Assembly (NCBI GenBank): GCA_044229145.1
Contig: JBGATO010000033.1
Location: forward strand, 1 to 39,387
Reading direction: 5' to 3'
Source of the DNA: Candidatus Eiseniibacteriota bacterium
Lineage (GTDB): Bacteria; Eisenbacteria; RBG-16-71-46; CAZEPH01
DNA length: 39,387 nt
Shown: one piece after another, positions 1 through 39,387 of the stretch
How the letters are laid out: each line of letters opens with the position of its first letter
Position numbering within the stretch: the first letter of the stretch is position 1
Made by a program: the position numbers and the translations under genes
The notes under the pieces: model-generated
The model's input: only the letters and a program-made list of their open reading frames with translations
What the model was told of the DNA's origin: nothing
Databases searched by the model: none

Positions 1-250
1 CCAGCTCGCGGACGATCGCATCGCGCTGTTGCCGGTGGGTGGTGCGCCGGCGGCCGTGCAAGCGGCGCGGCGTGCGCGTGTCGAACGGCAGTTCGCGCTG
101 GATCGCGCGCGGCATCGCTTTCAGTTGATGCGCTGCGAGGTGCCCGCCGGTGCGATCGCGGCGGCGGTCGCGGATCTGGCCGCTGCGTGGGAGGCGGAAC
201 GCGCGGCGCACGCCGTCTATCGCGACATCACGCCGCCGACGAGCCCGTAG
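1..250 (+). CDS. hypothetical protein, C-terminal fragment (5'-partial at window edge)
   Basis: The frame is open from the window start to TAG at 248-250 (...QLADDRIALLPVGG...YRDITPPTSP*). GC3 is very high, as in the confident genes here. No recognisable motif. Confidence 0.35.
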   Translation, partial: QLADDRIALLPVGGAPAAVQAARRARVERQFALDRARHRFQLMRCEVPAGAIAAAVADLAAAWEAERAAHAVYRDITPPTSP

Positions 251-597
251 CGCGCGTCGCGGGGCACGGCCGCACCACGTTTGGGTGGGCGGCATGCGGA
301 TCGTCGCGCCGGCGTCCGCCCATTCGTCGTGCAGGCACCCGGCATCATCGACACCGATCCACACTCAGCGACCTGCGTGCCCTTGATCGCGCCCGGCAGA
401 GCAACAAGCGGCAGTGTCCGCGCGCGACGCACGCGATGAGCGCCCCGTCGCGCCGCACCAAGCGGAAACCGCGGACGTAACGTAGTGCCGCTCGCTGGCA
501 CGGTGATCGCGAACCCGAAGAATCGGCGGTGGCGCCAGCCCGCAAAGTCGAGCGATTGCTGTTCGACTCTTCTCCCTCGGGCACCAGTCTCGAGCAG

Positions 598-632
598 ACG
601 GCGGAGCGAGTCTGACCGATTCGCTCCGCCGC
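598..632 (-). terminator. GC-rich hairpin immediately downstream of the SPFH gene stop (terminator-like, no U-tract)
   Basis: Inverted repeat GGCGGAGCGA...TCGCTCCGCC (10-bp stem, 11-nt loop) lies ~10 bp past the TAA of the minus-strand SPFH gene and sits between convergent genes. Confidence 0.25.
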
Positions 633-640
633 CATGCGTG

Positions 641-2716
641 TTACGTCTCGGACGAAGTGCTGCGCGGCTTCACCGCCCCACTCATTTGCCCCATGACCAG
701 CGCCAGCAGGCCGCCGGTGACGTCAGCGCCCTGGCCGCCGCCGTTCACCATCACCTCCGGCGTGATCTTGACCTTGCCGTCGGCGATCGCCTTGACGACG
801 TTGACGAGCAACGTCGCCTGCTCGCCGACCGCCTGCTTCTGCGCGTCGAGTCCGGCAGCGAGCGCGAGCCCCTTCAGCTTCGACGCCTCGGCTTCCGCGG
901 TTCCGGTGGCGAGGATCGCGGCACCTTGGCCTTCACCGGTGCGCTTGGTGAAGTAGGCGTCACCGTCGGCGCGCTTCATCTTCGCCGACGCGTTGTTCTC
1001 CTCGATCTTGATCGCGATCTCGGATTGCGCGAGCGCCGCCTGCTGATCCGCGCGGCCGCGCGCCATTTCGGTTTCGATGCGCTGGTTCTGTGCTTCGCGT
1101 TGCTGCTTGAAGGTCTCGACCTCCTGCGACGCGATTTCGCGCTGGCGCAGCACTTCCGCGAGCTCCGGCGGGAACTTGATGTCCTGCAGGAACACGCCGA
1201 GCGTCTCGACCTCGTAGCGCGACAGGTTGTCGCGGATGTAGCGGAAAGCTTCTTCCTGCACGCGATCGCGCTGCTGGATGAAGTCGGTGGACTTCATCGC
1301 CTGGATCTTGTTGCGGAAGTAGTTGCCCACCGCCGACTGCAAGACTTCGTTCACCAGATTCTCGACGCTGCCGACCATCGAGATGACGCGCGGCGCGCGC
1401 ACGTCGCTGATGTGGATCTGCACCTGCAACTCGACGCTGAATTCGAAACCGTCGTTCGACTTCGCGACGATGGTCTTCAGCTTCTCGTCGAGTTTGCCGG
1501 CGGCGTTCAGCGTGTCGGCCCAGTAGAGCGTGAGGATCTTGGTGGGCACGATCGACGCTTCGTAGCAGCGCGGGTTGAGCAGCCACGAGCCGGTGCGAAT
1601 CGGCTCCGACCACAGACCGCGGTGGCCCGGCAGCACGATCGACCCGAACTTGAAGTCGGTGCCGCTGATGTCTTGCTCGACGAGGCCGACCTTCGACTTG
1701 ATGACGGCGACTTCGCCTTCGAGCACGTGCAGCACCGGCAGCTGCTCGACGCCGACCAGCCACGGGTTGAAGTAGTAGGTGCCTTCGGTGACCGGGTCGT
1801 GTTGCAGACCCGCCTTGCCGCCCGCCGACAGGAAGCTCTCGAAGTCCTGATAGGCTTTGTGCACCGTGTTGCGGTTGTTGAGGATGATGTTGATGCGCTT
1901 CTTGGGATCGGTCTCGCTCTCGATGTCGCCGTAGCCGCCGAGACGGCACGCCAGCTGGCCATCCTCGAGTGCCGGTCCTTCGTGCGACGTGATGATGCCC
2001 ATCATGTTGACGAGGCGCGGCTTCGACACCTGGACGGCGGGATTCGCCGGGCCCGCTTGCTGTCGCGGATCGGCGATCGCCGCGCCGTCCATCGTGTTCT
2101 CGATTTCGGTCGCGGTGCCGATGCTGCGCGGCCGCACCACCACCGGCCGCACTTGATCCGGCCCGAGGTGGAACTCGGCGAGCGAGAGCGGCGCCTTCTT
2201 CACCCGCTGTCCGCTGTCCATCGGAATGCCGTAGACGCGGCTCGGCGTGAGCACCAGGAACGCGATCGGGTGGATGCGGTAGGTGCCCGGACGCAGCACC
2301 GGACGCTGGCGTCCCTTCTGTCCGCCGGTCGCCAAGAACGCTTGCAGATCCTGGAAGTCGCCGAAGTCCGGCTTGTACTCCGCGGTGCGCGCGCCGACCG
2401 GCGGCGACACGCCGACCTGCGACACCACGAGTCCGAGTTCGTCGCTGGCGATCTGTATCACCGGCTCGTAGCGCACGCTGTACATCAGCCACGGCACCCA
2501 CTGCCATCCCGGCGACAGCAACTTCGCCTGATAGCCGTTCTCGCCGTGCGCGGCGATGATCTGGTCCGGCGGCAACGAGCGTCCGCCCCAGTTGCGCTGC
2601 ACCACACCCATGTAATCCGGCGCCACGTTGCGCCAGCCCTTCAAATACCAGATGACGATCAGGAAGATCGGCACGACCCAAGGTCCGAGCATCGTGAGGA
2701 TCCGTGCAACGTTCAT
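641..2716 (-). CDS. SPFH/band-7 (flotillin/YqiK-like) membrane protein, ~691 aa
   Basis: Start is ATG at 2714-2716 (MNVARILTMLGPWVVPIFLIVIWYL, an N-terminal TM helix), preceded by GGAGGAGG at -8. An SPFH-like core is followed by a long E/Q/A/R-rich coiled-coil (EAQNQRIETEMARGRADQQAALAQSEIAIKIEENNASAKMKRADGDA) typical of flotillin-family proteins. The ORF-track start at 2872 is an R/A-rich upstream extension with no RBS. Confidence 0.8.
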   Translation of the reverse strand: MNVARILTMLGPWVVPIFLIVIWYLKGWRNVAPDYMGVVQRNWGGRSLPPDQIIAAHGENGYQAKLLSPGWQWVPWLMYSVRYEPVIQIASDELGLVVSQVGVSPPVGARTAEYKPDFGDFQDLQAFLATGGQKGRQRPVLRPGTYRIHPIAFLVLTPSRVYGIPMDSGQRVKKAPLSLAEFHLGPDQVRPVVVRPRSIGTATEIENTMDGAAIADPRQQAGPANPAVQVSKPRLVNMMGIITSHEGPALEDGQLACRLGGYGDIESETDPKKRINIILNNRNTVHKAYQDFESFLSAGGKAGLQHDPVTEGTYYFNPWLVGVEQLPVLHVLEGEVAVIKSKVGLVEQDISGTDFKFGSIVLPGHRGLWSEPIRTGSWLLNPRCYEASIVPTKILTLYWADTLNAAGKLDEKLKTIVAKSNDGFEFSVELQVQIHISDVRAPRVISMVGSVENLVNEVLQSAVGNYFRNKIQAMKSTDFIQQRDRVQEEAFRYIRDNLSRYEVETLGVFLQDIKFPPELAEVLRQREIASQEVETFKQQREAQNQRIETEMARGRADQQAALAQSEIAIKIEENNASAKMKRADGDAYFTKRTGEGQGAAILATGTAEAEASKLKGLALAAGLDAQKQAVGEQATLLVNVVKAIADGKVKITPEVMVNGGGQGADVTGGLLALVMGQMSGAVKPRSTSSET

Positions 2717-3002
2717 CGACAAACCTCCTCCATCGTGCGGCGGGCGCGCGGCGGTGCACTGCGGCGGCGGCGCGCAAGATGCGCGCACGCACGCCACGGC
2801 AACGCGCGCGGCGGAGCGTCCGCCTCGTGCGGCGCGCGCATGATGCGCGCGGGCTGCGAGCCTGTCGAGCAACCACGACGTCCCAGGGGCCCGCGGGTTT
2901 CGGCAATCGGTCGAGCGGGCTGTGAAATCGGTCGCGGATGCGCAACGGGCGCGAGGCGGTGCTGCCTCGCGCCCGTCGTGTGGTGGCCAGAAGTCGTTGC
3001 GG

Positions 3003-3092
3003 TTACGCGATCTCCAACGTCCGCAACCGGTTCAGCGCGGCCGCCAGCTCGTGGCGGCGGAATTCGGCGAATCCGCCGGCTCCGCGCTTCAT
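3003..3092 (-). pseudogene. 29-codon remnant of the 3' end of a COG3044 ABC-class ATPase gene (MKRGAGGFAEFRRHELAAALNRLRTLEIA*), ATGA-overlapping the stop of the FG-GAP gene
   Basis: Its translation matches the extreme C-terminus of the full-length ATPase at 5726..7504 (...PAGGYAEFRRHELAAALNRLRTVKTR*). Nucleotide identity is ~85% over ~70 nt, and most differences are synonymous. Confidence 0.4.
3017..3085. repeat. Direct repeat copy A (~70 bp, ~85% identical to 5741..5810) flanking the FG-GAP gene
   Basis: Shared core gtccgcaaccgRttcaRYgcggSSgccaRctcgtgRcgRcggaaYtcSgcgWaKccgccggc is seen in both places. The two copies bracket exactly one gene. Confidence 0.6.
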
Positions 3093-5608
3093 CGCAGGAG
3101 AACGAACCGCTCCGCGGCGTGCGTTCGTTCATCATCCACGGTAAGCCAATACAGGCCTGCTGCGCATCGTCGGCCAAATTCGTCTCGCCCATCCCACTCC
3201 AGCCGTGCGTGCGATACCGACACCCGCTCGGGCTCCAGGTGCCGAGCCACGCGCCCCTGAGAGTCCATGATTCGCGCGGTCAACGCGTGGACCCCCGCCG
3301 GAGACACGCTCCAGACGGCGTGATTGGTGCCTATCTGCGCCTGGATTCGACGGATCAGGAGCGGTGAGTGGCCTGCACGATGATTGGCCTCGACACTTGC
3401 GACATGACTGGACCACACGTTCTCGAGAATCGGTACGCGCGACGACCACGTCCGCAACGCGCATGCGTCGATTCCCGGCGAGCCATCGATCTCCCCGGCG
3501 AACAGGTGACTGAGATCCTCCGCGATACCTTCAGCGGGCAGTATGTCGTAATCGACGCCGGCATTGCGGCCTCGCATCATCAATGCGCTTGCGCCGCCGT
3601 GCTCGCAGCCAAGGATGTCCGTGATGCCGTCGCCATCGAAGTCGGCGACCTGCAGCATCGCCGTACCGAGCAATTGCGAACTCCACGACACGGCGGTCGC
3701 GAAGGATCCCATGCCCAGGTTGCGCGTGATGGACACTCCGCCAGGAGACGAGAAACCACAGACGATGTCGAGGTCGCCGTCGTCGTCGAGATCGGCGAGG
3801 GCTGTCGTCGAGACACTCGTCGCGCCGCACGACAGCGGATGCGCGGTGCCAAATCCTCCGCTGCCGTCCCCTGCATAGAGATCAAAGCCGTCGGGGGCGC
3901 CAACTGATGGCCGGACCAAAATATCTCCCCGGCTGTCTCCCGTGAGTTCGCCGCACGCCACGAATGTGCCGGGGAAGGTGATGCCGGGAGCAAACTCCGA
4001 CACGATACCGTTCGTGGCAATCGAGTAGAACATGACGCGGCGGAACGAACCGATCAAGGCATCGGATGTGAGAACCAACTCATCGTGACCATCGCCATCG
4101 AGGTCGACAAAATCCATCTGCACGACCCGATACGGAGGAAGCACGTCAGGCCAGCGGATGAAAGATCCGGCGCCGTCGTTGTGAAAAACCCTGACGGTTG
4201 GGTGATCGTAGATCGTTGGACCTGCGAGAGCGACGACAAGATCCTGACGCCCGTCGCGATCGAGATCGTGGGCGGCGATGACGCTCGCTGTCGAATCGAT
4301 CACCAATGTGGTGAGGACATGTCCGTCGCGGATGTGAATCACATCGACCGTCAGACTTGCAGTCTGGTACGCGAGATCGAGCAGGCCGTCACCGTCGAAA
4401 TCGGAGGCGGCTGCGGCACCGGGTGTGGACGGTAAGTTGATCGCACGCGCCGTATCGATCGCGCCAGCCGTCGTGAAGATCTGCCGCGCCAAGACCTCCT
4501 CGCCCGTGATCGACAGGATCTCACCACGACCGTTCTGATCGAGGTCTGCGATACCCAGTGCCTGGACCCACGCAGGGCTGGGAACCTGTGAGTTGACCGT
4601 TCCTCCCAAAGCCGGGGCAAGGACGAACGATTCGGTCCCGCGGCTGTAGGACGTGAAGGCGAGATCGGCGATCCCGTCGCCATCGAGGTCGCCTGCGGCG
4701 AACTCACTGGGCAACGAAAGGCCAGTCGACCCGCTGATCGCCGGCGCGAATGTGCCATCTCCATGTCCACTCAAGATGCGCCATCCCGGTGATCCGTTGG
4801 TGGCCAGGTCGTCGAACGCATCGGCGGTGAAGCGCGCGGAGGCGACACGCGTGCAGGCCACTGGATCGATCGTCACGGGCGAGGAGAACGACGCATCGCC
4901 GTGTCCCGCGAAATACAAGACGCCAACCGAGCAGCCAATGACTAAGTCGCATTTGCCATCTGCGTTGAAATCGCCGAGAACGGGCCACGCGTTCGCCTTG
5001 TTCAGGAGGGGACCGTATGCGGTGAAGACTCCTGTCCCCGTTCCGAGAAAAAGGTACACGACTGGCGAGTAGGTGCCACCGACCACTAAGTCCGGAATGC
5101 CGTCGCTGTTCACATCACCGAGTGCGGGTTTTCCAGGAAAGTACATCACCGTGGACCGTACTTCTGGGGCGAATGTTCCGTCGCCGTGACCGAGGAAGGC
5201 AGAGACGTCGCGTGAGCCATTGCGGTCGATCCCGTAATTCGCGGTGACGATGTCGAGGTGGCCATCGGCATTCAAGTCAGCCAGTGTGACGAACCACGGA
5301 TTCGCGCCGCCGGTCAGTGTGATCGGCGGCGCGAAGCGCCCCGCCGGCAAGCCGAGCGCGACACTGAATGTGTAGAAGTAGCCGTAGGCACTCACGTTGT
5401 TCGGCACTACGACGTCGAGGATACCGTCCTCATCAAAGTCGCCGAGTGCGAAGTCTCCGGCTGCGGCCTCGACCAGATTTGATTCGTAGGCGCCATGCAA
5501 GACCTCGCCCGTGGTAGCCGGAGCCGCGTTACTGTGCGGAGCGAAGAGAGCCGCGCACAGGGCGAGAACCAGACACGAGGCGGCGGCGCGAAGGACGCGT
5601 GAGTGCAT
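3089..5608 (-). CDS. Secreted FG-GAP/VCBS-repeat (integrin-alpha-like beta-propeller) protein with C-terminal FlgD-Ig-like / T9SS-type sorting domain
   Basis: Signal peptide MHSRVLRAAASCLVLALCAALFAPHSNA (in-frame alternative start at 5683). It carries at least 10 repeats of the hhGDhDGDGxxDLhh type (GDFNADGKCDLVIG, ADLNADGHLDIVTANYG, SDFDGDGLLDLAY, ADLDDDGDLDIVCG, ...). The C-terminal ~75 aa end ...AGLYWLTVDDERTHAAERFVLLR, matching the shared CTD. Confidence 0.75.
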   Translation of the reverse strand: MHSRVLRAAASCLVLALCAALFAPHSNAAPATTGEVLHGAYESNLVEAAAGDFALGDFDEDGILDVVVPNNVSAYGYFYTFSVALGLPAGRFAPPITLTGGANPWFVTLADLNADGHLDIVTANYGIDRNGSRDVSAFLGHGDGTFAPEVRSTVMYFPGKPALGDVNSDGIPDLVVGGTYSPVVYLFLGTGTGVFTAYGPLLNKANAWPVLGDFNADGKCDLVIGCSVGVLYFAGHGDASFSSPVTIDPVACTRVASARFTADAFDDLATNGSPGWRILSGHGDGTFAPAISGSTGLSLPSEFAAGDLDGDGIADLAFTSYSRGTESFVLAPALGGTVNSQVPSPAWVQALGIADLDQNGRGEILSITGEEVLARQIFTTAGAIDTARAINLPSTPGAAAASDFDGDGLLDLAYQTASLTVDVIHIRDGHVLTTLVIDSTASVIAAHDLDRDGRQDLVVALAGPTIYDHPTVRVFHNDGAGSFIRWPDVLPPYRVVQMDFVDLDGDGHDELVLTSDALIGSFRRVMFYSIATNGIVSEFAPGITFPGTFVACGELTGDSRGDILVRPSVGAPDGFDLYAGDGSGGFGTAHPLSCGATSVSTTALADLDDDGDLDIVCGFSSPGGVSITRNLGMGSFATAVSWSSQLLGTAMLQVADFDGDGITDILGCEHGGASALMMRGRNAGVDYDILPAEGIAEDLSHLFAGEIDGSPGIDACALRTWSSRVPILENVWSSHVASVEANHRAGHSPLLIRRIQAQIGTNHAVWSVSPAGVHALTARIMDSQGRVARHLEPERVSVSHARLEWDGRDEFGRRCAAGLYWLTVDDERTHAAERFVLLR

Positions 5609-5725
5609 GCAAGGCTCGCGGACGAAGGGCGACGTGGCGTGTCTAGGGAAGCCCATGGACACGAACGTGTGACAGCATACCACTCCATCCGTCGCGAGTG
5701 AAAGTCTGGAGCTATGCGCCCTCGC

Positions 5726-7504
5726 CTACCGCGTCTTTACGGTCCGCAACCGATTCAATGCGGCGGCCAACTCGTGACGACGGAACTCCGCGTAGCCGCC
5801 GGCCGGGGACGGCGCGATGGCATCCAGGCTGCCCGAGTCGATCGCCGCCAGGGCGGCGTCGAGCACCTCGGGCACCGTACGCACGCCGTCGAGCGCATGC
5901 TCGCGCACCCACGCCAGGGCCCGGCCAAGCGCCCGCAACTGCTCCGGCGCGACGATTTGCGCCACGCCGCTGACATCGATCTCCTGATCGCCGAAAGCGA
6001 TGGAGCGCACGCCACGCACGGCGACGCGCGCCGCCGCCGACTTGCTGCGGCGCGCATCAACGCTCTCCGGCACGATGACGCGCGGAGCGGCAGTCGGCCA
6101 CTTTTCAGGGTGTTCGGCCAGGCGGCCGCTCGGAAATGCGGCGGCGACTTCCAGTGCCCGCGTGGTGACATCGTGGGCGACATAGTTCTGCATCATCAGC
6201 ACGGCGTCTGCCACGTCGAGGTAGTCACCGCTGCCGCCCATCACGATTACGCTCGACACGCCGGTTTCGCGGAACAACTGGCGCACGCGGTCGAGGAACG
6301 GTGTGATCGGCTCATGCTCCTTCGGCACGAGTTCCTGCATGCGGCGGTCGCGGATCATGAAGTTCGACGCGCAGGTGTCTTCGTCCATCAAGAGCGCGGT
6401 GGCGCCGGATTCGAGCGCTTCGGCGATGGCCGCGGCCTGCGAGGTGGAGCCGCTGGCGTCGAGCGTCGAGAAGCGCGCGGTGTCGGCGCCGGTCGGCAGC
6501 GCGCCGATGAACGCGGAGACATCGACGCCGGCGATGTGGCGGCCGTCTTCGGCGCGCACGGCGACGGCGTCCGCGTCGGTGACCACGAGTTCGCGGCCGT
6601 CGGTGGCGAGATGGTTGTAGACGCCGAGTTCGAGCGCCGAGAGCAGCGTCGACTTGCCGTGATAGCCGCCGCCGACGATCACCGTGACACCGTGCGGAAT
6701 GCCGAGGCCGTGCACCTCGCTGCCGTCGGCGAGCTGCATCGTCACGCGCATCGACTCCGGCGCGACGAACGGCACCACGCCGGTGCCGCGCAACGGCCGC
6801 GGGTCCACACCACTGCGCCGTGGCAACGACGCGCCGTTGGCGATGAACGCCACCAGCCCGCGCTCGCGCAGCTGGCCGCGCACGCACTCGGCGTTGTCCA
6901 CCGCGCGCTGATGCCGCGCCAATGTCGCGCGCTCGAGCCGCGGATAAGTCAGGGCGCGGTCGGCGATGCGCGGCAGGTCGTCGAGCAACAACTCCTGCGC
7001 GTCGCGGCCGCGAATCTGCCGCCCCCGCGAGGGCAGATCGACCCAGAAGCGCACTTCGACTGCGCCGTTCTCGATGCGGATGCTGGAGCGCTCGAGCACC
7101 TCTTGCCCCGGCACGTCGCAGACGATGTCGCCGGTGTGCCCGCTGCCACGCTTGCCGCGCCACAAGTCGATCTGGTGCGCGAAGGCGCGGAGCAGGAAGT
7201 CGCCGAGCGAGACGCGGCGCAGCGCGGTGCCGTAGGTGTCGGCGGGGAAGGCGGCCACCGCCGGCGGCAGGAACATCCGCACCTCGCTCGGTCCGGCAAA
7301 CGGGTCCGGCGAGATGTGATCGATGCTCAGCGTCATCCCGGCCACCGTGTAACGGCCGGCGATGTCGCGGTAGGCCGGATACGGCGCCTTGTCGAGCCGC
7401 CAGAGCTGCTGGCGCAGTTCCTCGTCGCGGCGAATGCGCGGTGCGGGCGGCACGTAGCCGGCGTGCGGCGCCGGGCGGGGCGGATCGGAAGGCGAAGGCG
7501 TCAT
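5726..7504 (-). CDS. ABC-class ATPase of the COG3044 family (predicted ATPase of the ABC class), function unknown
   Basis: P-loop-like GGGYHGKSTLLSALELGVYNH and the ~590-aa length are typical of COG3044. The chosen start MTPSPSD (codon 28 of the ORF-track frame) sits ~80 nt downstream of a hairpin; 7585 is the alternative. The long antisense ORF 5714..7741 (+) is rejected. Confidence 0.7.
   Translation of the reverse strand: MTPSPSDPPRPAPHAGYVPPAPRIRRDEELRQQLWRLDKAPYPAYRDIAGRYTVAGMTLSIDHISPDPFAGPSEVRMFLPPAVAAFPADTYGTALRRVSLGDFLLRAFAHQIDLWRGKRGSGHTGDIVCDVPGQEVLERSSIRIENGAVEVRFWVDLPSRGRQIRGRDAQELLLDDLPRIADRALTYPRLERATLARHQRAVDNAECVRGQLRERGLVAFIANGASLPRRSGVDPRPLRGTGVVPFVAPESMRVTMQLADGSEVHGLGIPHGVTVIVGGGYHGKSTLLSALELGVYNHLATDGRELVVTDADAVAVRAEDGRHIAGVDVSAFIGALPTGADTARFSTLDASGSTSQAAAIAEALESGATALLMDEDTCASNFMIRDRRMQELVPKEHEPITPFLDRVRQLFRETGVSSVIVMGGSGDYLDVADAVLMMQNYVAHDVTTRALEVAAAFPSGRLAEHPEKWPTAAPRVIVPESVDARRSKSAAARVAVRGVRSIAFGDQEIDVSGVAQIVAPEQLRALGRALAWVREHALDGVRTVPEVLDAALAAIDSGSLDAIAPSPAGGYAEFRRHELAAALNRLRTVKTR
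5741..5810. repeat. Direct repeat copy B (3' end of the COG3044 ATPase gene) matching 3017..3085
   Basis: See copy A. This copy lies inside the ATPase CDS and encodes its last ~25 aa. Confidence 0.6.
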
Positions 7505-7579
7505 AGGCGGGCGAGTATAGCCGCTGCCGCGGGTCGGCGGTGGCGCGGATCGTCGACGCGGACCCGCGCCGGGCCGCGC

Positions 7580-7626
7580 GGGCAAAAAGAGAGAGCCACC
7601 TCAGGAGACCTGAGGCGGCTCTCAAA
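7580..7626 (-). promoter_or_regulatory. Strong hairpin followed by a T-tract on the minus strand, inside the 5' leader of the COG3044 ATPase gene (attenuator/terminator-like)
   Basis: gagagccacctcagg-aga-cctgaggcggctctc forms a 15-bp stem with one A.C mismatch. On the minus strand it is followed by TCTTTTTGCC, ~80 nt upstream of the ATG at 7504. It sits at the edge of a ~700-bp divergent intergenic region of visibly lower GC. Confidence 0.35.
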
Positions 7627-8221
7627 GCATCCCCACACCAAGGCCGGTGGCATGCCGTCTGGAAGGTGCGCAGTTCCGGAGCAACGGACAGTGGCTCGGC
7701 TGGCTACCCACCATGTCGCGGGCATAGCAGGGAAGTTGTGAAGCTGTCCCGTGTTGCGTTGTCCTTCGTGATGCTAGCGCTGTGTTCCGGGATCCGCTCG
7801 AGGCGTCCCGTTGCCCGGCTATCGTGCAGACCGCGTGCCACCGCTGCAGTTCATGATGGCCGGCACGCGCCGAGCCCACGTTTTGCCGCACGTGAGAGGC
7901 GCCGATGCGACCGCTGGTTCCCGGCTCATGCGCTGGAAGTACGCGAGTTAGCCGCGGTGGGTGCGAATTCACACGGGGAGCAGGCGGAGGTGCCGCCGCG
8001 CGGCCGGCGCGGGCCGTGGGGATGGCCCGGCGGGCATTCCGCATCGTGCATGGCGCGCGAGGGGAGGGCGTTTCGCACGGCATCGGCGCCGGAGCACCTC
8101 GTCCATCGGGAAGGATACTTCGCGCCGGCGGCACGACACTTCCACGCGGCGCCTGCCCCACGCGTGCCGGCGCCGGCGTCGCCGGACGCAACGCGGCGCG
8201 CGAGCGGCCGATACCAGAGAC

Positions 8222-11200
8222 ATGCGCTTGCCGACACAGCCTCGTCGTCTGCGTCGCGTGGCTTCCGCCGCGCGTCGGCCCACGTGGGCGCTGCTGATCG
8301 CTCTTTTGTCATATGCGCGCGGCGTCGACGCCGCGCCGAGCCGGGTGGCAGGGCCGCCGCCCGTCGTCGTTCGCCCCACGGATCCGGGGCCGCTGCTGCG
8401 AGACTGGCGTGCCGCTGAAGATGCCAAGACGCGCGCCGAGGGTGCGCGTCTGGCAGCCGCCGAGGCCGAGGCGCGGTCCGCCGGCCACGCGCGCCTCGCG
8501 GCATCCTATGCCGCCGCACGCCAGCGGCTCGCCCTGCGCTTCGCCGCGCCGGCGGTGCGCGGCGCCGCGCGTCGTCCGGCCGTCGCGTCCGCGTCCGCCG
8601 CCGGGACCATGCTTGCGCCCGCGGCGTCCGGCCCCAACCTGGCGGCGTACATCCCGCCGGGCTGGAGCGATGTGCTGGTGCCGCGTAACGACACCCTCTC
8701 CGCCGGCTCCGCCGTCATCGTGCCGGACTCGCTGCAGGGCGGCGCCAGTCTGTTCTTCCTCAACTTCGGCGAGACCAACAGCGGCGATGCGGCGACGCCC
8801 GCCTTCACCGATTCGCTGCTGCTCGACAACGCCGCGCTCACCACCTTCGGCTACGGCGGATGGTCGGCCGGCACCGTGACGGTGCAACGCAATCTCACCA
8901 TCATGAAGGCGATCGGCGGCGGGCGGCACACGCTCACCATGGTGCGCGACGCCAAGCGCCAAGTGACCGAGAGCGACGAAACCGACAATCGCTCCGATGT
9001 CCAGTACCTGTGGTCGCCGACTTCCCTGACGACGAACACGCCGGTGTCGCACGCCAAACCGCCGGCGCGCGGTACGCTGGCGTATCCCAACTGCGACGGG
9101 TACCGCGCGACCCAGAACTGGTGGGGCGCCATCGCCCTCACACCCGCCAACGCGGGCGATGACGAAGATCTCGCGCTGTTCACCGACTACCTCGACCCGA
9201 TCAACAGCTTCATGGACGAGGCGGCATTCAGCGGCGCCGGTGCCGGCTTGAGCGATGCGGTGATCGTCAACGGCAACGTCGCCGGTCAGAAGTCGACGGT
9301 GTATCCCGGCGTGACGTGGCCGGGCGGCAGTGCCGGCACCTATCAAATCGAAGCCACCGCCAACGACACGACGTTCCTCGCCGCCGGGCACTACGGCCCG
9401 TTCTCGTTCGGTGCCAACAGTCTGGTGCGCATCTACGAAGTCTCGCTGGCGCCCGGCGACTGGAACATCCGGTTGAAGAACTCCGGCGCCGCCGATCTCG
9501 ATTTCGCCATCATGCCGCCCGACATGGCGTACATGAAGAAGACCGACGCCCTGTTCTACGCGTCGGGCAACGGCGCGGGACAGGACGAATCCTTGTTCGT
9601 GCACGTCGGCGGAACGGTGGCGGCCTATTACGGCTTGCTCGTGCTGAAGCACGGCTCCGCCGACATCCCGGCGACCGCGACGTACGAGTTCTACATCGAC
9701 AACACGCCGCCGGTGGTATCGCAGTTGACGTGCGATAAACCGTCGTGGACGACGACGAACCAGTTCGCGTTCTCGTGGACCGCGAGTGATGCCGAGACCG
9801 GCGTGCGCTACGCCGCGTATTCCACCAACGGCGCCGAGACGCAGACGCAGCTGTCGTCGGTGAGCGGCGCCTTCGCGTACACGCACGGTGCCAACACGTT
9901 CTCGGTGCGCGCCGCCAACACCGCCGGCGGCTCGAGCGCGGCGCAGAGCGTGACGTTCTATTTCGACGGCAGCGCGCCGGCGACCACGGTGGGCGCCTTG
10001 CCCGCGACGATCTCGGTGGCCGATTCCATCTCGCTGCACTGGCACGCCAGCGACCTCGGCAGCGGCGCCACCACCTACGACATCGACTACAAACATGCGC
10101 CCGGCGGACAGTGGGCGCGCTGGCTCACCGCGATCACCGACACCGCGCGCGTGTTCGGCGCGGCGGCGCCCGAGCCGTTGCAGGTGGGCGTGACGTACGC
10201 ATTTCGCATTCGCGCGCACGACCTCGCCGGCAACGTCGAAGCATGGCCGGCCGACGATTCGTACGGCGATGTGTCGACCACCGCGATCCTGGTCGACAAT
10301 TCGCCGCCGACGTTGACATCGTTCAGCGTGTCGCCGCAGGTGTGGAGTAATGCGAACTGGTTCACGGTATCGTGGGCGGGGCTCGATAGCGAGTCCGGCA
10401 TCGCCTATTACGCGTACAAGACGAACGGCGCCGAGACCCAAACCACGGCGACCACGATGGCGGGAGCGTTCGCCTATCACGAAGGCCAGAACACGTTCAC
10501 GGTGCGCGCGGTGAATGGGGTGGGCGCGACCTCGACGTCGCTCACCGACACGCTCTATTACGATCCGACGTTGCCGGTGTCGGTGGTGACGCAGCTGCCG
10601 GCGACGACCAGCGACGCGACGCCGCTGGTGCTCAACTGGAGCGGTTTCGACGCGACCTCCGGTATCGGCGGCTACGATGTCGAATACCGCATCCAGCCGA
10701 GCGGCACGTGGACCGCGTGGCTCACCGCGACGACGCAGACGAGCGCGACCTTCGCGCCGGGCTCGTGGTCCTACAACTCGGTGTACGCGTTCCGCGTTCG
10801 CGCCCGCGACCGGGCCGGCAACACGGAAGCGTGGCCGGCGGACCAGAACAACGGCGACACCTACACGACGGTGACACAGCAGACCGCGGCCCCGCCGGAC
10901 GAACGCCCGCCGGCGCCGGACGCCCAACCAAGCTGGGCCCCAGGCGTGGTGGCGATGTTGGCGGCGCCGTCGCCGTCGCCGGCGCGCGGCGTCGCGCAGG
11001 TGCGCTTCGCGGTGCGCGAGGCAGGTCCGGTCACCGTCGACGTCTGGAGCGCGGGCGGGTGGCCGGTGCGTACTCTGTTTGCCGGCGATGCGGTTGCAGG
11101 CAGTTCGGTGATCCGGTGGGACCTTCGTGACGCCGCCGGCCGCGACGTGCCGAGCGGACTCTACGTCGTGCGATGCCGCGCCGCCGGCCGCACGTTGTCG

Positions 11201-11224
11201 CAGCGCCTGACGATCGCGCGCTGA
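8222..11224 (+). CDS. Large secreted cell-surface protein (~1000 aa): signal peptide, CARDB-like domain, two tandem ~190-aa Ig-like double modules, Pro/Ala linker, C-terminal FlgD-Ig-like/T9SS-type domain
   Basis: ATG at 8222 (MRLPTQPRRLRRVASAARRPTWALLIALLSYARGVDAAPS). The ORF-track start at 7961 is an R-rich extension. CARDB-like signature ...VTESDETDNRSDVQY. The internal duplication runs DNTPPVVSQLTCDKPSW...GVRYAAYSTNGAETQ...FRIRAHDLAGNVEAWPADD then DNSPPTLTSFSVSPQVW...GIAYYAYKTNGAETQ...FRVRARDRAGNTEAWPADQ. The C-terminus ends SGLYVVRCRAAGRTLSQRLTIAR. Confidence 0.75.
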   Translation: MRLPTQPRRLRRVASAARRPTWALLIALLSYARGVDAAPSRVAGPPPVVVRPTDPGPLLRDWRAAEDAKTRAEGARLAAAEAEARSAGHARLAASYAAARQRLALRFAAPAVRGAARRPAVASASAAGTMLAPAASGPNLAAYIPPGWSDVLVPRNDTLSAGSAVIVPDSLQGGASLFFLNFGETNSGDAATPAFTDSLLLDNAALTTFGYGGWSAGTVTVQRNLTIMKAIGGGRHTLTMVRDAKRQVTESDETDNRSDVQYLWSPTSLTTNTPVSHAKPPARGTLAYPNCDGYRATQNWWGAIALTPANAGDDEDLALFTDYLDPINSFMDEAAFSGAGAGLSDAVIVNGNVAGQKSTVYPGVTWPGGSAGTYQIEATANDTTFLAAGHYGPFSFGANSLVRIYEVSLAPGDWNIRLKNSGAADLDFAIMPPDMAYMKKTDALFYASGNGAGQDESLFVHVGGTVAAYYGLLVLKHGSADIPATATYEFYIDNTPPVVSQLTCDKPSWTTTNQFAFSWTASDAETGVRYAAYSTNGAETQTQLSSVSGAFAYTHGANTFSVRAANTAGGSSAAQSVTFYFDGSAPATTVGALPATISVADSISLHWHASDLGSGATTYDIDYKHAPGGQWARWLTAITDTARVFGAAAPEPLQVGVTYAFRIRAHDLAGNVEAWPADDSYGDVSTTAILVDNSPPTLTSFSVSPQVWSNANWFTVSWAGLDSESGIAYYAYKTNGAETQTTATTMAGAFAYHEGQNTFTVRAVNGVGATSTSLTDTLYYDPTLPVSVVTQLPATTSDATPLVLNWSGFDATSGIGGYDVEYRIQPSGTWTAWLTATTQTSATFAPGSWSYNSVYAFRVRARDRAGNTEAWPADQNNGDTYTTVTQQTAAPPDERPPAPDAQPSWAPGVVAMLAAPSPSPARGVAQVRFAVREAGPVTVDVWSAGGWPVRTLFAGDAVAGSSVIRWDLRDAAGRDVPSGLYVVRCRAAGRTLSQRLTIAR

Positions 11225-11244
11225 CCCGGCACATCATGGCACAG

Positions 11245-11274
11245 CGGACCGCCCCCATGCCGGGAGCGGTCCGC
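11245..11274. terminator. Hairpin between convergent genes (GCGGACCGC...GCGGTCCGC), candidate bidirectional terminator
   Basis: A 9-bp GC stem with a 12-nt loop lies 20 bp after the plus-gene stop and 30 bp after the minus-gene stop. There is no clean U-tract. Confidence 0.3.
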
Positions 11275-11302
11275 GTGTCGTGTGCGGCTTCTCTGTGGGG
11301 CG

Positions 11303-13732
11303 TTAGCGCACCATCATCACCCGCGCACTCGCCGTCCGCGTGCCGTCTTCCATGCGCGCGAGGTAGAGGCCGGCTGCCACGGTGGTGCCGTCATCCGCGC
11401 GACCATCCCAGAGCAATCCGCTGTCGCCGGTCTTGGCGGCCAGCGTGCGCACCGGGCGACCCGCCACGTCGTAGAGGCGGACGGTCATCGATCGCGCCGC
11501 CGGGGAGCCGAACGCGAGGGTGGTCGAGGCACGCGTCACGGCGGGGCGCGCCGTCAGGCTCCACGCATTGCCGGCACCCTGCATGTCCGCGCTCGCCGGG
11601 GCCACCACCGGAATGCTCCCGGTGATCGAGTTACCCGCGTCATCCGTCACCGAGTAGACCAGGACACCTTCCGCGAGGCCGGGAAGCGGCAGGCGCGCGA
11701 CGCCAGCGGCATCACTGTAACGATTCACCTGCACGTCGTTCCGCGCCGCGGCCGCGTGGCTGCTTTGCGACCCGAACTGCACCGCGGACACCTTGGCGTT
11801 CGGCACCGGGTTGTTCTGGTCATCGAGCACGATCCAGTCGAACGGCGGCGTCGTCGGACAGTCCGGGCACGCCGGGATCTGGTTCGGCACGAGCACCGAG
11901 AACGGCATCGGGTTGCTGCGGCGGATCGACATTTCGGGGTCGCCGAGCAGCAAGTACATCCACGGGTTGTCGCTGCTGTAACCGGTCTCCACCCACCACT
12001 CGGCGTTCTCGATGGCGTGCGACTGCACGACCAAGCCTTCGTCGTAGACGCCGCGGAATAGGCGCTTGTCGAGTTCGTGGTTGGCGCTGGTGAACGACGC
12101 CTGGGTGGCGCCGTAGAACGACACCGCGCCATTCGCGCCCTGCTCCATCCAGTGCTCGGCGAAGCAGTCGGTGCTCGAGAGCTTGGCGTTCGAACACGCG
12201 ATGCCCCACACCACCGGGGTGTGCGTGTTGAGCAGGCCGTCGACCAGCGTGCTGGTGTAGCTCTCCGGGACTTGGTTCCACGAGGACCACGAGCTCGACG
12301 ATCCGTGACCGCGGTAGCACACCAAGCCGCGTCCCGCATTGATATCCGCCGTCACATCCGCGTCATCGACACCGACCTGCGAGCCGTACTGCGTGTGGAA
12401 CGTCGGCACCGCCTGCGAGTACGGATAGGTGCGCACTTCCTCCTGGCAGCCTTCGTACTTGTCCGGCGCGTCTTCCTTGTGGGCGATCAGCGTGACGTCG
12501 TCGAGCCACTGCGCGAGCAACGGCATGTGATCTTCGTAGTCGAGGATGCGCTCGACCTGCGAGGCGCAGTCGGCTTCGTCGTCCACCGACAAGCGGCCGA
12601 CGTAGACTTCCTCGGCGAGATCGTCGATGCCGTCCTGGTCGGCGTCACCGTACATGTCGTCGGTTTGCGACGAGTCGGGCGACAAGCAGGTCGGCAGCAC
12701 ATCGACATCGCCCACCAGCAGGCAGTAGTGATCGCGCTCCTGCGGCGTCGCGGCGTACCACGCTTCGACGGTGTCGCGGATCGACGTGCAGGTGTTGCCG
12801 GCGCTCGGAATGACGCGCAAGGCGACCTTGAATCCGCGCGCCTTCTTCTGGTCGATGAGCGGCTGCAGTTCGTCGGCGTACTGGCTCTCGTAGACGAACA
12901 AGAAGTCGCCGTCGTACGAGATCGTGTTGATCGGGAAGTACGGCGCGACGGTCGGCCAGTTGACGAGACGCGTCTCGCATTGCGCGATGCGGTGCTTGGT
13001 GGTTGGGGGACGCGTGGTGACGCTTCCTGAGTGCGTGAAGGTGTAGCGGACCTTGCTGGGGACCTCGAGCACGCCCGTTGCCGGATTCCAGCGCACCGGG
13101 AACACGCGGCCGTGCGCCCACGGGATGGTCGCAAGCATCCGCTGGCGCGGCGCGCTCCCCGTCCCGGTGACGGACGGAAAGGAGGTCTGCTGGCCGTAGA
13201 TGCCTTCGTCGCGCGTAAACTGCAAGGGATGGCCGTCGACCGGTTCGGTTTCCGGCAACTCCTGCGGCCACACGCGGAAGCCGCTGTAGGTGTGCATGTC
13301 GAAGGGCGACGCCTGCGTCAGCGTCGCGGCCCCAGCGCTGGTTGCCAACCCGATCGCTGCCTCCATCGCAGGCAGCGCCGGGGCACCGACCTGCCCGATC
13401 GGCGCCATCCCGGGGAACTTGAGCTGCTGATAGGTCAGGCCATCAGGACCTTGGATCTCCTCGACCCAGAATCCAGCGATGTGAACCTCCACCACCGTCT
13501 GCTGCGGCGACGATGCCGCGCGGTCGAGCACGATCGTGGAGGGTGTACCGGGGGCCGCGCCGCTCACGACGTCGATCCAGTCGCCGTGCGTTGCCCACGC
13601 GGTGGCGGACAGCAGGGTCGACGCGGCGATACTCATCAATGCCAGGCCCAGCCGGCGGCTGGCGCGGGGAGCGCGGAACGGCAGGGGACGAAACACGGTG
13701 CACCTCCAGTGAATTGTCGCGCGGCGCGGCAT
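11303..13732 (-). CDS. Secreted peptidase C25 (gingipain-like cysteine protease) family protein with C-terminal FlgD-Ig-like/T9SS-type domain
   Basis: C25-like core VCYRGHGSSSSWSSW ... PVVWGIACSNAKLSSTDCFAEHWME (His in GHG, Cys in IAC-S). Long Arg-rich signal peptide ...RRLGLALMSIAASTLLSATAWA. Start chosen at the ATG preceded by GAGGTG (13732). Alternatives are GTG at 13768 and ATG at 13636. The C-terminus ends AGLYLARMEDGTRTASARVMMVR. Confidence 0.7.
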   Translation of the reverse strand: MPRRATIHWRCTVFRPLPFRAPRASRRLGLALMSIAASTLLSATAWATHGDWIDVVSGAAPGTPSTIVLDRAASSPQQTVVEVHIAGFWVEEIQGPDGLTYQQLKFPGMAPIGQVGAPALPAMEAAIGLATSAGAATLTQASPFDMHTYSGFRVWPQELPETEPVDGHPLQFTRDEGIYGQQTSFPSVTGTGSAPRQRMLATIPWAHGRVFPVRWNPATGVLEVPSKVRYTFTHSGSVTTRPPTTKHRIAQCETRLVNWPTVAPYFPINTISYDGDFLFVYESQYADELQPLIDQKKARGFKVALRVIPSAGNTCTSIRDTVEAWYAATPQERDHYCLLVGDVDVLPTCLSPDSSQTDDMYGDADQDGIDDLAEEVYVGRLSVDDEADCASQVERILDYEDHMPLLAQWLDDVTLIAHKEDAPDKYEGCQEEVRTYPYSQAVPTFHTQYGSQVGVDDADVTADINAGRGLVCYRGHGSSSSWSSWNQVPESYTSTLVDGLLNTHTPVVWGIACSNAKLSSTDCFAEHWMEQGANGAVSFYGATQASFTSANHELDKRLFRGVYDEGLVVQSHAIENAEWWVETGYSSDNPWMYLLLGDPEMSIRRSNPMPFSVLVPNQIPACPDCPTTPPFDWIVLDDQNNPVPNAKVSAVQFGSQSSHAAAARNDVQVNRYSDAAGVARLPLPGLAEGVLVYSVTDDAGNSITGSIPVVAPASADMQGAGNAWSLTARPAVTRASTTLAFGSPAARSMTVRLYDVAGRPVRTLAAKTGDSGLLWDGRADDGTTVAAGLYLARMEDGTRTASARVMMVR

Positions 13733-13835
13733 CGCACCTCGATACCGTAGTCCGCGAGCGTACGGCACCTATGTCGCCGGAGGCCTGTAGACGTTGGCAG
13801 AAATCGCAACAATACGACAATTGCTGGAACGGCAA

Positions 13836-14654
13836 TTACTTACCGAGTTCCCCCGCGACCTTCGCGGTGGTCTCCACGGCGCGGGCCAACACGGACCGGA
13901 TGCGGCCATCCTCGAGTGCCAGGATGCCGGCGATGGTGCAGCCGGCAGGCGTCGTCACATCGTCCTTGAGCGCGGCCGGATGGCGGCCGGTGGCGAGCAC
14001 CATCTCGCCGGCGCCGAGGGTCATCTGCGCTACCAACTCGGTGGCGACGTCGCGCGGCAATCCGCGCATCACGCCGCCATCGGCCAACGCTTCGATGATG
14101 AGATAGATGAACGCCGGGCCGCTCGCGGTGAGGCCGGTCACGGTGTCCATGTGGCGTTCCTCGAGTTCGCTCACGCGCCCGAGTGGCTCGAACAACCGGC
14201 GCGCCAGCGCCACGTGGTCGTCGGTGGCGCGCGGGCCGCGCGACAGCACCGTCATGCCCTTGCCGATGAAGCACGGCGTGTTGGGCATCGCGCGGACGAT
14301 CGGCGCGACGCCACCAATCAGCGCGTCGAGATGCGCCGTCGAAATCCCCGCCGCGATGCAGACGACCAGCGGCGCGTGCGAGAGCGCGCCACGTGCCGCG
14401 AGCACGCTCAGCGCCTTGTCGACATCCTTCGGTTTCACGCACACCAAGACGACATCCGCGTCGCGCACCGCGTCGACGTTGTCGGTGAGACAGCGCACGC
14501 CGACTTCGGCGCCGTGCTTCTCGGCGCCGGCGCGTGTGCGTTCGGTGGCGACGATGTCGTCGGCGCGCATCGCGCCGCCGCGCAGTAGGCCGGTGACGAT
14601 CGCCTGTCCCATCTTTCCGAGGCCGAGCACGGCCACCCGCGGCGACGCATTCAT
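13836..14654 (-). CDS. proC: Pyrroline-5-carboxylate reductase
   Basis: MNASPRVAVLGLGKMGQAIVTGLL is the NAD(P)-binding GxGxxG start. The ProC dimerisation region is conserved. The ATG overlaps the TGA of the upstream SDR gene (ATGA). The ORF-track start at 14978 is an out-of-context extension. Confidence 0.85.
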   Translation of the reverse strand: MNASPRVAVLGLGKMGQAIVTGLLRGGAMRADDIVATERTRAGAEKHGAEVGVRCLTDNVDAVRDADVVLVCVKPKDVDKALSVLAARGALSHAPLVVCIAAGISTAHLDALIGGVAPIVRAMPNTPCFIGKGMTVLSRGPRATDDHVALARRLFEPLGRVSELEERHMDTVTGLTASGPAFIYLIIEALADGGVMRGLPRDVATELVAQMTLGAGEMVLATGRHPAALKDDVTTPAGCTIAGILALEDGRIRSVLARAVETTAKVAGELGK

Positions 14655-15397
14655 CCGATGTGCACTCCACCATTCACGTTGATCGTCTCGCCCGTGACGT
14701 ATCCGGCGGCCGGCGAGCACAGGAAGGCGATGACCGCCGCGATCTCCTCCGGCTCGGCGACGCGGCGCAACGGAATCGTCGCCGCGATGGCCGCTTCCTT
14801 CGTGGCGAACGACGCCGCGTTCATGTCGGTGCGCGTGTAGCCGGGCGAGACGGCGTTGCAGGTGATGCCGCGCGGACCGAACTCGCGCGCCCACGATCGT
14901 GTCAACCCGATGAGTCCGGCCTTGGCGCCGGCGTAGTGCGAGCCGTGATCCGATCCGGACATCGCGCGCAGCGAACACACGTTGACGATGCGGCCGTTGC
15001 CGCAGGCGAGCAGATCCGGCAGCGCCGCGCGCGTGACCAAGTACGCCGACGTGAGGTTGCCGCGCAGCGCGCGTTCGAAGTCGGCGAGCTCGAGCGCGTC
15101 GAGATCGGCGTGCTGATTCCAGCCGGCGTTATTGACGACGATGCCGATGGCGCCGAGTTGCTCGCGCGTTTCGTAAACCAGGAAGGCGACGTCGTCCGGC
15201 TGTGTGACGTCGGCGCGAATCGCCACCGCGGTGCCGCCGGCTCCACGGATGGCGGCGACGGTGCGCTCCGCGGCGTCCGCATCACGCACGTAGTTGACGG
15301 CCACCGGATGTCCGGCGGCGGCGAGCGCGCGCGCGGTGGCGGCGCCGATGCCGCGCGAACTGCCGGTCACCACAGCGACGGATCGATCGGTTGTCAT
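14651..15397 (-). CDS. SDR-family oxidoreductase (FabG-like 3-oxoacyl-ACP reductase family)
   Basis: TGSSRGIGAATARALAAAGHPVAV (TGxxxGIG cofactor motif), NNAG, catalytic S...YxxxK (SHYAGAKAG), ~248 aa. It is translationally coupled to proC. Confidence 0.85.
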   Translation of the reverse strand: MTTDRSVAVVTGSSRGIGAATARALAAAGHPVAVNYVRDADAAERTVAAIRGAGGTAVAIRADVTQPDDVAFLVYETREQLGAIGIVVNNAGWNQHADLDALELADFERALRGNLTSAYLVTRAALPDLLACGNGRIVNVCSLRAMSGSDHGSHYAGAKAGLIGLTRSWAREFGPRGITCNAVSPGYTRTDMNAASFATKEAAIAATIPLRRVAEPEEIAAVIAFLCSPAAGYVTGETINVNGGVHIG

Positions 15398-15450
15398 GGC
15401 ACCGCGAGCCTCCGAACGTCGAACGACACGGAGGCTCCACTCTACTGCAC

Positions 15451-15485
15451 GGCGCCGCGCGGTGTCAGGACCGCCGCGCGGCGCC
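15451..15485 (-). terminator. 12-bp perfect GC hairpin (GGCGCCGCGCGG...CCGCGCGGCGCC) just downstream of the last gene of the 18422->15494 operon
   Basis: Stem-loop starts ~10 nt past the stop of the OM barrel gene. A second 9-bp hairpin (GAGCCTCCG...CGGAGGCTC) lies at ~15403-15437 next to the SDR gene RBS. Confidence 0.35.
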
Positions 15486-15493
15486 GCCGCGCG

Positions 15494-16471
15494 CTACCAC
15501 GCCACGGTGATCGACGACTGCACGCTCGACTTCTCCTTCTGCGTGCCGTTCAGGTGCTGCCAGACAGGGAAATAGCCGACGACACGCAACAGCGCGCCGG
15601 GCGCTACCCGCACCTGCACGCCGGGCGTCGCGAACGCCACCTCGCCGCCGGTCTCGAGCAGGTAGCCGTTCGGATCGGTGTCGCCGTGCGTCGGACGCGG
15701 GGTGCCAGAGCCCGGCGCCCGCGGTGCGCCCATCGCCTCGCTCATGTCGGCGTGGCGATCGCGCCGTGCCGTCCGTCCGGCGACGCCGACCAGCGCCGAG
15801 ACGGCCGGGCTCAGGTGCCGGCCGATCTCCGACGTGAACAGCACGCCGCGCCCATACGTGAAGTGATGCGCGTTGGCGCCGAACGTCCTGGCCGTCAGCG
15901 AGCCGTAGAGCCATGCCTTCGCCTCGCTGTAGGTGAGCGCCACGCCGGCGCTGCCCGACCACGCGCCGGTGCCGGGCTGCACGTGCTCATCGAGCCGCGC
16001 GCCCTCCTGCATCACGTCGTTGGCGCCGCTCGGCAGGCCGACGCCGCCGATCGCGGTGAGCGTGGTGGCGTGTGCGTGCGTGCGGTGCGCCACGAGATCG
16101 ACGCGCGCTTGCAGCTCGATGTCACCGAGCGAGGAGGCGTCGTCTGTCACCTGCGTGTCGCCATCGAGGATGCTGCGATGGACGATCGCCGGCACGATGG
16201 CGCGCGCGACGAGCCGCGGCGAGGGCGCGTACGCGACGATCAGCGCCGCGCGGCGCTCCTTCTCGTCGCTGAATTCGGTGGGATCGTTCGGCACGCCGAG
16301 GGTTTGCCCCGCACTGCGGAACTCCACCGTGGCCCGCCACTGCCCGGCGCGGGCGAACTGGAGACCGAGGTTGGTCAATCCCGTATCGCCGCAGCCGCAC
16401 GCCGAACAGGCGAACGCCACGCGCGGGGCGATCGCCACGCTGGCGATCAGGACGAGTGCGACTCGTTTCAT
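15494..16471 (-). CDS. Outer-membrane beta-barrel protein (MetA-pathway/transporter-family-like) with Cys-x2-Cys-x-Cys at the mature N-terminus
   Basis: Signal peptide MKRVALVLIASVAIAPRVAFA|CSACGCGD. The body shows an alternating hydrophobic pattern and a C-terminal aromatic (…SSITVAW). The start codon overlaps the upstream lipoprotein's stop (ATGA). Confidence 0.6.
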   Translation of the reverse strand: MKRVALVLIASVAIAPRVAFACSACGCGDTGLTNLGLQFARAGQWRATVEFRSAGQTLGVPNDPTEFSDEKERRAALIVAYAPSPRLVARAIVPAIVHRSILDGDTQVTDDASSLGDIELQARVDLVAHRTHAHATTLTAIGGVGLPSGANDVMQEGARLDEHVQPGTGAWSGSAGVALTYSEAKAWLYGSLTARTFGANAHHFTYGRGVLFTSEIGRHLSPAVSALVGVAGRTARRDRHADMSEAMGAPRAPGSGTPRPTHGDTDPNGYLLETGGEVAFATPGVQVRVAPGALLRVVGYFPVWQHLNGTQKEKSSVQSSITVAW

Positions 16472-17709
16472 TGCACGACCTCCGTGACGAGGGGGAGCCG
16501 CGGCGTCACCATCCCCACGCCGCCATTGTGGATGTACCAGACGCGTGCCGACGTGCGGCCCGCCGCCTCACCTTCGAAGTGCCAGGAGAAGCGTTCGCCG
16601 AAGTCGTGCGCCGGGTGGGTGAGGACGTGTGCGATGCCGCCGTCGGCGATGTCGAACACGAGAGCGTCGCCGGCCGTACTCGGGGTCACCGCCACGCACG
16701 CGTCGTCGACGAGCTGGAACTTGAAGTGCTCCGACAGCGTGCCGAGCGGCGCCTGCAGGTAGCCGGGATCGGTGAGGTGCGCGCCGCAAGCATCGACGAG
16801 CGCACCGTTGCGCACCGTCACCTGCCACACGCCGTTGCGCTTGAACGTGCAGGTCGCGTCGCTCTCGCGCACCGTCGGCGGAGCGACGATCAGCGGAATC
16901 GCGCCGCTCGCGTATTCGGTCGTCTGTCCGTAGCGCAGTTCCAGCCACACCACGGTGGCGCCAGCGTGTTTGCCGCGCACGCGGACGCGCCACGGGGCGC
17001 CGGTCACCGGTTCGACCTCCGCGATCGGCGCATCGCGCACCAACACGCGCATGCTGTAGAGCGGCGACGCGGGCCGCACCGTCGCGCGGCCCGCGTCGAG
17101 GAATTGCACGTCGAGCTCGCCGGTCGTGCTGTCCTGCCACGTGACGATGGCGCCGGTGGCGAGATCGGGGCCAAGCGTCGCGTCGTAGTTCCAGGTTGCC
17201 CACGTGGCGCCGTTGCGGACGATCTGGGCGGCACTCACCGGTGCGCGCACGTGCGACGCCTCCGCCGAGATGACGATCGGAATGTCGGCGAGCGCGAAGT
17301 GCACGCTGCCGCCGCGCAGCAGGCAGACGCGCAGTGACGTCGTGCCGGGCTCCGCACCATGCAGCGAGAAGCTCCAGCGTCCCGTGGTGTCGAGCGTGAC
17401 GGTGGCGACGGTGGAGTCTGCGCTGCCCGCCTGAATCGCCCAGTCGGCACACGCGGCAGCGGGTTGCGCGAGTGGTGCGCCCGCGGCGTCGAGCCACGTC
17501 ACGCCGTACGGACCGGCAGCGTCGCCGGTTCGCAGCACCAGCGAGCCGTGCACGCCGGTACTGTCGACGACGACGAGCGTGCTCTCGCCGAGGCTGATGC
17601 GGACGCCCGCCGGCGAGACCACGGACGGACACAGCACGGCGTCGTTCGTGCATCCGGCGGTTGCGCAAGCGACGGCCGCCGCCCACGCGAGAATGGCGAG
17701 TTGCCTCAT
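16468..17709 (-). CDS. Lipoprotein with Big_2-like Ig modules and a His-rich C-terminal segment, function unknown
   Basis: MRQLAILAWAAAVACATAGC is a lipobox-like signal. The ATG overlaps the stop of the upstream gene (ATGA). Its modules resemble those of the preceding 238-aa protein. C-terminal HVLTHPAHDFGERFSWHFEGE. Confidence 0.65.
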   Translation of the reverse strand: MRQLAILAWAAAVACATAGCTNDAVLCPSVVSPAGVRISLGESTLVVVDSTGVHGSLVLRTGDAAGPYGVTWLDAAGAPLAQPAAACADWAIQAGSADSTVATVTLDTTGRWSFSLHGAEPGTTSLRVCLLRGGSVHFALADIPIVISAEASHVRAPVSAAQIVRNGATWATWNYDATLGPDLATGAIVTWQDSTTGELDVQFLDAGRATVRPASPLYSMRVLVRDAPIAEVEPVTGAPWRVRVRGKHAGATVVWLELRYGQTTEYASGAIPLIVAPPTVRESDATCTFKRNGVWQVTVRNGALVDACGAHLTDPGYLQAPLGTLSEHFKFQLVDDACVAVTPSTAGDALVFDIADGGIAHVLTHPAHDFGERFSWHFEGEAAGRTSARVWYIHNGGVGMVTPRLPLVTEVVQ

Positions 17710-18422
17710 TGGCCGACGACCACGCGCGCGGTCCGCACGCCGCTGGTCTCGGTGAGACGCAGGAAGCGGACGCCGCGGGCGGCCTCGTCCGGCGTCCACT
17801 GCACGCGGTGCTGCCCGGCGTCGACCTCGACATCGGCGATCCGCGCGACGCGCCGGCCTCGCGCATCGAATGCCTCCAGTCGCACCTGTCCCGCGCGCGC
17901 CATCGCGAATGTGCACACCACCGTGCCGCCGTCGCGCCGCGCGACGAATTCGTCCCGTGCGGCGGCCGGCGGCGCGATGCCCGCGACCACCTGGCTGTTC
18001 ACCGCGATGAGCGACGAGGTGAAATCGAAGTGCGTCACGTTGAGCACGCGGACCTTGAGCGTCGTCGTGCCCACCTTCAGTCCGTCGAGTTGAAACGTCC
18101 ATCCCGCGACGTTTACTGGGTAGACGGTCGTCGAGTCGGCGATGGTCAGCCACAGCGTGTTGGGGGAATCGGGCGTGAACCGCGTGCTGTCGGTGTGCAG
18201 AAAGCTCGCGGTGACCGGCGTCGTGAGGTGCGCGTACGGCACCGTCAGTGCGCCCGTGACGACGCCTTCCCACACCAGCACGACGTCGATGCCGTCCTGA
18301 TGCAGCACGCAGCCGGCGTAGTCGCCGTGCGCCGGACGGGGTGCGGTGGACCGTGGCGCCGACTCGGCGCGCACGGTGAGGCCAAGCATGCACACCAGCA
18401 CGGCAAAGATGCGCAGGCGCAT
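17706..18422 (-). CDS. Small secreted protein (238 aa) with Ig-like module and C-terminal FlgD-Ig-like/T9SS-type domain; first gene of a three-gene envelope operon
   Basis: Signal peptide MRLRIFAVLVCMLGLTVRAES. C-terminal ...QVRLEAFDARGRRVARIADVEVDAGQHRVQWTPDEAARGVRFLRLTETSGVRTARVVVGQ. Confidence 0.65.
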   Translation of the reverse strand: MRLRIFAVLVCMLGLTVRAESAPRSTAPRPAHGDYAGCVLHQDGIDVVLVWEGVVTGALTVPYAHLTTPVTASFLHTDSTRFTPDSPNTLWLTIADSTTVYPVNVAGWTFQLDGLKVGTTTLKVRVLNVTHFDFTSSLIAVNSQVVAGIAPPAAARDEFVARRDGGTVVCTFAMARAGQVRLEAFDARGRRVARIADVEVDAGQHRVQWTPDEAARGVRFLRLTETSGVRTARVVVGQ

Positions 18423-18543
18423 CGTGGCGATCTCCTCGAGGGGCAGATGGCGAAGGAACGGGAGTGCCGTGCCGCTCGCGAAGCGCTCGCTCGACTCGGC
18501 GGCACGGCGACTCCCTCGACCCGGACTCGCAATTCGGGTCGTC

Positions 18544-19068
18544 CTACCGGTACAAAGCCTTCACAGCTCCCCAACTGCGAAGCTTGACCGGCACTGCATC
18601 GAACGCGAGATCGCCGCAGGCGATGTCGGCGTGGTGGAGAATGGGCAGGATGCGGCCCTTCTGACCGCTCGCCGTGTCCATGTGCGAGGCGGCGTGCAGC
18701 ATTACGTGGTGCACGCCGGCGAGCAGCTCGGCGACTTGCTCCGGCGTGAGCTGCACGGTGCTGGTCTGCGCGCCGTCGCCGTCTGCGTCCGTACACACAG
18801 GTTCGAGGTCGAGCACTTCTGTGGTGTCCATGCTCGCGCAGTCGCCGGTGTGAACGTGAAGAGGCAGACACGCACTCGGGTCGGCTCCGGTGATCGTGAC
18901 GCTGGCGGTGAGCACGTTGTCGTCGCCGATGTGCAACGTGGCGTGACCGGTGAAGAACGGGTAGTCGTCGGACAACAGCGTGACGTTGCTGTCGTAGGAG
19001 GCAGCGGCTGCAACCGAGGCGGACAGCACGAGAGCGGCCGCGGCCGCGAAGGCGGTGACGAAACGCAT
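18544..19068 (-). CDS. Secreted CHRD-domain protein (174 aa)
   Basis: ATG preceded by AAGGAG at -11. Signal peptide MRFVTAFAAAAALVLSASVAAAAS. CHRD-like motifs LHVHTGDC ... VHHVMLHAASH ... GRILPIL (compare HIHxG ... YVNVHT ... GEIRGQI). Confidence 0.55.
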   Translation of the reverse strand: MRFVTAFAAAAALVLSASVAAAASYDSNVTLLSDDYPFFTGHATLHIGDDNVLTASVTITGADPSACLPLHVHTGDCASMDTTEVLDLEPVCTDADGDGAQTSTVQLTPEQVAELLAGVHHVMLHAASHMDTASGQKGRILPILHHADIACGDLAFDAVPVKLRSWGAVKALYR

Positions 19069-19430
19069 GGGGGCTCCTTTTCGCACGGTATGGGACGCCG
19101 CAGGGCGCGCGCGGGCGCGCGTCGACACGCAGCGGCGGACGAGAGACATGCGACGGTGCAGGAGTACACGGCGGTCGTGACGGGACCTCACGCACGGCGC
19201 GGGTGCCTGACGGCACCTCTGGAACGCCCGGGTCGCTGACGACACGCAGCGCGGCGCACACATCCTGTGAGGCGATGTGACGGCGCTCATCCGCCATGCG
19301 AGGTCGACGGTGCCGAACCTACGCGGTGCGCATGCCCTCAGGGCAGCGCCGCAGTCTCGAGGTCGGCACGCAAGGCCTCACGGCAGAACGTGTTTGCACG
19401 AATGTCGCGGGAATCGAGTGGCGAAAGGCG

Positions 19431-19841
19431 CTAGGCGGGAGGAGAGTGCGATGGGGCGAGGAGGTGGAGATCGCGGGTGAACGGCGCCACGTCCGCGACC
19501 ACCGGCAGGCGGTGCGCGGTGGGCGTCAACAGCGCGGCCAGGGAGGTGGCGGCCGAGGTGGCGTCTTGTTCGTCGCGCTCGCGCGAACACAACACGCACA
19601 CCGGCGCCGGCGCAGCCGACCGGACGACGACGCGGTGGCGCCATTGCGGCGTGCCGCCGCGCTCCGCCGCCTCGACGACCTCGTGGGCCTGGCAGAAGCA
19701 ATGGGTCGCCGAGAGTTGCGACGCACCGCGCGGGACCGCCCACGTTCCCGCCATCGACAGCACGTACAGCACGAGTGCCGCCCACGCCACGCAGGGGCGG
19801 GCGGACTGCGTGTGTCGACGTGCCAGCGAGTGCAGCGGCAT
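19431..19841 (-). CDS. Hypothetical small membrane protein (~136 aa) with an N-terminal TM helix and Cys pairs (HCFC ... CVLC)
   Basis: GC3 is ~88% in this frame versus ~78% in the overlapping plus frame. GAGGG lies 10 nt upstream of ATG (MPLHSLARRH...). No homology is recognisable. It lies in an otherwise gene-poor 1.1-kb island. Confidence 0.3.
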   Translation of the reverse strand: MPLHSLARRHTQSARPCVAWAALVLYVLSMAGTWAVPRGASQLSATHCFCQAHEVVEAAERGGTPQWRHRVVVRSAAPAPVCVLCSRERDEQDATSAATSLAALLTPTAHRLPVVADVAPFTRDLHLLAPSHSPPA

Positions 19842-20008
19842 GACGGGAGAACCCTCGGCGGGAAGACGCCTGCGAGCACGGGAATCGTGCAACGCCCCCA
19901 AAGCCTAGGGAGCCCGCGCGCCCCGCTTCAAGGAAATTCCACGCGAGAGCGCTCCTTTTAGACCATCGCGTCCACTGCGAAAGACGAACGGAGGCCGCTC
20001 CCATCGGC

Positions 20009-20058
20009 CTATATAAATAAAAGAAGGGCGACGGTCCGCTGGCGGCCCATCGCCCTTC
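20009..20058 (-). terminator. Rho-independent-type terminator for the minus-strand S8/CHAT transcription unit
   Basis: 9-bp stem GAAGGGCGA...TCGCCCTTC with a 17-nt loop. On the minus strand it is immediately followed by TTTTATTTATATAGG, the most AT-rich 15-mer in the window. Confidence 0.45.
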
Positions 20059-20428
20059 CCGAGGTTCACGGACGACAAAGGATGGCGGGACGGACTGACG
20101 CCCGTACACGCCAGGCAGAACGTCACGTCCAGACGATCCGAAGACCGCCCGGGTCCCGGCCACGATTCCCCACATCGAAGCCGGTACACGCGTCCGCGCC
20201 ATCCTGTGTCGTACCTGAGAGACTACGGCCAGGAGTAGCGCGGACCCGCGGAGTGATACATCGGGCGAGGCCTTTTTTTCATTCGCCGGCGACGGGCCGG
20301 GCCATCTCTGGCGAACCCATGCCGGCAGCGTCACGTGGGGGTGGAGCAGCACTGGCGCCACCGGGCGCCCACGCCGTGGGGCCGCGCTCCGCTGCGTGGT
20401 GGTGCGGTAACCGGAGGCGCCGCGCGAC

Positions 20429-21982
20429 TCAGCGGATGACGACGGCACGGCCGCGCGCGCGCGACACGCCATCGTCGATGATCCAGGTGTAGACACCGCT
20501 CGGCACGAGGCGGTCGCCGGCATCGCGCAGCGGCACCGTGTGCACGCTCGACGTCGCGGCGGACAACAGGCCGAGGCTGCGACGCACCACCGTGCGCCCG
20601 CGCACATCGAGCACGCGGCATTCGGCAGGCGCCGTGCGGTCGCTGGTGATGCGGAAGCGCAAGGCGTCGCGCACCCACGGTCCGGCAATCGCCTCGCAGG
20701 CGAAGCCGTGCGCCTCGGTCTCGTGCCGCTCGCCGGCCACCGCGCTGGTGGCGCCGAACATCGTCAACGCACCGTAGACGTCGAGGCGTCCGCTGCCCAA
20801 CTGCCCGGCGAATGCGGTGTTGCCCGGCAGCGCGTCGACGGCCACCGCGGACTGCTCGATGGCGGCCGCGATTTCGTCGCTGGTGCGGGCGGGAGCGAAC
20901 GCGTGCAGCAATGCCGCGGTGCCGGCGACGAACGGCGCCGCGAACGACGTACCGGCGCCCTGCGCGAAACCGCCGTCGCGATACGCCGAGTAGATCCCAA
21001 GCCCCGGCGCGCAGAGATTGGCACCGCTCGAATAATTGGCGAACGGCGCTTTGACGTCGAGGCTGTCGGTGGCGGTGACCGAGAACGCGTGCGTGCCGCG
21101 TGCCGGGAACTCGAGCACCGGCATCGAGTCGTTCCCCGCCGCCGCGATCACGAAGATGCCCTTCTCGTAGGCTTCCTCGATCGCATCCTCGATGCCTTCC
21201 GACTTGCCGCTCATCCCGAGCGAGAGGTTGATCACCGTCGCCTGCGCGTCGATCGCCTCGTAGAGACCCTTCATGATGGCGAACACCGAACCGATGCCCT
21301 CGTCGTCGAGCACGCGAATCGGCATGAGCGTGGCGGCCGGCGCGATACTGTGCACGATGCCCGCCACCATCGTGCCGTGTCCGGCGCCACCATCGACCTG
21401 TCCGTCCAGATTGTCGTCGAGGCCGTTGGCGTCGTCCTGCGGCGCGTCGTCGCCGTCGATGTAGTCGTGGCCGGGCACCAGCGTGCCGGCGAAGAACGGG
21501 TGCGTGAGATCCGCGCCGGTGTCGAGCAGCGCGACCTTGCTGCCGGTGCCCTGCGTCACCGTCAGCGCCAGCGGCAGACGCACGCGCGTGAACGCGCCTT
21601 GGTCACGCACCAGCGTGCTGTCGCCGATCGCGATCACCACGATTTGCCGCCGCGCCTCCGGCGTCTGATTGGCGAAGTTGTAGTCGCAGTAGCGCGAGTC
21701 GGTATCGCCGTCGAGGTCGACGGTCATGCTGTCCTGCAGCGCCGGCGAGTTGAGATGGAGCAGGTAGAGGCGGCGGCTGGGAATCGAGTCGACCACCGTG
21801 GCGTCCCACGTGGCGAGCAACATGGGGAGTGAACCGCCCGAGGTGAGCCGGATGAGGACTTCGTCGACAGGATAGTCGTCGGCGCCCGAGGCGCGCGCCG
21901 GCGAGGCGGCGGCGAGTCCCAGGAAGGCAAGCACGGGTAGGAGGCGCGCGAGGCCGCGCGCGAGCACGTGTCGTCGGGTCAT
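20429..21982 (-). CDS. Secreted S8 (subtilisin-family) serine peptidase with C-terminal FlgD-Ig-like/T9SS-type domain
   Basis: Start at MTRRHVLARGLARLLPVLAFLGLAAASPARASG, with GAGGAGA 6 nt upstream. The ORF-track start at 22843 is an R/S-rich extension. Catalytic triad in canonical D-H-S order: VALLDTGADLTHP / GHGTMVAGIV / GTSFAAPFVAGTAALL. The C-terminus ends SGVYTWIIDDGVSRARGRAVVIR. Confidence 0.8.
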   Translation of the reverse strand: MTRRHVLARGLARLLPVLAFLGLAAASPARASGADDYPVDEVLIRLTSGGSLPMLLATWDATVVDSIPSRRLYLLHLNSPALQDSMTVDLDGDTDSRYCDYNFANQTPEARRQIVVIAIGDSTLVRDQGAFTRVRLPLALTVTQGTGSKVALLDTGADLTHPFFAGTLVPGHDYIDGDDAPQDDANGLDDNLDGQVDGGAGHGTMVAGIVHSIAPAATLMPIRVLDDEGIGSVFAIMKGLYEAIDAQATVINLSLGMSGKSEGIEDAIEEAYEKGIFVIAAAGNDSMPVLEFPARGTHAFSVTATDSLDVKAPFANYSSGANLCAPGLGIYSAYRDGGFAQGAGTSFAAPFVAGTAALLHAFAPARTSDEIAAAIEQSAVAVDALPGNTAFAGQLGSGRLDVYGALTMFGATSAVAGERHETEAHGFACEAIAGPWVRDALRFRITSDRTAPAECRVLDVRGRTVVRRSLGLLSAATSSVHTVPLRDAGDRLVPSGVYTWIIDDGVSRARGRAVVIR

Positions 21983-22115
21983 GATGGTCTCCTCAGAGAG
22001 TATACCCGACGCGGGTTCGGACCCGACAGCCGCCAGGCGGTCCACTGCGTCAGGTGCACCAGGGGAGAGGACGTGGCGGCGAGGTCGGGTCCCCGCCGGT
22101 CGCGTGCGTGTGCGG

Positions 22116-25027
22116 TCATACGACGGCTCCGGGCGCGCCGAGGAAGCTGAACGGTGCCCAGAAGTACGGGTGCGCGTGGGTGGCGCGCACCGCGAGCGCG
22201 GCGTGGCGCAGCGCATCGTCGGCATCGTCGCCGGCGGCGAGGTGACGGTGGAGGTCGCCGGCCAGCGTCGCCGCCGCCGGGTCGTCCACCGGCCACAGCG
22301 AGACGATGAGCCGCCGCGCGCCGCGCGCCAGGAAGCCGCCCGCCAGCCCGAGCACATCGTCGCCGGCGTAGTGGCGGCCGGCGCCGGTTTCGCAGCCCGA
22401 CAGCACGACGAGCTCCGCGTCCAGCGACAGGCCGAGGATCTCGTACAGCGAGACCCAGCGGTCGGCGAACTTGAGCGCGGAGAACAGGGGATTGTCGTCA
22501 CGGAAGCGTCCGTGGGTGGCCAGGTGCAAGAGCCGCGCCTCCGGCGCGTCGCGCAGGAACGCCTCGGCCGTCCACTGCGGCGCGGTGCGCGGTTTCGCGC
22601 TGCGCCACGCCTCGGCGACGGCGTGCAGCTCGGCGGCGATCTGCGGCGCGTGCCGGTCCGCGGCGCCGCCGATCCATGCATCGCGCCGCCGCGACGCGCG
22701 CCTCTCGCGGAGCGCGGCGAACGCGCTGGCGCTCGGCACCGCGGTGACGCGCTGTGTCTCCCATAGCGCGTGCCCTGCGTGCTCGAACGCGCCGAACGGC
22801 AAGCGATGCAGTGGCCCGTGCGGCACGACGACGAGACGGCCATCCTCCGGCAGCGCGCCGAGCGGGGCGATGAGCGCGTCGAACGCCTCGCCGAGCGGCG
22901 CGCGCGCGCTGGCCGCCAGCCGCGCCGCGTGCGTCGCGAGTGCCGCGCCGCCCAAGCGCACGGTGTCGATTTGGAAGGCGAGACGCGCGGCCAGACGCTC
23001 TGCGTCGTGCAGCGTGCACGGCAACTCGATCAACTCGCGGTGGCGGCGATCCGCGCGCACCGCGTGCAGCCGGTCACGCACCGCGAAGTACTCGATCAGG
23101 ACTTCGCCCTCGTGCAACGTGCGCTGCACCTCGGCGAGCGTCCGCACCGGCGCGCCACCGCGCGCGCGTCCCGACGGCGCTTCCTCGCGGGCACGGCGAT
23201 GCAATGTGCCGACCTCGCGCTCCTGCGCGGCCACCCGCGCGCGCAACGTGCGCAGCTGTTCGGTGGACGGTGCGCTCTCCAATTCCTCGCGTTCGAGCCG
23301 CGCGGTGAACCACGCGAGCTTGCGCGTCGCGGCGGCGAGCGCGCGCGTGCCGCGCGCGGGCGGCTGCGCGGCGTCGTCGAGCAAATCGCCGAGCGCGCGC
23401 GCCCGCGCGCCCTCGATCCACGCGAAGGCCCGTGCAGTCGCGCGCGGCGATCGGCCGCCGTCGAGCACCAACGCGACGGCGCGCTCGGCGGCCTGCGCGC
23501 GGTAGGCGCCGAGCGCGTGCTTGTGTTCTTCGCCAGCGAGCGAGGCGCGGATCGTTTCGGCCAATCCGGTGGCGCGTAGGCACCGAGCGCGTGCTTGTGT
23601 TCTTCGCCGGCGAGCGAGGCGCGGATCGTCTCGGCCAATCCGGTGGCGCGCGTGTACGACGCCAGCGCGCGCGCGGCATCGCCGTCGGCCTCGTGGACGC
23701 GCCCGCGCAGCACCGTGCGCTCGAAGTCGGCGACGCGATCCGGCAGCCGCGCCGCGCCGCGCAGGAGCGCGCGGGCCTCGCGCGTGTCGCCGGCATCGAG
23801 CGCGAGTTCGCCGCGCAAGATGCGCGCGTGCGCGGCGCGCGTCGACAGGCCGCGGGCGCGCAGTGCGGCCTCGGCATCGGCGGCACGCGCGCGCGCGGCG
23901 TCGAAGTCGCCGTCCGCCGCGTCGAGACGCGCCAAGTGCACGTCGAGCGCCGCCACGCGCACGTGATTGCCTTCGGCGTGGAGGAACGTGCGCGCGGATT
24001 CCAACGCCTCGCGTGCCTCCGCGTGTGCGCCGGCGCGCTTGAGCGCCACCCCGAGCAGCGTGCGCGCGAGCGCCGCGTCGTAGCGCATGCCCGCCCGCTC
24101 GAAATGCGTCAGCGCCGCGCGCGCCGCGCGCTCGGCGTCGTCGGTCATGTTGAGACGCAGGTAGATTTCGGCGCGCGTCTGTTCGGCGATCGCCGCGAGC
24201 GACTTGTCTTCGGCGTCGAACACGCGGCCGGCGCGCGCGATGGCCGCGAGCGCATCCTGATAGCGCGACTGCAGCGCGTACACGGTCGCGAGGTCGAACT
24301 CGCCCTGCGCGGCAAGCGACCGCCAGCCCATCTCGCCGGCACGCGCGACGGCGGCGCGCAACAAACGCTCCGCCTGCTCCATCGCGTCGAGATTGGTGGC
24401 GACGACGCCTTCGTTGATCTCGAGGCCGACCACCACCGCGTCGCGGCCGCCGACCGCGGTGAGTTCGCGGCGGGCGCGCGCGTAGTAGCGCTTCGCCTCG
24501 GCATAGCGATCCATCGTGAAGCACAGGTTGCCGAGGTTCATGTAGAGGCGGCCGAGATAGGTGCGTTCGCGGTGACGGCGCAGCACGATCTCGGTGCGGC
24601 GGCCGAGCGCCATCGCTTCGTCGAAACGCGAGAGGTACATGAGCGTCGGGATCTCGCCGACGCTGACGCGCGCGGACTCGAGGTCGTCGCCGGTTTCGGC
24701 GTAGAGCCGCACGGTTTCGCGGTAGGTGTCGAGCGCCTCAGCGTAGCGGCCGAGGAAGAGCAGCGACTCGGCCTGCGCGCGCGAGGCCAGCGCGGCGGCG
24801 CGGCCGTCGCCGACGCGTGACTGCAACTTCGCCATGACGCGGGCCACGCGCAGGGCGCGCCGCGCATCGACGCGCACCAGGCGCTGCACGGCGTCGCCGA
24901 GCGCGCGGAAGGTGGCGAACGTGACCCGTGCCGGAGCGGCCGCGACGCATGCGCGAATGCTCCCCCGCTCGGCGATGCGGAGGAGCGATTCGGCCAGCGT
25001 GTCTGTGGCGGAAGCTCGTCGGGGCAT
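22116..25027 (-). pseudogene. TPR-repeat / CHAT-domain (caspase-like) protein gene, reading frame interrupted by a 74-bp tandem duplication. The N-terminal TPR part lies in frame 23576..25027 and the C-terminal CHAT part in frame 22116..23575.
   Basis: N-terminal TPR-like helical repeats (YAEALDTYRETVRLYAETGD, YAEAKRYYARARREL, ...). C-terminal CHAT core ...LLHLATHGRF...VVLSGCETGAG... holds the His/Cys dyad. The two ORF-track ORFs 23096..25027 and 22116..24524 both translate TRATGLAETIRASLAGEEHKHALGAY across the duplicated unit. Deleting one 74-bp copy restores a single ~945-aa ORF. Confidence 0.6.
23502..23649. repeat. 74-bp tandem duplication (2 copies, 71/74 identical) inside the CHAT gene
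   Basis: Copy 1 (23502..23575): gtaggcgccgagcgcgtgcttgtgttcttcgccagcgagcgaggcgcggatcgtttcggccaatccggtggcgc. Copy 2 (23576..23649) differs at 3 positions (g/a, a/g, t/c). All three differences are synonymous in the CHAT frame. 74 is not a multiple of 3. Confidence 0.8.
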
Positions 25028-25090
25028 GGGGTGTCGGCTCCGCCCGGCGGCGCGGGGTCCGTCGCCGGGCTCAGGGACGTCGCGGAGGCG

Positions 25091-25726
25091 CTAGGGCAGC
25101 TCCAAGCCGGGCAACGTCACCTCGGCGCCGGCGGTGCCGACGACGATGGAGTACCGGCCAGGGCCGACCGCGTCGAAGGAGAATTCGCCGGTGGCGTTCG
25201 ACATCGCATCCCTGCCTGCGCCGCCATCGGGGCACAACCGGACGGGCACTTCCTCGACGTGACCATCGGCGGCGAGGATCTGGCCCATCACATCGTACGC
25301 CGCGCGCGTCGTGCCGCGGCTGATGCGCACCGTGTAGCGGTCGTCGTCCCACTCGTAGACGAGCTGGCGGACCGGCGCGACCGCGGCGCTGCGCACACCG
25401 GCCAATGCCGGTGTCGCGCCGGAGTCGAGCAACAACGAGGCGATACGCGCGGCCACCGCTTCGACCTGGGCCACCACCTCGCGCACCGTGTCGGCGCGGC
25501 GGGCGGCGCGCAGACGGCCGAGCGCCGCCTTCACCGTCGCGGCGGGCACCTCGGTCAGTGCGTCACGGCGCAGCAGGGCGAGGCTGTCCCGCACCCGGGC
25601 CGCCGCCGCGTCGCAATCCGCGCAGCCGGGCGACAGATGCGCCGTCACCGCCGCGTGAACCGCCGCGTCCGCCGTGCCGTCGAGGAACGACACCAACTCG
25701 TCTGCTGTCGGGTGCAACCGGCCCAT
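25091..25726 (-). CDS. Anti-sigma factor, ZAS type (HxxxCxxC zinc motif), with C-terminal carboxypeptidase-regulatory-like beta domain
   Basis: ATG preceded by AGGAGG at -12. The GTG at 25765 given by the ORF track is rejected. AHLSPGCADCD is the ZAS signature. C-terminal GEFSFDAVGPGRYSIVVG. Confidence 0.7.
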   Translation of the reverse strand: MGRLHPTADELVSFLDGTADAAVHAAVTAHLSPGCADCDAAAARVRDSLALLRRDALTEVPAATVKAALGRLRAARRADTVREVVAQVEAVAARIASLLLDSGATPALAGVRSAAVAPVRQLVYEWDDDRYTVRISRGTTRAAYDVMGQILAADGHVEEVPVRLCPDGGAGRDAMSNATGEFSFDAVGPGRYSIVVGTAGAEVTLPGLELP

Positions 25727-25829
25727 GAGCGGGACCTCCTGCCGAATCGGAACGTTGGGGCGCACCGTGCGCCGGAGAAGTGTTGCGCCGCGTCAGCCGG
25801 GTGATACATCGCCGGTTAGCGCCGCCGGG

Positions 25830-26411
25830 TCAGCGCTCGTAGCCGCGCAGTTCGAGCGCCGCGCGCAGCGATTCCAGGCAGCGCGCGCGCGTCGGCCCAA
25901 TCGACCCGATGGGGATGCCGAGCTGCTCCACGACGTCCTGATAGGCGAGCGGGGGATCGGCGATATAGAGCGCCCGCAGCAGGTCGCGGCAGCGCGGCCG
26001 GATGTCGTCGAGCGCTTCGTGCAACAGCTGACCGCGTTGGAGCGCCTCCAGAACGTCTGACGCAAGTGCAGTAACATCAACGACTTCCGAGCCAGTGTCG
26101 GGGTCGTCGAGGGTCACTTCCGGGCGGCGCTTCCGCATGTAATAGAGCGCCTGCCGCCGTGACACGCTGACCAGCCACGGCACCAGCCGCGATACGTCGC
26201 GCAGTGTCCCGAGCTTCTCGTACAGGGCGACCACCGTGAGCTGGAACACCTCGTCCGCGTCGCCGTACGCGCAGCCCGATTTCAAGATGCTGGAATACAA
26301 GAGGTTACCGTAGCGGCGCAGGAACTCGCCCCACGCCGCGTTCTGGCCGTCGAGGCAGGCAGCGACGAGATCTTCCACCGACGACTGTGGGGCGATGGGC
26401 GCGTGGGTCAT
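25830..26411 (-). CDS. ECF (group IV) RNA polymerase sigma-70 factor
   Basis: 193 aa. Region 2 FQLTVVALYEKLGTLRDVSRLVPWLVSVSRRQALYYMRKR. Region 4 ...ALYIADPPLAYQDVVEQLGIPIGSIGPTRARCLESLRAAL is the HTH. It is followed by the anti-sigma gene on the same strand. Confidence 0.85.
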   Translation of the reverse strand: MTHAPIAPQSSVEDLVAACLDGQNAAWGEFLRRYGNLLYSSILKSGCAYGDADEVFQLTVVALYEKLGTLRDVSRLVPWLVSVSRRQALYYMRKRRPEVTLDDPDTGSEVVDVTALASDVLEALQRGQLLHEALDDIRPRCRDLLRALYIADPPLAYQDVVEQLGIPIGSIGPTRARCLESLRAALELRGYER

Positions 26412-26624
26412 GGGACCGGACACTGTCTCCGAAGGCTGACGAATGGCGTCGAGTATCGCAGTCGCCCGGCGCCCGCGGCAATGCTCCAGCCCAACCACCG
26501 GGGCAATCCCCGCCCGCCGGGCGTCGCCCGCGGGGCGAAAGTGCGTGAAACTGGCCCGGCCTTGCGCCAAGATCGGGCGGTTGCCCCGGGGCGGGGCGGC
26601 CACATGGACGGGAGGAGCGAGCGG

Positions 26625-27743
26625 ATGCGACGTGCGGTGCGACGGTGGGCGTGGGGATGCGCGGGTCTGCTGCTGGCGATGGCGCCGGCGGCGCGGGCGC
26701 AGGTGTCGCACGAGGAATTGAACGCGCGGATGCCGTTCGCGCTCGGCGGCTCGCTCGCCGTGGATCTCTATGAGCCGTACACCGTCTACGCGAACTCCGT
26801 CCCGCTCCGCGGCGTCATGCGCCTGCACGCGCTCACGCTGACCGCCGACAAGGACGGCGAGTGGGGCGGCGCCCACGCCGAACTACGCGCCCGCGACGCC
26901 AAGCCGCGCAGGTTCTACTCTAGCAACGTGTGGCTCGAGGAAGCCTATCTCTACGGCCGTCTCGGACAGTCGGTGTTCAAGGCCGGTTCCGTGAAGCACC
27001 AGATCGGTCTGCCCGACGAGACGCTCTACGGCACCATCCTCGAACACGACGGCATCTCCAACGACGCCGACTATGGCATCAGCGCCGAAGGCACGGTGCG
27101 CTACGGTGACCACCTCACCTTCACCCGGGCGCTCCAGTACTTCATCAGCGAGAACGGGATCAACCGCGCGTTCGACGACAGCTTGGGCGTCTGGAAGCGG
27201 GATGGCGAGAGCTCGCAGTCGGCGCACGAGCAGCGCGGCTGGTTCCTGCGCGCGGCGCCCGAATGGACGCGCGGGAATCTTGCCGTCGCACCCGGAGTCA
27301 CCGCGTCGACGCAGCGCGTCGAGTTGGATCGGGGAGGCAGCGTGCGCGAGCCGCACGAAACCGTGATGTGGGGCGGCGATCTCCGGGTGCGCGCCGGCCA
27401 CGGCATGCGCCGCGTGCAGGTGGCCGCGCAGGTCCTCGGCCGCAATGCGCGCGGCTGGGCGGAGTACGATTGGCGGGCCGTGCCGTTCACCTACGCCAAC
27501 GTCCGCTACACCGACGCCAGCCTCACGCTCGGCTCCGACGCGGCGTGGCTGCGCTACGGCTACGCGCGCAAGACGTTCCGGCGCGCCGGCACGCACGAGG
27601 CGCAGCACCAGATCGGCCTGCACATTCCGATGGGGAAGACCGCGTCGCTGGCTGGCGAATACGTGATCTACCGGCAGTTCACGCCGTCGACGCGCACCAC
27701 GCTCGAGCGCGCGCTGCTGCTGCGCGCCACCGCAGGCTTCTAA
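26625..27743 (+). CDS. Outer-membrane beta-barrel (porin-like) protein, first gene of the porin/permease/ATPase unit
   Basis: ATG preceded by GGGAGGAG. Signal peptide MRRAVRRWAWGCAGLLLAMAPAARAQ. C-terminal ...LLRATAGF ends in an aromatic. The body has alternating-polarity strands rich in Y/W/G. Confidence 0.55.
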   Translation: MRRAVRRWAWGCAGLLLAMAPAARAQVSHEELNARMPFALGGSLAVDLYEPYTVYANSVPLRGVMRLHALTLTADKDGEWGGAHAELRARDAKPRRFYSSNVWLEEAYLYGRLGQSVFKAGSVKHQIGLPDETLYGTILEHDGISNDADYGISAEGTVRYGDHLTFTRALQYFISENGINRAFDDSLGVWKRDGESSQSAHEQRGWFLRAAPEWTRGNLAVAPGVTASTQRVELDRGGSVREPHETVMWGGDLRVRAGHGMRRVQVAAQVLGRNARGWAEYDWRAVPFTYANVRYTDASLTLGSDAAWLRYGYARKTFRRAGTHEAQHQIGLHIPMGKTASLAGEYVIYRQFTPSTRTTLERALLLRATAGF

Positions 27744-27753
27744 CCGCACGACG

Positions 27754-28689
27754 ATGGCGAGCGTCCGCCCGATCCCCGCGCTGTGGACGACGCCGCAGGT
27801 GCGCGCGTTCCGCGACGGCTCGCCGGCATTCGGCGTCGCGCTCGCGGCGCCGTTCCTGACGCTGTGGATCGCGCTGTTCGCCTTGCCGCTGGCGTGGGCC
27901 GCGTGGGAGTCGCGGCAGGTGCCGGGCGGCGCGTTGGCGCGCTTCACCGTCCACCTGTGGCCCGGTGTGCCGGTGGCGGGGGGCGTGCTCGATGCCGGAT
28001 TCGGCATCGTCGCGATTACCGCCGTGGCGATGACGCTTGGTGTGTGCGCGGGCGTCCCGGCTGCCTATGGCGCGGCGCGGCACCGGTTCGCGGGTGCGCG
28101 TGGCGTCGCGGTGGCGGCGTTGCTGCCGCTCGCGGTGCCGACGCCGGTACTCGCGGTGGTGCTGAGCGCGGCGTTGCGGCTGCGCGGTTTCCAGTGGCCG
28201 GCGTGGATCGCGGCGGCGGCGCTGGCGAACGTCGCGCTCGTGGTCTGGTGCACGCGCGCGGCGCTGCGGCACGCCGCGTTGCGGCCGCTCGAGGATGCGG
28301 CGGCGGCATGCGGCCTGACGCCGGCCGCGCGTTTCGTCGAGATCGCCTTGCCGACGCTGGCGCCGCCGCTCGGCGCGGCGCTGGTGGCGACGGCCGCGTT
28401 GACGGCGAGCGAACTCGCGCTCGCCACCGCGCTCGGGCACGCGTGGGCGACGGCGTTCGCCGAGGCCGCGCGCGCGCTGCAGCTTGCCGGACCGTCGGCG
28501 GTGCCGCCGGCCGGTGTGCCGGCCGCGGCGGCGGTGCGCGGGAGCGCCGCGTTCGCGCTGCACGCCCCGCCGGTGTGGACGGTGGGGCTGGCGCTCGCCA
28601 CGCCGGCGGCGTTGCGCCTCCTGTGCGTCGCCGCGTGGGCGCGGCAGGCGCGCCGCGCACCGGCGGCGACGCCGTGGGGGATCGTCTGA
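27754..28689 (+). CDS. ABC transporter permease (binding-protein-dependent CysT/ModB-like inner-membrane component)
   Basis: Multiple TM helices. EAA-loop motif EDAAAACGLTPAARFVEIALPTLAPP (compare EEAAxxLGASxWQxFxxVxLP). The stop overlaps the next start (TGATG). Confidence 0.75.
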   Translation: MASVRPIPALWTTPQVRAFRDGSPAFGVALAAPFLTLWIALFALPLAWAAWESRQVPGGALARFTVHLWPGVPVAGGVLDAGFGIVAITAVAMTLGVCAGVPAAYGAARHRFAGARGVAVAALLPLAVPTPVLAVVLSAALRLRGFQWPAWIAAAALANVALVVWCTRAALRHAALRPLEDAAAACGLTPAARFVEIALPTLAPPLGAALVATAALTASELALATALGHAWATAFAEAARALQLAGPSAVPPAGVPAAAAVRGSAAFALHAPPVWTVGLALATPAALRLLCVAAWARQARRAPAATPWGIV

Positions 28690-29825
28690 TGCTGCAACTC
28701 GTGCACGTCACGGTGGGCGCGCCCGGCGCGCCGGTGGTCGACGACGTCAACTTGCTCGTCGCCCCCGCGTACGTCTGCGGCTTGGTCGGCCCGGCCGGCT
28801 CCGGCAAGAGCATGTTGCTGCGCGCCATCGTCGGGCTCGAACCGCTGACCGCCGGCAAGGTGCTGTTCGAGCGCGACGACCTCACGCCGCTGGCGCCGGA
28901 GGTGCGTCCGGTGAGCGCTGCGTTGTGGCCGCCGGTGCTGTTCCCGCACTTGAGCGTCGAGGAGAACGTCGCCTTCGCGCTGCCCGGCCACGCGCTGTCC
29001 GCGCACGAACGCGACGAGCGCATTCGCCCGGTGCTGGCGGAACTCGGGCTCGAGCGATTGCGCGAACGCGTGCCGTCGACGCTGAGCGCGACGGAGGCCG
29101 CGACGGTGGCAGTGGCGCGCGCAATGGTGCGCGAGGCGCCGGTGCTCTTGCTCGACGATCCATGGTGCATGCGCGCGCCGCGCGATCGCGAACGGCTCGC
29201 CCGCGCACTCTACCGCTGGGCCGAGGAGAAGCACTGCGCCGTGCTCTACGCCACCGCCGACGTGCAGGGCGCGCTCGGCGTCACCGATCAGATCGCGGTG
29301 CTGCGCGACGGCCGCCTCGAACAAGACGGCGAACCACGCGAGGTGGTGCGCACGCCGGCCAGCGAGTTCGTCGCGACGTACGTCGCCGATGCCGTCGTGT
29401 GCGATGCGACGTTGCGGCCGTTGCCGCGCGGCGGTTGGCGCATCGAACTGCCGTTCGGCGACCTACAGGCCGACACGCTCGACGGTGCCGAGCGCCTCAC
29501 CCGCCACGCCGTGGTGCGCGTCGCCGTGCGTCCCGACGCCGTCACGCTCGCCGGCCCGCGCGAAACCGCCGACGCCGCCGGCTTCATCCGCGACTATGAT
29601 TTCGCCGGCGATCACTGGCGCGCCCAAGTCGAAGTCGCCGAGGGCTTCTGCGTGCCGGTGCGCCTGCCGCTGGCGATCGATCCGGCGATTGGCGCGGAGT
29701 TGCGGCTGCGGCTGCACGCCGATGGTCTCGCGGTGGTCGGCCGCGAAGCCAGCGAGCCCGAGCTGCCGCCAAACGTCATTCCGCTGCCGATGGAACGCTG
29801 GCGCGCCCCGCGCCGCGAGTCGTAG
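28689..29825 (+). CDS. ABC transporter ATP-binding subunit with a TOBE-like C-terminal domain. The nucleotide-binding domain is catalytically degenerate: only Walker A is canonical.
   Basis: Walker A GPAGSGKS is intact. Q-loop Gln is replaced (VSAALWPPVLFPHLSV versus VGFVFQHYALF). Signature LSATEAATVAVARAM instead of LSGGQ. Walker B VLLLDDPW, so the catalytic Glu becomes Asp. D-loop MRA instead of ALD. H-loop YATAD, so His becomes Ala. Confidence 0.8.
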   Translation: MLQLVHVTVGAPGAPVVDDVNLLVAPAYVCGLVGPAGSGKSMLLRAIVGLEPLTAGKVLFERDDLTPLAPEVRPVSAALWPPVLFPHLSVEENVAFALPGHALSAHERDERIRPVLAELGLERLRERVPSTLSATEAATVAVARAMVREAPVLLLDDPWCMRAPRDRERLARALYRWAEEKHCAVLYATADVQGALGVTDQIAVLRDGRLEQDGEPREVVRTPASEFVATYVADAVVCDATLRPLPRGGWRIELPFGDLQADTLDGAERLTRHAVVRVAVRPDAVTLAGPRETADAAGFIRDYDFAGDHWRAQVEVAEGFCVPVRLPLAIDPAIGAELRLRLHADGLAVVGREASEPELPPNVIPLPMERWRAPRRES

Positions 29826-29887
29826 ACCCGCCGACGCCCTCCGGCGTACTTGCCCACGCGGCACTACTGTGTTGTAGTCGGGCCATC

Positions 29888-32406
29888 ATGCTCCCGCGCC
29901 CCGTGATCCTGCGCTGTGCCGCGCTCGCCCTCTGCCTGTGGTCCTCGAACTCCCACGCCGCGTGGCGCGATGACCTCGTGCGTCCCGGACTCGACCAGCC
30001 GGCCGATCGTCTGGTCGCCTATCGCGGCGGCGTCGTCGCGGCGGGCGACTTCACGCACGCTGACGGCCAGCCGGTGCCGCACCTCGCGTGGTGGAAGGAC
30101 GGACGCTGGCGGACGCTCGGCGGCGGCTGGTCGTTCGTGGGGGCGAGTTCCACCACGTCGTGGGCGTGGCAGGTGCGACGCATGGTGGTGTGGCACGACG
30201 AACTCGTGCTCGCCGGCAACTTCGCCTTGCGCACCGCCGAGGGCGACACGTTGCAATCCCTGGCGGCATTCGACGGCACGCGCTGGCACGGCCTCGGCGT
30301 GCTGAGCGCGCCGCCGCTCACCGGCGCGATCCCGCCGAGCGACACCCTCTACTACGCACTCGACCGCGAGATCTTCGACGCCTGCGTGTGGGGCGATAGG
30401 TTGGTGGTGGGCGGCCGCGACATCGTGCTCGCGGCCGACACGCTACCGGAGCGCCTCGCGGCGTGGGACGGCGCGCGGTGGACGGCGCTCGCGCTGCCGG
30501 ACGATGTCGGCTACGCGGTCGGTCTCGCCGCGACATCGCGCGAACTCGGCGTGATGTGCGGATATGCCTACGGCTCCAGCGCCGGCGACGCGACACTCGT
30601 GACGCTGGACGGCGCGGGCGCGCATCGCGTCGCGCCTCGCATGTGGTACGCCTCGCAGCCCGTCGCCTACCACGATTCTCTCTGGTGTGCCAGCGAGCAG
30701 CAGGTCGAGTTCCACGGCCCGTACATCACCGTCCTCCACCGCCTGGGCGCGAGCGGCCTCGATAGCGTGGCTTTCGTGTCGCAATCCCTCGGCACGCCTT
30801 CTCTCTTCGCCCTCCACGACCGCTTGGTGCTCGGCGGCGGCTTCTACGGGCCGGCCAGTTGTGCGTCGTGCGCGGCGTTCCCTCGCGCGCTCGCGTGGAG
30901 CGCCGCCGGCCTCGCGCCATTTCCGCCGAGCGGCTTCGAGGTGGATCTCGAACATCGCGGCGGCGTTCTGGACGCCGACGGGCACGTGTTCGTCGCGGGC
31001 GGTCAGTTGTCGCTGCGCGGCGACGTCTTCTTCGGCGAACTGCAGGGCGGCGACATCGTCATGGCGACGGCGGTGCCGGGTGGCGCCGGCCGGGGATCGC
31101 CGGTGCTCGCGCTGCACGCCACCGCGGAGCGCCTGTGGGCGGGCGAACTCGGGCACGCGACGTGGTGGGACGGCGCCGGATGGCGGTTCGCCAGGGGCGC
31201 TCCGGCGCCGGGCAGCGCCACGATGGCCAGCACGGAGGCGCCCACGGCGCGCGGCATGGTGCACGCTTTCGACGACGGCAGCGTGGTGCGCAGCACCGCA
31301 TGGCCCGCGACCGCCTCGGGCGACGGCGTGCGCGACGACGCGGAGTACGCCGCGTTCGATGACGCAGGTCGCGGTTGGTGCCGCTCGATCCGCGCGGCGC
31401 GGTGTGGCGCCAGGGCGGCGCTTCATCGGCGCTCGGCGGCCGCTCGCGCCTCACGGCAGGCGGCGGCGTGCGCTTGGGCAGCGTCGCAGTGTGGCGCGAC
31501 GGCCGGGTCGATCCGCTCGGCGGCGGCATGGAGGCGGACGGCGGCGCGCATCCGTGGGTCGCGGCGCTCGTCGCGCGGCACGACACGCTGATCGCCGGCG
31601 GCTGGTTTGCGCGCGCCGGTGGCGTCGCGGCGCACGGCATCGCGCGGTGGGACGGCGCGGCGTGGCATCCGCTCGGCAGCGGCGTCGCAGGTGACAGCGC
31701 GCGCGTCGAGGCCTTGCTCGACTGGCGCGGCGGGCTGGTGGCGGCGGGCGCGTTCGCGAGCGCCGGCGGCGTGGCCGCGGCGAACATCGCGGTGTGGGAC
31801 GGACGCGGCTGGTCGCCGCTCGGCGCCGGCTTCGACGGTCCGGTGTACGCGCTCACCGAATACCGCGGCGAAGTGATCGCCGCCGGCGATTTCACGCACA
31901 GCGGCGCGACGCCGGTGCGCGGCGTGGCGCGCTGGCGCGGCGGCGCGTGGCTTGCGCTCGACGACGCGGGCGGCGGCGTCAGCGGCGGCGCGGTGCGCGC
32001 GCTCGCCACCTGGCGCGGCGCGCTGTGGCTGGGCGGTGAGTTCACCGCCGTCGTCGACCACGAGGCCGCGCAGCTCTCGAGCTACATCGCGCGCTGGCGC
32101 GACGACGATCTCGCCGGCGACGACCTGCCGCCACGCCGCGCGCCACGCATCGTCGCGCTGAGCGGCCTGCCGACGCAGCGCATCTCGCGCGTCACCTACG
32201 ACCTGCCACAAGCCGGCATCGTGCGCATCGCGCTCTACGACATCGCGGGGCGACGGGCGCACGAGATCGCCCACGCGTTCCAATCGCCCGGCCCGCACAC
32301 CGCCGAGTGGCGCGCCGACGCGGCGGGGCTCACCTCCGGCGTCTATCGCCTGGTGATCGACGCGGACGGCATGCAGACGGCACGCGCCGTGGTGGTGGTG
32401 CGATGA
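29888..32406 (+). CDS. Secreted beta-propeller-like repeat protein (repeats of the ...AGGxFxxAGGVAAxxIAxWDGxxWxxLGxG type) with C-terminal FlgD-Ig-like/T9SS-type domain. Probable 1-nt frameshift near 31378.
   Basis: Signal peptide MLPRPVILRCAALALCLWSSNSHA. The repeat pattern continues seamlessly from the frame of ORF 29888..31591 (...AAFDDAGRGW) into the frame of ORF 31375..32406 (VPLDPRGAVW...) if one nucleotide is added at ggttgg|tgccg. The 29888 frame turns into R/A-rich junk until its stop at 31591. The C-terminus ends SGVYRLVIDADGMQTARAVVVVR. Confidence 0.6.
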
Positions 32407-34769
32407 GGGCGCGCAGGGCGATCGCCGCGTGTGTCATCGCCGCGGGCGCGTGCGCCGCCGCCGCGCAGGCGGCGCCGCGCTGGGAGCCGGTGCTCGACGA
32501 TCCGGTGCCGGTGAGCCGCTTCAGGGATGGCACGGTGCTGCGCGACACGCTGTACGTGTGCGGTCCGTTCGACCACGTCGCGGGCGGCGAGAGCGGGCCG
32601 GTGGCGGCATTCGACGGTGTGCGGTGGTCGGGCGCCGCGCGCGGTCTGCCACCGAGCGCGATTGGGCTCGGCGTGTGGCGGGACGACCTCGTGGTGGCGG
32701 TGCCGGTTGCGCACGGCGATTCGACGCAAATCTGGCGCCGCGCCGCTGGCGCGTGGACGCCGCTCGGCGGCGCGTTGCCCGGCTACATCGCGACGCTTGC
32801 CGCAGTCGGCGACACGCTCTATGCCGGCGGCCGCGCGCCCGCGGGGTTCCGCGCGATGCCGCCACTCGCGCTTCATGCGTGGACCGGCGCGGCGTGGGCG
32901 CCACGCGGCGGCGACCTCACCGGCGACGTCCGCGCGATCGCCTCGTTCCACGACCACCTCTACATTGCGGGATCGCTCGGCGGCCCCGAGGGCTTCGAAA
33001 CCGCCGGCGTCGCGCGCCGTGACGGCGCCACCTGGACGCTCGAACCCGGCCTGGTCGAAGGCCGCGCGCTCGCGGTGGCCGACGGGCGCCTCTGGTTGCT
33101 GGGCGAACTCTTGCTCGACGCGTCCGAGTACGCACCGGCCGATCTGGTGACGAGCACCGACGGCTCGACGTGGCAGGGCGCTGGCCTCGAAACCGTTCGT
33201 TACTGGGGCATCGAGCTTCCCCCACCGCGCGGCGGTCTCGTCGCGCTGCACGACACACTCGTCGCGTGGCTGCCGAGCGGTGTGGCGATGCGCCCGCCGC
33301 ACGGTGCGTGGCGCTCGCTCGCCGCGCATCAGTCGAACTCCGACCGCCAGGTCCTCGCCGCGCTGCGCGGCCAGATCCTGCTCGGGTCGATCATGGCCGG
33401 CGGCGCGTACGTGACGTTGGCGCGGCTGCGGTGGCCCGCCGGCGATGGCGGCGCACAGCCCGAGCCGGTGTCCGAACTGCCCGCGTCATTCCACGGCGCG
33501 CCGTTGTGCGGACTCGCCGTGCACGACGGCCTGCTGTTTTACGAAACGATGTACGGCGGCTCCGGCGCGTTCGACGGCCGGCGCCGCGTGATAGAGTCCA
33601 CACGCCCCATCGGCACGTTCTACGGATTGCGCGGCACGCTCGCCGAGATCGCGGGCGACCTCTACGCCGCGCGCCGCGTGTCCAGCGACGAAGACGATGG
33701 CCACGTCTCCGATGCCGGAATCTGGCGCGCCGGCGACGACGGCGACGCGCCCGATTGGCGCCTGCTGCCGCACACACCCACCGAGCCGCCGCTGCGCGGC
33801 TACGTCAACGACTTCGCCGGATGGAATGGCGGCGTGGCAGCCGGTGGCGCGATCTGGATCGGCCCGCGCGGCGACGCCGCGGTCGCCTGGCACGATGCCA
33901 CCGGCTGGCACGCGCTCGGCGGCGGCTTCGGCGACAGCTTCAACGCAAGCGTCTACGCGCTCGCCGTCTATCGTGGCGACCTCTACGCCGGCGGGCGCTT
34001 CACCTCCATCGGCGGCACGCCGCGCGCCGGCATCGCACGCTGGGACGGCGTTGCATGGCAGGACGTCGGCGGCGGCATCGACGGCGATGTCGAAGTCCTG
34101 CACGTCTTTGGCGATCGCCTGATTGCTGGCGGACGATTCAGCACGGCCGGCGGCGCGCCCGCGTCCAGCATCGCCGCGTGGGACGGCGCACGATGGTCGA
34201 CGCTCCCCGGCGGCACGCTCAGCGGCCGCGTGTGGGCGCTCGCCGACTTCGACGGCGACCTCATCGCCGGCGGCAGCATGCAGCTGGCCACGCCGCGCGA
34301 CACCACGCTCGGCATCGCCCGCTTCCACGACGGCGCGTGGCGGAGCATGGGCGGAGGCCTCAACGGCTCGGTGCGCGCGCTGGCGGTCTATGGCTCCGCG
34401 CTCTATGCCGGCGGCGAGTTCACCGACTCCCAAGCCAACGTCGACGGCGTGCTGCGGCGATGGACCGCGGACGGCGGCATCGCGGACGGCTTCACGCCGT
34501 CGCTGCGCGCGTCGGGCGACATGTCGCTGCGTGGCGCGGTGCGCGTCGCGTACTTCCTGCCACGTCCGGCGCAGACGCGCGTCCGCGTGTGCGATGTGCG
34601 TGGCCGCGTCGTCGCCACGCTCGACGACGGCAGGCGCGACACCGGGCAGCACACGGTGGAATGGGATCCACGCACGCAGGTAGGAGGTCCGCCTGCGTCC
34701 GGCGTCTACTCGATCGTCTTGTCCGCCGAAGGACGCACGTGGGCGCGCCGCGTGGTGTGGATGCGATGA
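32403..34769 (+). CDS. Secreted beta-propeller-like repeat protein, paralogue of the preceding gene, with C-terminal FlgD-Ig-like/T9SS-type domain
   Basis: The ATG overlaps the upstream stop (ATGA). Signal peptide MRARRAIAACVIAAGACAAAAQAAP. Repeats GGRFTSIGGTPRAGIARWDGVAWQDVGGG / GGRFSTAGGAPASSIAAWDGARWSTLPGG. The C-terminus ends SGVYSIVLSAEGRTWARRVVWMR. Confidence 0.75.
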   Translation: MRARRAIAACVIAAGACAAAAQAAPRWEPVLDDPVPVSRFRDGTVLRDTLYVCGPFDHVAGGESGPVAAFDGVRWSGAARGLPPSAIGLGVWRDDLVVAVPVAHGDSTQIWRRAAGAWTPLGGALPGYIATLAAVGDTLYAGGRAPAGFRAMPPLALHAWTGAAWAPRGGDLTGDVRAIASFHDHLYIAGSLGGPEGFETAGVARRDGATWTLEPGLVEGRALAVADGRLWLLGELLLDASEYAPADLVTSTDGSTWQGAGLETVRYWGIELPPPRGGLVALHDTLVAWLPSGVAMRPPHGAWRSLAAHQSNSDRQVLAALRGQILLGSIMAGGAYVTLARLRWPAGDGGAQPEPVSELPASFHGAPLCGLAVHDGLLFYETMYGGSGAFDGRRRVIESTRPIGTFYGLRGTLAEIAGDLYAARRVSSDEDDGHVSDAGIWRAGDDGDAPDWRLLPHTPTEPPLRGYVNDFAGWNGGVAAGGAIWIGPRGDAAVAWHDATGWHALGGGFGDSFNASVYALAVYRGDLYAGGRFTSIGGTPRAGIARWDGVAWQDVGGGIDGDVEVLHVFGDRLIAGGRFSTAGGAPASSIAAWDGARWSTLPGGTLSGRVWALADFDGDLIAGGSMQLATPRDTTLGIARFHDGAWRSMGGGLNGSVRALAVYGSALYAGGEFTDSQANVDGVLRRWTADGGIADGFTPSLRASGDMSLRGAVRVAYFLPRPAQTRVRVCDVRGRVVATLDDGRRDTGQHTVEWDPRTQVGGPPASGVYSIVLSAEGRTWARRVVWMR

Positions 34770-34922
34770 CGCGCGGTGTCCTCCCACAGACTTTTTCGTC
34801 GCGCGCGTGGTTCGCGCTTGTTGAGCGAGGTGCGTTGTGATATTCCACACATGCGTGCGCGGCTCCTCGGATGGACCTCGCGGCCATGAAGGCCGGCGCG
34901 CGCATCCCGCCTCGACGCCCGC

Positions 34923-35729
34923 CTAGTAATCCCGCTTCCGGAACGCCGCCATCGCCCCGAGCACGCACGCGACGCCGAACGCCGCCGAGGTCACGATCGC
35001 GAACCACGGCACGGCGCCCTTGCCGGTCATCAGCACCGAGATGCCGTCCTCGATTTCGTACGGCTTCGGCAGGATGACGTAGAGCACGTGCACGCCCTGG
35101 CGCCACAGAACGTTGTCGAACAGTTGGCCGAGCACGTCGTGGAAGCGCAACGTCGACGACAGCAGCAACACGCCGAAGCCGAGCAACCCGCTGAGGCCGC
35201 TCGAACCGGTGAAGATGTTGGCGAGCGTCAGCATCGAGAGGTAGACGCACACGTTGAGCATCGCCGGCGCGAGCGCCGCGAACAGCCGCGCGTCCCACAC
35301 GCCGACCCGCGCGCCAGCCACCACGAAGATGAGCGCCAGCGTGACGACGAGCGCCGCGCCCGCCGCCACCGCGTGTCCGGTGTAGCGCGCGAGCATCAGC
35401 AGCCAGCGCGGCACCGGCTTCGACAGATAGACTTCCGCGGTGCCCTTGGTGAGCACCGGCGTCATCACGTCGCTCATGCCGAAGAGCGTGAACAGCGCGA
35501 CCGCCTTCGCGACGAACACGGCGAGGTTGGGCAGCAGCATCTTCGCCATCTGCTCACCGCCGCTGGCGGTCATGCGCTGGCCGTTGATGGCGATGTGCAT
35601 GCTGCTCGACTGGCCGAGCATGAACCATTCGACCGCCAACACGCCGAGCGTGACGATGGCGTAGAGGTACAGGATGCTCGACGCGCGGATCTCGAGCAGC
35701 GTGTCGCGGACCAGGGCCTCGAATTTCAT
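34923..35729 (-). CDS. ABC-2 family transporter permease (GldF/NatB-like)
   Basis: 268 aa with 6 predicted TM helices. ATG preceded by GGGAGGTG. The start overlaps the ATPase stop (ATGA). Confidence 0.75.
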   Translation of the reverse strand: MKFEALVRDTLLEIRASSILYLYAIVTLGVLAVEWFMLGQSSSMHIAINGQRMTASGGEQMAKMLLPNLAVFVAKAVALFTLFGMSDVMTPVLTKGTAEVYLSKPVPRWLLMLARYTGHAVAAGAALVVTLALIFVVAGARVGVWDARLFAALAPAMLNVCVYLSMLTLANIFTGSSGLSGLLGFGVLLLSSTLRFHDVLGQLFDNVLWRQGVHVLYVILPKPYEIEDGISVLMTGKGAVPWFAIVTSAAFGVACVLGAMAAFRKRDY

Positions 35730-36709
35730 GCCGCACCTCCCGCCGGCGGCGTCGCCGACATGCTGCCGCCCACCGGCGCGGTGCCGCCGGAGGTGACGAG
35801 CTGCATGAACACGTCCTCGAGGCTGGTGCGCCGCGGCGAGAGCGCCACCAGCGACACGCCGGCGCCGCGCAACGCGTCGATCACCGCGTTGATGTGATCC
35901 GGCTCCGGCAAGCGCACCACGAGGCCCTCGCCGGTGGCGTCCGCCGCGAAGCCGCGCTCGCGCAGGAACGCCGCGTGCAAGTTGAGGTCGCCCGCCGCTT
36001 GCACGACGTACTCGGTGCGCATCGTCGTCAGTTCGTCGACCGCGCCTTCGGTGACCATGCGGCCGCGCGACAGGACGGCGACGCGATCGCACACGCGCTC
36101 GACCTCGCTCAGCAAGTGCGAGTTGACGAACACCGTCACGCCTTGCTGCTTGAGTTCGAGGACGAGGTCGCGGATTTCGACACGGCCGACTGGATCCACG
36201 CCGTCGGTGGGCTCGTCGAGCAACACGAGGCGCGGGCGCGCCATCAGCGCGGCGGCCAAGCCGGTGCGCTGCATCATGCCCTTCGAGAACTTCTTCACCG
36301 GCGTGTTCGCCCACTCGTTCATGTGGACGCGGTCGAGCAGGACGCGGGCGCGGTCGCGGCGTTCGGCCGCAGGCATGTCGGCGAGCGCGCCGCTCAGGTC
36401 GAGCAGTTGCGTCGGCGTGAGATGCTGCGGGAAGCGGTGGCTCTCGGGCAGATAGCCCACCACCTGCCGCGCGCGATAGTCGCTGACCGGCCGCCCGAAC
36501 AGCTCGGCGCGGCCGCGCGTCGCGTGGGTGACGCCGAGCAGGATCTTGATGAGCGTGGTCTTGCCGGCACCGTTGGGGCCGAGCAGACCGAACACGGTGC
36601 CTTCGGGCACCGCGAGGGTGAGTTCTTCGAGGGCGCGAACCGGCTCGGCGCGCAAACCGCGCGCGTAGTGCTTGGTGAGCTGGTCCGCCTGCAAGGCGGC
36701 GACGGGCAC
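35726..36709 (-). CDS. ABC transporter ATP-binding protein (ABC-2/NatA/GldA-like), all catalytic motifs intact
   Basis: GTG start with GAGGA at -12. Walker A GPNGAGKTT. Q-loop region IGYLPE. Signature FSKGMMQR. Walker B LVLLDEPT. H-loop NSHLL. Confidence 0.8.
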   Translation of the reverse strand: MPVAALQADQLTKHYARGLRAEPVRALEELTLAVPEGTVFGLLGPNGAGKTTLIKILLGVTHATRGRAELFGRPVSDYRARQVVGYLPESHRFPQHLTPTQLLDLSGALADMPAAERRDRARVLLDRVHMNEWANTPVKKFSKGMMQRTGLAAALMARPRLVLLDEPTDGVDPVGRVEIRDLVLELKQQGVTVFVNSHLLSEVERVCDRVAVLSRGRMVTEGAVDELTTMRTEYVVQAAGDLNLHAAFLRERGFAADATGEGLVVRLPEPDHINAVIDALRGAGVSLVALSPRRTSLEDVFMQLVTSGGTAPVGGSMSATPPAGGAA

Positions 36710-36925
36710 GAGGCGATCCTCAGGTCGACAGGCGGCGGCACGGACAGCAAGGCGGGAACTGTAGCCGAACCCGCTGCCAAACGCAGCGGTGCCGCAAGAG
36801 GTTGCGCCGGTGCGCCTGCCGAGGCGGGTGACGTGGCTGGGCGGACTGTGCCACAATGGGCTCCGGCGGGATCCCCCACACACGTTGAACCCCGACGGCC
36901 TCATCTCCCCGGCCGAGGACGACCC

Positions 36926-39116
36926 GTTGCCTCGACGTCCAGCATCCGACATCCCGCGGTTCCGCGCCGGCAGAGGCATCCGGTGGGGCTGGCGCGCGTG
37001 CTTCGGGCTGACCGCGCTGGCGATCGCGGCGTGCGTGCTCGCGGCATGCGGCGGGACGCCGCGCGGCACACTGGTCCCGAATCGTGCACCGCGCATCGAA
37101 CTGACCGGCGGCCCCAAGCCGGGCGGCACCGACTTCTATGCCGTCGCGTTCCAGTGGAACGCGTGGGATGACGACGGCCAGGTCGACCACTTCCTGTACT
37201 GTGTCGATTCGGTGGACACAACCTGGACGCGCAGCGATCAGCACGAAGCGACGCTCATCTTCCCGACACCGAACCGGCTCAGTGACACGCGCTTCAGCGG
37301 CTGGCACACGTTCTACATCAAGGCGGTGGACCGCGAGGGCGCGGAGTCGGAGATTGCCTCGCGCACCTTCAACGCGACGACGGTGGTGCCGTCGACGTTC
37401 GCGCTGCGGCCGCAGAAGGTAGTGGAGGGCAGCGGCATCAGTTCGCCGCTCTCCGGCGGACCGACGCTGCGCCTGGCGTGGGATGGCACCGACCCCGACG
37501 GCGTGCTGCACGCCAAGCCGGTCGCGTACGACATCGTGCGCGTCATCGCCCCGGGGAACATCGCTGGCAATTGGTCACGGGCCCGCGATTTGATCAGCGG
37601 CCCGGACGCCGTCGTCGAACGGGTGCCCGGCGACAGCACGGATCGCGTCTTCCGCGATCTCGCGCCGCTCGGCCGCAACGTGTTCTGGCTGTTCTGGGTG
37701 CGCGCGGTGGACGAGGCCGGTGCGGTCGAACAGTGGCCGGCGCGCAGCGGGCAATGGCCCGGCTACTTCTTCTTCTACTTCGCGCATCCCAACGTGCAGG
37801 GGCCGACGCTGACCATCGGCAGCGCCGCGCTCGGCAGCTTCGAGTCGCAGGGGCTGTCGGCGAACTCCACCGAATACGTGTTCAACCGGCCGATCAGTTT
37901 GCAGTGGTCGGCCGACGCGACCGAATACGGCAGTGACGTCGAGGGCTATCGGTGGGGCGTCGACGTCACCGACACCGACAATCCGAACGATCCCGGCTGG
38001 GCCACCGGATGGGGGCGCGCGGTGCGCGGGTTCTCGGGCCTCGTGTTCCGCGACACCACGGCGCCGAAGCACGCGCTGGTCATCCAAGCGCGCGACTCGA
38101 ACGGCGGCGTCACCACCGCGACGATCCTCGTCACCTTGATCGACTTCCCGCTCGATCGCGACATCCTGTTCGTCGACGACGAATCCGAGACCAGCGGCGG
38201 CGGCAGCTATCCGACCGACGCCCAGCATCACGACTTCATGCTCGGCGCGCTCGGCGACGCGATGCGGGCGGTGGGCCGCCCGCAGACGATTCCGCTCCAC
38301 AACGTGTTCCGCGATCAGACGAAATCCGACGCGATCTTCCCGCCGCAGATTTCCGATCTCGCGCACTATCGCGTCGTGGTGTGGGACGCCGGCCGCCCGC
38401 CGGCCTTCAACACGCTCTACGGCACCACCGCGTCGAGTCCGTCGCGTCCGCCGGATCATCTCAATCCGCTCGCGCTCTACCTCGAGGCCGGCGGTTCGCT
38501 GCTGATCAGCGGGTCGTCCAACGCGCGCAGCACGGTGCGCGACATCCAACTCGGCCAGACCTTCATCGGTCCGGCCAACGGGCTGGGCCCGAACACGCGC
38601 AACTTCGCCTTCGATTACTGGCGCTTGCCGGCGAAGGTGCGCTTCATCTACACCAACACGCAGGTGAACGGCATGCGCGGCGCCGAGCCCACCGCGGACG
38701 GCACCACGCTGGGCATGCCGGCGCTGCACTTCGACACCGTGCGCTGGTATCAGTGGGCGACCACTGGCCCCGGCAACATGGAAGCGCTCGACGATCTCGC
38801 TACCGCGTCGCGCGCGCCGGGCGATCGCATCGTCCCGCTCTACACGTACGTGTCGAACGCGGGCAAGCGTGGGTCGGGCGGTTCGGCGATGCACGGATTG
38901 GTCGACGCGCAGTTGTTCCAACGCGCGCCGCAGACCGAGGACGAGGATCACGCCTATCAGGTCGCCTACTTCGGCTTCCCGTTCTACTTCTTCCCGCGCG
39001 CCGAGGTGACGCAGACGTTGACGAGTGTGCTGCGCGAGTTCTACGCCGACAAGAAGTGGGCGGCGCCTCAGCGCTCCGCCGCCACGAACGTTTCCGCCGC
39101 GCCGCCGACGCGATAG
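36926..39116 (+). CDS. Large lipoprotein (~730 aa), function unknown, divergently transcribed from the ABC-2 transporter
   Basis: Probable TTG start with GAGGA at -12. Signal ends LPRRPASDIPRFRAGRGIRWGWRACFGLTALAIAACVLAAC|GG, so the lipobox is LAAC. The ORF-track ATG at 36789 adds 45 non-signal residues. W/F/Y-rich beta-type sequence, no recognisable catalytic motif. Confidence 0.6.
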
Positions 39117-39387
39117 GCGACGACGCGGTCGCCGGCGCGACCGCGCACCGTCCACGTGCCGTGCATCTGCAGGAAGACGAGTGGGCGCGTGGCGCCGCGG
39201 CCTGCGGTGAAGGCGAGCGGCGTCGCGGCGACGTCGTCCACCGCGAGTTCGGCGTGCAACGAATCGCGCGCGGTGGCGGCCTCGAGGAGCACGCGGCGCG
39301 GCACGCGCACGCCATCGGCGCGCCGGTGCCAGCCGTCGTAGCGCACGCGCTCGGGACGGAACGCGGCGACGAAGCCGCCCGCGTCGT
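39068..39387 (-). CDS. Hypothetical protein, C-terminal fragment (5'-partial, runs off the window end)
   Basis: The frame is open to the window edge (...DAGGFVAAFRPERVRYDGWHRRADGV...FVAAER*). It overlaps the 3' end of the convergent lipoprotein gene by ~48 nt. Confidence 0.3.
   Translation of the reverse strand, partial: DAGGFVAAFRPERVRYDGWHRRADGVRVPRRVLLEAATARDSLHAELAVDDVAATPLAFTAGRGATRPLVFLQMHGTWTVRGRAGDRVVAYRVGGAAETFVAAER

Follow-up and report, generated by a model that had tools for sequence, protein, structure and literature searches.

A widespread module of ECF sigma factor, anti-sigma candidate, TPR-CHAT protease and exported subtilase: a possible protease-operated sigma switch

The anti-sigma factors RsrA, RslA and ChrR sense via thiol or zinc chemistry, and in ChrR, a soluble anti-sigma factor, a cupin domain forms the C-terminal sensor. 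Separase cleaves after an arginine in a disordered motif. The TPR-CHAT protease Csx29 cleaves Csx30, the inhibitor of an ECF-like sigma factor (PMC10028731), and DdvA is a ZAS anti-sigma factor fused to TPR-CHAT (PMC11506125). CalpL cleaves the soluble anti-sigma-like CalpT, and PCaspase cuts both its own inhibitor and a putative sigma factor (bioRxiv 10.1101/2023.06.23.546230).

The window analyzed here is a stretch of 39,387 nucleotides from a Candidatus Eiseniibacteriota bacterium (contig JBGATO010000033.1). Four consecutive same-strand genes with short gaps had been proposed in the original prediction and were confirmed: the genes adjoin on the minus strand, are separated by 103, 63 and 133 nt, and carry Shine-Dalgarno sites.

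25830-26411, minus strand: ECF (group IV) sigma factor, 193 aa, matching TIGR02937 and Sigma70_r2.
25091-25726, minus strand: soluble ZAS-like anti-sigma candidate, 211 aa, recognized by the family profile and, in orthologs, by zf-HC2 and CarboxypepD_reg.
22116-25027, minus strand: gene for a TPR-CHAT protease of the separase/Craspase type, disrupted in the assembly; it encodes 945 aa once one copy of a duplication is removed.
20429-21982, minus strand: exported subtilase (S8), 517 aa, PF00082 with E 1e-39.

The full set of sigma factor, anti-sigma factor, TPR-CHAT and S8 was found in 35 distinct loci (the window, L001-L003, L005-L008, 25 genome-scan loci and L092-L094) in three gene orders, namely sigma-anti-CHAT-S8, sigma-CHAT-anti-S8(-S8) and CHAT-anti-S8-sigma. 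Complete loci occur in Acidobacteriota, Planctomycetota, Armatimonadota, Ignavibacteriales and unclassified MAGs, and the module was found in at least five bacterial phyla; part of the set is also encoded on one truncated Eisenbacteria contig. At none of 44 other CHAT loci were the three partner families detected at module-level scores. The gene set is beyond chance and recurs in dozens of genomes; the window locus is one representative of a four-component module that is widespread and unannotated. On the basis of this strong neighborhood conservation, the predicted core idea of a regulated proteolytic or signaling module holds. CHAT and S8 genes overlap or abut at several loci and, hence, are taken to be co-transcribed.

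A recurrent extra neighbor of the module is an Opp/Dpp-type peptide importer. Genes for SBP_bac_5 and/or Opp-like permeases adjoin at least 20 of 43 module loci compared to 0 of 44 controls, the association coming mostly from one phylum (18 Acidobacteriota loci), with L005/L093 and L006 in addition. These 18 loci probably represent one ancestral arrangement. The genes of L010 run ABC ATPase-OppB-OppC-SBP-sigma-CHAT-anti-S8-S8, and 14 nt separate the sigma gene from the gene before it. No SBP_bac_5 was found in the window's own neighboring ABC system. The module's association with the T9SS-type cargo genes around it is not conserved, and the flanks vary among relatives.

The neighborhood also bears on the idea of an anti-phage or abortive-infection module akin to Craspase, CalpL-CalpT-CalpS or SAVED-CHAT, in which TPR-CHAT would sense a phage protein, free the sigma factor and start a defensive or suicidal program. 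Every characterized system of CHAT or Lon type acting on a sigma factor or its inhibitor is defense-linked (PMC10028731, PMC11506125, bioRxiv 10.1101/2023.06.23.546230), and in PADLOC, CHAT weakly matches BovA and S8 weakly matches subtilase/IetS models. However, these are generic domain matches of the proteases, and sigma and anti-sigma factor had no match in PADLOC. Neither a CRISPR array nor Cas, CBASS or other defense genes were detected in the window or the inspected flanks. The module is flanked by genes of metabolism or transport, whose synteny is stable within Terriglobia, unlike that of mobile defense islands, and S8 is exported. A defense function is considered quite improbable.

The predicted ECF sigma factor was verified by profile search, in which residues 26-186 match TIGR02937 with 62.1 bits (cut-off 42.9); Sigma70_r2 matches with an E of 2.4e-7. 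Its ATG at 26411 is preceded by a GGAG Shine-Dalgarno site, and a promoter-like element lies upstream.

26452-26460, minus strand: extended -10-like element TGCGATACT, candidate housekeeping-type promoter upstream of the sigma gene.

This element is common to the window and L001. A strict TGnTAnnnT is found upstream of sigma or TusA-sigma in five of the eight clade members (0.23 expected); only near-matches occur in the window, L001 and L002. No ECF-type promoter was found in the upstream search. As the sole conserved upstream element is housekeeping-like, neither autoregulation nor a sigma-dependent expression of S8 is established.

The anti-sigma candidate, whose ATG at 25726 is preceded by an AGGAGG Shine-Dalgarno site, consists of an N-terminal helical anti-sigma domain, a disordered linker and a C-terminal Ig-like beta-sandwich. 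Neither a transmembrane segment nor a signal peptide was predicted. The AF2 model has five N-terminal helices (residues 8-16, 21-31, 36-56, 62-74 and 78-99) and strands within residues 119-210; the first three helices are the segment which aligns to solved anti-sigma domains.

25712-25714, minus strand: fourth candidate zinc ligand H5; H or C is conserved at position 5.
25613-25639, minus strand: zinc-motif region HLSPGCADC (H30, C35, C38), conserved ligands.
25391-25441, minus strand: linker motif ASLLLDSGATPALAGVR at residues 96-112, a candidate site for recognition or cleavage by the protease.

The prediction of a zinc anti-sigma factor stands at the level of the family, the profile of which matches RslA (3hug_B), ChrR (2q1z_B) and RsiW (5wuq_C) in the PDB with E of about 2e-4, and zf-HC2 matches five of eight orthologs. 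The window protein itself has the spacing H-x4-C-x2-C and does not match zf-HC2 even at E ≤ 5. Most members share this spacing; the canonical H-x3-C-x2-C is found in L006 and L007. Similarly, CarboxypepD_reg matches five of eight orthologs (best E 7.7e-9), but the carboxypeptidase-regulatory-like beta-sandwich predicted for the window scores 25.5 bits, below the Pfam cut-off of 32.3. H30, C35 and C38 are invariant in the eight orthologs and at least 90% conserved in 28 diverse members of the anti-sigma family. The zinc ligands were lost in L023 (a 3.8-kb contig), L031 and L038, the latter two retaining all four genes. The most conserved non-zinc feature is DS...P...GVR in the linker, where the 28 members share an invariant R112, with D101 and S102 conserved in at least 90% of them. 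In the AF2 model, the motif falls into segment 94-119 with a pLDDT below 50.

Some of these features would suit a conventional ZAS switch, in which the anti-sigma factor senses via thiol or zinc chemistry or a ligand of the beta-sandwich, and TPR-CHAT and S8 are co-transcribed proteolytic outputs. H/C-H-C-C ligands are kept in most members, the family shares homology with ChrR, RslA and RsiW, the cupin domain of ChrR provides a precedent for a soluble anti-sigma factor with a C-terminal sensor, and the overlapping or abutting CHAT and S8 genes agree with joint output. However, L031 and L038 keep the four genes without zinc ligands, thus thiol or zinc chemistry is unlikely as the conserved control step. 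The disordered linker, conserved and with its invariant Arg, resembles a typical processing or docking site, a TPR sensor-protease of about 950 aa would be odd as a passive output, and in other systems TPR-CHAT repeatedly occurs linked to anti-sigma factors, in some of them as a fusion (PMC11506125). Overall, a conventional ZAS switch is regarded as rather unlikely.

Alternatively, CHAT might cut another substrate, i.e., the sigma factor itself or the S8 precursor before export, and the 211-aa protein, instead of being an anti-sigma factor, would serve the protease as adaptor or inhibitor. A sigma factor is cut by PCaspase of the type III-B cascade, as is the inhibitor of this protease (bioRxiv 10.1101/2023.06.23.546230); the beta-sandwich could be a protease-binding domain, and the failed zf-HC2 search for the window protein fits as well. 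We give this alternative little credence, since the family-level anti-sigma match spans the zinc-ligand segment with its conserved ligands and the gene of the 211-aa protein is always paired with an ECF sigma gene.

The predicted TPR-CHAT protein of about 945 aa was upheld regarding its domains and catalytic dyad, but no ORF of this length exists as assembled. A 74-nt tandem duplication splits the gene into the ORFs 23096-25027 and 22116-24524; deletion of either copy restores exactly 945 aa.

23502-23649, no strand: 74-nt tandem duplication (copies 23502-23575 and 23576-23649, 96% identical, three mismatches), which frameshifts the TPR-CHAT gene.
22509-22526, minus strand: CHAT catalytic His motif HLATHG; alignments of 13 and of 19 members show no variation at either His.
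22383-22403, minus strand: CHAT catalytic Cys motif LSGCETG, with a Cys that never varies in the family alignments.

The repaired protein matches CHAT (PF12770, E 3.3e-52) as well as TPR_12 and TPR_1/2/8, and its His/Cys dyad is intact. Neither a signal peptide nor a transmembrane segment was predicted. The AF2 model of the ortholog P0001 (pLDDT 87.8) has Csx29 as top structural match (8eey_B, E 3.7e-16), followed by separase and then DdvA (8rot_A, E 5.8e-11). The only specific NCBIfam match of the window protease is the Csx29 model with 52.7 bits at a cut-off of 300. In loci of Gemmatimonadaceae and Polyangiaceae, fused and split periplasmic TPR-CHAT versions occur together with anti-sigma and ECF sigma factors.

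If the gene were truly frameshifted, the locus would be a decaying relic without current function in this organism, and the sequence as given does contain the duplication and lacks an intact ORF. However, all three mismatches are synonymous third-codon-position transitions (about 1.8% by chance), a pattern to be expected if an assembler had joined two strain alleles of a gene under selection. Therefore, the duplication is probably a strain-mixing assembly artifact. The orthologs are intact (949-996 aa, 49-78% identity) and contain the 74-nt segment as a single copy. GC3 is still of coding type in both gene halves, no catalytic residue has been lost, and the other three genes are intact; a relic appears very unlikely.

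For the last gene, a secreted S8 protease had been predicted correctly, as shown by the PF00082 match, a signal peptide and an intact D/H/S triad. The protein comprises a signal peptide, a pro-domain-like N-terminus (Fervidolysin N-pro-like, E 0.0017, under its cut-off), the catalytic domain and a C-terminal Ig-like tail.

21509-21529, minus strand: triad motif LLDTGAD.
21359-21382, minus strand: triad motif GHGTMVAG.
20933-20953, minus strand: triad motif GTSFAAP.

A signal peptide was predicted in every S8; the N-terminus is hydrophobic in all eight orthologs, with a lipobox in L008. The T9SS-type tail assigned to S8 is found in the ortholog of L005 (TIGR04183, 26.5 bits, cut-off 23), with which the window tail can be aligned, but the window tail itself matches neither TIGR04183 nor FlgD_ig. 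Because the compartment of S8 differs from that of the other three proteins, its role is indirect at best.

Downstream of S8, two further elements were located.

20068-20241, minus strand: conserved structured non-coding block, candidate ncRNA or leader, of uncertain module membership.
20009-20060, minus strand: intrinsic-terminator-like hairpin (stem-loop 20021-20060) with U-tract (20009-20020), read directly from the sequence.

The unit had been proposed to end at this terminator. Hairpin and U-tract are present (MFE -32.5 kcal/mol, z -2.87; not listed by a simple consensus terminator scan), but S8 stops at 20429 and the hairpin follows 365 nt further downstream, beyond the non-coding block. 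This block is 85% identical to L001 8180-8353, compared to only 52% amino acid identity of the neighboring small protein, and has a fold z-score of -5.0; Rfam gave no match. The terminator may be part of a separate conserved RNA element rather than of the operon.

Gene content, domains, catalytic residues, predicted compartments, conservation and the similarity to Csx29, separase and DdvA form the established part of the picture. The reading we favor, tentatively and with somewhat less than even confidence, is a protease-operated sigma switch, in which TPR-CHAT gates the anti-sigma factor and S8 is the output; the binding of the sigma factor, CHAT cleavage, its site, the regulon and the signal are what we infer. 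The ECF sigma factor would be kept inactive in the cytoplasm by the small soluble anti-sigma factor, and the cytoplasmic separase/Craspase-type cysteine protease would be the gate. Binding of a protein or peptide ligand by the TPR array would cause CHAT to cut the anti-sigma factor in its conserved disordered linker, for which the invariant Arg of GVR is the most plausible site, whereupon the sigma factor would be freed. The exported subtilase would be the conserved output. It may also generate imported peptides which feed back on the TPR sensor, because Opp/Dpp-type importers share the operon in many genomes. The original prediction had placed CHAT under the sigma/anti-sigma pair. The precedents Csx29-Csx30 and DdvA together with the linker and its invariant Arg point the other way, and by this analogy it is more likely that the protease acts on the anti-sigma factor.

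The arrangement, first thought to have no place among characterized systems, can be set beside Craspase, DdvA-DdvS and CalpL-CalpT-CalpS, although it is a member of none. Eukaryotic separase-securin shares the TPR-like helical array and the CHAT/caspase fold, and its cleavage at Arg parallels the invariant Arg of the linker as an analogy for specificity only; kingdom and substrates differ. ChrR-RpoE, RsrA-SigR and RslA-SigL share an N-terminal helical anti-sigma domain, a zinc site of the H/C...H-x3-C-x2-C type and a cognate ECF sigma factor next door. In the module, however, the spacing is mostly H-x4-C-x2-C, some lineages do without the ligands, an Ig-like beta-sandwich forms the C-terminal domain and two proteases are obligatorily co-encoded. 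In CalpL-CalpT-CalpS and SAVED-CHAT/PCaspase (type III-B), a protease likewise targets the sigma arm, with a transcriptional response that follows or has been proposed (bioRxiv 10.1101/2023.06.23.546230), but these CRISPR- or CBASS-linked systems are activated by cyclic oligoadenylate via SAVED, whereas the module has a TPR sensor and no nucleotide-signaling genes. DdvA-DdvS of Myxococcus xanthus also combines an ECF sigma factor with a ZAS-type anti-sigma domain tied to TPR-CHAT, cleavage of the anti-sigma factor by CHAT being the proposed trigger (PMC11506125, PMC6061681). DdvA, however, is a single membrane-spanning polypeptide whose TPR-CHAT part is periplasmic and dimeric, depends on intramembrane proteolysis by RseP and has no S8 partner, whereas anti-sigma factor and TPR-CHAT of the module are predicted to be separate soluble cytoplasmic proteins; DdvS controls a CBASS/CRISPR island, and such genes are absent from the module. 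Craspase, too, combines a TPR-CHAT protease, cytoplasmic and of monomer type, with genes for an ECF-like sigma factor and its small inhibitor. The activating step is proteolysis of this inhibitor (PMC10028731), and the modeled protease has Csx29 of Craspase as its top structural match. Craspase belongs to type III-E CRISPR (Cas7-11/gRAMP with Csx29, Csx30, Csx31 and CASP-sigma); the module lacks Cas7-11, a CRISPR array and Csx31, its inhibitor is a ZAS-type anti-sigma factor with an Ig-like domain instead of Csx30, its activator cannot be a target RNA and a secreted S8 is its obligate partner. The proposed switch would resemble one attached to some CRISPR systems, here operating without CRISPR.

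The window has a G+C content of about 70%, for which reason long spurious ORFs are plentiful; coding frames were chosen by third-position GC. As the original prediction of four consecutive minus-strand genes with short gaps had stated, four genes lie head to tail, separated by intergenic gaps of 103, 63 and 133 nt:

25830-26411, minus strand: ECF sigma factor, 193 aa; TIGR02937 with 62.1 bits (cut-off 42.9) over residues 26-186
25091-25726, minus strand: anti-sigma candidate, 211 aa, with an AGGAGG ribosome-binding site
22116-25027, minus strand: TPR-CHAT gene, interrupted as assembled; CHAT with E = 3.3e-52 after repair
20429-21982, minus strand: subtilase S8, 517 aa; PF00082 with E = 1e-39 and 137 bits

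The sigma factor also matched Sigma70_r2 (30.9 bits, cut-off 24). It contains the sigma2 and sigma4 regions only and has an HMM score above the family cut-off, which defines it as an ECF (group IV) sigma-70 factor.

The single TPR-CHAT ORF of about 945 aa predicted before is not found in the assembled sequence, where a tandem duplication of 74 nt (23502-23575 and 23576-23649, 3 mismatches) causes a frameshift. The N-terminal TPR half is encoded in the ORF 23096-25027 and the CHAT half in the ORF 22116-24524. Removal of either copy results in the identical protein of 945 aa, and the orthologues (949-996 aa) are uninterrupted. All three mismatches between the copies are synonymous third-codon-position transitions in the native frame (chance about 1.8%). 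The copies resemble two strain alleles of a selected gene and, therefore, two haplotypes have probably been joined by the assembler. We think that this assembly joining explains the frameshift, the alternative being a genuine disruption of the gene.

Neighbourhood conservation was examined in other contigs and loci (designated L001 to L094). The same four proteins are encoded on contigs with CHAT orthologues of 78, 60, 51, 50, 35, 35 and 31% identity. Three further contigs also carry all four genes, two of them from one assembly, which thus has two copies of the module. A genome scan with the CHAT alignment, using one genome per GTDB species, yielded 80 loci, and the six-frame ORFs of these were searched with HMMs built from eight module members. 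In full-length relatives, a sigma factor, a member of the anti-sigma family and an S8 protease are nearly always encoded within 6 kb. Conservation of the neighbourhood, originally proposed as a check of the arrangement, was confirmed with 35 distinct complete loci including the window; about 10 further loci are cut by a contig end or miss one gene (L021, L029, L032). The order sigma, anti-sigma, CHAT, S8 is present in the window, Phycisphaerales, Planctomycetales, Planctomycetia, Armatimonas, Ignavibacteriales and Chloracidobacterium; most Acidobacteriota have sigma, CHAT, anti-sigma and one or two S8 genes, and locus L006 has CHAT, anti-sigma, S8, sigma. At comparable scores, the partner families were absent from 44 control loci whose CHAT proteins belong to other families (in Syntrophales, Burkholderiales and others). 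A chance adjacency of the four genes is excluded by the conservation.

The flanking genes vary among relatives. A link of the unit to the neighbouring T9SS-type cargo genes was excluded for this reason, and these genes are placed outside the unit. They comprise four large secreted proteins at 3089-5683 (minus strand), 7961-11224 (plus strand), 11303-13768 (minus strand) and 32307-34769 (plus strand), with FG-GAP repeats, CARDB/fn3, or a C25 gingipain-like peptidase with propeptide, and one without any other domain match. All four end in FlgD_ig or weak TIGR04183-like tails, and the cluster is not conserved beside the module in relatives. Two diverged full modules, with CHAT proteins each about 52% identical to that of the window, are present in assembly GCA_974428315.1 (L092 and L094); in L094, an S8 protein of 1584 aa with a FlgD_ig/Por_Secre_tail tail is encoded divergently upstream.

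Both predicted proteases were confirmed by domain searches. The repaired TPR-CHAT protein matched CHAT (PF12770) with 178 bits and had several TPR matches. Its catalytic motifs HLATHG and LSGCETG are intact, giving the His-Cys dyad of CHAT/clan CD caspase-like peptidases, and alignments of 13 and of 19 relatives show no variation at either catalytic residue. The N-terminus is polar and no transmembrane segment is present. A structural model of the orthologue P0001 (78% identical; pLDDT 87.8) has paired TPR-like helices up to residue ~470, further helices up to ~590 and the CHAT domain thereafter; its best PDB matches are Csx29 (8eey_B, E = 3.7e-16), followed by separase and DdvA (8rot_A, E = 5.8e-11). 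In the window subtilase, the Asp-His-Ser triad (DTG, HGT and GTS motifs) is intact. A signal peptide is predicted in 8 of 8 S8 orthologues, and one has a lipobox. The T9SS-type tail ascribed to S8 had no TIGR04183 match in the window copy (E ≤ 1), but it aligns with orthologous tails scoring 26.5 (L005), 20.9 (L003) and 17.7 bits (L007) against a cut-off of 23. Because just the orthologous tails match TIGR04183, this designation is supported by homology only.

The 211-aa protein had been predicted to carry a ZAS motif. The ligands in the window are H5 and H30-x4-C35-x2-C38 instead of the canonical H-x3-C-x2-C, and zf-HC2 (PF13490) was not matched at E ≤ 5; CarboxypepD_reg reached 25.5 bits for this sequence alone, below the cut-off of 32.3. 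At family level, however, similarity to anti-sigma domains was recovered: zf-HC2 was matched in 5 of 8 orthologues (best 1.2e-4), as was CarboxypepD_reg in 5 of 8, and a family profile searched against solved structures found the anti-sigma domains of RslA, ChrR and RsiW (E = 2-7e-4). The canonical x3 spacing occurs in the loci L006 and L007. Eight aligned orthologues all share H30, C35 and C38, and their position 5 is His or Cys; across 28 sequences the zinc ligands are at least 90% conserved. They are missing from L023 and L031 (Phycisphaerales) and L038 (Planctomycetales), of which L023 is a short contig. Since L031 and L038 nevertheless keep all four genes, the module can do without the zinc site, and this speaks against a conserved trigger based on redox or zinc sensing.

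The AlphaFold model of the protein (mean pLDDT 68, both domains ~80) shows five N-terminal helices, low-confidence residues 94-119 and an eight-stranded beta-sandwich (119-210). Outside the zinc site, conservation is highest in the motif L..DS...P...GVR, with R112 invariant among 39 and among 28 family members; the motif is situated within the predicted disordered linker. A homologue search with the single sequence found only 6 proteins, and a full-length profile (HMMER) was overwhelmed by matches to giant proteins containing CarboxypepD_reg-like repeats and gave no family count. A profile of the N-terminal part was used instead. It returned proteins of 200-230 aa in at least 318 clusters, and of the matches with a name nearly all are labelled 'hypothetical protein'. 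The candidate is adjoined by the sigma gene in 35 of 35 complete loci. Judged from sequence, the protein is a ZAS-like anti-sigma candidate and a putative inhibitor of the adjacent sigma factor, an assignment which is better founded at family level.

The unit had also been said to end at a convincing terminator:

20009-20060, minus strand: hairpin with U-tract, -32.5 kcal/mol

Hairpin and U-tract are real, but they are located 365 nt past the S8 stop codon. Between the stop and the hairpin lies a non-coding block of about 170 nt (20068-20241, minus strand), which is 85% identical to positions 8180-8353 of L001, a level of conservation that the adjacent coding DNA does not nearly reach; the neighbouring small protein has just 52% amino acid identity to L001. 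Since this conserved block is interposed, the hairpin may not be the terminator of the operon. The region 20015-20260, which contains the block, has a folding z-score of -5.0. Rfam had no match for the block, either at the gathering threshold or at E ≤ 10, and when metagenomes were scanned for the 20-mer that is conserved best in it, 3 loci were obtained, which share the 20-mer alone; the block itself was found in the window and L001 only. An sRNA, a 3'UTR element and a leader that controls the downstream genes through a terminator are all conceivable identities for the block. Downstream, a Cys/His-rich small membrane protein with HCFCQAH and CVLCSRERDE motifs and no Pfam family is encoded at 19431-19901 (minus strand; 52% identical to L001, 8584-8994), and a CHRD-domain protein at 18544-19290 (minus strand; 71% identical to L001, 9394-9915). 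Both genes may be targets of the block.

Bipartite ECF-type promoters were searched for de novo in front of 37 sigma genes. TGGGA-N19-ATGC and TGGAAC-N15-TGGC ranked highest and were rejected, as these motifs represent coding sequence of the conserved upstream SBP_bac_5 gene. Neither in the 37 upstream regions nor by footprinting in the window clade was an ECF-type promoter found. In the window clade, the only conserved upstream element is a housekeeping-like extended -10 (TGnTAnnnT), with a strict match in 5 of 8 members (L003, L005, L092, L093 and L094; 0.23 expected), upstream of sigma or of TusA-sigma and conspicuous in otherwise GC-rich intergenic DNA. The sequence compared with it in the window is:

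26452-26460, minus strand: extended -10-like element, TGCGATACT

Such an element would fit constitutive synthesis of a switch which is gated post-translationally. A small TusA-like gene precedes sigma in L003, L004 and L092 and overlaps the sigma start.

In Terriglobia, a complete Opp/Dpp-type peptide importer precedes the module on the same strand. In L010, the importer (1-5235) consists of an ABC ATPase, an OppB-like protein, an OppC-like protein and SBP_bac_5, followed after a gap of 14 nt by sigma; the L010 module has two S8 genes, with an M28 aminopeptidase further on. Equivalent importers, usually on the same strand and directly upstream, are present in L011-L019, L022, L026, L030, L032, L042, L049 and L086, and importer genes also in L005 (3435-5309), L093 (443-2311) and L006 (2-1087), where the SBP gene runs into the CHAT gene. 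Overall, at least 20 of 43 module loci have homologues of SBP_bac_5 and/or the permease next to the module, versus 0 of 44 controls. Most cases are from one phylum and, hence, few independent association events, perhaps three, are represented. An M28 aminopeptidase gene is found downstream of the module in five loci. In the window, the region ~26600-29825 (plus strand), divergent from sigma, encodes a signal-peptide protein ending in Phe (no Pfam family, possibly an outer-membrane barrel), followed by an ABC permease (BPD_transp_1) and an ABC ATPase; the first two genes are conserved in L001, and no SBP_bac_5 was found in this ABC system of the window.

The recurrence of the four-gene set in 35 loci bears out the original view of a regulated proteolytic or signalling module. 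Of the models considered, we tentatively favour a protease-gated sigma switch with cleavage of the anti-sigma as the one with most support and a realistic possibility, for which every step past the domain assignments is inferred. The sigma factor would be sequestered by the anti-sigma until a protein or peptide from the cytoplasm is recognised by the TPR array. The CHAT domain would then cleave the anti-sigma within the conserved linker, where the invariant Arg is a plausible P1 residue by analogy with separase. This would liberate the sigma factor, and the exported subtilase would be the conserved output. With regard to the importer association, feedback via imported peptides is attractive and speculative. 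In a more extended version, which we consider improbable, the module would be a self-contained sensor of extracellular proteolysis. Oligopeptides freed by the exported subtilase would be taken in by the Opp/Dpp importer and bound by the TPR array of the CHAT protease, similar to RRNPP receptors, which bind imported peptides; the activated protease would destroy the anti-sigma and thereby close a positive loop. If so, the cell would be committed to protein feeding or to peptide-based cell-cell signalling. As a corollary, the CRISPR-free module would be the ancestral housekeeping form of a TPR-CHAT/anti-sigma/ECF-sigma axis which type III-E systems and DdvA recruited later for defence.

To date, CRISPR type III-E (Craspase) is the only system known to release an ECF sigma factor by proteolysis with a caspase-like TPR-CHAT protease; for DdvA, a regulator of defence, such a release was proposed. 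A version that stands alone, free of CRISPR and of any membrane component, would make this control logic a general bacterial signalling device with a natural trigger other than RNA. The module is conserved in Acidobacteriota, Planctomycetota, Armatimonadota, Ignavibacteriales and unclassified lineages, and a part of it is present on an Eisenbacteria contig. A protease-gated switch would give a function to at least 318 protein clusters now labelled hypothetical, connect a bacterial relative of caspases with the way in which abundant soil bacteria control their secreted proteases and peptide uptake, and offer a simple three-protein system (sigma, anti-sigma, protease) for studying TPR-CHAT activation and substrates.

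In Craspase, an ECF-like sigma factor is bound and inhibited by Csx30, the substrate of the TPR-CHAT protease Csx29 (PMC10028731). Among type III-B systems, the anti-sigma-like CalpT is the substrate of CalpL, and PCaspase cuts its own inhibitor as well as a putative sigma factor (bioRxiv 10.1101/2023.06.23.546230). In DdvA, a ZAS anti-sigma is joined via a membrane helix to a periplasmic TPR-CHAT, for which self-cleavage was proposed; DdvA-like proteins were reported only in Myxococcota and one Comamonas (PMC11506125). Among the loci compared here, DdvA-like fusions with ZAS motifs, transmembrane helix and TPR-CHAT are encoded in two Gemmatimonadaceae/Gemmatimonadales loci (L069, 2914-7035; L072, 2581-6828), each directly after a weak sigma-like match (E = 6e-5 to 7e-5). 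In a split type, which is likewise combined with a sigma gene, the membrane ZAS anti-sigma precedes a TPR-CHAT protein that is encoded separately and has a signal-peptide-like N-terminus; it is found in L085 (2969-7122), L088 (956-4866) and L084 (3620-7526), from other Gemmatimonadaceae and one Polyangiaceae locus. As fused and split periplasmic forms both exist, the association of TPR-CHAT with anti-sigma recurs in several architectures. A literature search for CHAT with ECF and subtilisin, or for the gene neighbourhood, returned only the CRISPR-linked and DdvA papers, none of which describes the arrangement, and CHAT is absent from the main text of the ECF reclassification paper; the ECF Hub group descriptions, which lay outside this search, may mention it in passing. 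PADLOC gave no system-level defence match for the module.

The module resembles the sigma arm of Craspase and DdvA-DdvS in its working and belongs to neither. Its fold likeness to Csx29 (8eey_B) is high, but the Csx29 model NF041237 reached only 52.7 bits (cut-off 300) over the CHAT core, far too low for membership in that family, and unlike Craspase the module has neither Cas7-11 nor a CRISPR array; no array was found in the window, and no Cas families, Cas7-11/gRAMP included, among the ORFs scanned in the window and flanks. Whereas DdvA is a single polypeptide with a transmembrane helix, anti-sigma and protease of the module are encoded by separate genes with a 63-nt gap, and no hydrophobic segment is present. 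Finally, the exported S8 protease is an obligate partner in the module, which sets it apart from both Craspase and DdvA-DdvS.

Follow-up and report, generated by a model that had tools for sequence, protein, structure and literature searches.

Spontaneous intragenic tandem duplications, which are formed by slipped-strand or microhomology-mediated events, place two head-to-tail copies inside an open reading frame (ORF) and split it when the unit length is not a multiple of three. Fresh duplications of this kind have perfect copies, and a direct repeat of a few bases usually lies at their ends. Slippage or recombination removes short tandem duplications at rates that exceed the build-up of base substitutions by orders of magnitude. 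Phase variation of the pneumococcal capsule by intragenic duplications has been reported for cap3A, cap8E and tts (Waite et al. 2001, 2003, cited in PMC4022640); there, the duplication is reported to inactivate the gene and its precise excision to restore it, the duplications being exact and their high-frequency gain and reversion being demonstrated in culture. Adjacent copies of a locus are also known as errors of assembly. In metagenome scaffolds, overlapping flanks may be left unmerged and thereby duplicated (Chen et al. 2020, PMC7111523), and haplotype false duplications have been reported from diploid genomes, in some cases where a gap had been filled incorrectly (Ko et al. 2022, PMC9516828). 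In such cases differing versions of a locus become adjacent, look allelic and create a false frameshift, and the gene is restored when one version is removed; the published examples are usually kilobases long, stem from diploid genomes and show Ns or an unsupported depth gap.

The 74-bp duplication described here interrupts a minus-strand gene for a TPR-CHAT protein of an uncultivated bacterium and breaks its reading frame. Like a spontaneous tandem duplication, it is a frame-shifting head-to-tail repeat inside an ORF, but its copies are 96% identical and the direct repeat at its end points is 1 nt (G) only, with GCGC-rich flanks that show a weak, gapped resemblance. Like the pneumococcal duplications, it would inactivate a gene that precise excision would restore, but the copies are diverged. 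Like heterotype false duplications and unmerged scaffold ends, it consists of two allelic-looking versions side by side, but the unit is 74 nt, the versions abut and the would-be haplotypes are those of metagenome strains. We consider the best reading to be a false duplication that arose in assembly or gap closing from two strain variants living side by side, in which case the frameshift would not be biological; we give it a probability of roughly 0.55.

The window, i.e. the whole 39,387-nt stretch of DNA analysed, has a G+C content of 70% and contains no N. The original prediction of two adjacent 74-nt copies with three silent differences was borne out by an offset-74 alignment and a codon comparison. 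The alignment showed three mismatches, all of them transitions (plus strand, copy 1/copy 2: 23508 G/23582 A, 23535 A/23609 G and 23556 T/23630 C), and the longest identical blocks between the copies are only 19-26 nt. The copies abut directly, and their junction is ambiguous by 1 nt because the identity runs one base on (23576 = 23650). The junction string GGTGGCGC/GTAGGCAC is absent from both single-copy alleles. Tandem Repeats Finder (TRF) analysis of the window reported this array as by far the strongest (period 74, 2.1 copies, 95% matches, score 278). When copy 1 was used as the query with up to 3 mismatches, exactly two sites were found in the whole window and none in 100 shuffles. A repeat search detected no second long high-identity repeat in the contig, and neither long repeats nor Ns that might mark scaffold joins were found elsewhere in it. 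The coordinates of all features are given in the table.

Table. Positions of the features of the TPR-CHAT locus and of other features of the window.
Feature	Position	Strand	Remarks
Copy 2	23576..23649	-	5' copy in gene orientation; + strand alleles A/G/C
Copy 1	23502..23575	-	3' copy in gene orientation; + strand alleles G/A/T
Novel junction ...CCGGTGGCGC/GTAGGCACC... (+ strand)	23575..23576	.	1 nt microhomology (G 23576 = 23650)
N-terminal coding part, TPR region, residues 1-484	23576..25027	-	81% identity to orthologue P0001 residues 1-484
Out-of-frame tail, 159 aa, of the called 643-aa ORF (P0003)	23096..23575	-	Arg/Pro/Ala-rich read-through
C-terminal coding part, CHAT domain and stop codon	22116..23575	-	74% identity to P0001 residues 460-948
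Four-gene module in the window	20429-26411	-	Also L001 2132-8017 (Logan SRR32392773) and L005 4593-10647 (GCA_046590735.1)
ECF-type sigma factor (Sigma70_r2), first module gene	25830..26411	-	Pfam; conserved in relatives
CarboxypepD_reg-like protein, upstream of TPR-CHAT	25091..25765	-	Pfam; conserved in relatives
Subtilase (Peptidase_S8), downstream of TPR-CHAT	20429..21967	-	Pfam; conserved in relatives; C-terminal tail similar by eye to those of the secreted proteins below, Pfam giving only Peptidase_S8
TRF repeat inside the S8 peptidase gene	21362-21404		23-nt unit twice, 86% matches, indels; ORF intact and end-to-end with its orthologue
Segment downstream of the S8 gene	19905-20428		~520 bp with no convincing ORF; DNA up to 20241 alignable with L001 at ~70% identity
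Imperfect 29-nt tandem repeat	19173-19245		2.5 copies, 73% matches; apparently intergenic, between genes 18544-19068 and 19431-19904
Second frame-disrupted gene (beta-propeller)	29888-32406	+	-1 frame change between 31330 and 31417
First ORF of the beta-propeller gene	29888-31591	+	Signal peptide and beta-propeller repeats
Second ORF of the beta-propeller gene	31375-32406	+	Beta-propeller repeats and a C-terminal tail (no Pfam match to it) like the sorting domains at the ends of the secreted proteins nearby
Large secreted protein	3089-5683	-	FlgD_ig-like C-terminal domain
Large secreted protein	7952-11224	+	FlgD_ig-like C-terminal domain
Large secreted protein	11303-13768	-	FlgD_ig-like C-terminal domain
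Large secreted protein	32403-34769	+	FlgD_ig-like C-terminal domain

In the duplicated gene, the ORF starting at 25027 carries copy 2 in the correct frame (...YTRATGLAETIRASLAGEEHKHALGAY), where residues 460-484 read RATGLAETIRASLAGEEHKHALGAY. In copy 1, the same ORF is displaced by two bases from the correct frame, and it goes on through 159 codons of nonsense to 23096, and the resulting Arg/Pro/Ala-rich tail of P0003 is not a real protein sequence. Copy 1 is correct only in the frame that ends at the stop codon at 22116 and continues into the CHAT domain. It had been claimed that both ORFs encode one and the same peptide: the peptide is indeed encoded twice, but it comprises the 25 residues of RATGLAETIRASLAGEEHKHALGAY, the preceding T being present in the upstream copy only. 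A start codon proper to the CHAT half was sought, and only a TTG at 23564 that lacks a ribosome-binding motif was found, i.e. none that was convincing.

In silico removal of either copy gave an identical ORF of 945 aa, in agreement with the claim that one clean TPR-CHAT ORF results. The repaired protein has TPR repeats in its N-terminal part and a complete CHAT domain (PF12770) in its C-terminal part, the latter matching profile positions 2-288 of 289 with E = 3e-52 and 178 bits against a Pfam cut-off of 24. Two intact motifs, HLATHG starting at residue 810 and LSGCETG starting at residue 851, are conserved across 13 sequences and contain the conserved catalytic His and Cys of the repaired protein. 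No defect other than the duplication was seen in the 2.8 kb of the gene, and neither half contains an in-frame stop codon. In its combination of TPR repeats, CHAT domain and His/Cys dyad the repaired protein is like other TPR-CHAT proteins; nothing about it is unusual beyond the duplication.

The comparison with orthologues that had been suggested together with the original prediction gave a uniform result. All 12 aligned homologues are single ORFs of 946-996 aa with 31-78% identity (P0001, 78%; P0002, 60%; P0004-P0010, ~50%; P0011-P0013, 33-35%), each holds one copy of the segment, with the conserved motif SLAGEEHK(I/H)A, and the 74-nt insertion was found in none of the 12. Residues 1-484 of P0001 align to 25027-23576 and its residues 460-948 to 23576-22122 in another frame, so that the two alignments overlap at residues 460-484 and these 25 residues are used twice in the window. 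Since all 12 have one copy, the single-copy, intact TPR-CHAT gene is the ancestral and general state.

The gene belongs to a four-gene module, composed of genes for an ECF sigma factor, a CarboxypepD_reg-like protein, the TPR-CHAT protein and an S8 peptidase, which is conserved in three genomes; the other three module genes are intact in the window. The composition of the module suggests a sigma-factor-linked proteolytic system, in which the CarboxypepD_reg-like protein is possibly an anti-sigma or membrane partner. A second, independent assembly of the same population was also sought in the collections searched, and none was found. Among ~5.8 billion protein clusters, near-identity was seen for nothing but the 643-aa ORF of the contig itself, the next match being at 78%; scans of genome contigs and metagenome contigs returned distant matches only (31-33%), and an exact 26-mer gave no match against viral contigs.

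Outside the module, the large secreted proteins with a FlgD_ig-like C-terminal domain form a cluster whose contents include FG-GAP repeats, CARDB/fn3, a gingipain-type C25 peptidase and a beta-propeller; proteins with such ends resemble cargo that carries a C-terminal sorting domain. A second gene of the contig is disrupted in its frame. The two overlapping beta-propeller ORFs represent one gene, since both are covered by each of two full-length orthologues, P0090 (845 aa; 97% coverage at 49% identity) and P0091 (807 aa), and tblastn placed residues 1-492 of P0090 in frame 2 and its residues 518-834 in frame 1. The frame change is likely due to a 1-nt deletion near 31366-31380 (GGTTGGTGCC).

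The pattern of the three differences bears on the origin of the copies. When each copy of the TPR-CHAT segment is read on the minus strand in the frame proper to it, all three differences fall at codon position 3 and are synonymous (GGC/GGT for Gly, GCT/GCC for Ala and GAA/GAG for Glu), whereas a pseudogene formed by tandem duplication would have copies that are identical or that differ at random with respect to codon position. Under neutral models, the probability that three of three differences are silent was 0.019 for any change, 0.043 for transitions and 0.060 for GC-to-AT transitions. If a divergence of 3/74 had accumulated in place, the remainder of the gene should have acquired ~57-62 substitutions, along with ~0.8-1.3 nonsense mutations; no nonsense mutation was seen there, an outcome with P = 0.26-0.44 under in-place neutral divergence. 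Polarisation of the three sites with the DNA of the closest orthologue (L001) was possible at one site only, which reads GAA as in copy 1, and was uninformative. The silent-only pattern, the lack of nonsense mutations elsewhere and the instability of tandem repeats together argue that the differences predate the junction. As silent-only differences are unlikely under neutral decay and a tandem repeat should be lost before it could diverge by 4%, we infer that two selected alleles stand side by side, and the copies are best read as two alleles, each of which evolved under purifying selection in an intact gene. The preference of the original prediction for diverged alleles over a fresh duplication thus holds up, given these probabilities, the otherwise intact gene halves and the single-copy homologues. 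The allelic origin is supported in this way; it does not in itself show that the join was made by an assembler.

That the join was made in silico is nevertheless what we favour, because the allelic pattern, the clean repair, the near-absent microhomology, the documented classes of assembly error and the second frame-disrupted gene all point in this direction; the last of these fits an assembly that is less than perfect. The two 74-nt copies would be strain versions of one segment of a single-copy TPR-CHAT gene. Partial assemblies from co-existing strains may have overlapped by ~74 nt, the three mismatches may have kept the overlap from merging, and the pieces would then have been concatenated in scaffolding, gap closing, contig merging or long-read stitching, which would yield a heterotype false duplication. 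The adjacent copies differ as alleles do (three of three differences being silent third-position transitions), the segment is single in the 12 homologues and removal of one copy restores the 945-aa ORF, all as expected of a false duplication. In documented cases the copies are usually separated by a gap, and the lack of any N in the window counts against an artefact. De Bruijn-graph assemblers (MEGAHIT, metaSPAdes), the commonest source of contigs of metagenome-assembled genomes (MAGs), output a junction only if it is in the reads, and a pure artefact of such a graph is disfavoured because the junction string occurs in neither allele. The signature of a k-mer graph bubble was considered and rejected: the SNP-to-edge distances of 6 and 19 nt and the unit of 74/75 nt match no single default k. 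On balance, the duplication is most likely absent from the organism, which would itself carry a normal 945-aa protease gene.

The principal alternative, which we regard as possible but less likely, is a real tandem duplication in the population that has pseudogenised the TPR-CHAT gene and whose copies are allelic through recombination between strains. One copy and its flank could have been replaced later by the allele of a related strain through homologous recombination, or donor DNA could have been integrated in one step, by homology at one end and illegitimately at the other. Tandem duplications are common among spontaneous mutations, and one imported tract brings several silent allelic differences at once, with no long time needed. 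The junction lies in an N-free contig, which implies read support if a k-mer graph assembler was used, and the second disrupted gene on the contig could mean that accessory secreted and regulatory functions are decaying. On the other hand, two rare events would have to coincide within one stretch of 148 nt, or a single very rare one would be required there; microhomology at the junction amounts to just 1 nt; the gene shows no other defect over 2.8 kb in a module that is otherwise intact and conserved; and the insertion is present in none of the homologues. It is improbable, in particular, that a real duplication is the mark of inter-strain recombination by which a donor allele was joined beside the resident one, through homology-facilitated illegitimate recombination or because one copy of an earlier duplication was converted, with reversible inactivation of a sigma-factor-linked CHAT protease as the result.

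An old duplication whose copies drifted apart in place by three point mutations during neutral decay of the gene would be the simplest purely mutational account, and each of the three changes belongs to the commonest type of mutation, GC/AT transitions. We consider it very unlikely: the probabilities of three silent changes (0.02-0.06) and of no nonsense mutation elsewhere (0.26-0.44) give a joint value of ~0.005-0.03, and tandem repeats of such a size are established to be unstable over the time required.

It had also been proposed that the duplication is a reversible on/off switch, which inactivates the protease until the precise loss of one copy restores it. The ORF is restored exactly in silico by the loss of either copy, and the pneumococcal capsule offers a precedent. 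Known switch duplications are fresh and perfect, however, whereas the copies here differ at three sites, their identical blocks of only 19-26 nt would slow excision, and a duplication occurs in 0 of the 12 aligned homologues. The proposal of a switch therefore found no positive support, and the odds are strongly against it.

Least credible is a functional split gene with the TPR half and the CHAT half made as two proteins, for although each half has one copy in its proper frame, and selection on each copy in that frame would also explain the silent-only differences, the CHAT half has no plausible start (only the TTG at 23564), the TPR half would bear a nonsense tail of 159 aa and all homologues are fused.

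Two further candidates were rejected. The template and variable repeats of a diversity-generating retroelement do not fit, the differences running in mixed directions (G/A, A/G and T/C) and not being confined to the adenines of one copy, and no reverse-transcriptase domain was found in Pfam scans of the genes of the contig. A programmed frameshift or translational bypass does not fit either, as the shifted frame has, for 159 codons, no stop that could stimulate it and the homologues are without the insert; no Rfam element was found when one was sought.

A real duplication would be an ordinary case of gene inactivation, with the modest extra that its copies carry different alleles. The main value of the finding lies in quality control: MAGs could easily be screened for false frameshifts caused by strain variation if one looks for adjacent copies that are nearly identical, have a length that three does not divide, differ at silent sites only and leave a clean gene when one of them is removed. 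In the case of an artefact, the 643-aa protein in the database (P0003) is false, its last 159 aa being nonsense, and the CHAT protease would be wrongly regarded as missing from this organism.

Follow-up and report, generated by a model that had tools for sequence, protein, structure and literature searches.

A degenerate importer-type ABC domain in Candidatus Eisenbacteria with the features of a pseudo-ATPase under purifying selection

The gene at positions 28689..29825 of the plus strand encodes a 378-aa nucleotide-binding domain (NBD) protein that is probably a lineage-specific pseudo-ATPase of Candidatus Eisenbacteria, derived from the MalK/PotA/CysA family, held under purifying selection and working by binding rather than by hydrolysis. 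We place the probability of this reading at roughly 0.55. ABC importers are the textbook case of uptake driven by ATP hydrolysis, and our search of the open-access literature turned up no account of a type-I importer NBD that is fully degenerate. The gene lies in the window, by which we mean the whole stretch of 39,387 nucleotides that was analyzed, in a tightly packed operon that runs in the order secreted β-rich protein, single permease, and NBD.

The open reading frame is uninterrupted over 378 codons plus a stop, and its ATG shares 1 nt with the stop codon of the permease gene (TGATG), with GGGGGA located about 8 nt upstream. The encoded protein consists of an ABC domain of the MalK/PotA/CysA type (Pfam ABC_tran, 1.1e-22, 81.5 bits against a cut-off of 25), a C-terminal TOBE_2 regulatory domain (residues 278-349; 29520..29735, plus strand; Pfam 4.1e-8, 33.7 bits against a cut-off of 21), and a disordered C-terminal tail. 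The AF2 model of the NBD reached a pLDDT of 92 and a pTM of 0.88, with pLDDT above 90 in the TOBE β-domain. Using Foldseek, the full-length model best matched MalK (1q12), PotA (8zx1), CysA (1z47), and FbpC (9j4r), with TM values of 0.8-0.86. The initial annotation had taken CysA/ModC-type NBDs as its reference; the nearest characterized relatives are PotA, MalK, CysA, and FbpC and not specifically the CysA/ModC type. The protein also scored below every named-equivalog cut-off in NCBIfam (PotA, CysA, UgpC, WtpC, PhnT, MalK, and ModC). Its top score was 165.7 bits to TIGR01187 potA, which has a cut-off of 355.6, and the models for PotA, PhnT2, WtpC, UgpC, and CysA gave 124-166 bits against cut-offs of 343-502. 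The maximum identity to any protein was 43% in an exhaustive HMMER search of 1.84 billion representatives.

What the window NBD shares with the NBDs of the MalK, PotA, CysA, and FbpC systems is the pairing of ABC_tran with TOBE_2, the fold, Walker A, the Walker-B Asp, and the EAA-docking residues, and, as in those systems, it adjoins a BPD_transp_1 permease. What it lacks is the Q-loop Gln, the GG of the signature, the catalytic Glu, the D-loop Asp, the H-loop His, and the A-loop aromatic. The register was fixed by phmmer, which aligned NBD residues 3-242 with Escherichia coli PotA (8zx1/8y5f) over 240 residues with zero gaps. The Walker A/P-loop GPAGSGKS (28788..28811; this and all other features of the operon are on the plus strand) is intact (GPSGCGKT in PotA), and at the Q-loop position (28926..28928) Gln is replaced by Trp80 (VFQSYALFPH in PotA, ALWPPVLFPH here). 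At the position of the ABC signature (29082..29096), LSATE replaces LSGGQ and the subsequent QQR has become AAT (PotA LSGGQQQR versus LSATEAAT). Within the Walker B and D-loop segment VLLLDDPWCMRA (29142..29177), the Mg-binding D156 has been retained, Asp157 takes the place of the catalytic Glu (PotA LLLLDE versus VLLLDD), and SALD is replaced by CMRA (PotA SLSALD versus PWCMRA). The His of the H-loop, or switch, is Ala190 (29256..29258; PotA FVTHDQ versus YATADV). The five departures that the initial annotation had listed, namely, LW for FQ at the Q-loop, LSATE at the signature, Asp for the Walker-B Glu, MRA in the D-loop, and Ala for the H-loop His, are all real in this alignment. A sixth had been overlooked: in the A-loop region VTVGAPG (28707..28727), A11 occupies the column of PotA F27, the adenine-stacking aromatic, which has a consensus of F in 59 homologues; the orthologues read RSAHG in this region.

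Aligning the protein with family representatives, the check that the initial annotation had proposed for its motif positions, upheld the register and left no Gln, Glu, or His at the catalytic positions. A register error was ruled out by the gapless 240-residue PotA alignment, by multiple alignments that agreed with it, and by a model that superposes on both MalK and PotA. Amino-acid drift driven by high GC content was likewise ruled out, given that an ABC-2 NBD encoded elsewhere in the window retains DEP, with its catalytic Glu, and the switch His, and further given that the losses are concentrated in functional motifs. The departures go well beyond chance. The alignment of the 119 best matches, drawn from 5.8 billion proteins, had the canonical Q and Walker-B Glu in every member; SGG, D, and H were also canonical in these proteins, minor known variants aside. 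When family-conserved positions were defined as those at least 85% conserved among 59 canonical homologues, the window NBD kept 42 of 66. The 24 lost positions, which include Q80, G134, G135, Q138, R139, E157, L162, D163, H190, and E194, cluster in the catalytic and dimer-interface motifs.

From these motif losses and from established ABC enzymology (PMC7756269, PMC3971661, PMC6906923), we infer that the NBD has lost ATP hydrolysis. The initial annotation had proposed that the protein binds ATP and cannot hydrolyze it. The catalytic residues are indeed absent and the P-loop is kept, but the case for binding is weaker than was claimed: the A-loop aromatic is missing, which leaves nucleotide binding in doubt. 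Walker A is invariant among the orthologues apart from A/T36, which by itself is weak evidence for binding, the orthologues being 84-91% identical. We considered that the protein could instead be a slow or unconventional ATPase, in which Asp157 acts as the general base, other residues replace the Gln, the His, and the signature glycines, and the operon still encodes an ATP-driven importer. Such an enzyme would be consistent with the retention of Walker A, of the Asp of Walker B, and of the signature residue S133, and ABCB1 with both Walker-B glutamates mutated is reported to have equal residual ATPase activity whether the replacement is Asp, Gln, or Ala (PMC7756269). Nevertheless, we regard it as improbable, since five or six independent catalytic elements are altered together and since the change of Glu to Asp is a hallmark of non-hydrolytic degenerate sites (PMC3971661). 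For TM287/288, this change is thought to block hydrolysis through the longer distance to the γ-phosphate (PMC3971661). The H-loop residue (Ala or Gln), the second signature position, and the D-loop are also free to vary among the orthologues, which is unexpected if they are catalytic, and no substrate-binding protein (SBP) gene that would stimulate an importer ATPase was found in the window.

The operon family was sampled from approximately 7 metagenomic contigs and the NBD from four, with the copy in the window being the sole complete one. The NBD orthologues on the three other contigs, L001, L002/L004 (Ca. Eisenbacteria ant_bin.648), and L084, all share W, LSAAE, LLLDDPWCM, and YATQD with one another. 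W80-P81-P82 is invariant in all four orthologues, as is LLLDDPWCM, whereas the two final D-loop residues differ (RA in the window, LS in the orthologues, i.e., CMLS); the signature of the orthologues is LSAAEAAA, and Gln is found at the H-loop position in three. We compared dN/dS among orthologues, as the initial annotation had suggested, and the values for the NBD (0.12-0.22; Fisher P ≤ 5e-15 versus neutrality) indicated purifying selection. The permease and the outer membrane protein (OMP)-like gene had values of 0.30-0.47 and 0.32-0.58, respectively, and all three genes departed from neutrality (P < 1e-4). The NBD is the most constrained and best conserved gene of its three-gene operon, and the dN/dS of residues 236-311 against L002 was 0.15. 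Within the NBD family, variable sites made up 2 of 39 retained canonical positions versus 7 of 24 former catalytic or conserved positions (Fisher P = 0.02), including G135, R139, L162, D163, and H190. This distribution indicates that constraint has been released exactly at the positions formerly needed for catalysis.

These data also bear on whether the operon is a decaying relic, that is, a pseudogenizing importer whose NBD is merely gathering inactivating mutations. The permease and the OMP-like protein have diverged strongly, with the permease barely detected by Pfam and missed in L001; all three operon genes of L084 carry frameshifts; and the window seems to hold frameshifted genes elsewhere. 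However, the L084 frameshifts are scattered over coding sequence that is highly conserved apart from them, the pattern that assembly errors would produce. Decay is further opposed by the intact 378-codon reading frame, with a GC content by codon position of 0.79/0.50/0.89, by the low dN/dS, by the confident AF2 model of a gene more conserved than its two neighbors, and by degenerate motifs that are identical or differ by 1-2 residues across lineages separated by a dS of ~0.4-0.55. We consider decay extremely unlikely, and a pseudogene was ruled out by the dN/dS values together with the conservation among orthologues. The initial annotation had argued against decay from the very high GC3; the argument holds, although GC3 alone is insufficient to show a lack of decay. 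No complete NBD orthologue was found in a word-indexed search, an exhaustive HMMER search, a GTDB genome scan, or a JGI metagenome scan; therefore, the C-terminal 67 residues of the NBD are without comparison. The GTDB scan returned one Eisenbacteria locus, which is cut by the contig end, and the JGI scan returned one contig, which is frameshifted.

The product of the first gene of the operon (26625..27743) is a secreted, β-rich protein of 372 aa. It carries a signal peptide (MRRAVRRWAWGCAGLLLAMAPAARA/Q), and its C terminus (...LLLRATAGF) resembles an outer-membrane β-signal. On the strength of these sequence features, we consider it a putative outer-membrane protein with a barrel fold. It had no match in Pfam, NCBIfam, or PDB sequences, and its AF2 model, built from three sequences, was unusable (pLDDT of 30). 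Its orthologues are 54-60% identical and always lie directly upstream of the permease gene (L001, L002, L003, L092, L093, and L094). The second gene (27754..28689) encodes the only type-I ABC importer permease of the operon, a highly divergent 311-aa protein that was recognized by the Pfam model BPD_transp_1 at 7.7e-8 (32.7 bits against a cut-off of 26.4). The model missed its counterpart in L001 entirely. Orthologues of the permease (P0122, P0123, and P0124) are 53-72% identical; weak NCBIfam matches to ModB/WtpB were obtained at ~1e-4, and a profile of the permease orthologues matched SugB in the PDB at 3e-5. As a clue to substrate, the permease offers weak similarity to SugB, PotC, and ModB only.

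The contact between the permease and the NBD appears to have been preserved. The EAA loop of importer permeases and the salt bridge between its Glu and a conserved MalK Arg have been described (PMC6906923). In the window permease, the EAA coupling motif EDAAAACGLTPAARFVEIALP (28291..28353), the NBD-docking helix, aligns to the EAA loop of SugB, and E180, A182-A184, G187, I197, and L199-P200 do not vary among four orthologues. On the NBD side, R45 (28821-28823) is kept; its distance downstream of Walker A leads us to equate it with the MalK Arg, which makes it the putative partner of the EAA Glu. LFPHLSV, the groove in which the transmembrane domain (TMD) docks, is kept after the Q-loop position. 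The docking surface is retained on both sides, in R45 and LFPHLSV of the NBD and in the invariant EAA motif of the permease. The same gene order and the same 1-nt overlap of the permease stop with the NBD start are found in the window, L001, and L002.

An alternative to a pseudo-ATPase, and one of the two options that the initial annotation had raised beside repurposing as a sensor or regulator, is a heterodimer, in which the degenerate NBD pairs with a canonical NBD encoded elsewhere, possibly a "multitask" protein like MsmX or MsiK, that supplies ATP hydrolysis. The sharing of NBDs among several importers is established (PMC7658222), and ABC proteins often have asymmetric sites (PMC7756269, PMC3971661). 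Tandem-NBD proteins (P0125 and P0128) that show the classical split, with Walker B and the H-loop degenerate in NBD1 and the signature degenerate in NBD2, are among the best-scoring relatives of the window NBD; a special kinship with the degenerate half of such proteins was ruled out, all being 31-35% identical. The window NBD carries the degenerate Walker B, Q-loop, and H-loop on the same polypeptide as the degenerate signature and D-loop, and therefore either composite site of a heterodimer would be degenerate and no consensus site would be left. In addition, three independent loci each pair a lone permease gene with a lone NBD gene, the stop codon of the former overlapping the start codon of the latter, which argues for a symmetric complex with two copies of each subunit. 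Neither the 39-kb window nor the surroundings of the orthologues yielded a second importer-type NBD, and no second BPD_transp_1 domain was found among the window's ORFs. Apart from the degenerate NBD, the window encodes a single transporter-type ABC NBD, which is part of an ABC-2 system that has a permease of its own. We therefore view the heterodimer as unlikely, though less so than a slow ATPase. A non-transporter ABC_ATPase (PF09818) is encoded at 5726-7585.

Other searches of the region added little. No SBP domain was detected among the ORFs tested in the 39-kb window or among the called genes of L002 and L092, which sets the operon apart from the MalK, PotA, CysA, and FbpC systems. No riboswitch or other RNA reached the Rfam gathering threshold in the whole window or an E value of ≤1 in the leader region, a scan of 26200-30200 for promoters and terminators returned nothing, and defense-system models gave generic ABC ATPase similarity only.

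The substitutions in the window NBD are of the same kinds as those in the degenerate sites of TAP1/2, TM287/288, MRP1, CFTR, and BSEP, namely, Walker-B Glu to Asp, H-loop His to Gln or another residue, and a non-consensus signature (PMC7756269, PMC3971661). Changes of Walker-B Glu to Asp, of the H-loop, and of the signature define non-hydrolytic degenerate sites, and in exporters such sites bind ATP stably and have a structural or regulatory role (PMC7756269, PMC3971661). The reviews cited here treat degenerate sites as a feature of exporters in which one working site is always left (PMC7756269, PMC3971661). In heterodimeric and full-length exporters, the changes are split over two NBDs and one consensus site drives transport. 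In the window, by contrast, all of the changes fall in one importer-type NBD that is the sole NBD of its operon, and a homodimer would be left with two dead sites. In the window, L001, and L002, each operon has one NBD gene, which would place this system outside the class that has one degenerate and one consensus site.

CFTR and SUR are ABC machines with TMDs and NBDs that no longer pump and that use nucleotide binding for gating or regulation. The degenerate NBD, itself dimeric, would still dock on a homodimer of the permease; it would be unable to hydrolyze ATP and would probably not form the canonical closed dimer with sandwiched ATP, and because of both, the permease-NBD module would not be a pump and would instead act through binding. 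Candidate ligands are a nucleotide or phosphate-like molecule, bound by the P-loop that has been kept, or an effector or protein bound by the TOBE domain. By analogy with CFTR and SUR, the module may gate or regulate a passive pathway through the permease, or it may be a membrane sensor that reports the state of the permease. In its fullest form, the proposal is that an importer module has become hydrolysis independent in Eisenbacteria, with both sites dead and with the NBD and TOBE domain serving only in one of two ways: as a membrane sensor, or as a gate, operated by a ligand or nucleotide, on a passive channel or facilitator that is supplied by an outer-membrane protein dedicated to it. We hold this tentatively, at somewhat less than even odds. 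Such a module would be a bacterial counterpart of CFTR and SUR on an importer fold and without any catalytic site, whereas CFTR and SUR have an exporter fold and have each preserved one consensus site that is hydrolysis competent or MgADP responsive, and the window module is of the importer type and known from sequence. ModBC/WtpBC-type importers have the same layout, a single-permease homodimer and a single NBD with a TOBE domain, and they undergo trans-inhibition through the C-terminal domain. The permease has weak NCBIfam matches to ModB/WtpB and the NBD to WtpC/ModC, but this similarity is marginal (E ~1e-4, >160 bits under cut-offs). The window operon also differs in its dead catalytic motifs, and no ModA/WtpA-like binding protein was found.

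If this reading is correct, the scaffold of a type-I importer can be reused without ATP turnover, and the operon offers a natural system with all sites dead in which the separate contributions of NBD binding, dimer contacts, and the TOBE domain to permease gating could be distinguished. Annotation pipelines will give the gene the name "ABC transporter ATP-binding protein," and an active importer that does not exist will then enter the metabolic models reconstructed for these uncultured bacteria of soils and sediments. Multiply degenerate importer NBDs also occur in unrelated lineages, and therefore the phenomenon may extend beyond the window NBD family. Three PotA-like proteins with other operon layouts, 33-35% identical to the window NBD, are likewise single importer-type NBDs with several catalytic motifs replaced, although none combines the loss of all motifs with a perfect P-loop as the window NBD does. 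P0210 has LSAAQ, LLLDDP, a Gly in the D-loop, and His replaced by Gln; P0133 has Q-loop Gln replaced by Glu, LSAEQ, and His replaced by Ser; and P0212 has Walker-A Lys replaced by Asn, LSDFQ, Glu replaced by Gln, and His replaced by Ser. P0133 and P0212 are each the sole NBD of an operon that runs NBD-permease-permease.

The ABC nucleotide-binding domain (NBD) protein at window 28689-29825 (+), last of a three-gene operon, is encoded by an uninterrupted ORF of 378 codons plus a stop, whose ATG overlaps the upstream permease gene's stop codon by one base (…CTGATGC…) and has GGGGGA about 8 nt 5' of it. Its GC content at codon positions 1/2/3 (0.79/0.50/0.89, on a contig of about 70% GC) is a clear coding signature. 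Pfam searches identified ABC_tran (E = 1.1e-22) and TOBE_2 (E = 4.1e-8) domains; the top NCBIfam models were PotA, PhnT2, WtpC, UgpC, CysA, FbpC, and MalK, and the protein fell far below every curated equivalog cutoff (at best, 166 bits versus 356). The motif register was set by phmmer against PDB sequences, in which NBD residues 3-242 aligned to Escherichia coli PotA with zero gaps; this fixes the register and excludes misalignment as the source of the motif losses. Walker A is intact (PotA GPSGCGKT; NBD GPAGSGKS). The Q-loop Gln is replaced by W80 (FQSYALFPH; LWPPVLFPH), the signature (LSGGQQQR; LSATEAAT) and the D-loop (SLSALD; PWCMRA) are lost, Walker B keeps D156 with the Glu changed to D157 (LLLLDE; VLLLDD), and the H-loop His is A190 (FVTHDQ; YATADV). 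These are the five changes listed in the initial annotation, all of which are present in the alignment, and there is a sixth that the annotation missed, given that the A-loop aromatic residue is also gone (PotA F27; NBD A11).

The 119 best matches to the NBD in a 5.8-billion-protein collection, at most 43% identical to it, retain the Q-loop Gln and catalytic Glu in 119/119 cases and the signature glycines, D-loop Asp, and switch His in essentially all. Of 66 positions with at least 85% conservation among 59 canonical homologues, 42 are retained in the NBD and 24 are lost. The P-loop in full, R45, L84-V90 (LFPHLSV), S133, the helix that follows the signature, D156, P158, T189, and D191 are kept, and the losses include Q80, G134, G135, Q138, R139, E157, L162, D163, H190, and E194. 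The losses thus hit the catalytic and ATP-sandwich elements and leave the fold core, phosphate-binding loop, and coupling-helix groove untouched. GC-driven drift was rejected as their cause because LLDEP and the switch His are still present in an ABC-2-type NBD at window 35726-37129 (−). An AlphaFold2 model of the NBD (pLDDT 92, pTM 0.88, confident up to residue 354) superposes full-length on MalK, PotA, CysA, and FbpC (TM 0.80-0.86).

The permease (27754-28689) is a single BPD_transp_1 protein with an invariant EAA motif, and its closest solved relatives are SugB and PotC. In the maltose system, a salt bridge in the docking cleft links the EAA glutamate to a conserved arginine of MalK (PMC6906923). 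We take this arginine to correspond to NBD R45, from its spacing after Walker A, and both putative partners, permease E180 and NBD R45, are present. The first gene (26625-27743) specifies a secreted protein of 372 aa that carries a signal peptide and ends in …LLLRATAGF, which resembles an outer-membrane β-signal and suggests an outer-membrane protein (OMP); Pfam, NCBIfam, and PDB-sequence searches gave no match for it, and its AlphaFold2 model from three sequences had a pLDDT of 30. The spacing of the operon, a 5- to 10-nt gap followed by a 1-nt overlap, is common to the window and the related contigs L001 and L002. No substrate-binding-protein domain, second permease, or second importer-type NBD was found among the window ORFs or in the related contigs L002 and L092, and the ABC-2 NBD in the window is paired with its own ABC-2 membrane partner. 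No riboswitch was detected over the whole window at the Rfam gathering threshold, and no consensus promoter or terminator over 26200-30200.

In the clustered database, the NBD is a singleton, as is its permease, and an exhaustive HMMER search against 1.84 billion representative proteins gave a top NBD score of 169 bits, with no match above 43% identity among the best 150. Orthologues were reached via the neighboring genes and DNA scans. Three permease relatives (53-72% identical) lie on contigs that share the gene order (L001, L002, and L003); a GTDB scan returned one locus at 85% identity, in the MAG Candidatus Eisenbacteria bacterium ant_bin.648 (the same locus as L002), a JGI scan returned one further locus, L084, and relatives of the OMP-like gene occur on L092, L093, and L094. 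The NBD orthologues are readable over 235 aa (L001), 311 aa (L002), and 243 aa with frameshifts (L084), and all three share GPTGSGKS, AALWPPVLFPH, LSAAEAAA, VLLLDDPWCMLS, and LYATQDV. Because the same degenerate motifs recur, the dead state is, as judged from these sequences, ancestral to the window and its orthologues. Each of the three operon genes in L084 (JGI Ga0137411_1313116, 1-2533) carries several frameshifts, and the encoded segments nonetheless share 78-88% identity with the window; the source is more likely to be error in assembly or sequencing, and pseudogenization in that lineage is possible.

Selection was estimated as dN/dS by the Nei-Gojobori method, with neutrality assessed by Fisher test. 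Constraint within the operon is strongest on the "dead" NBD (dN/dS 0.12-0.22 at dS 0.42-0.55, p ≤ 5e-15; TOBE part 0.15, p = 2e-6), compared to 0.30-0.47 (p ≤ 6e-7) for the permease and 0.32-0.58 (p ≤ 2e-5) for the OMP-like gene. The suggestion, originally made from GC3, that the gene is not decaying is upheld by these values, which contradict decay and make it extremely improbable. Synonymous divergence between the window and L001/L002 was lower in the NBD (pS 0.32-0.39) than in the permease and OMP-like genes of the same contig pairs (0.36-0.56), which could reflect stronger codon/GC3 constraint or recombination. Within the family, 2/39 kept canonical positions vary compared to 7/24 lost ones (Fisher p = 0.02; background, 36/172). 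The variable lost positions are the second signature glycine, R139, two D-loop positions, and the H-loop, which is Ala in the window and Gln in the orthologues; W80, A134, and D157-M161 are fixed. This pattern is what would be expected if catalysis were no longer selected and the fold, P-loop, permease interface, and new features (WPP and DDPWCM) were. That the NBD is a residual, unconventional ATPase is quite doubtful, given the number of motif changes and the variation at its former catalytic positions.

In ABC enzymology, the Walker-B Glu is the general base, the His is the "linchpin," and the Gln serves Mg and water, with each site completed by the signature and D-loop of the opposite monomer (PMC7756269, PMC3971661, PMC6906923). 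An NBD homodimer would therefore be unable to hydrolyze ATP, and a canonical closed sandwich is probably beyond it because of the GG to AT/AA change and the altered D-loop; together, these would prevent the permease-NBD module from running an alternating-access pump cycle. A canonical NBD encoded elsewhere could instead form a heterodimer with the degenerate one, as shared multitask NBDs exist (PMC7658222), as do tandem-NBD relatives with one degenerate site (P0125 and P0128). This is unlikely, however, since the single polypeptide is degenerate in both halves of each composite site, so that no consensus site could form, and the genetics points to a symmetric complex with two copies each of the permease and the NBD.

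We favor a pseudo-ATPase that would still be the cytoplasmic subunit of a permease dimer and act through binding. The NBD+TOBE fold, the retained P-loop, Mg-binding Asp, and permease-docking surface, the loss of the catalytic set, purifying selection, the overlap of the NBD start with the single permease gene's stop, and an operon that contains neither a substrate-binding-protein gene nor another NBD are the observed basis. The P-loop might bind a nucleotide or phosphate-like molecule, with base specificity doubtful without the A-loop, or the TOBE domain might bind an effector or protein; the NBD could then gate or regulate a passive pathway, or signal. That it is selected, permease-docked, and non-hydrolytic is highly probable from the sequences; a hydrolysis-independent gate or sensor role in a homodimer is more tentative, at slightly short of even odds, and we give the combined statement a probability of about 0.55. 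The initial annotation's interpretation is partly supported: the loss of the catalytic residues stands at the sequence level, and its proposed ATP binding is weakened by the missing A-loop aromatic residue.

By fold and architecture, the NBD belongs to the MalK/PotA/CysA group and lacks five defining sequence features of catalytically competent ABC NBDs. It carries substitutions like those at the degenerate sites in TAP, TM287/288, MRP1, and CFTR, where, in contrast, the changes are split over two NBDs and one active site is left. Reviews describe degenerate nucleotide sites for exporters (PMC7756269, PMC3971661), and open-access full text yielded no account of a type-I importer NBD in which every site is dead. 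Among the best 150 representatives, multiply degenerate PotA-like importer NBDs occur in unrelated lineages: P0133 (L088-L090) and P0212 (L091) are the sole NBDs of NBD-permease-permease operons, and P0210 (L087) is an orphan adjoining a histidine kinase. P0125 and P0128 are tandem-NBD proteins in which one site is degenerate, the classical arrangement. A wider, undescribed class of dead or half-dead importer NBDs may exist. The present case, confirmed at the sequence level from a handful of metagenomic contigs, would surprise a specialist and makes what an importer NBD does without hydrolysis a question for direct testing.

Divergent from the operon in the window (20432-26420, −) and L092 (2113-7998) is a block encoding an S8 peptidase, a TPR-CHAT protein, an anti-sigma-like protein with CarboxypepD_reg, and an ECF sigma factor; a regulatory link to the operon is possible. 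L002 lacks the block and has adh_short and P5C reductase genes in its place, both of which lie at window 13839-15397. At window 22116-25027 (−), the TPR part (frame 23096-25027) and CHAT (frame 22116-24524; Pfam CHAT, 7.6e-53) are in different overlapping frames, and the L092 orthologue is a single 949-aa TPR-CHAT protein; the split seems to be a frameshift around 23400-23560, either genuine or introduced during assembly. Downstream, the ORFs 29888-31591 and 31375-32406 (+), which share 217 nt read in two frames, code for secreted repeat proteins that match no family, and a frameshift may have divided a single gene here; they could be cotranscribed with the operon, as they start 62 nt past the NBD stop. 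At 34923-37129 (−), the NBD of ABC-2/DrrA type has the canonical Walker-B Glu and switch His and precedes an ABC2_membrane_2 permease; the NBD start is probably mis-set, given its N-terminal extension of about 160 aa, and the region overlaps a 775-aa ORF (36789-39116, +) that has no family match, at that ORF's 5' end. A non-transporter ABC-class ATPase (PF09818 ABC_ATPase, ABC_N, and MRB1590 C-terminal domain; E = 1e-117) lies at 5726-7585 (−). Several large secreted proteins (3092-5725, 7961-11224, 11303-13768, and 32307-34769), namely, an FG-GAP repeat protein, a CARDB/fn3 protein, a C25 gingipain-like peptidase, and a repeat protein, end in a FlgD_ig-like domain, which may serve this lineage as a characteristic tag for sorting or anchoring.
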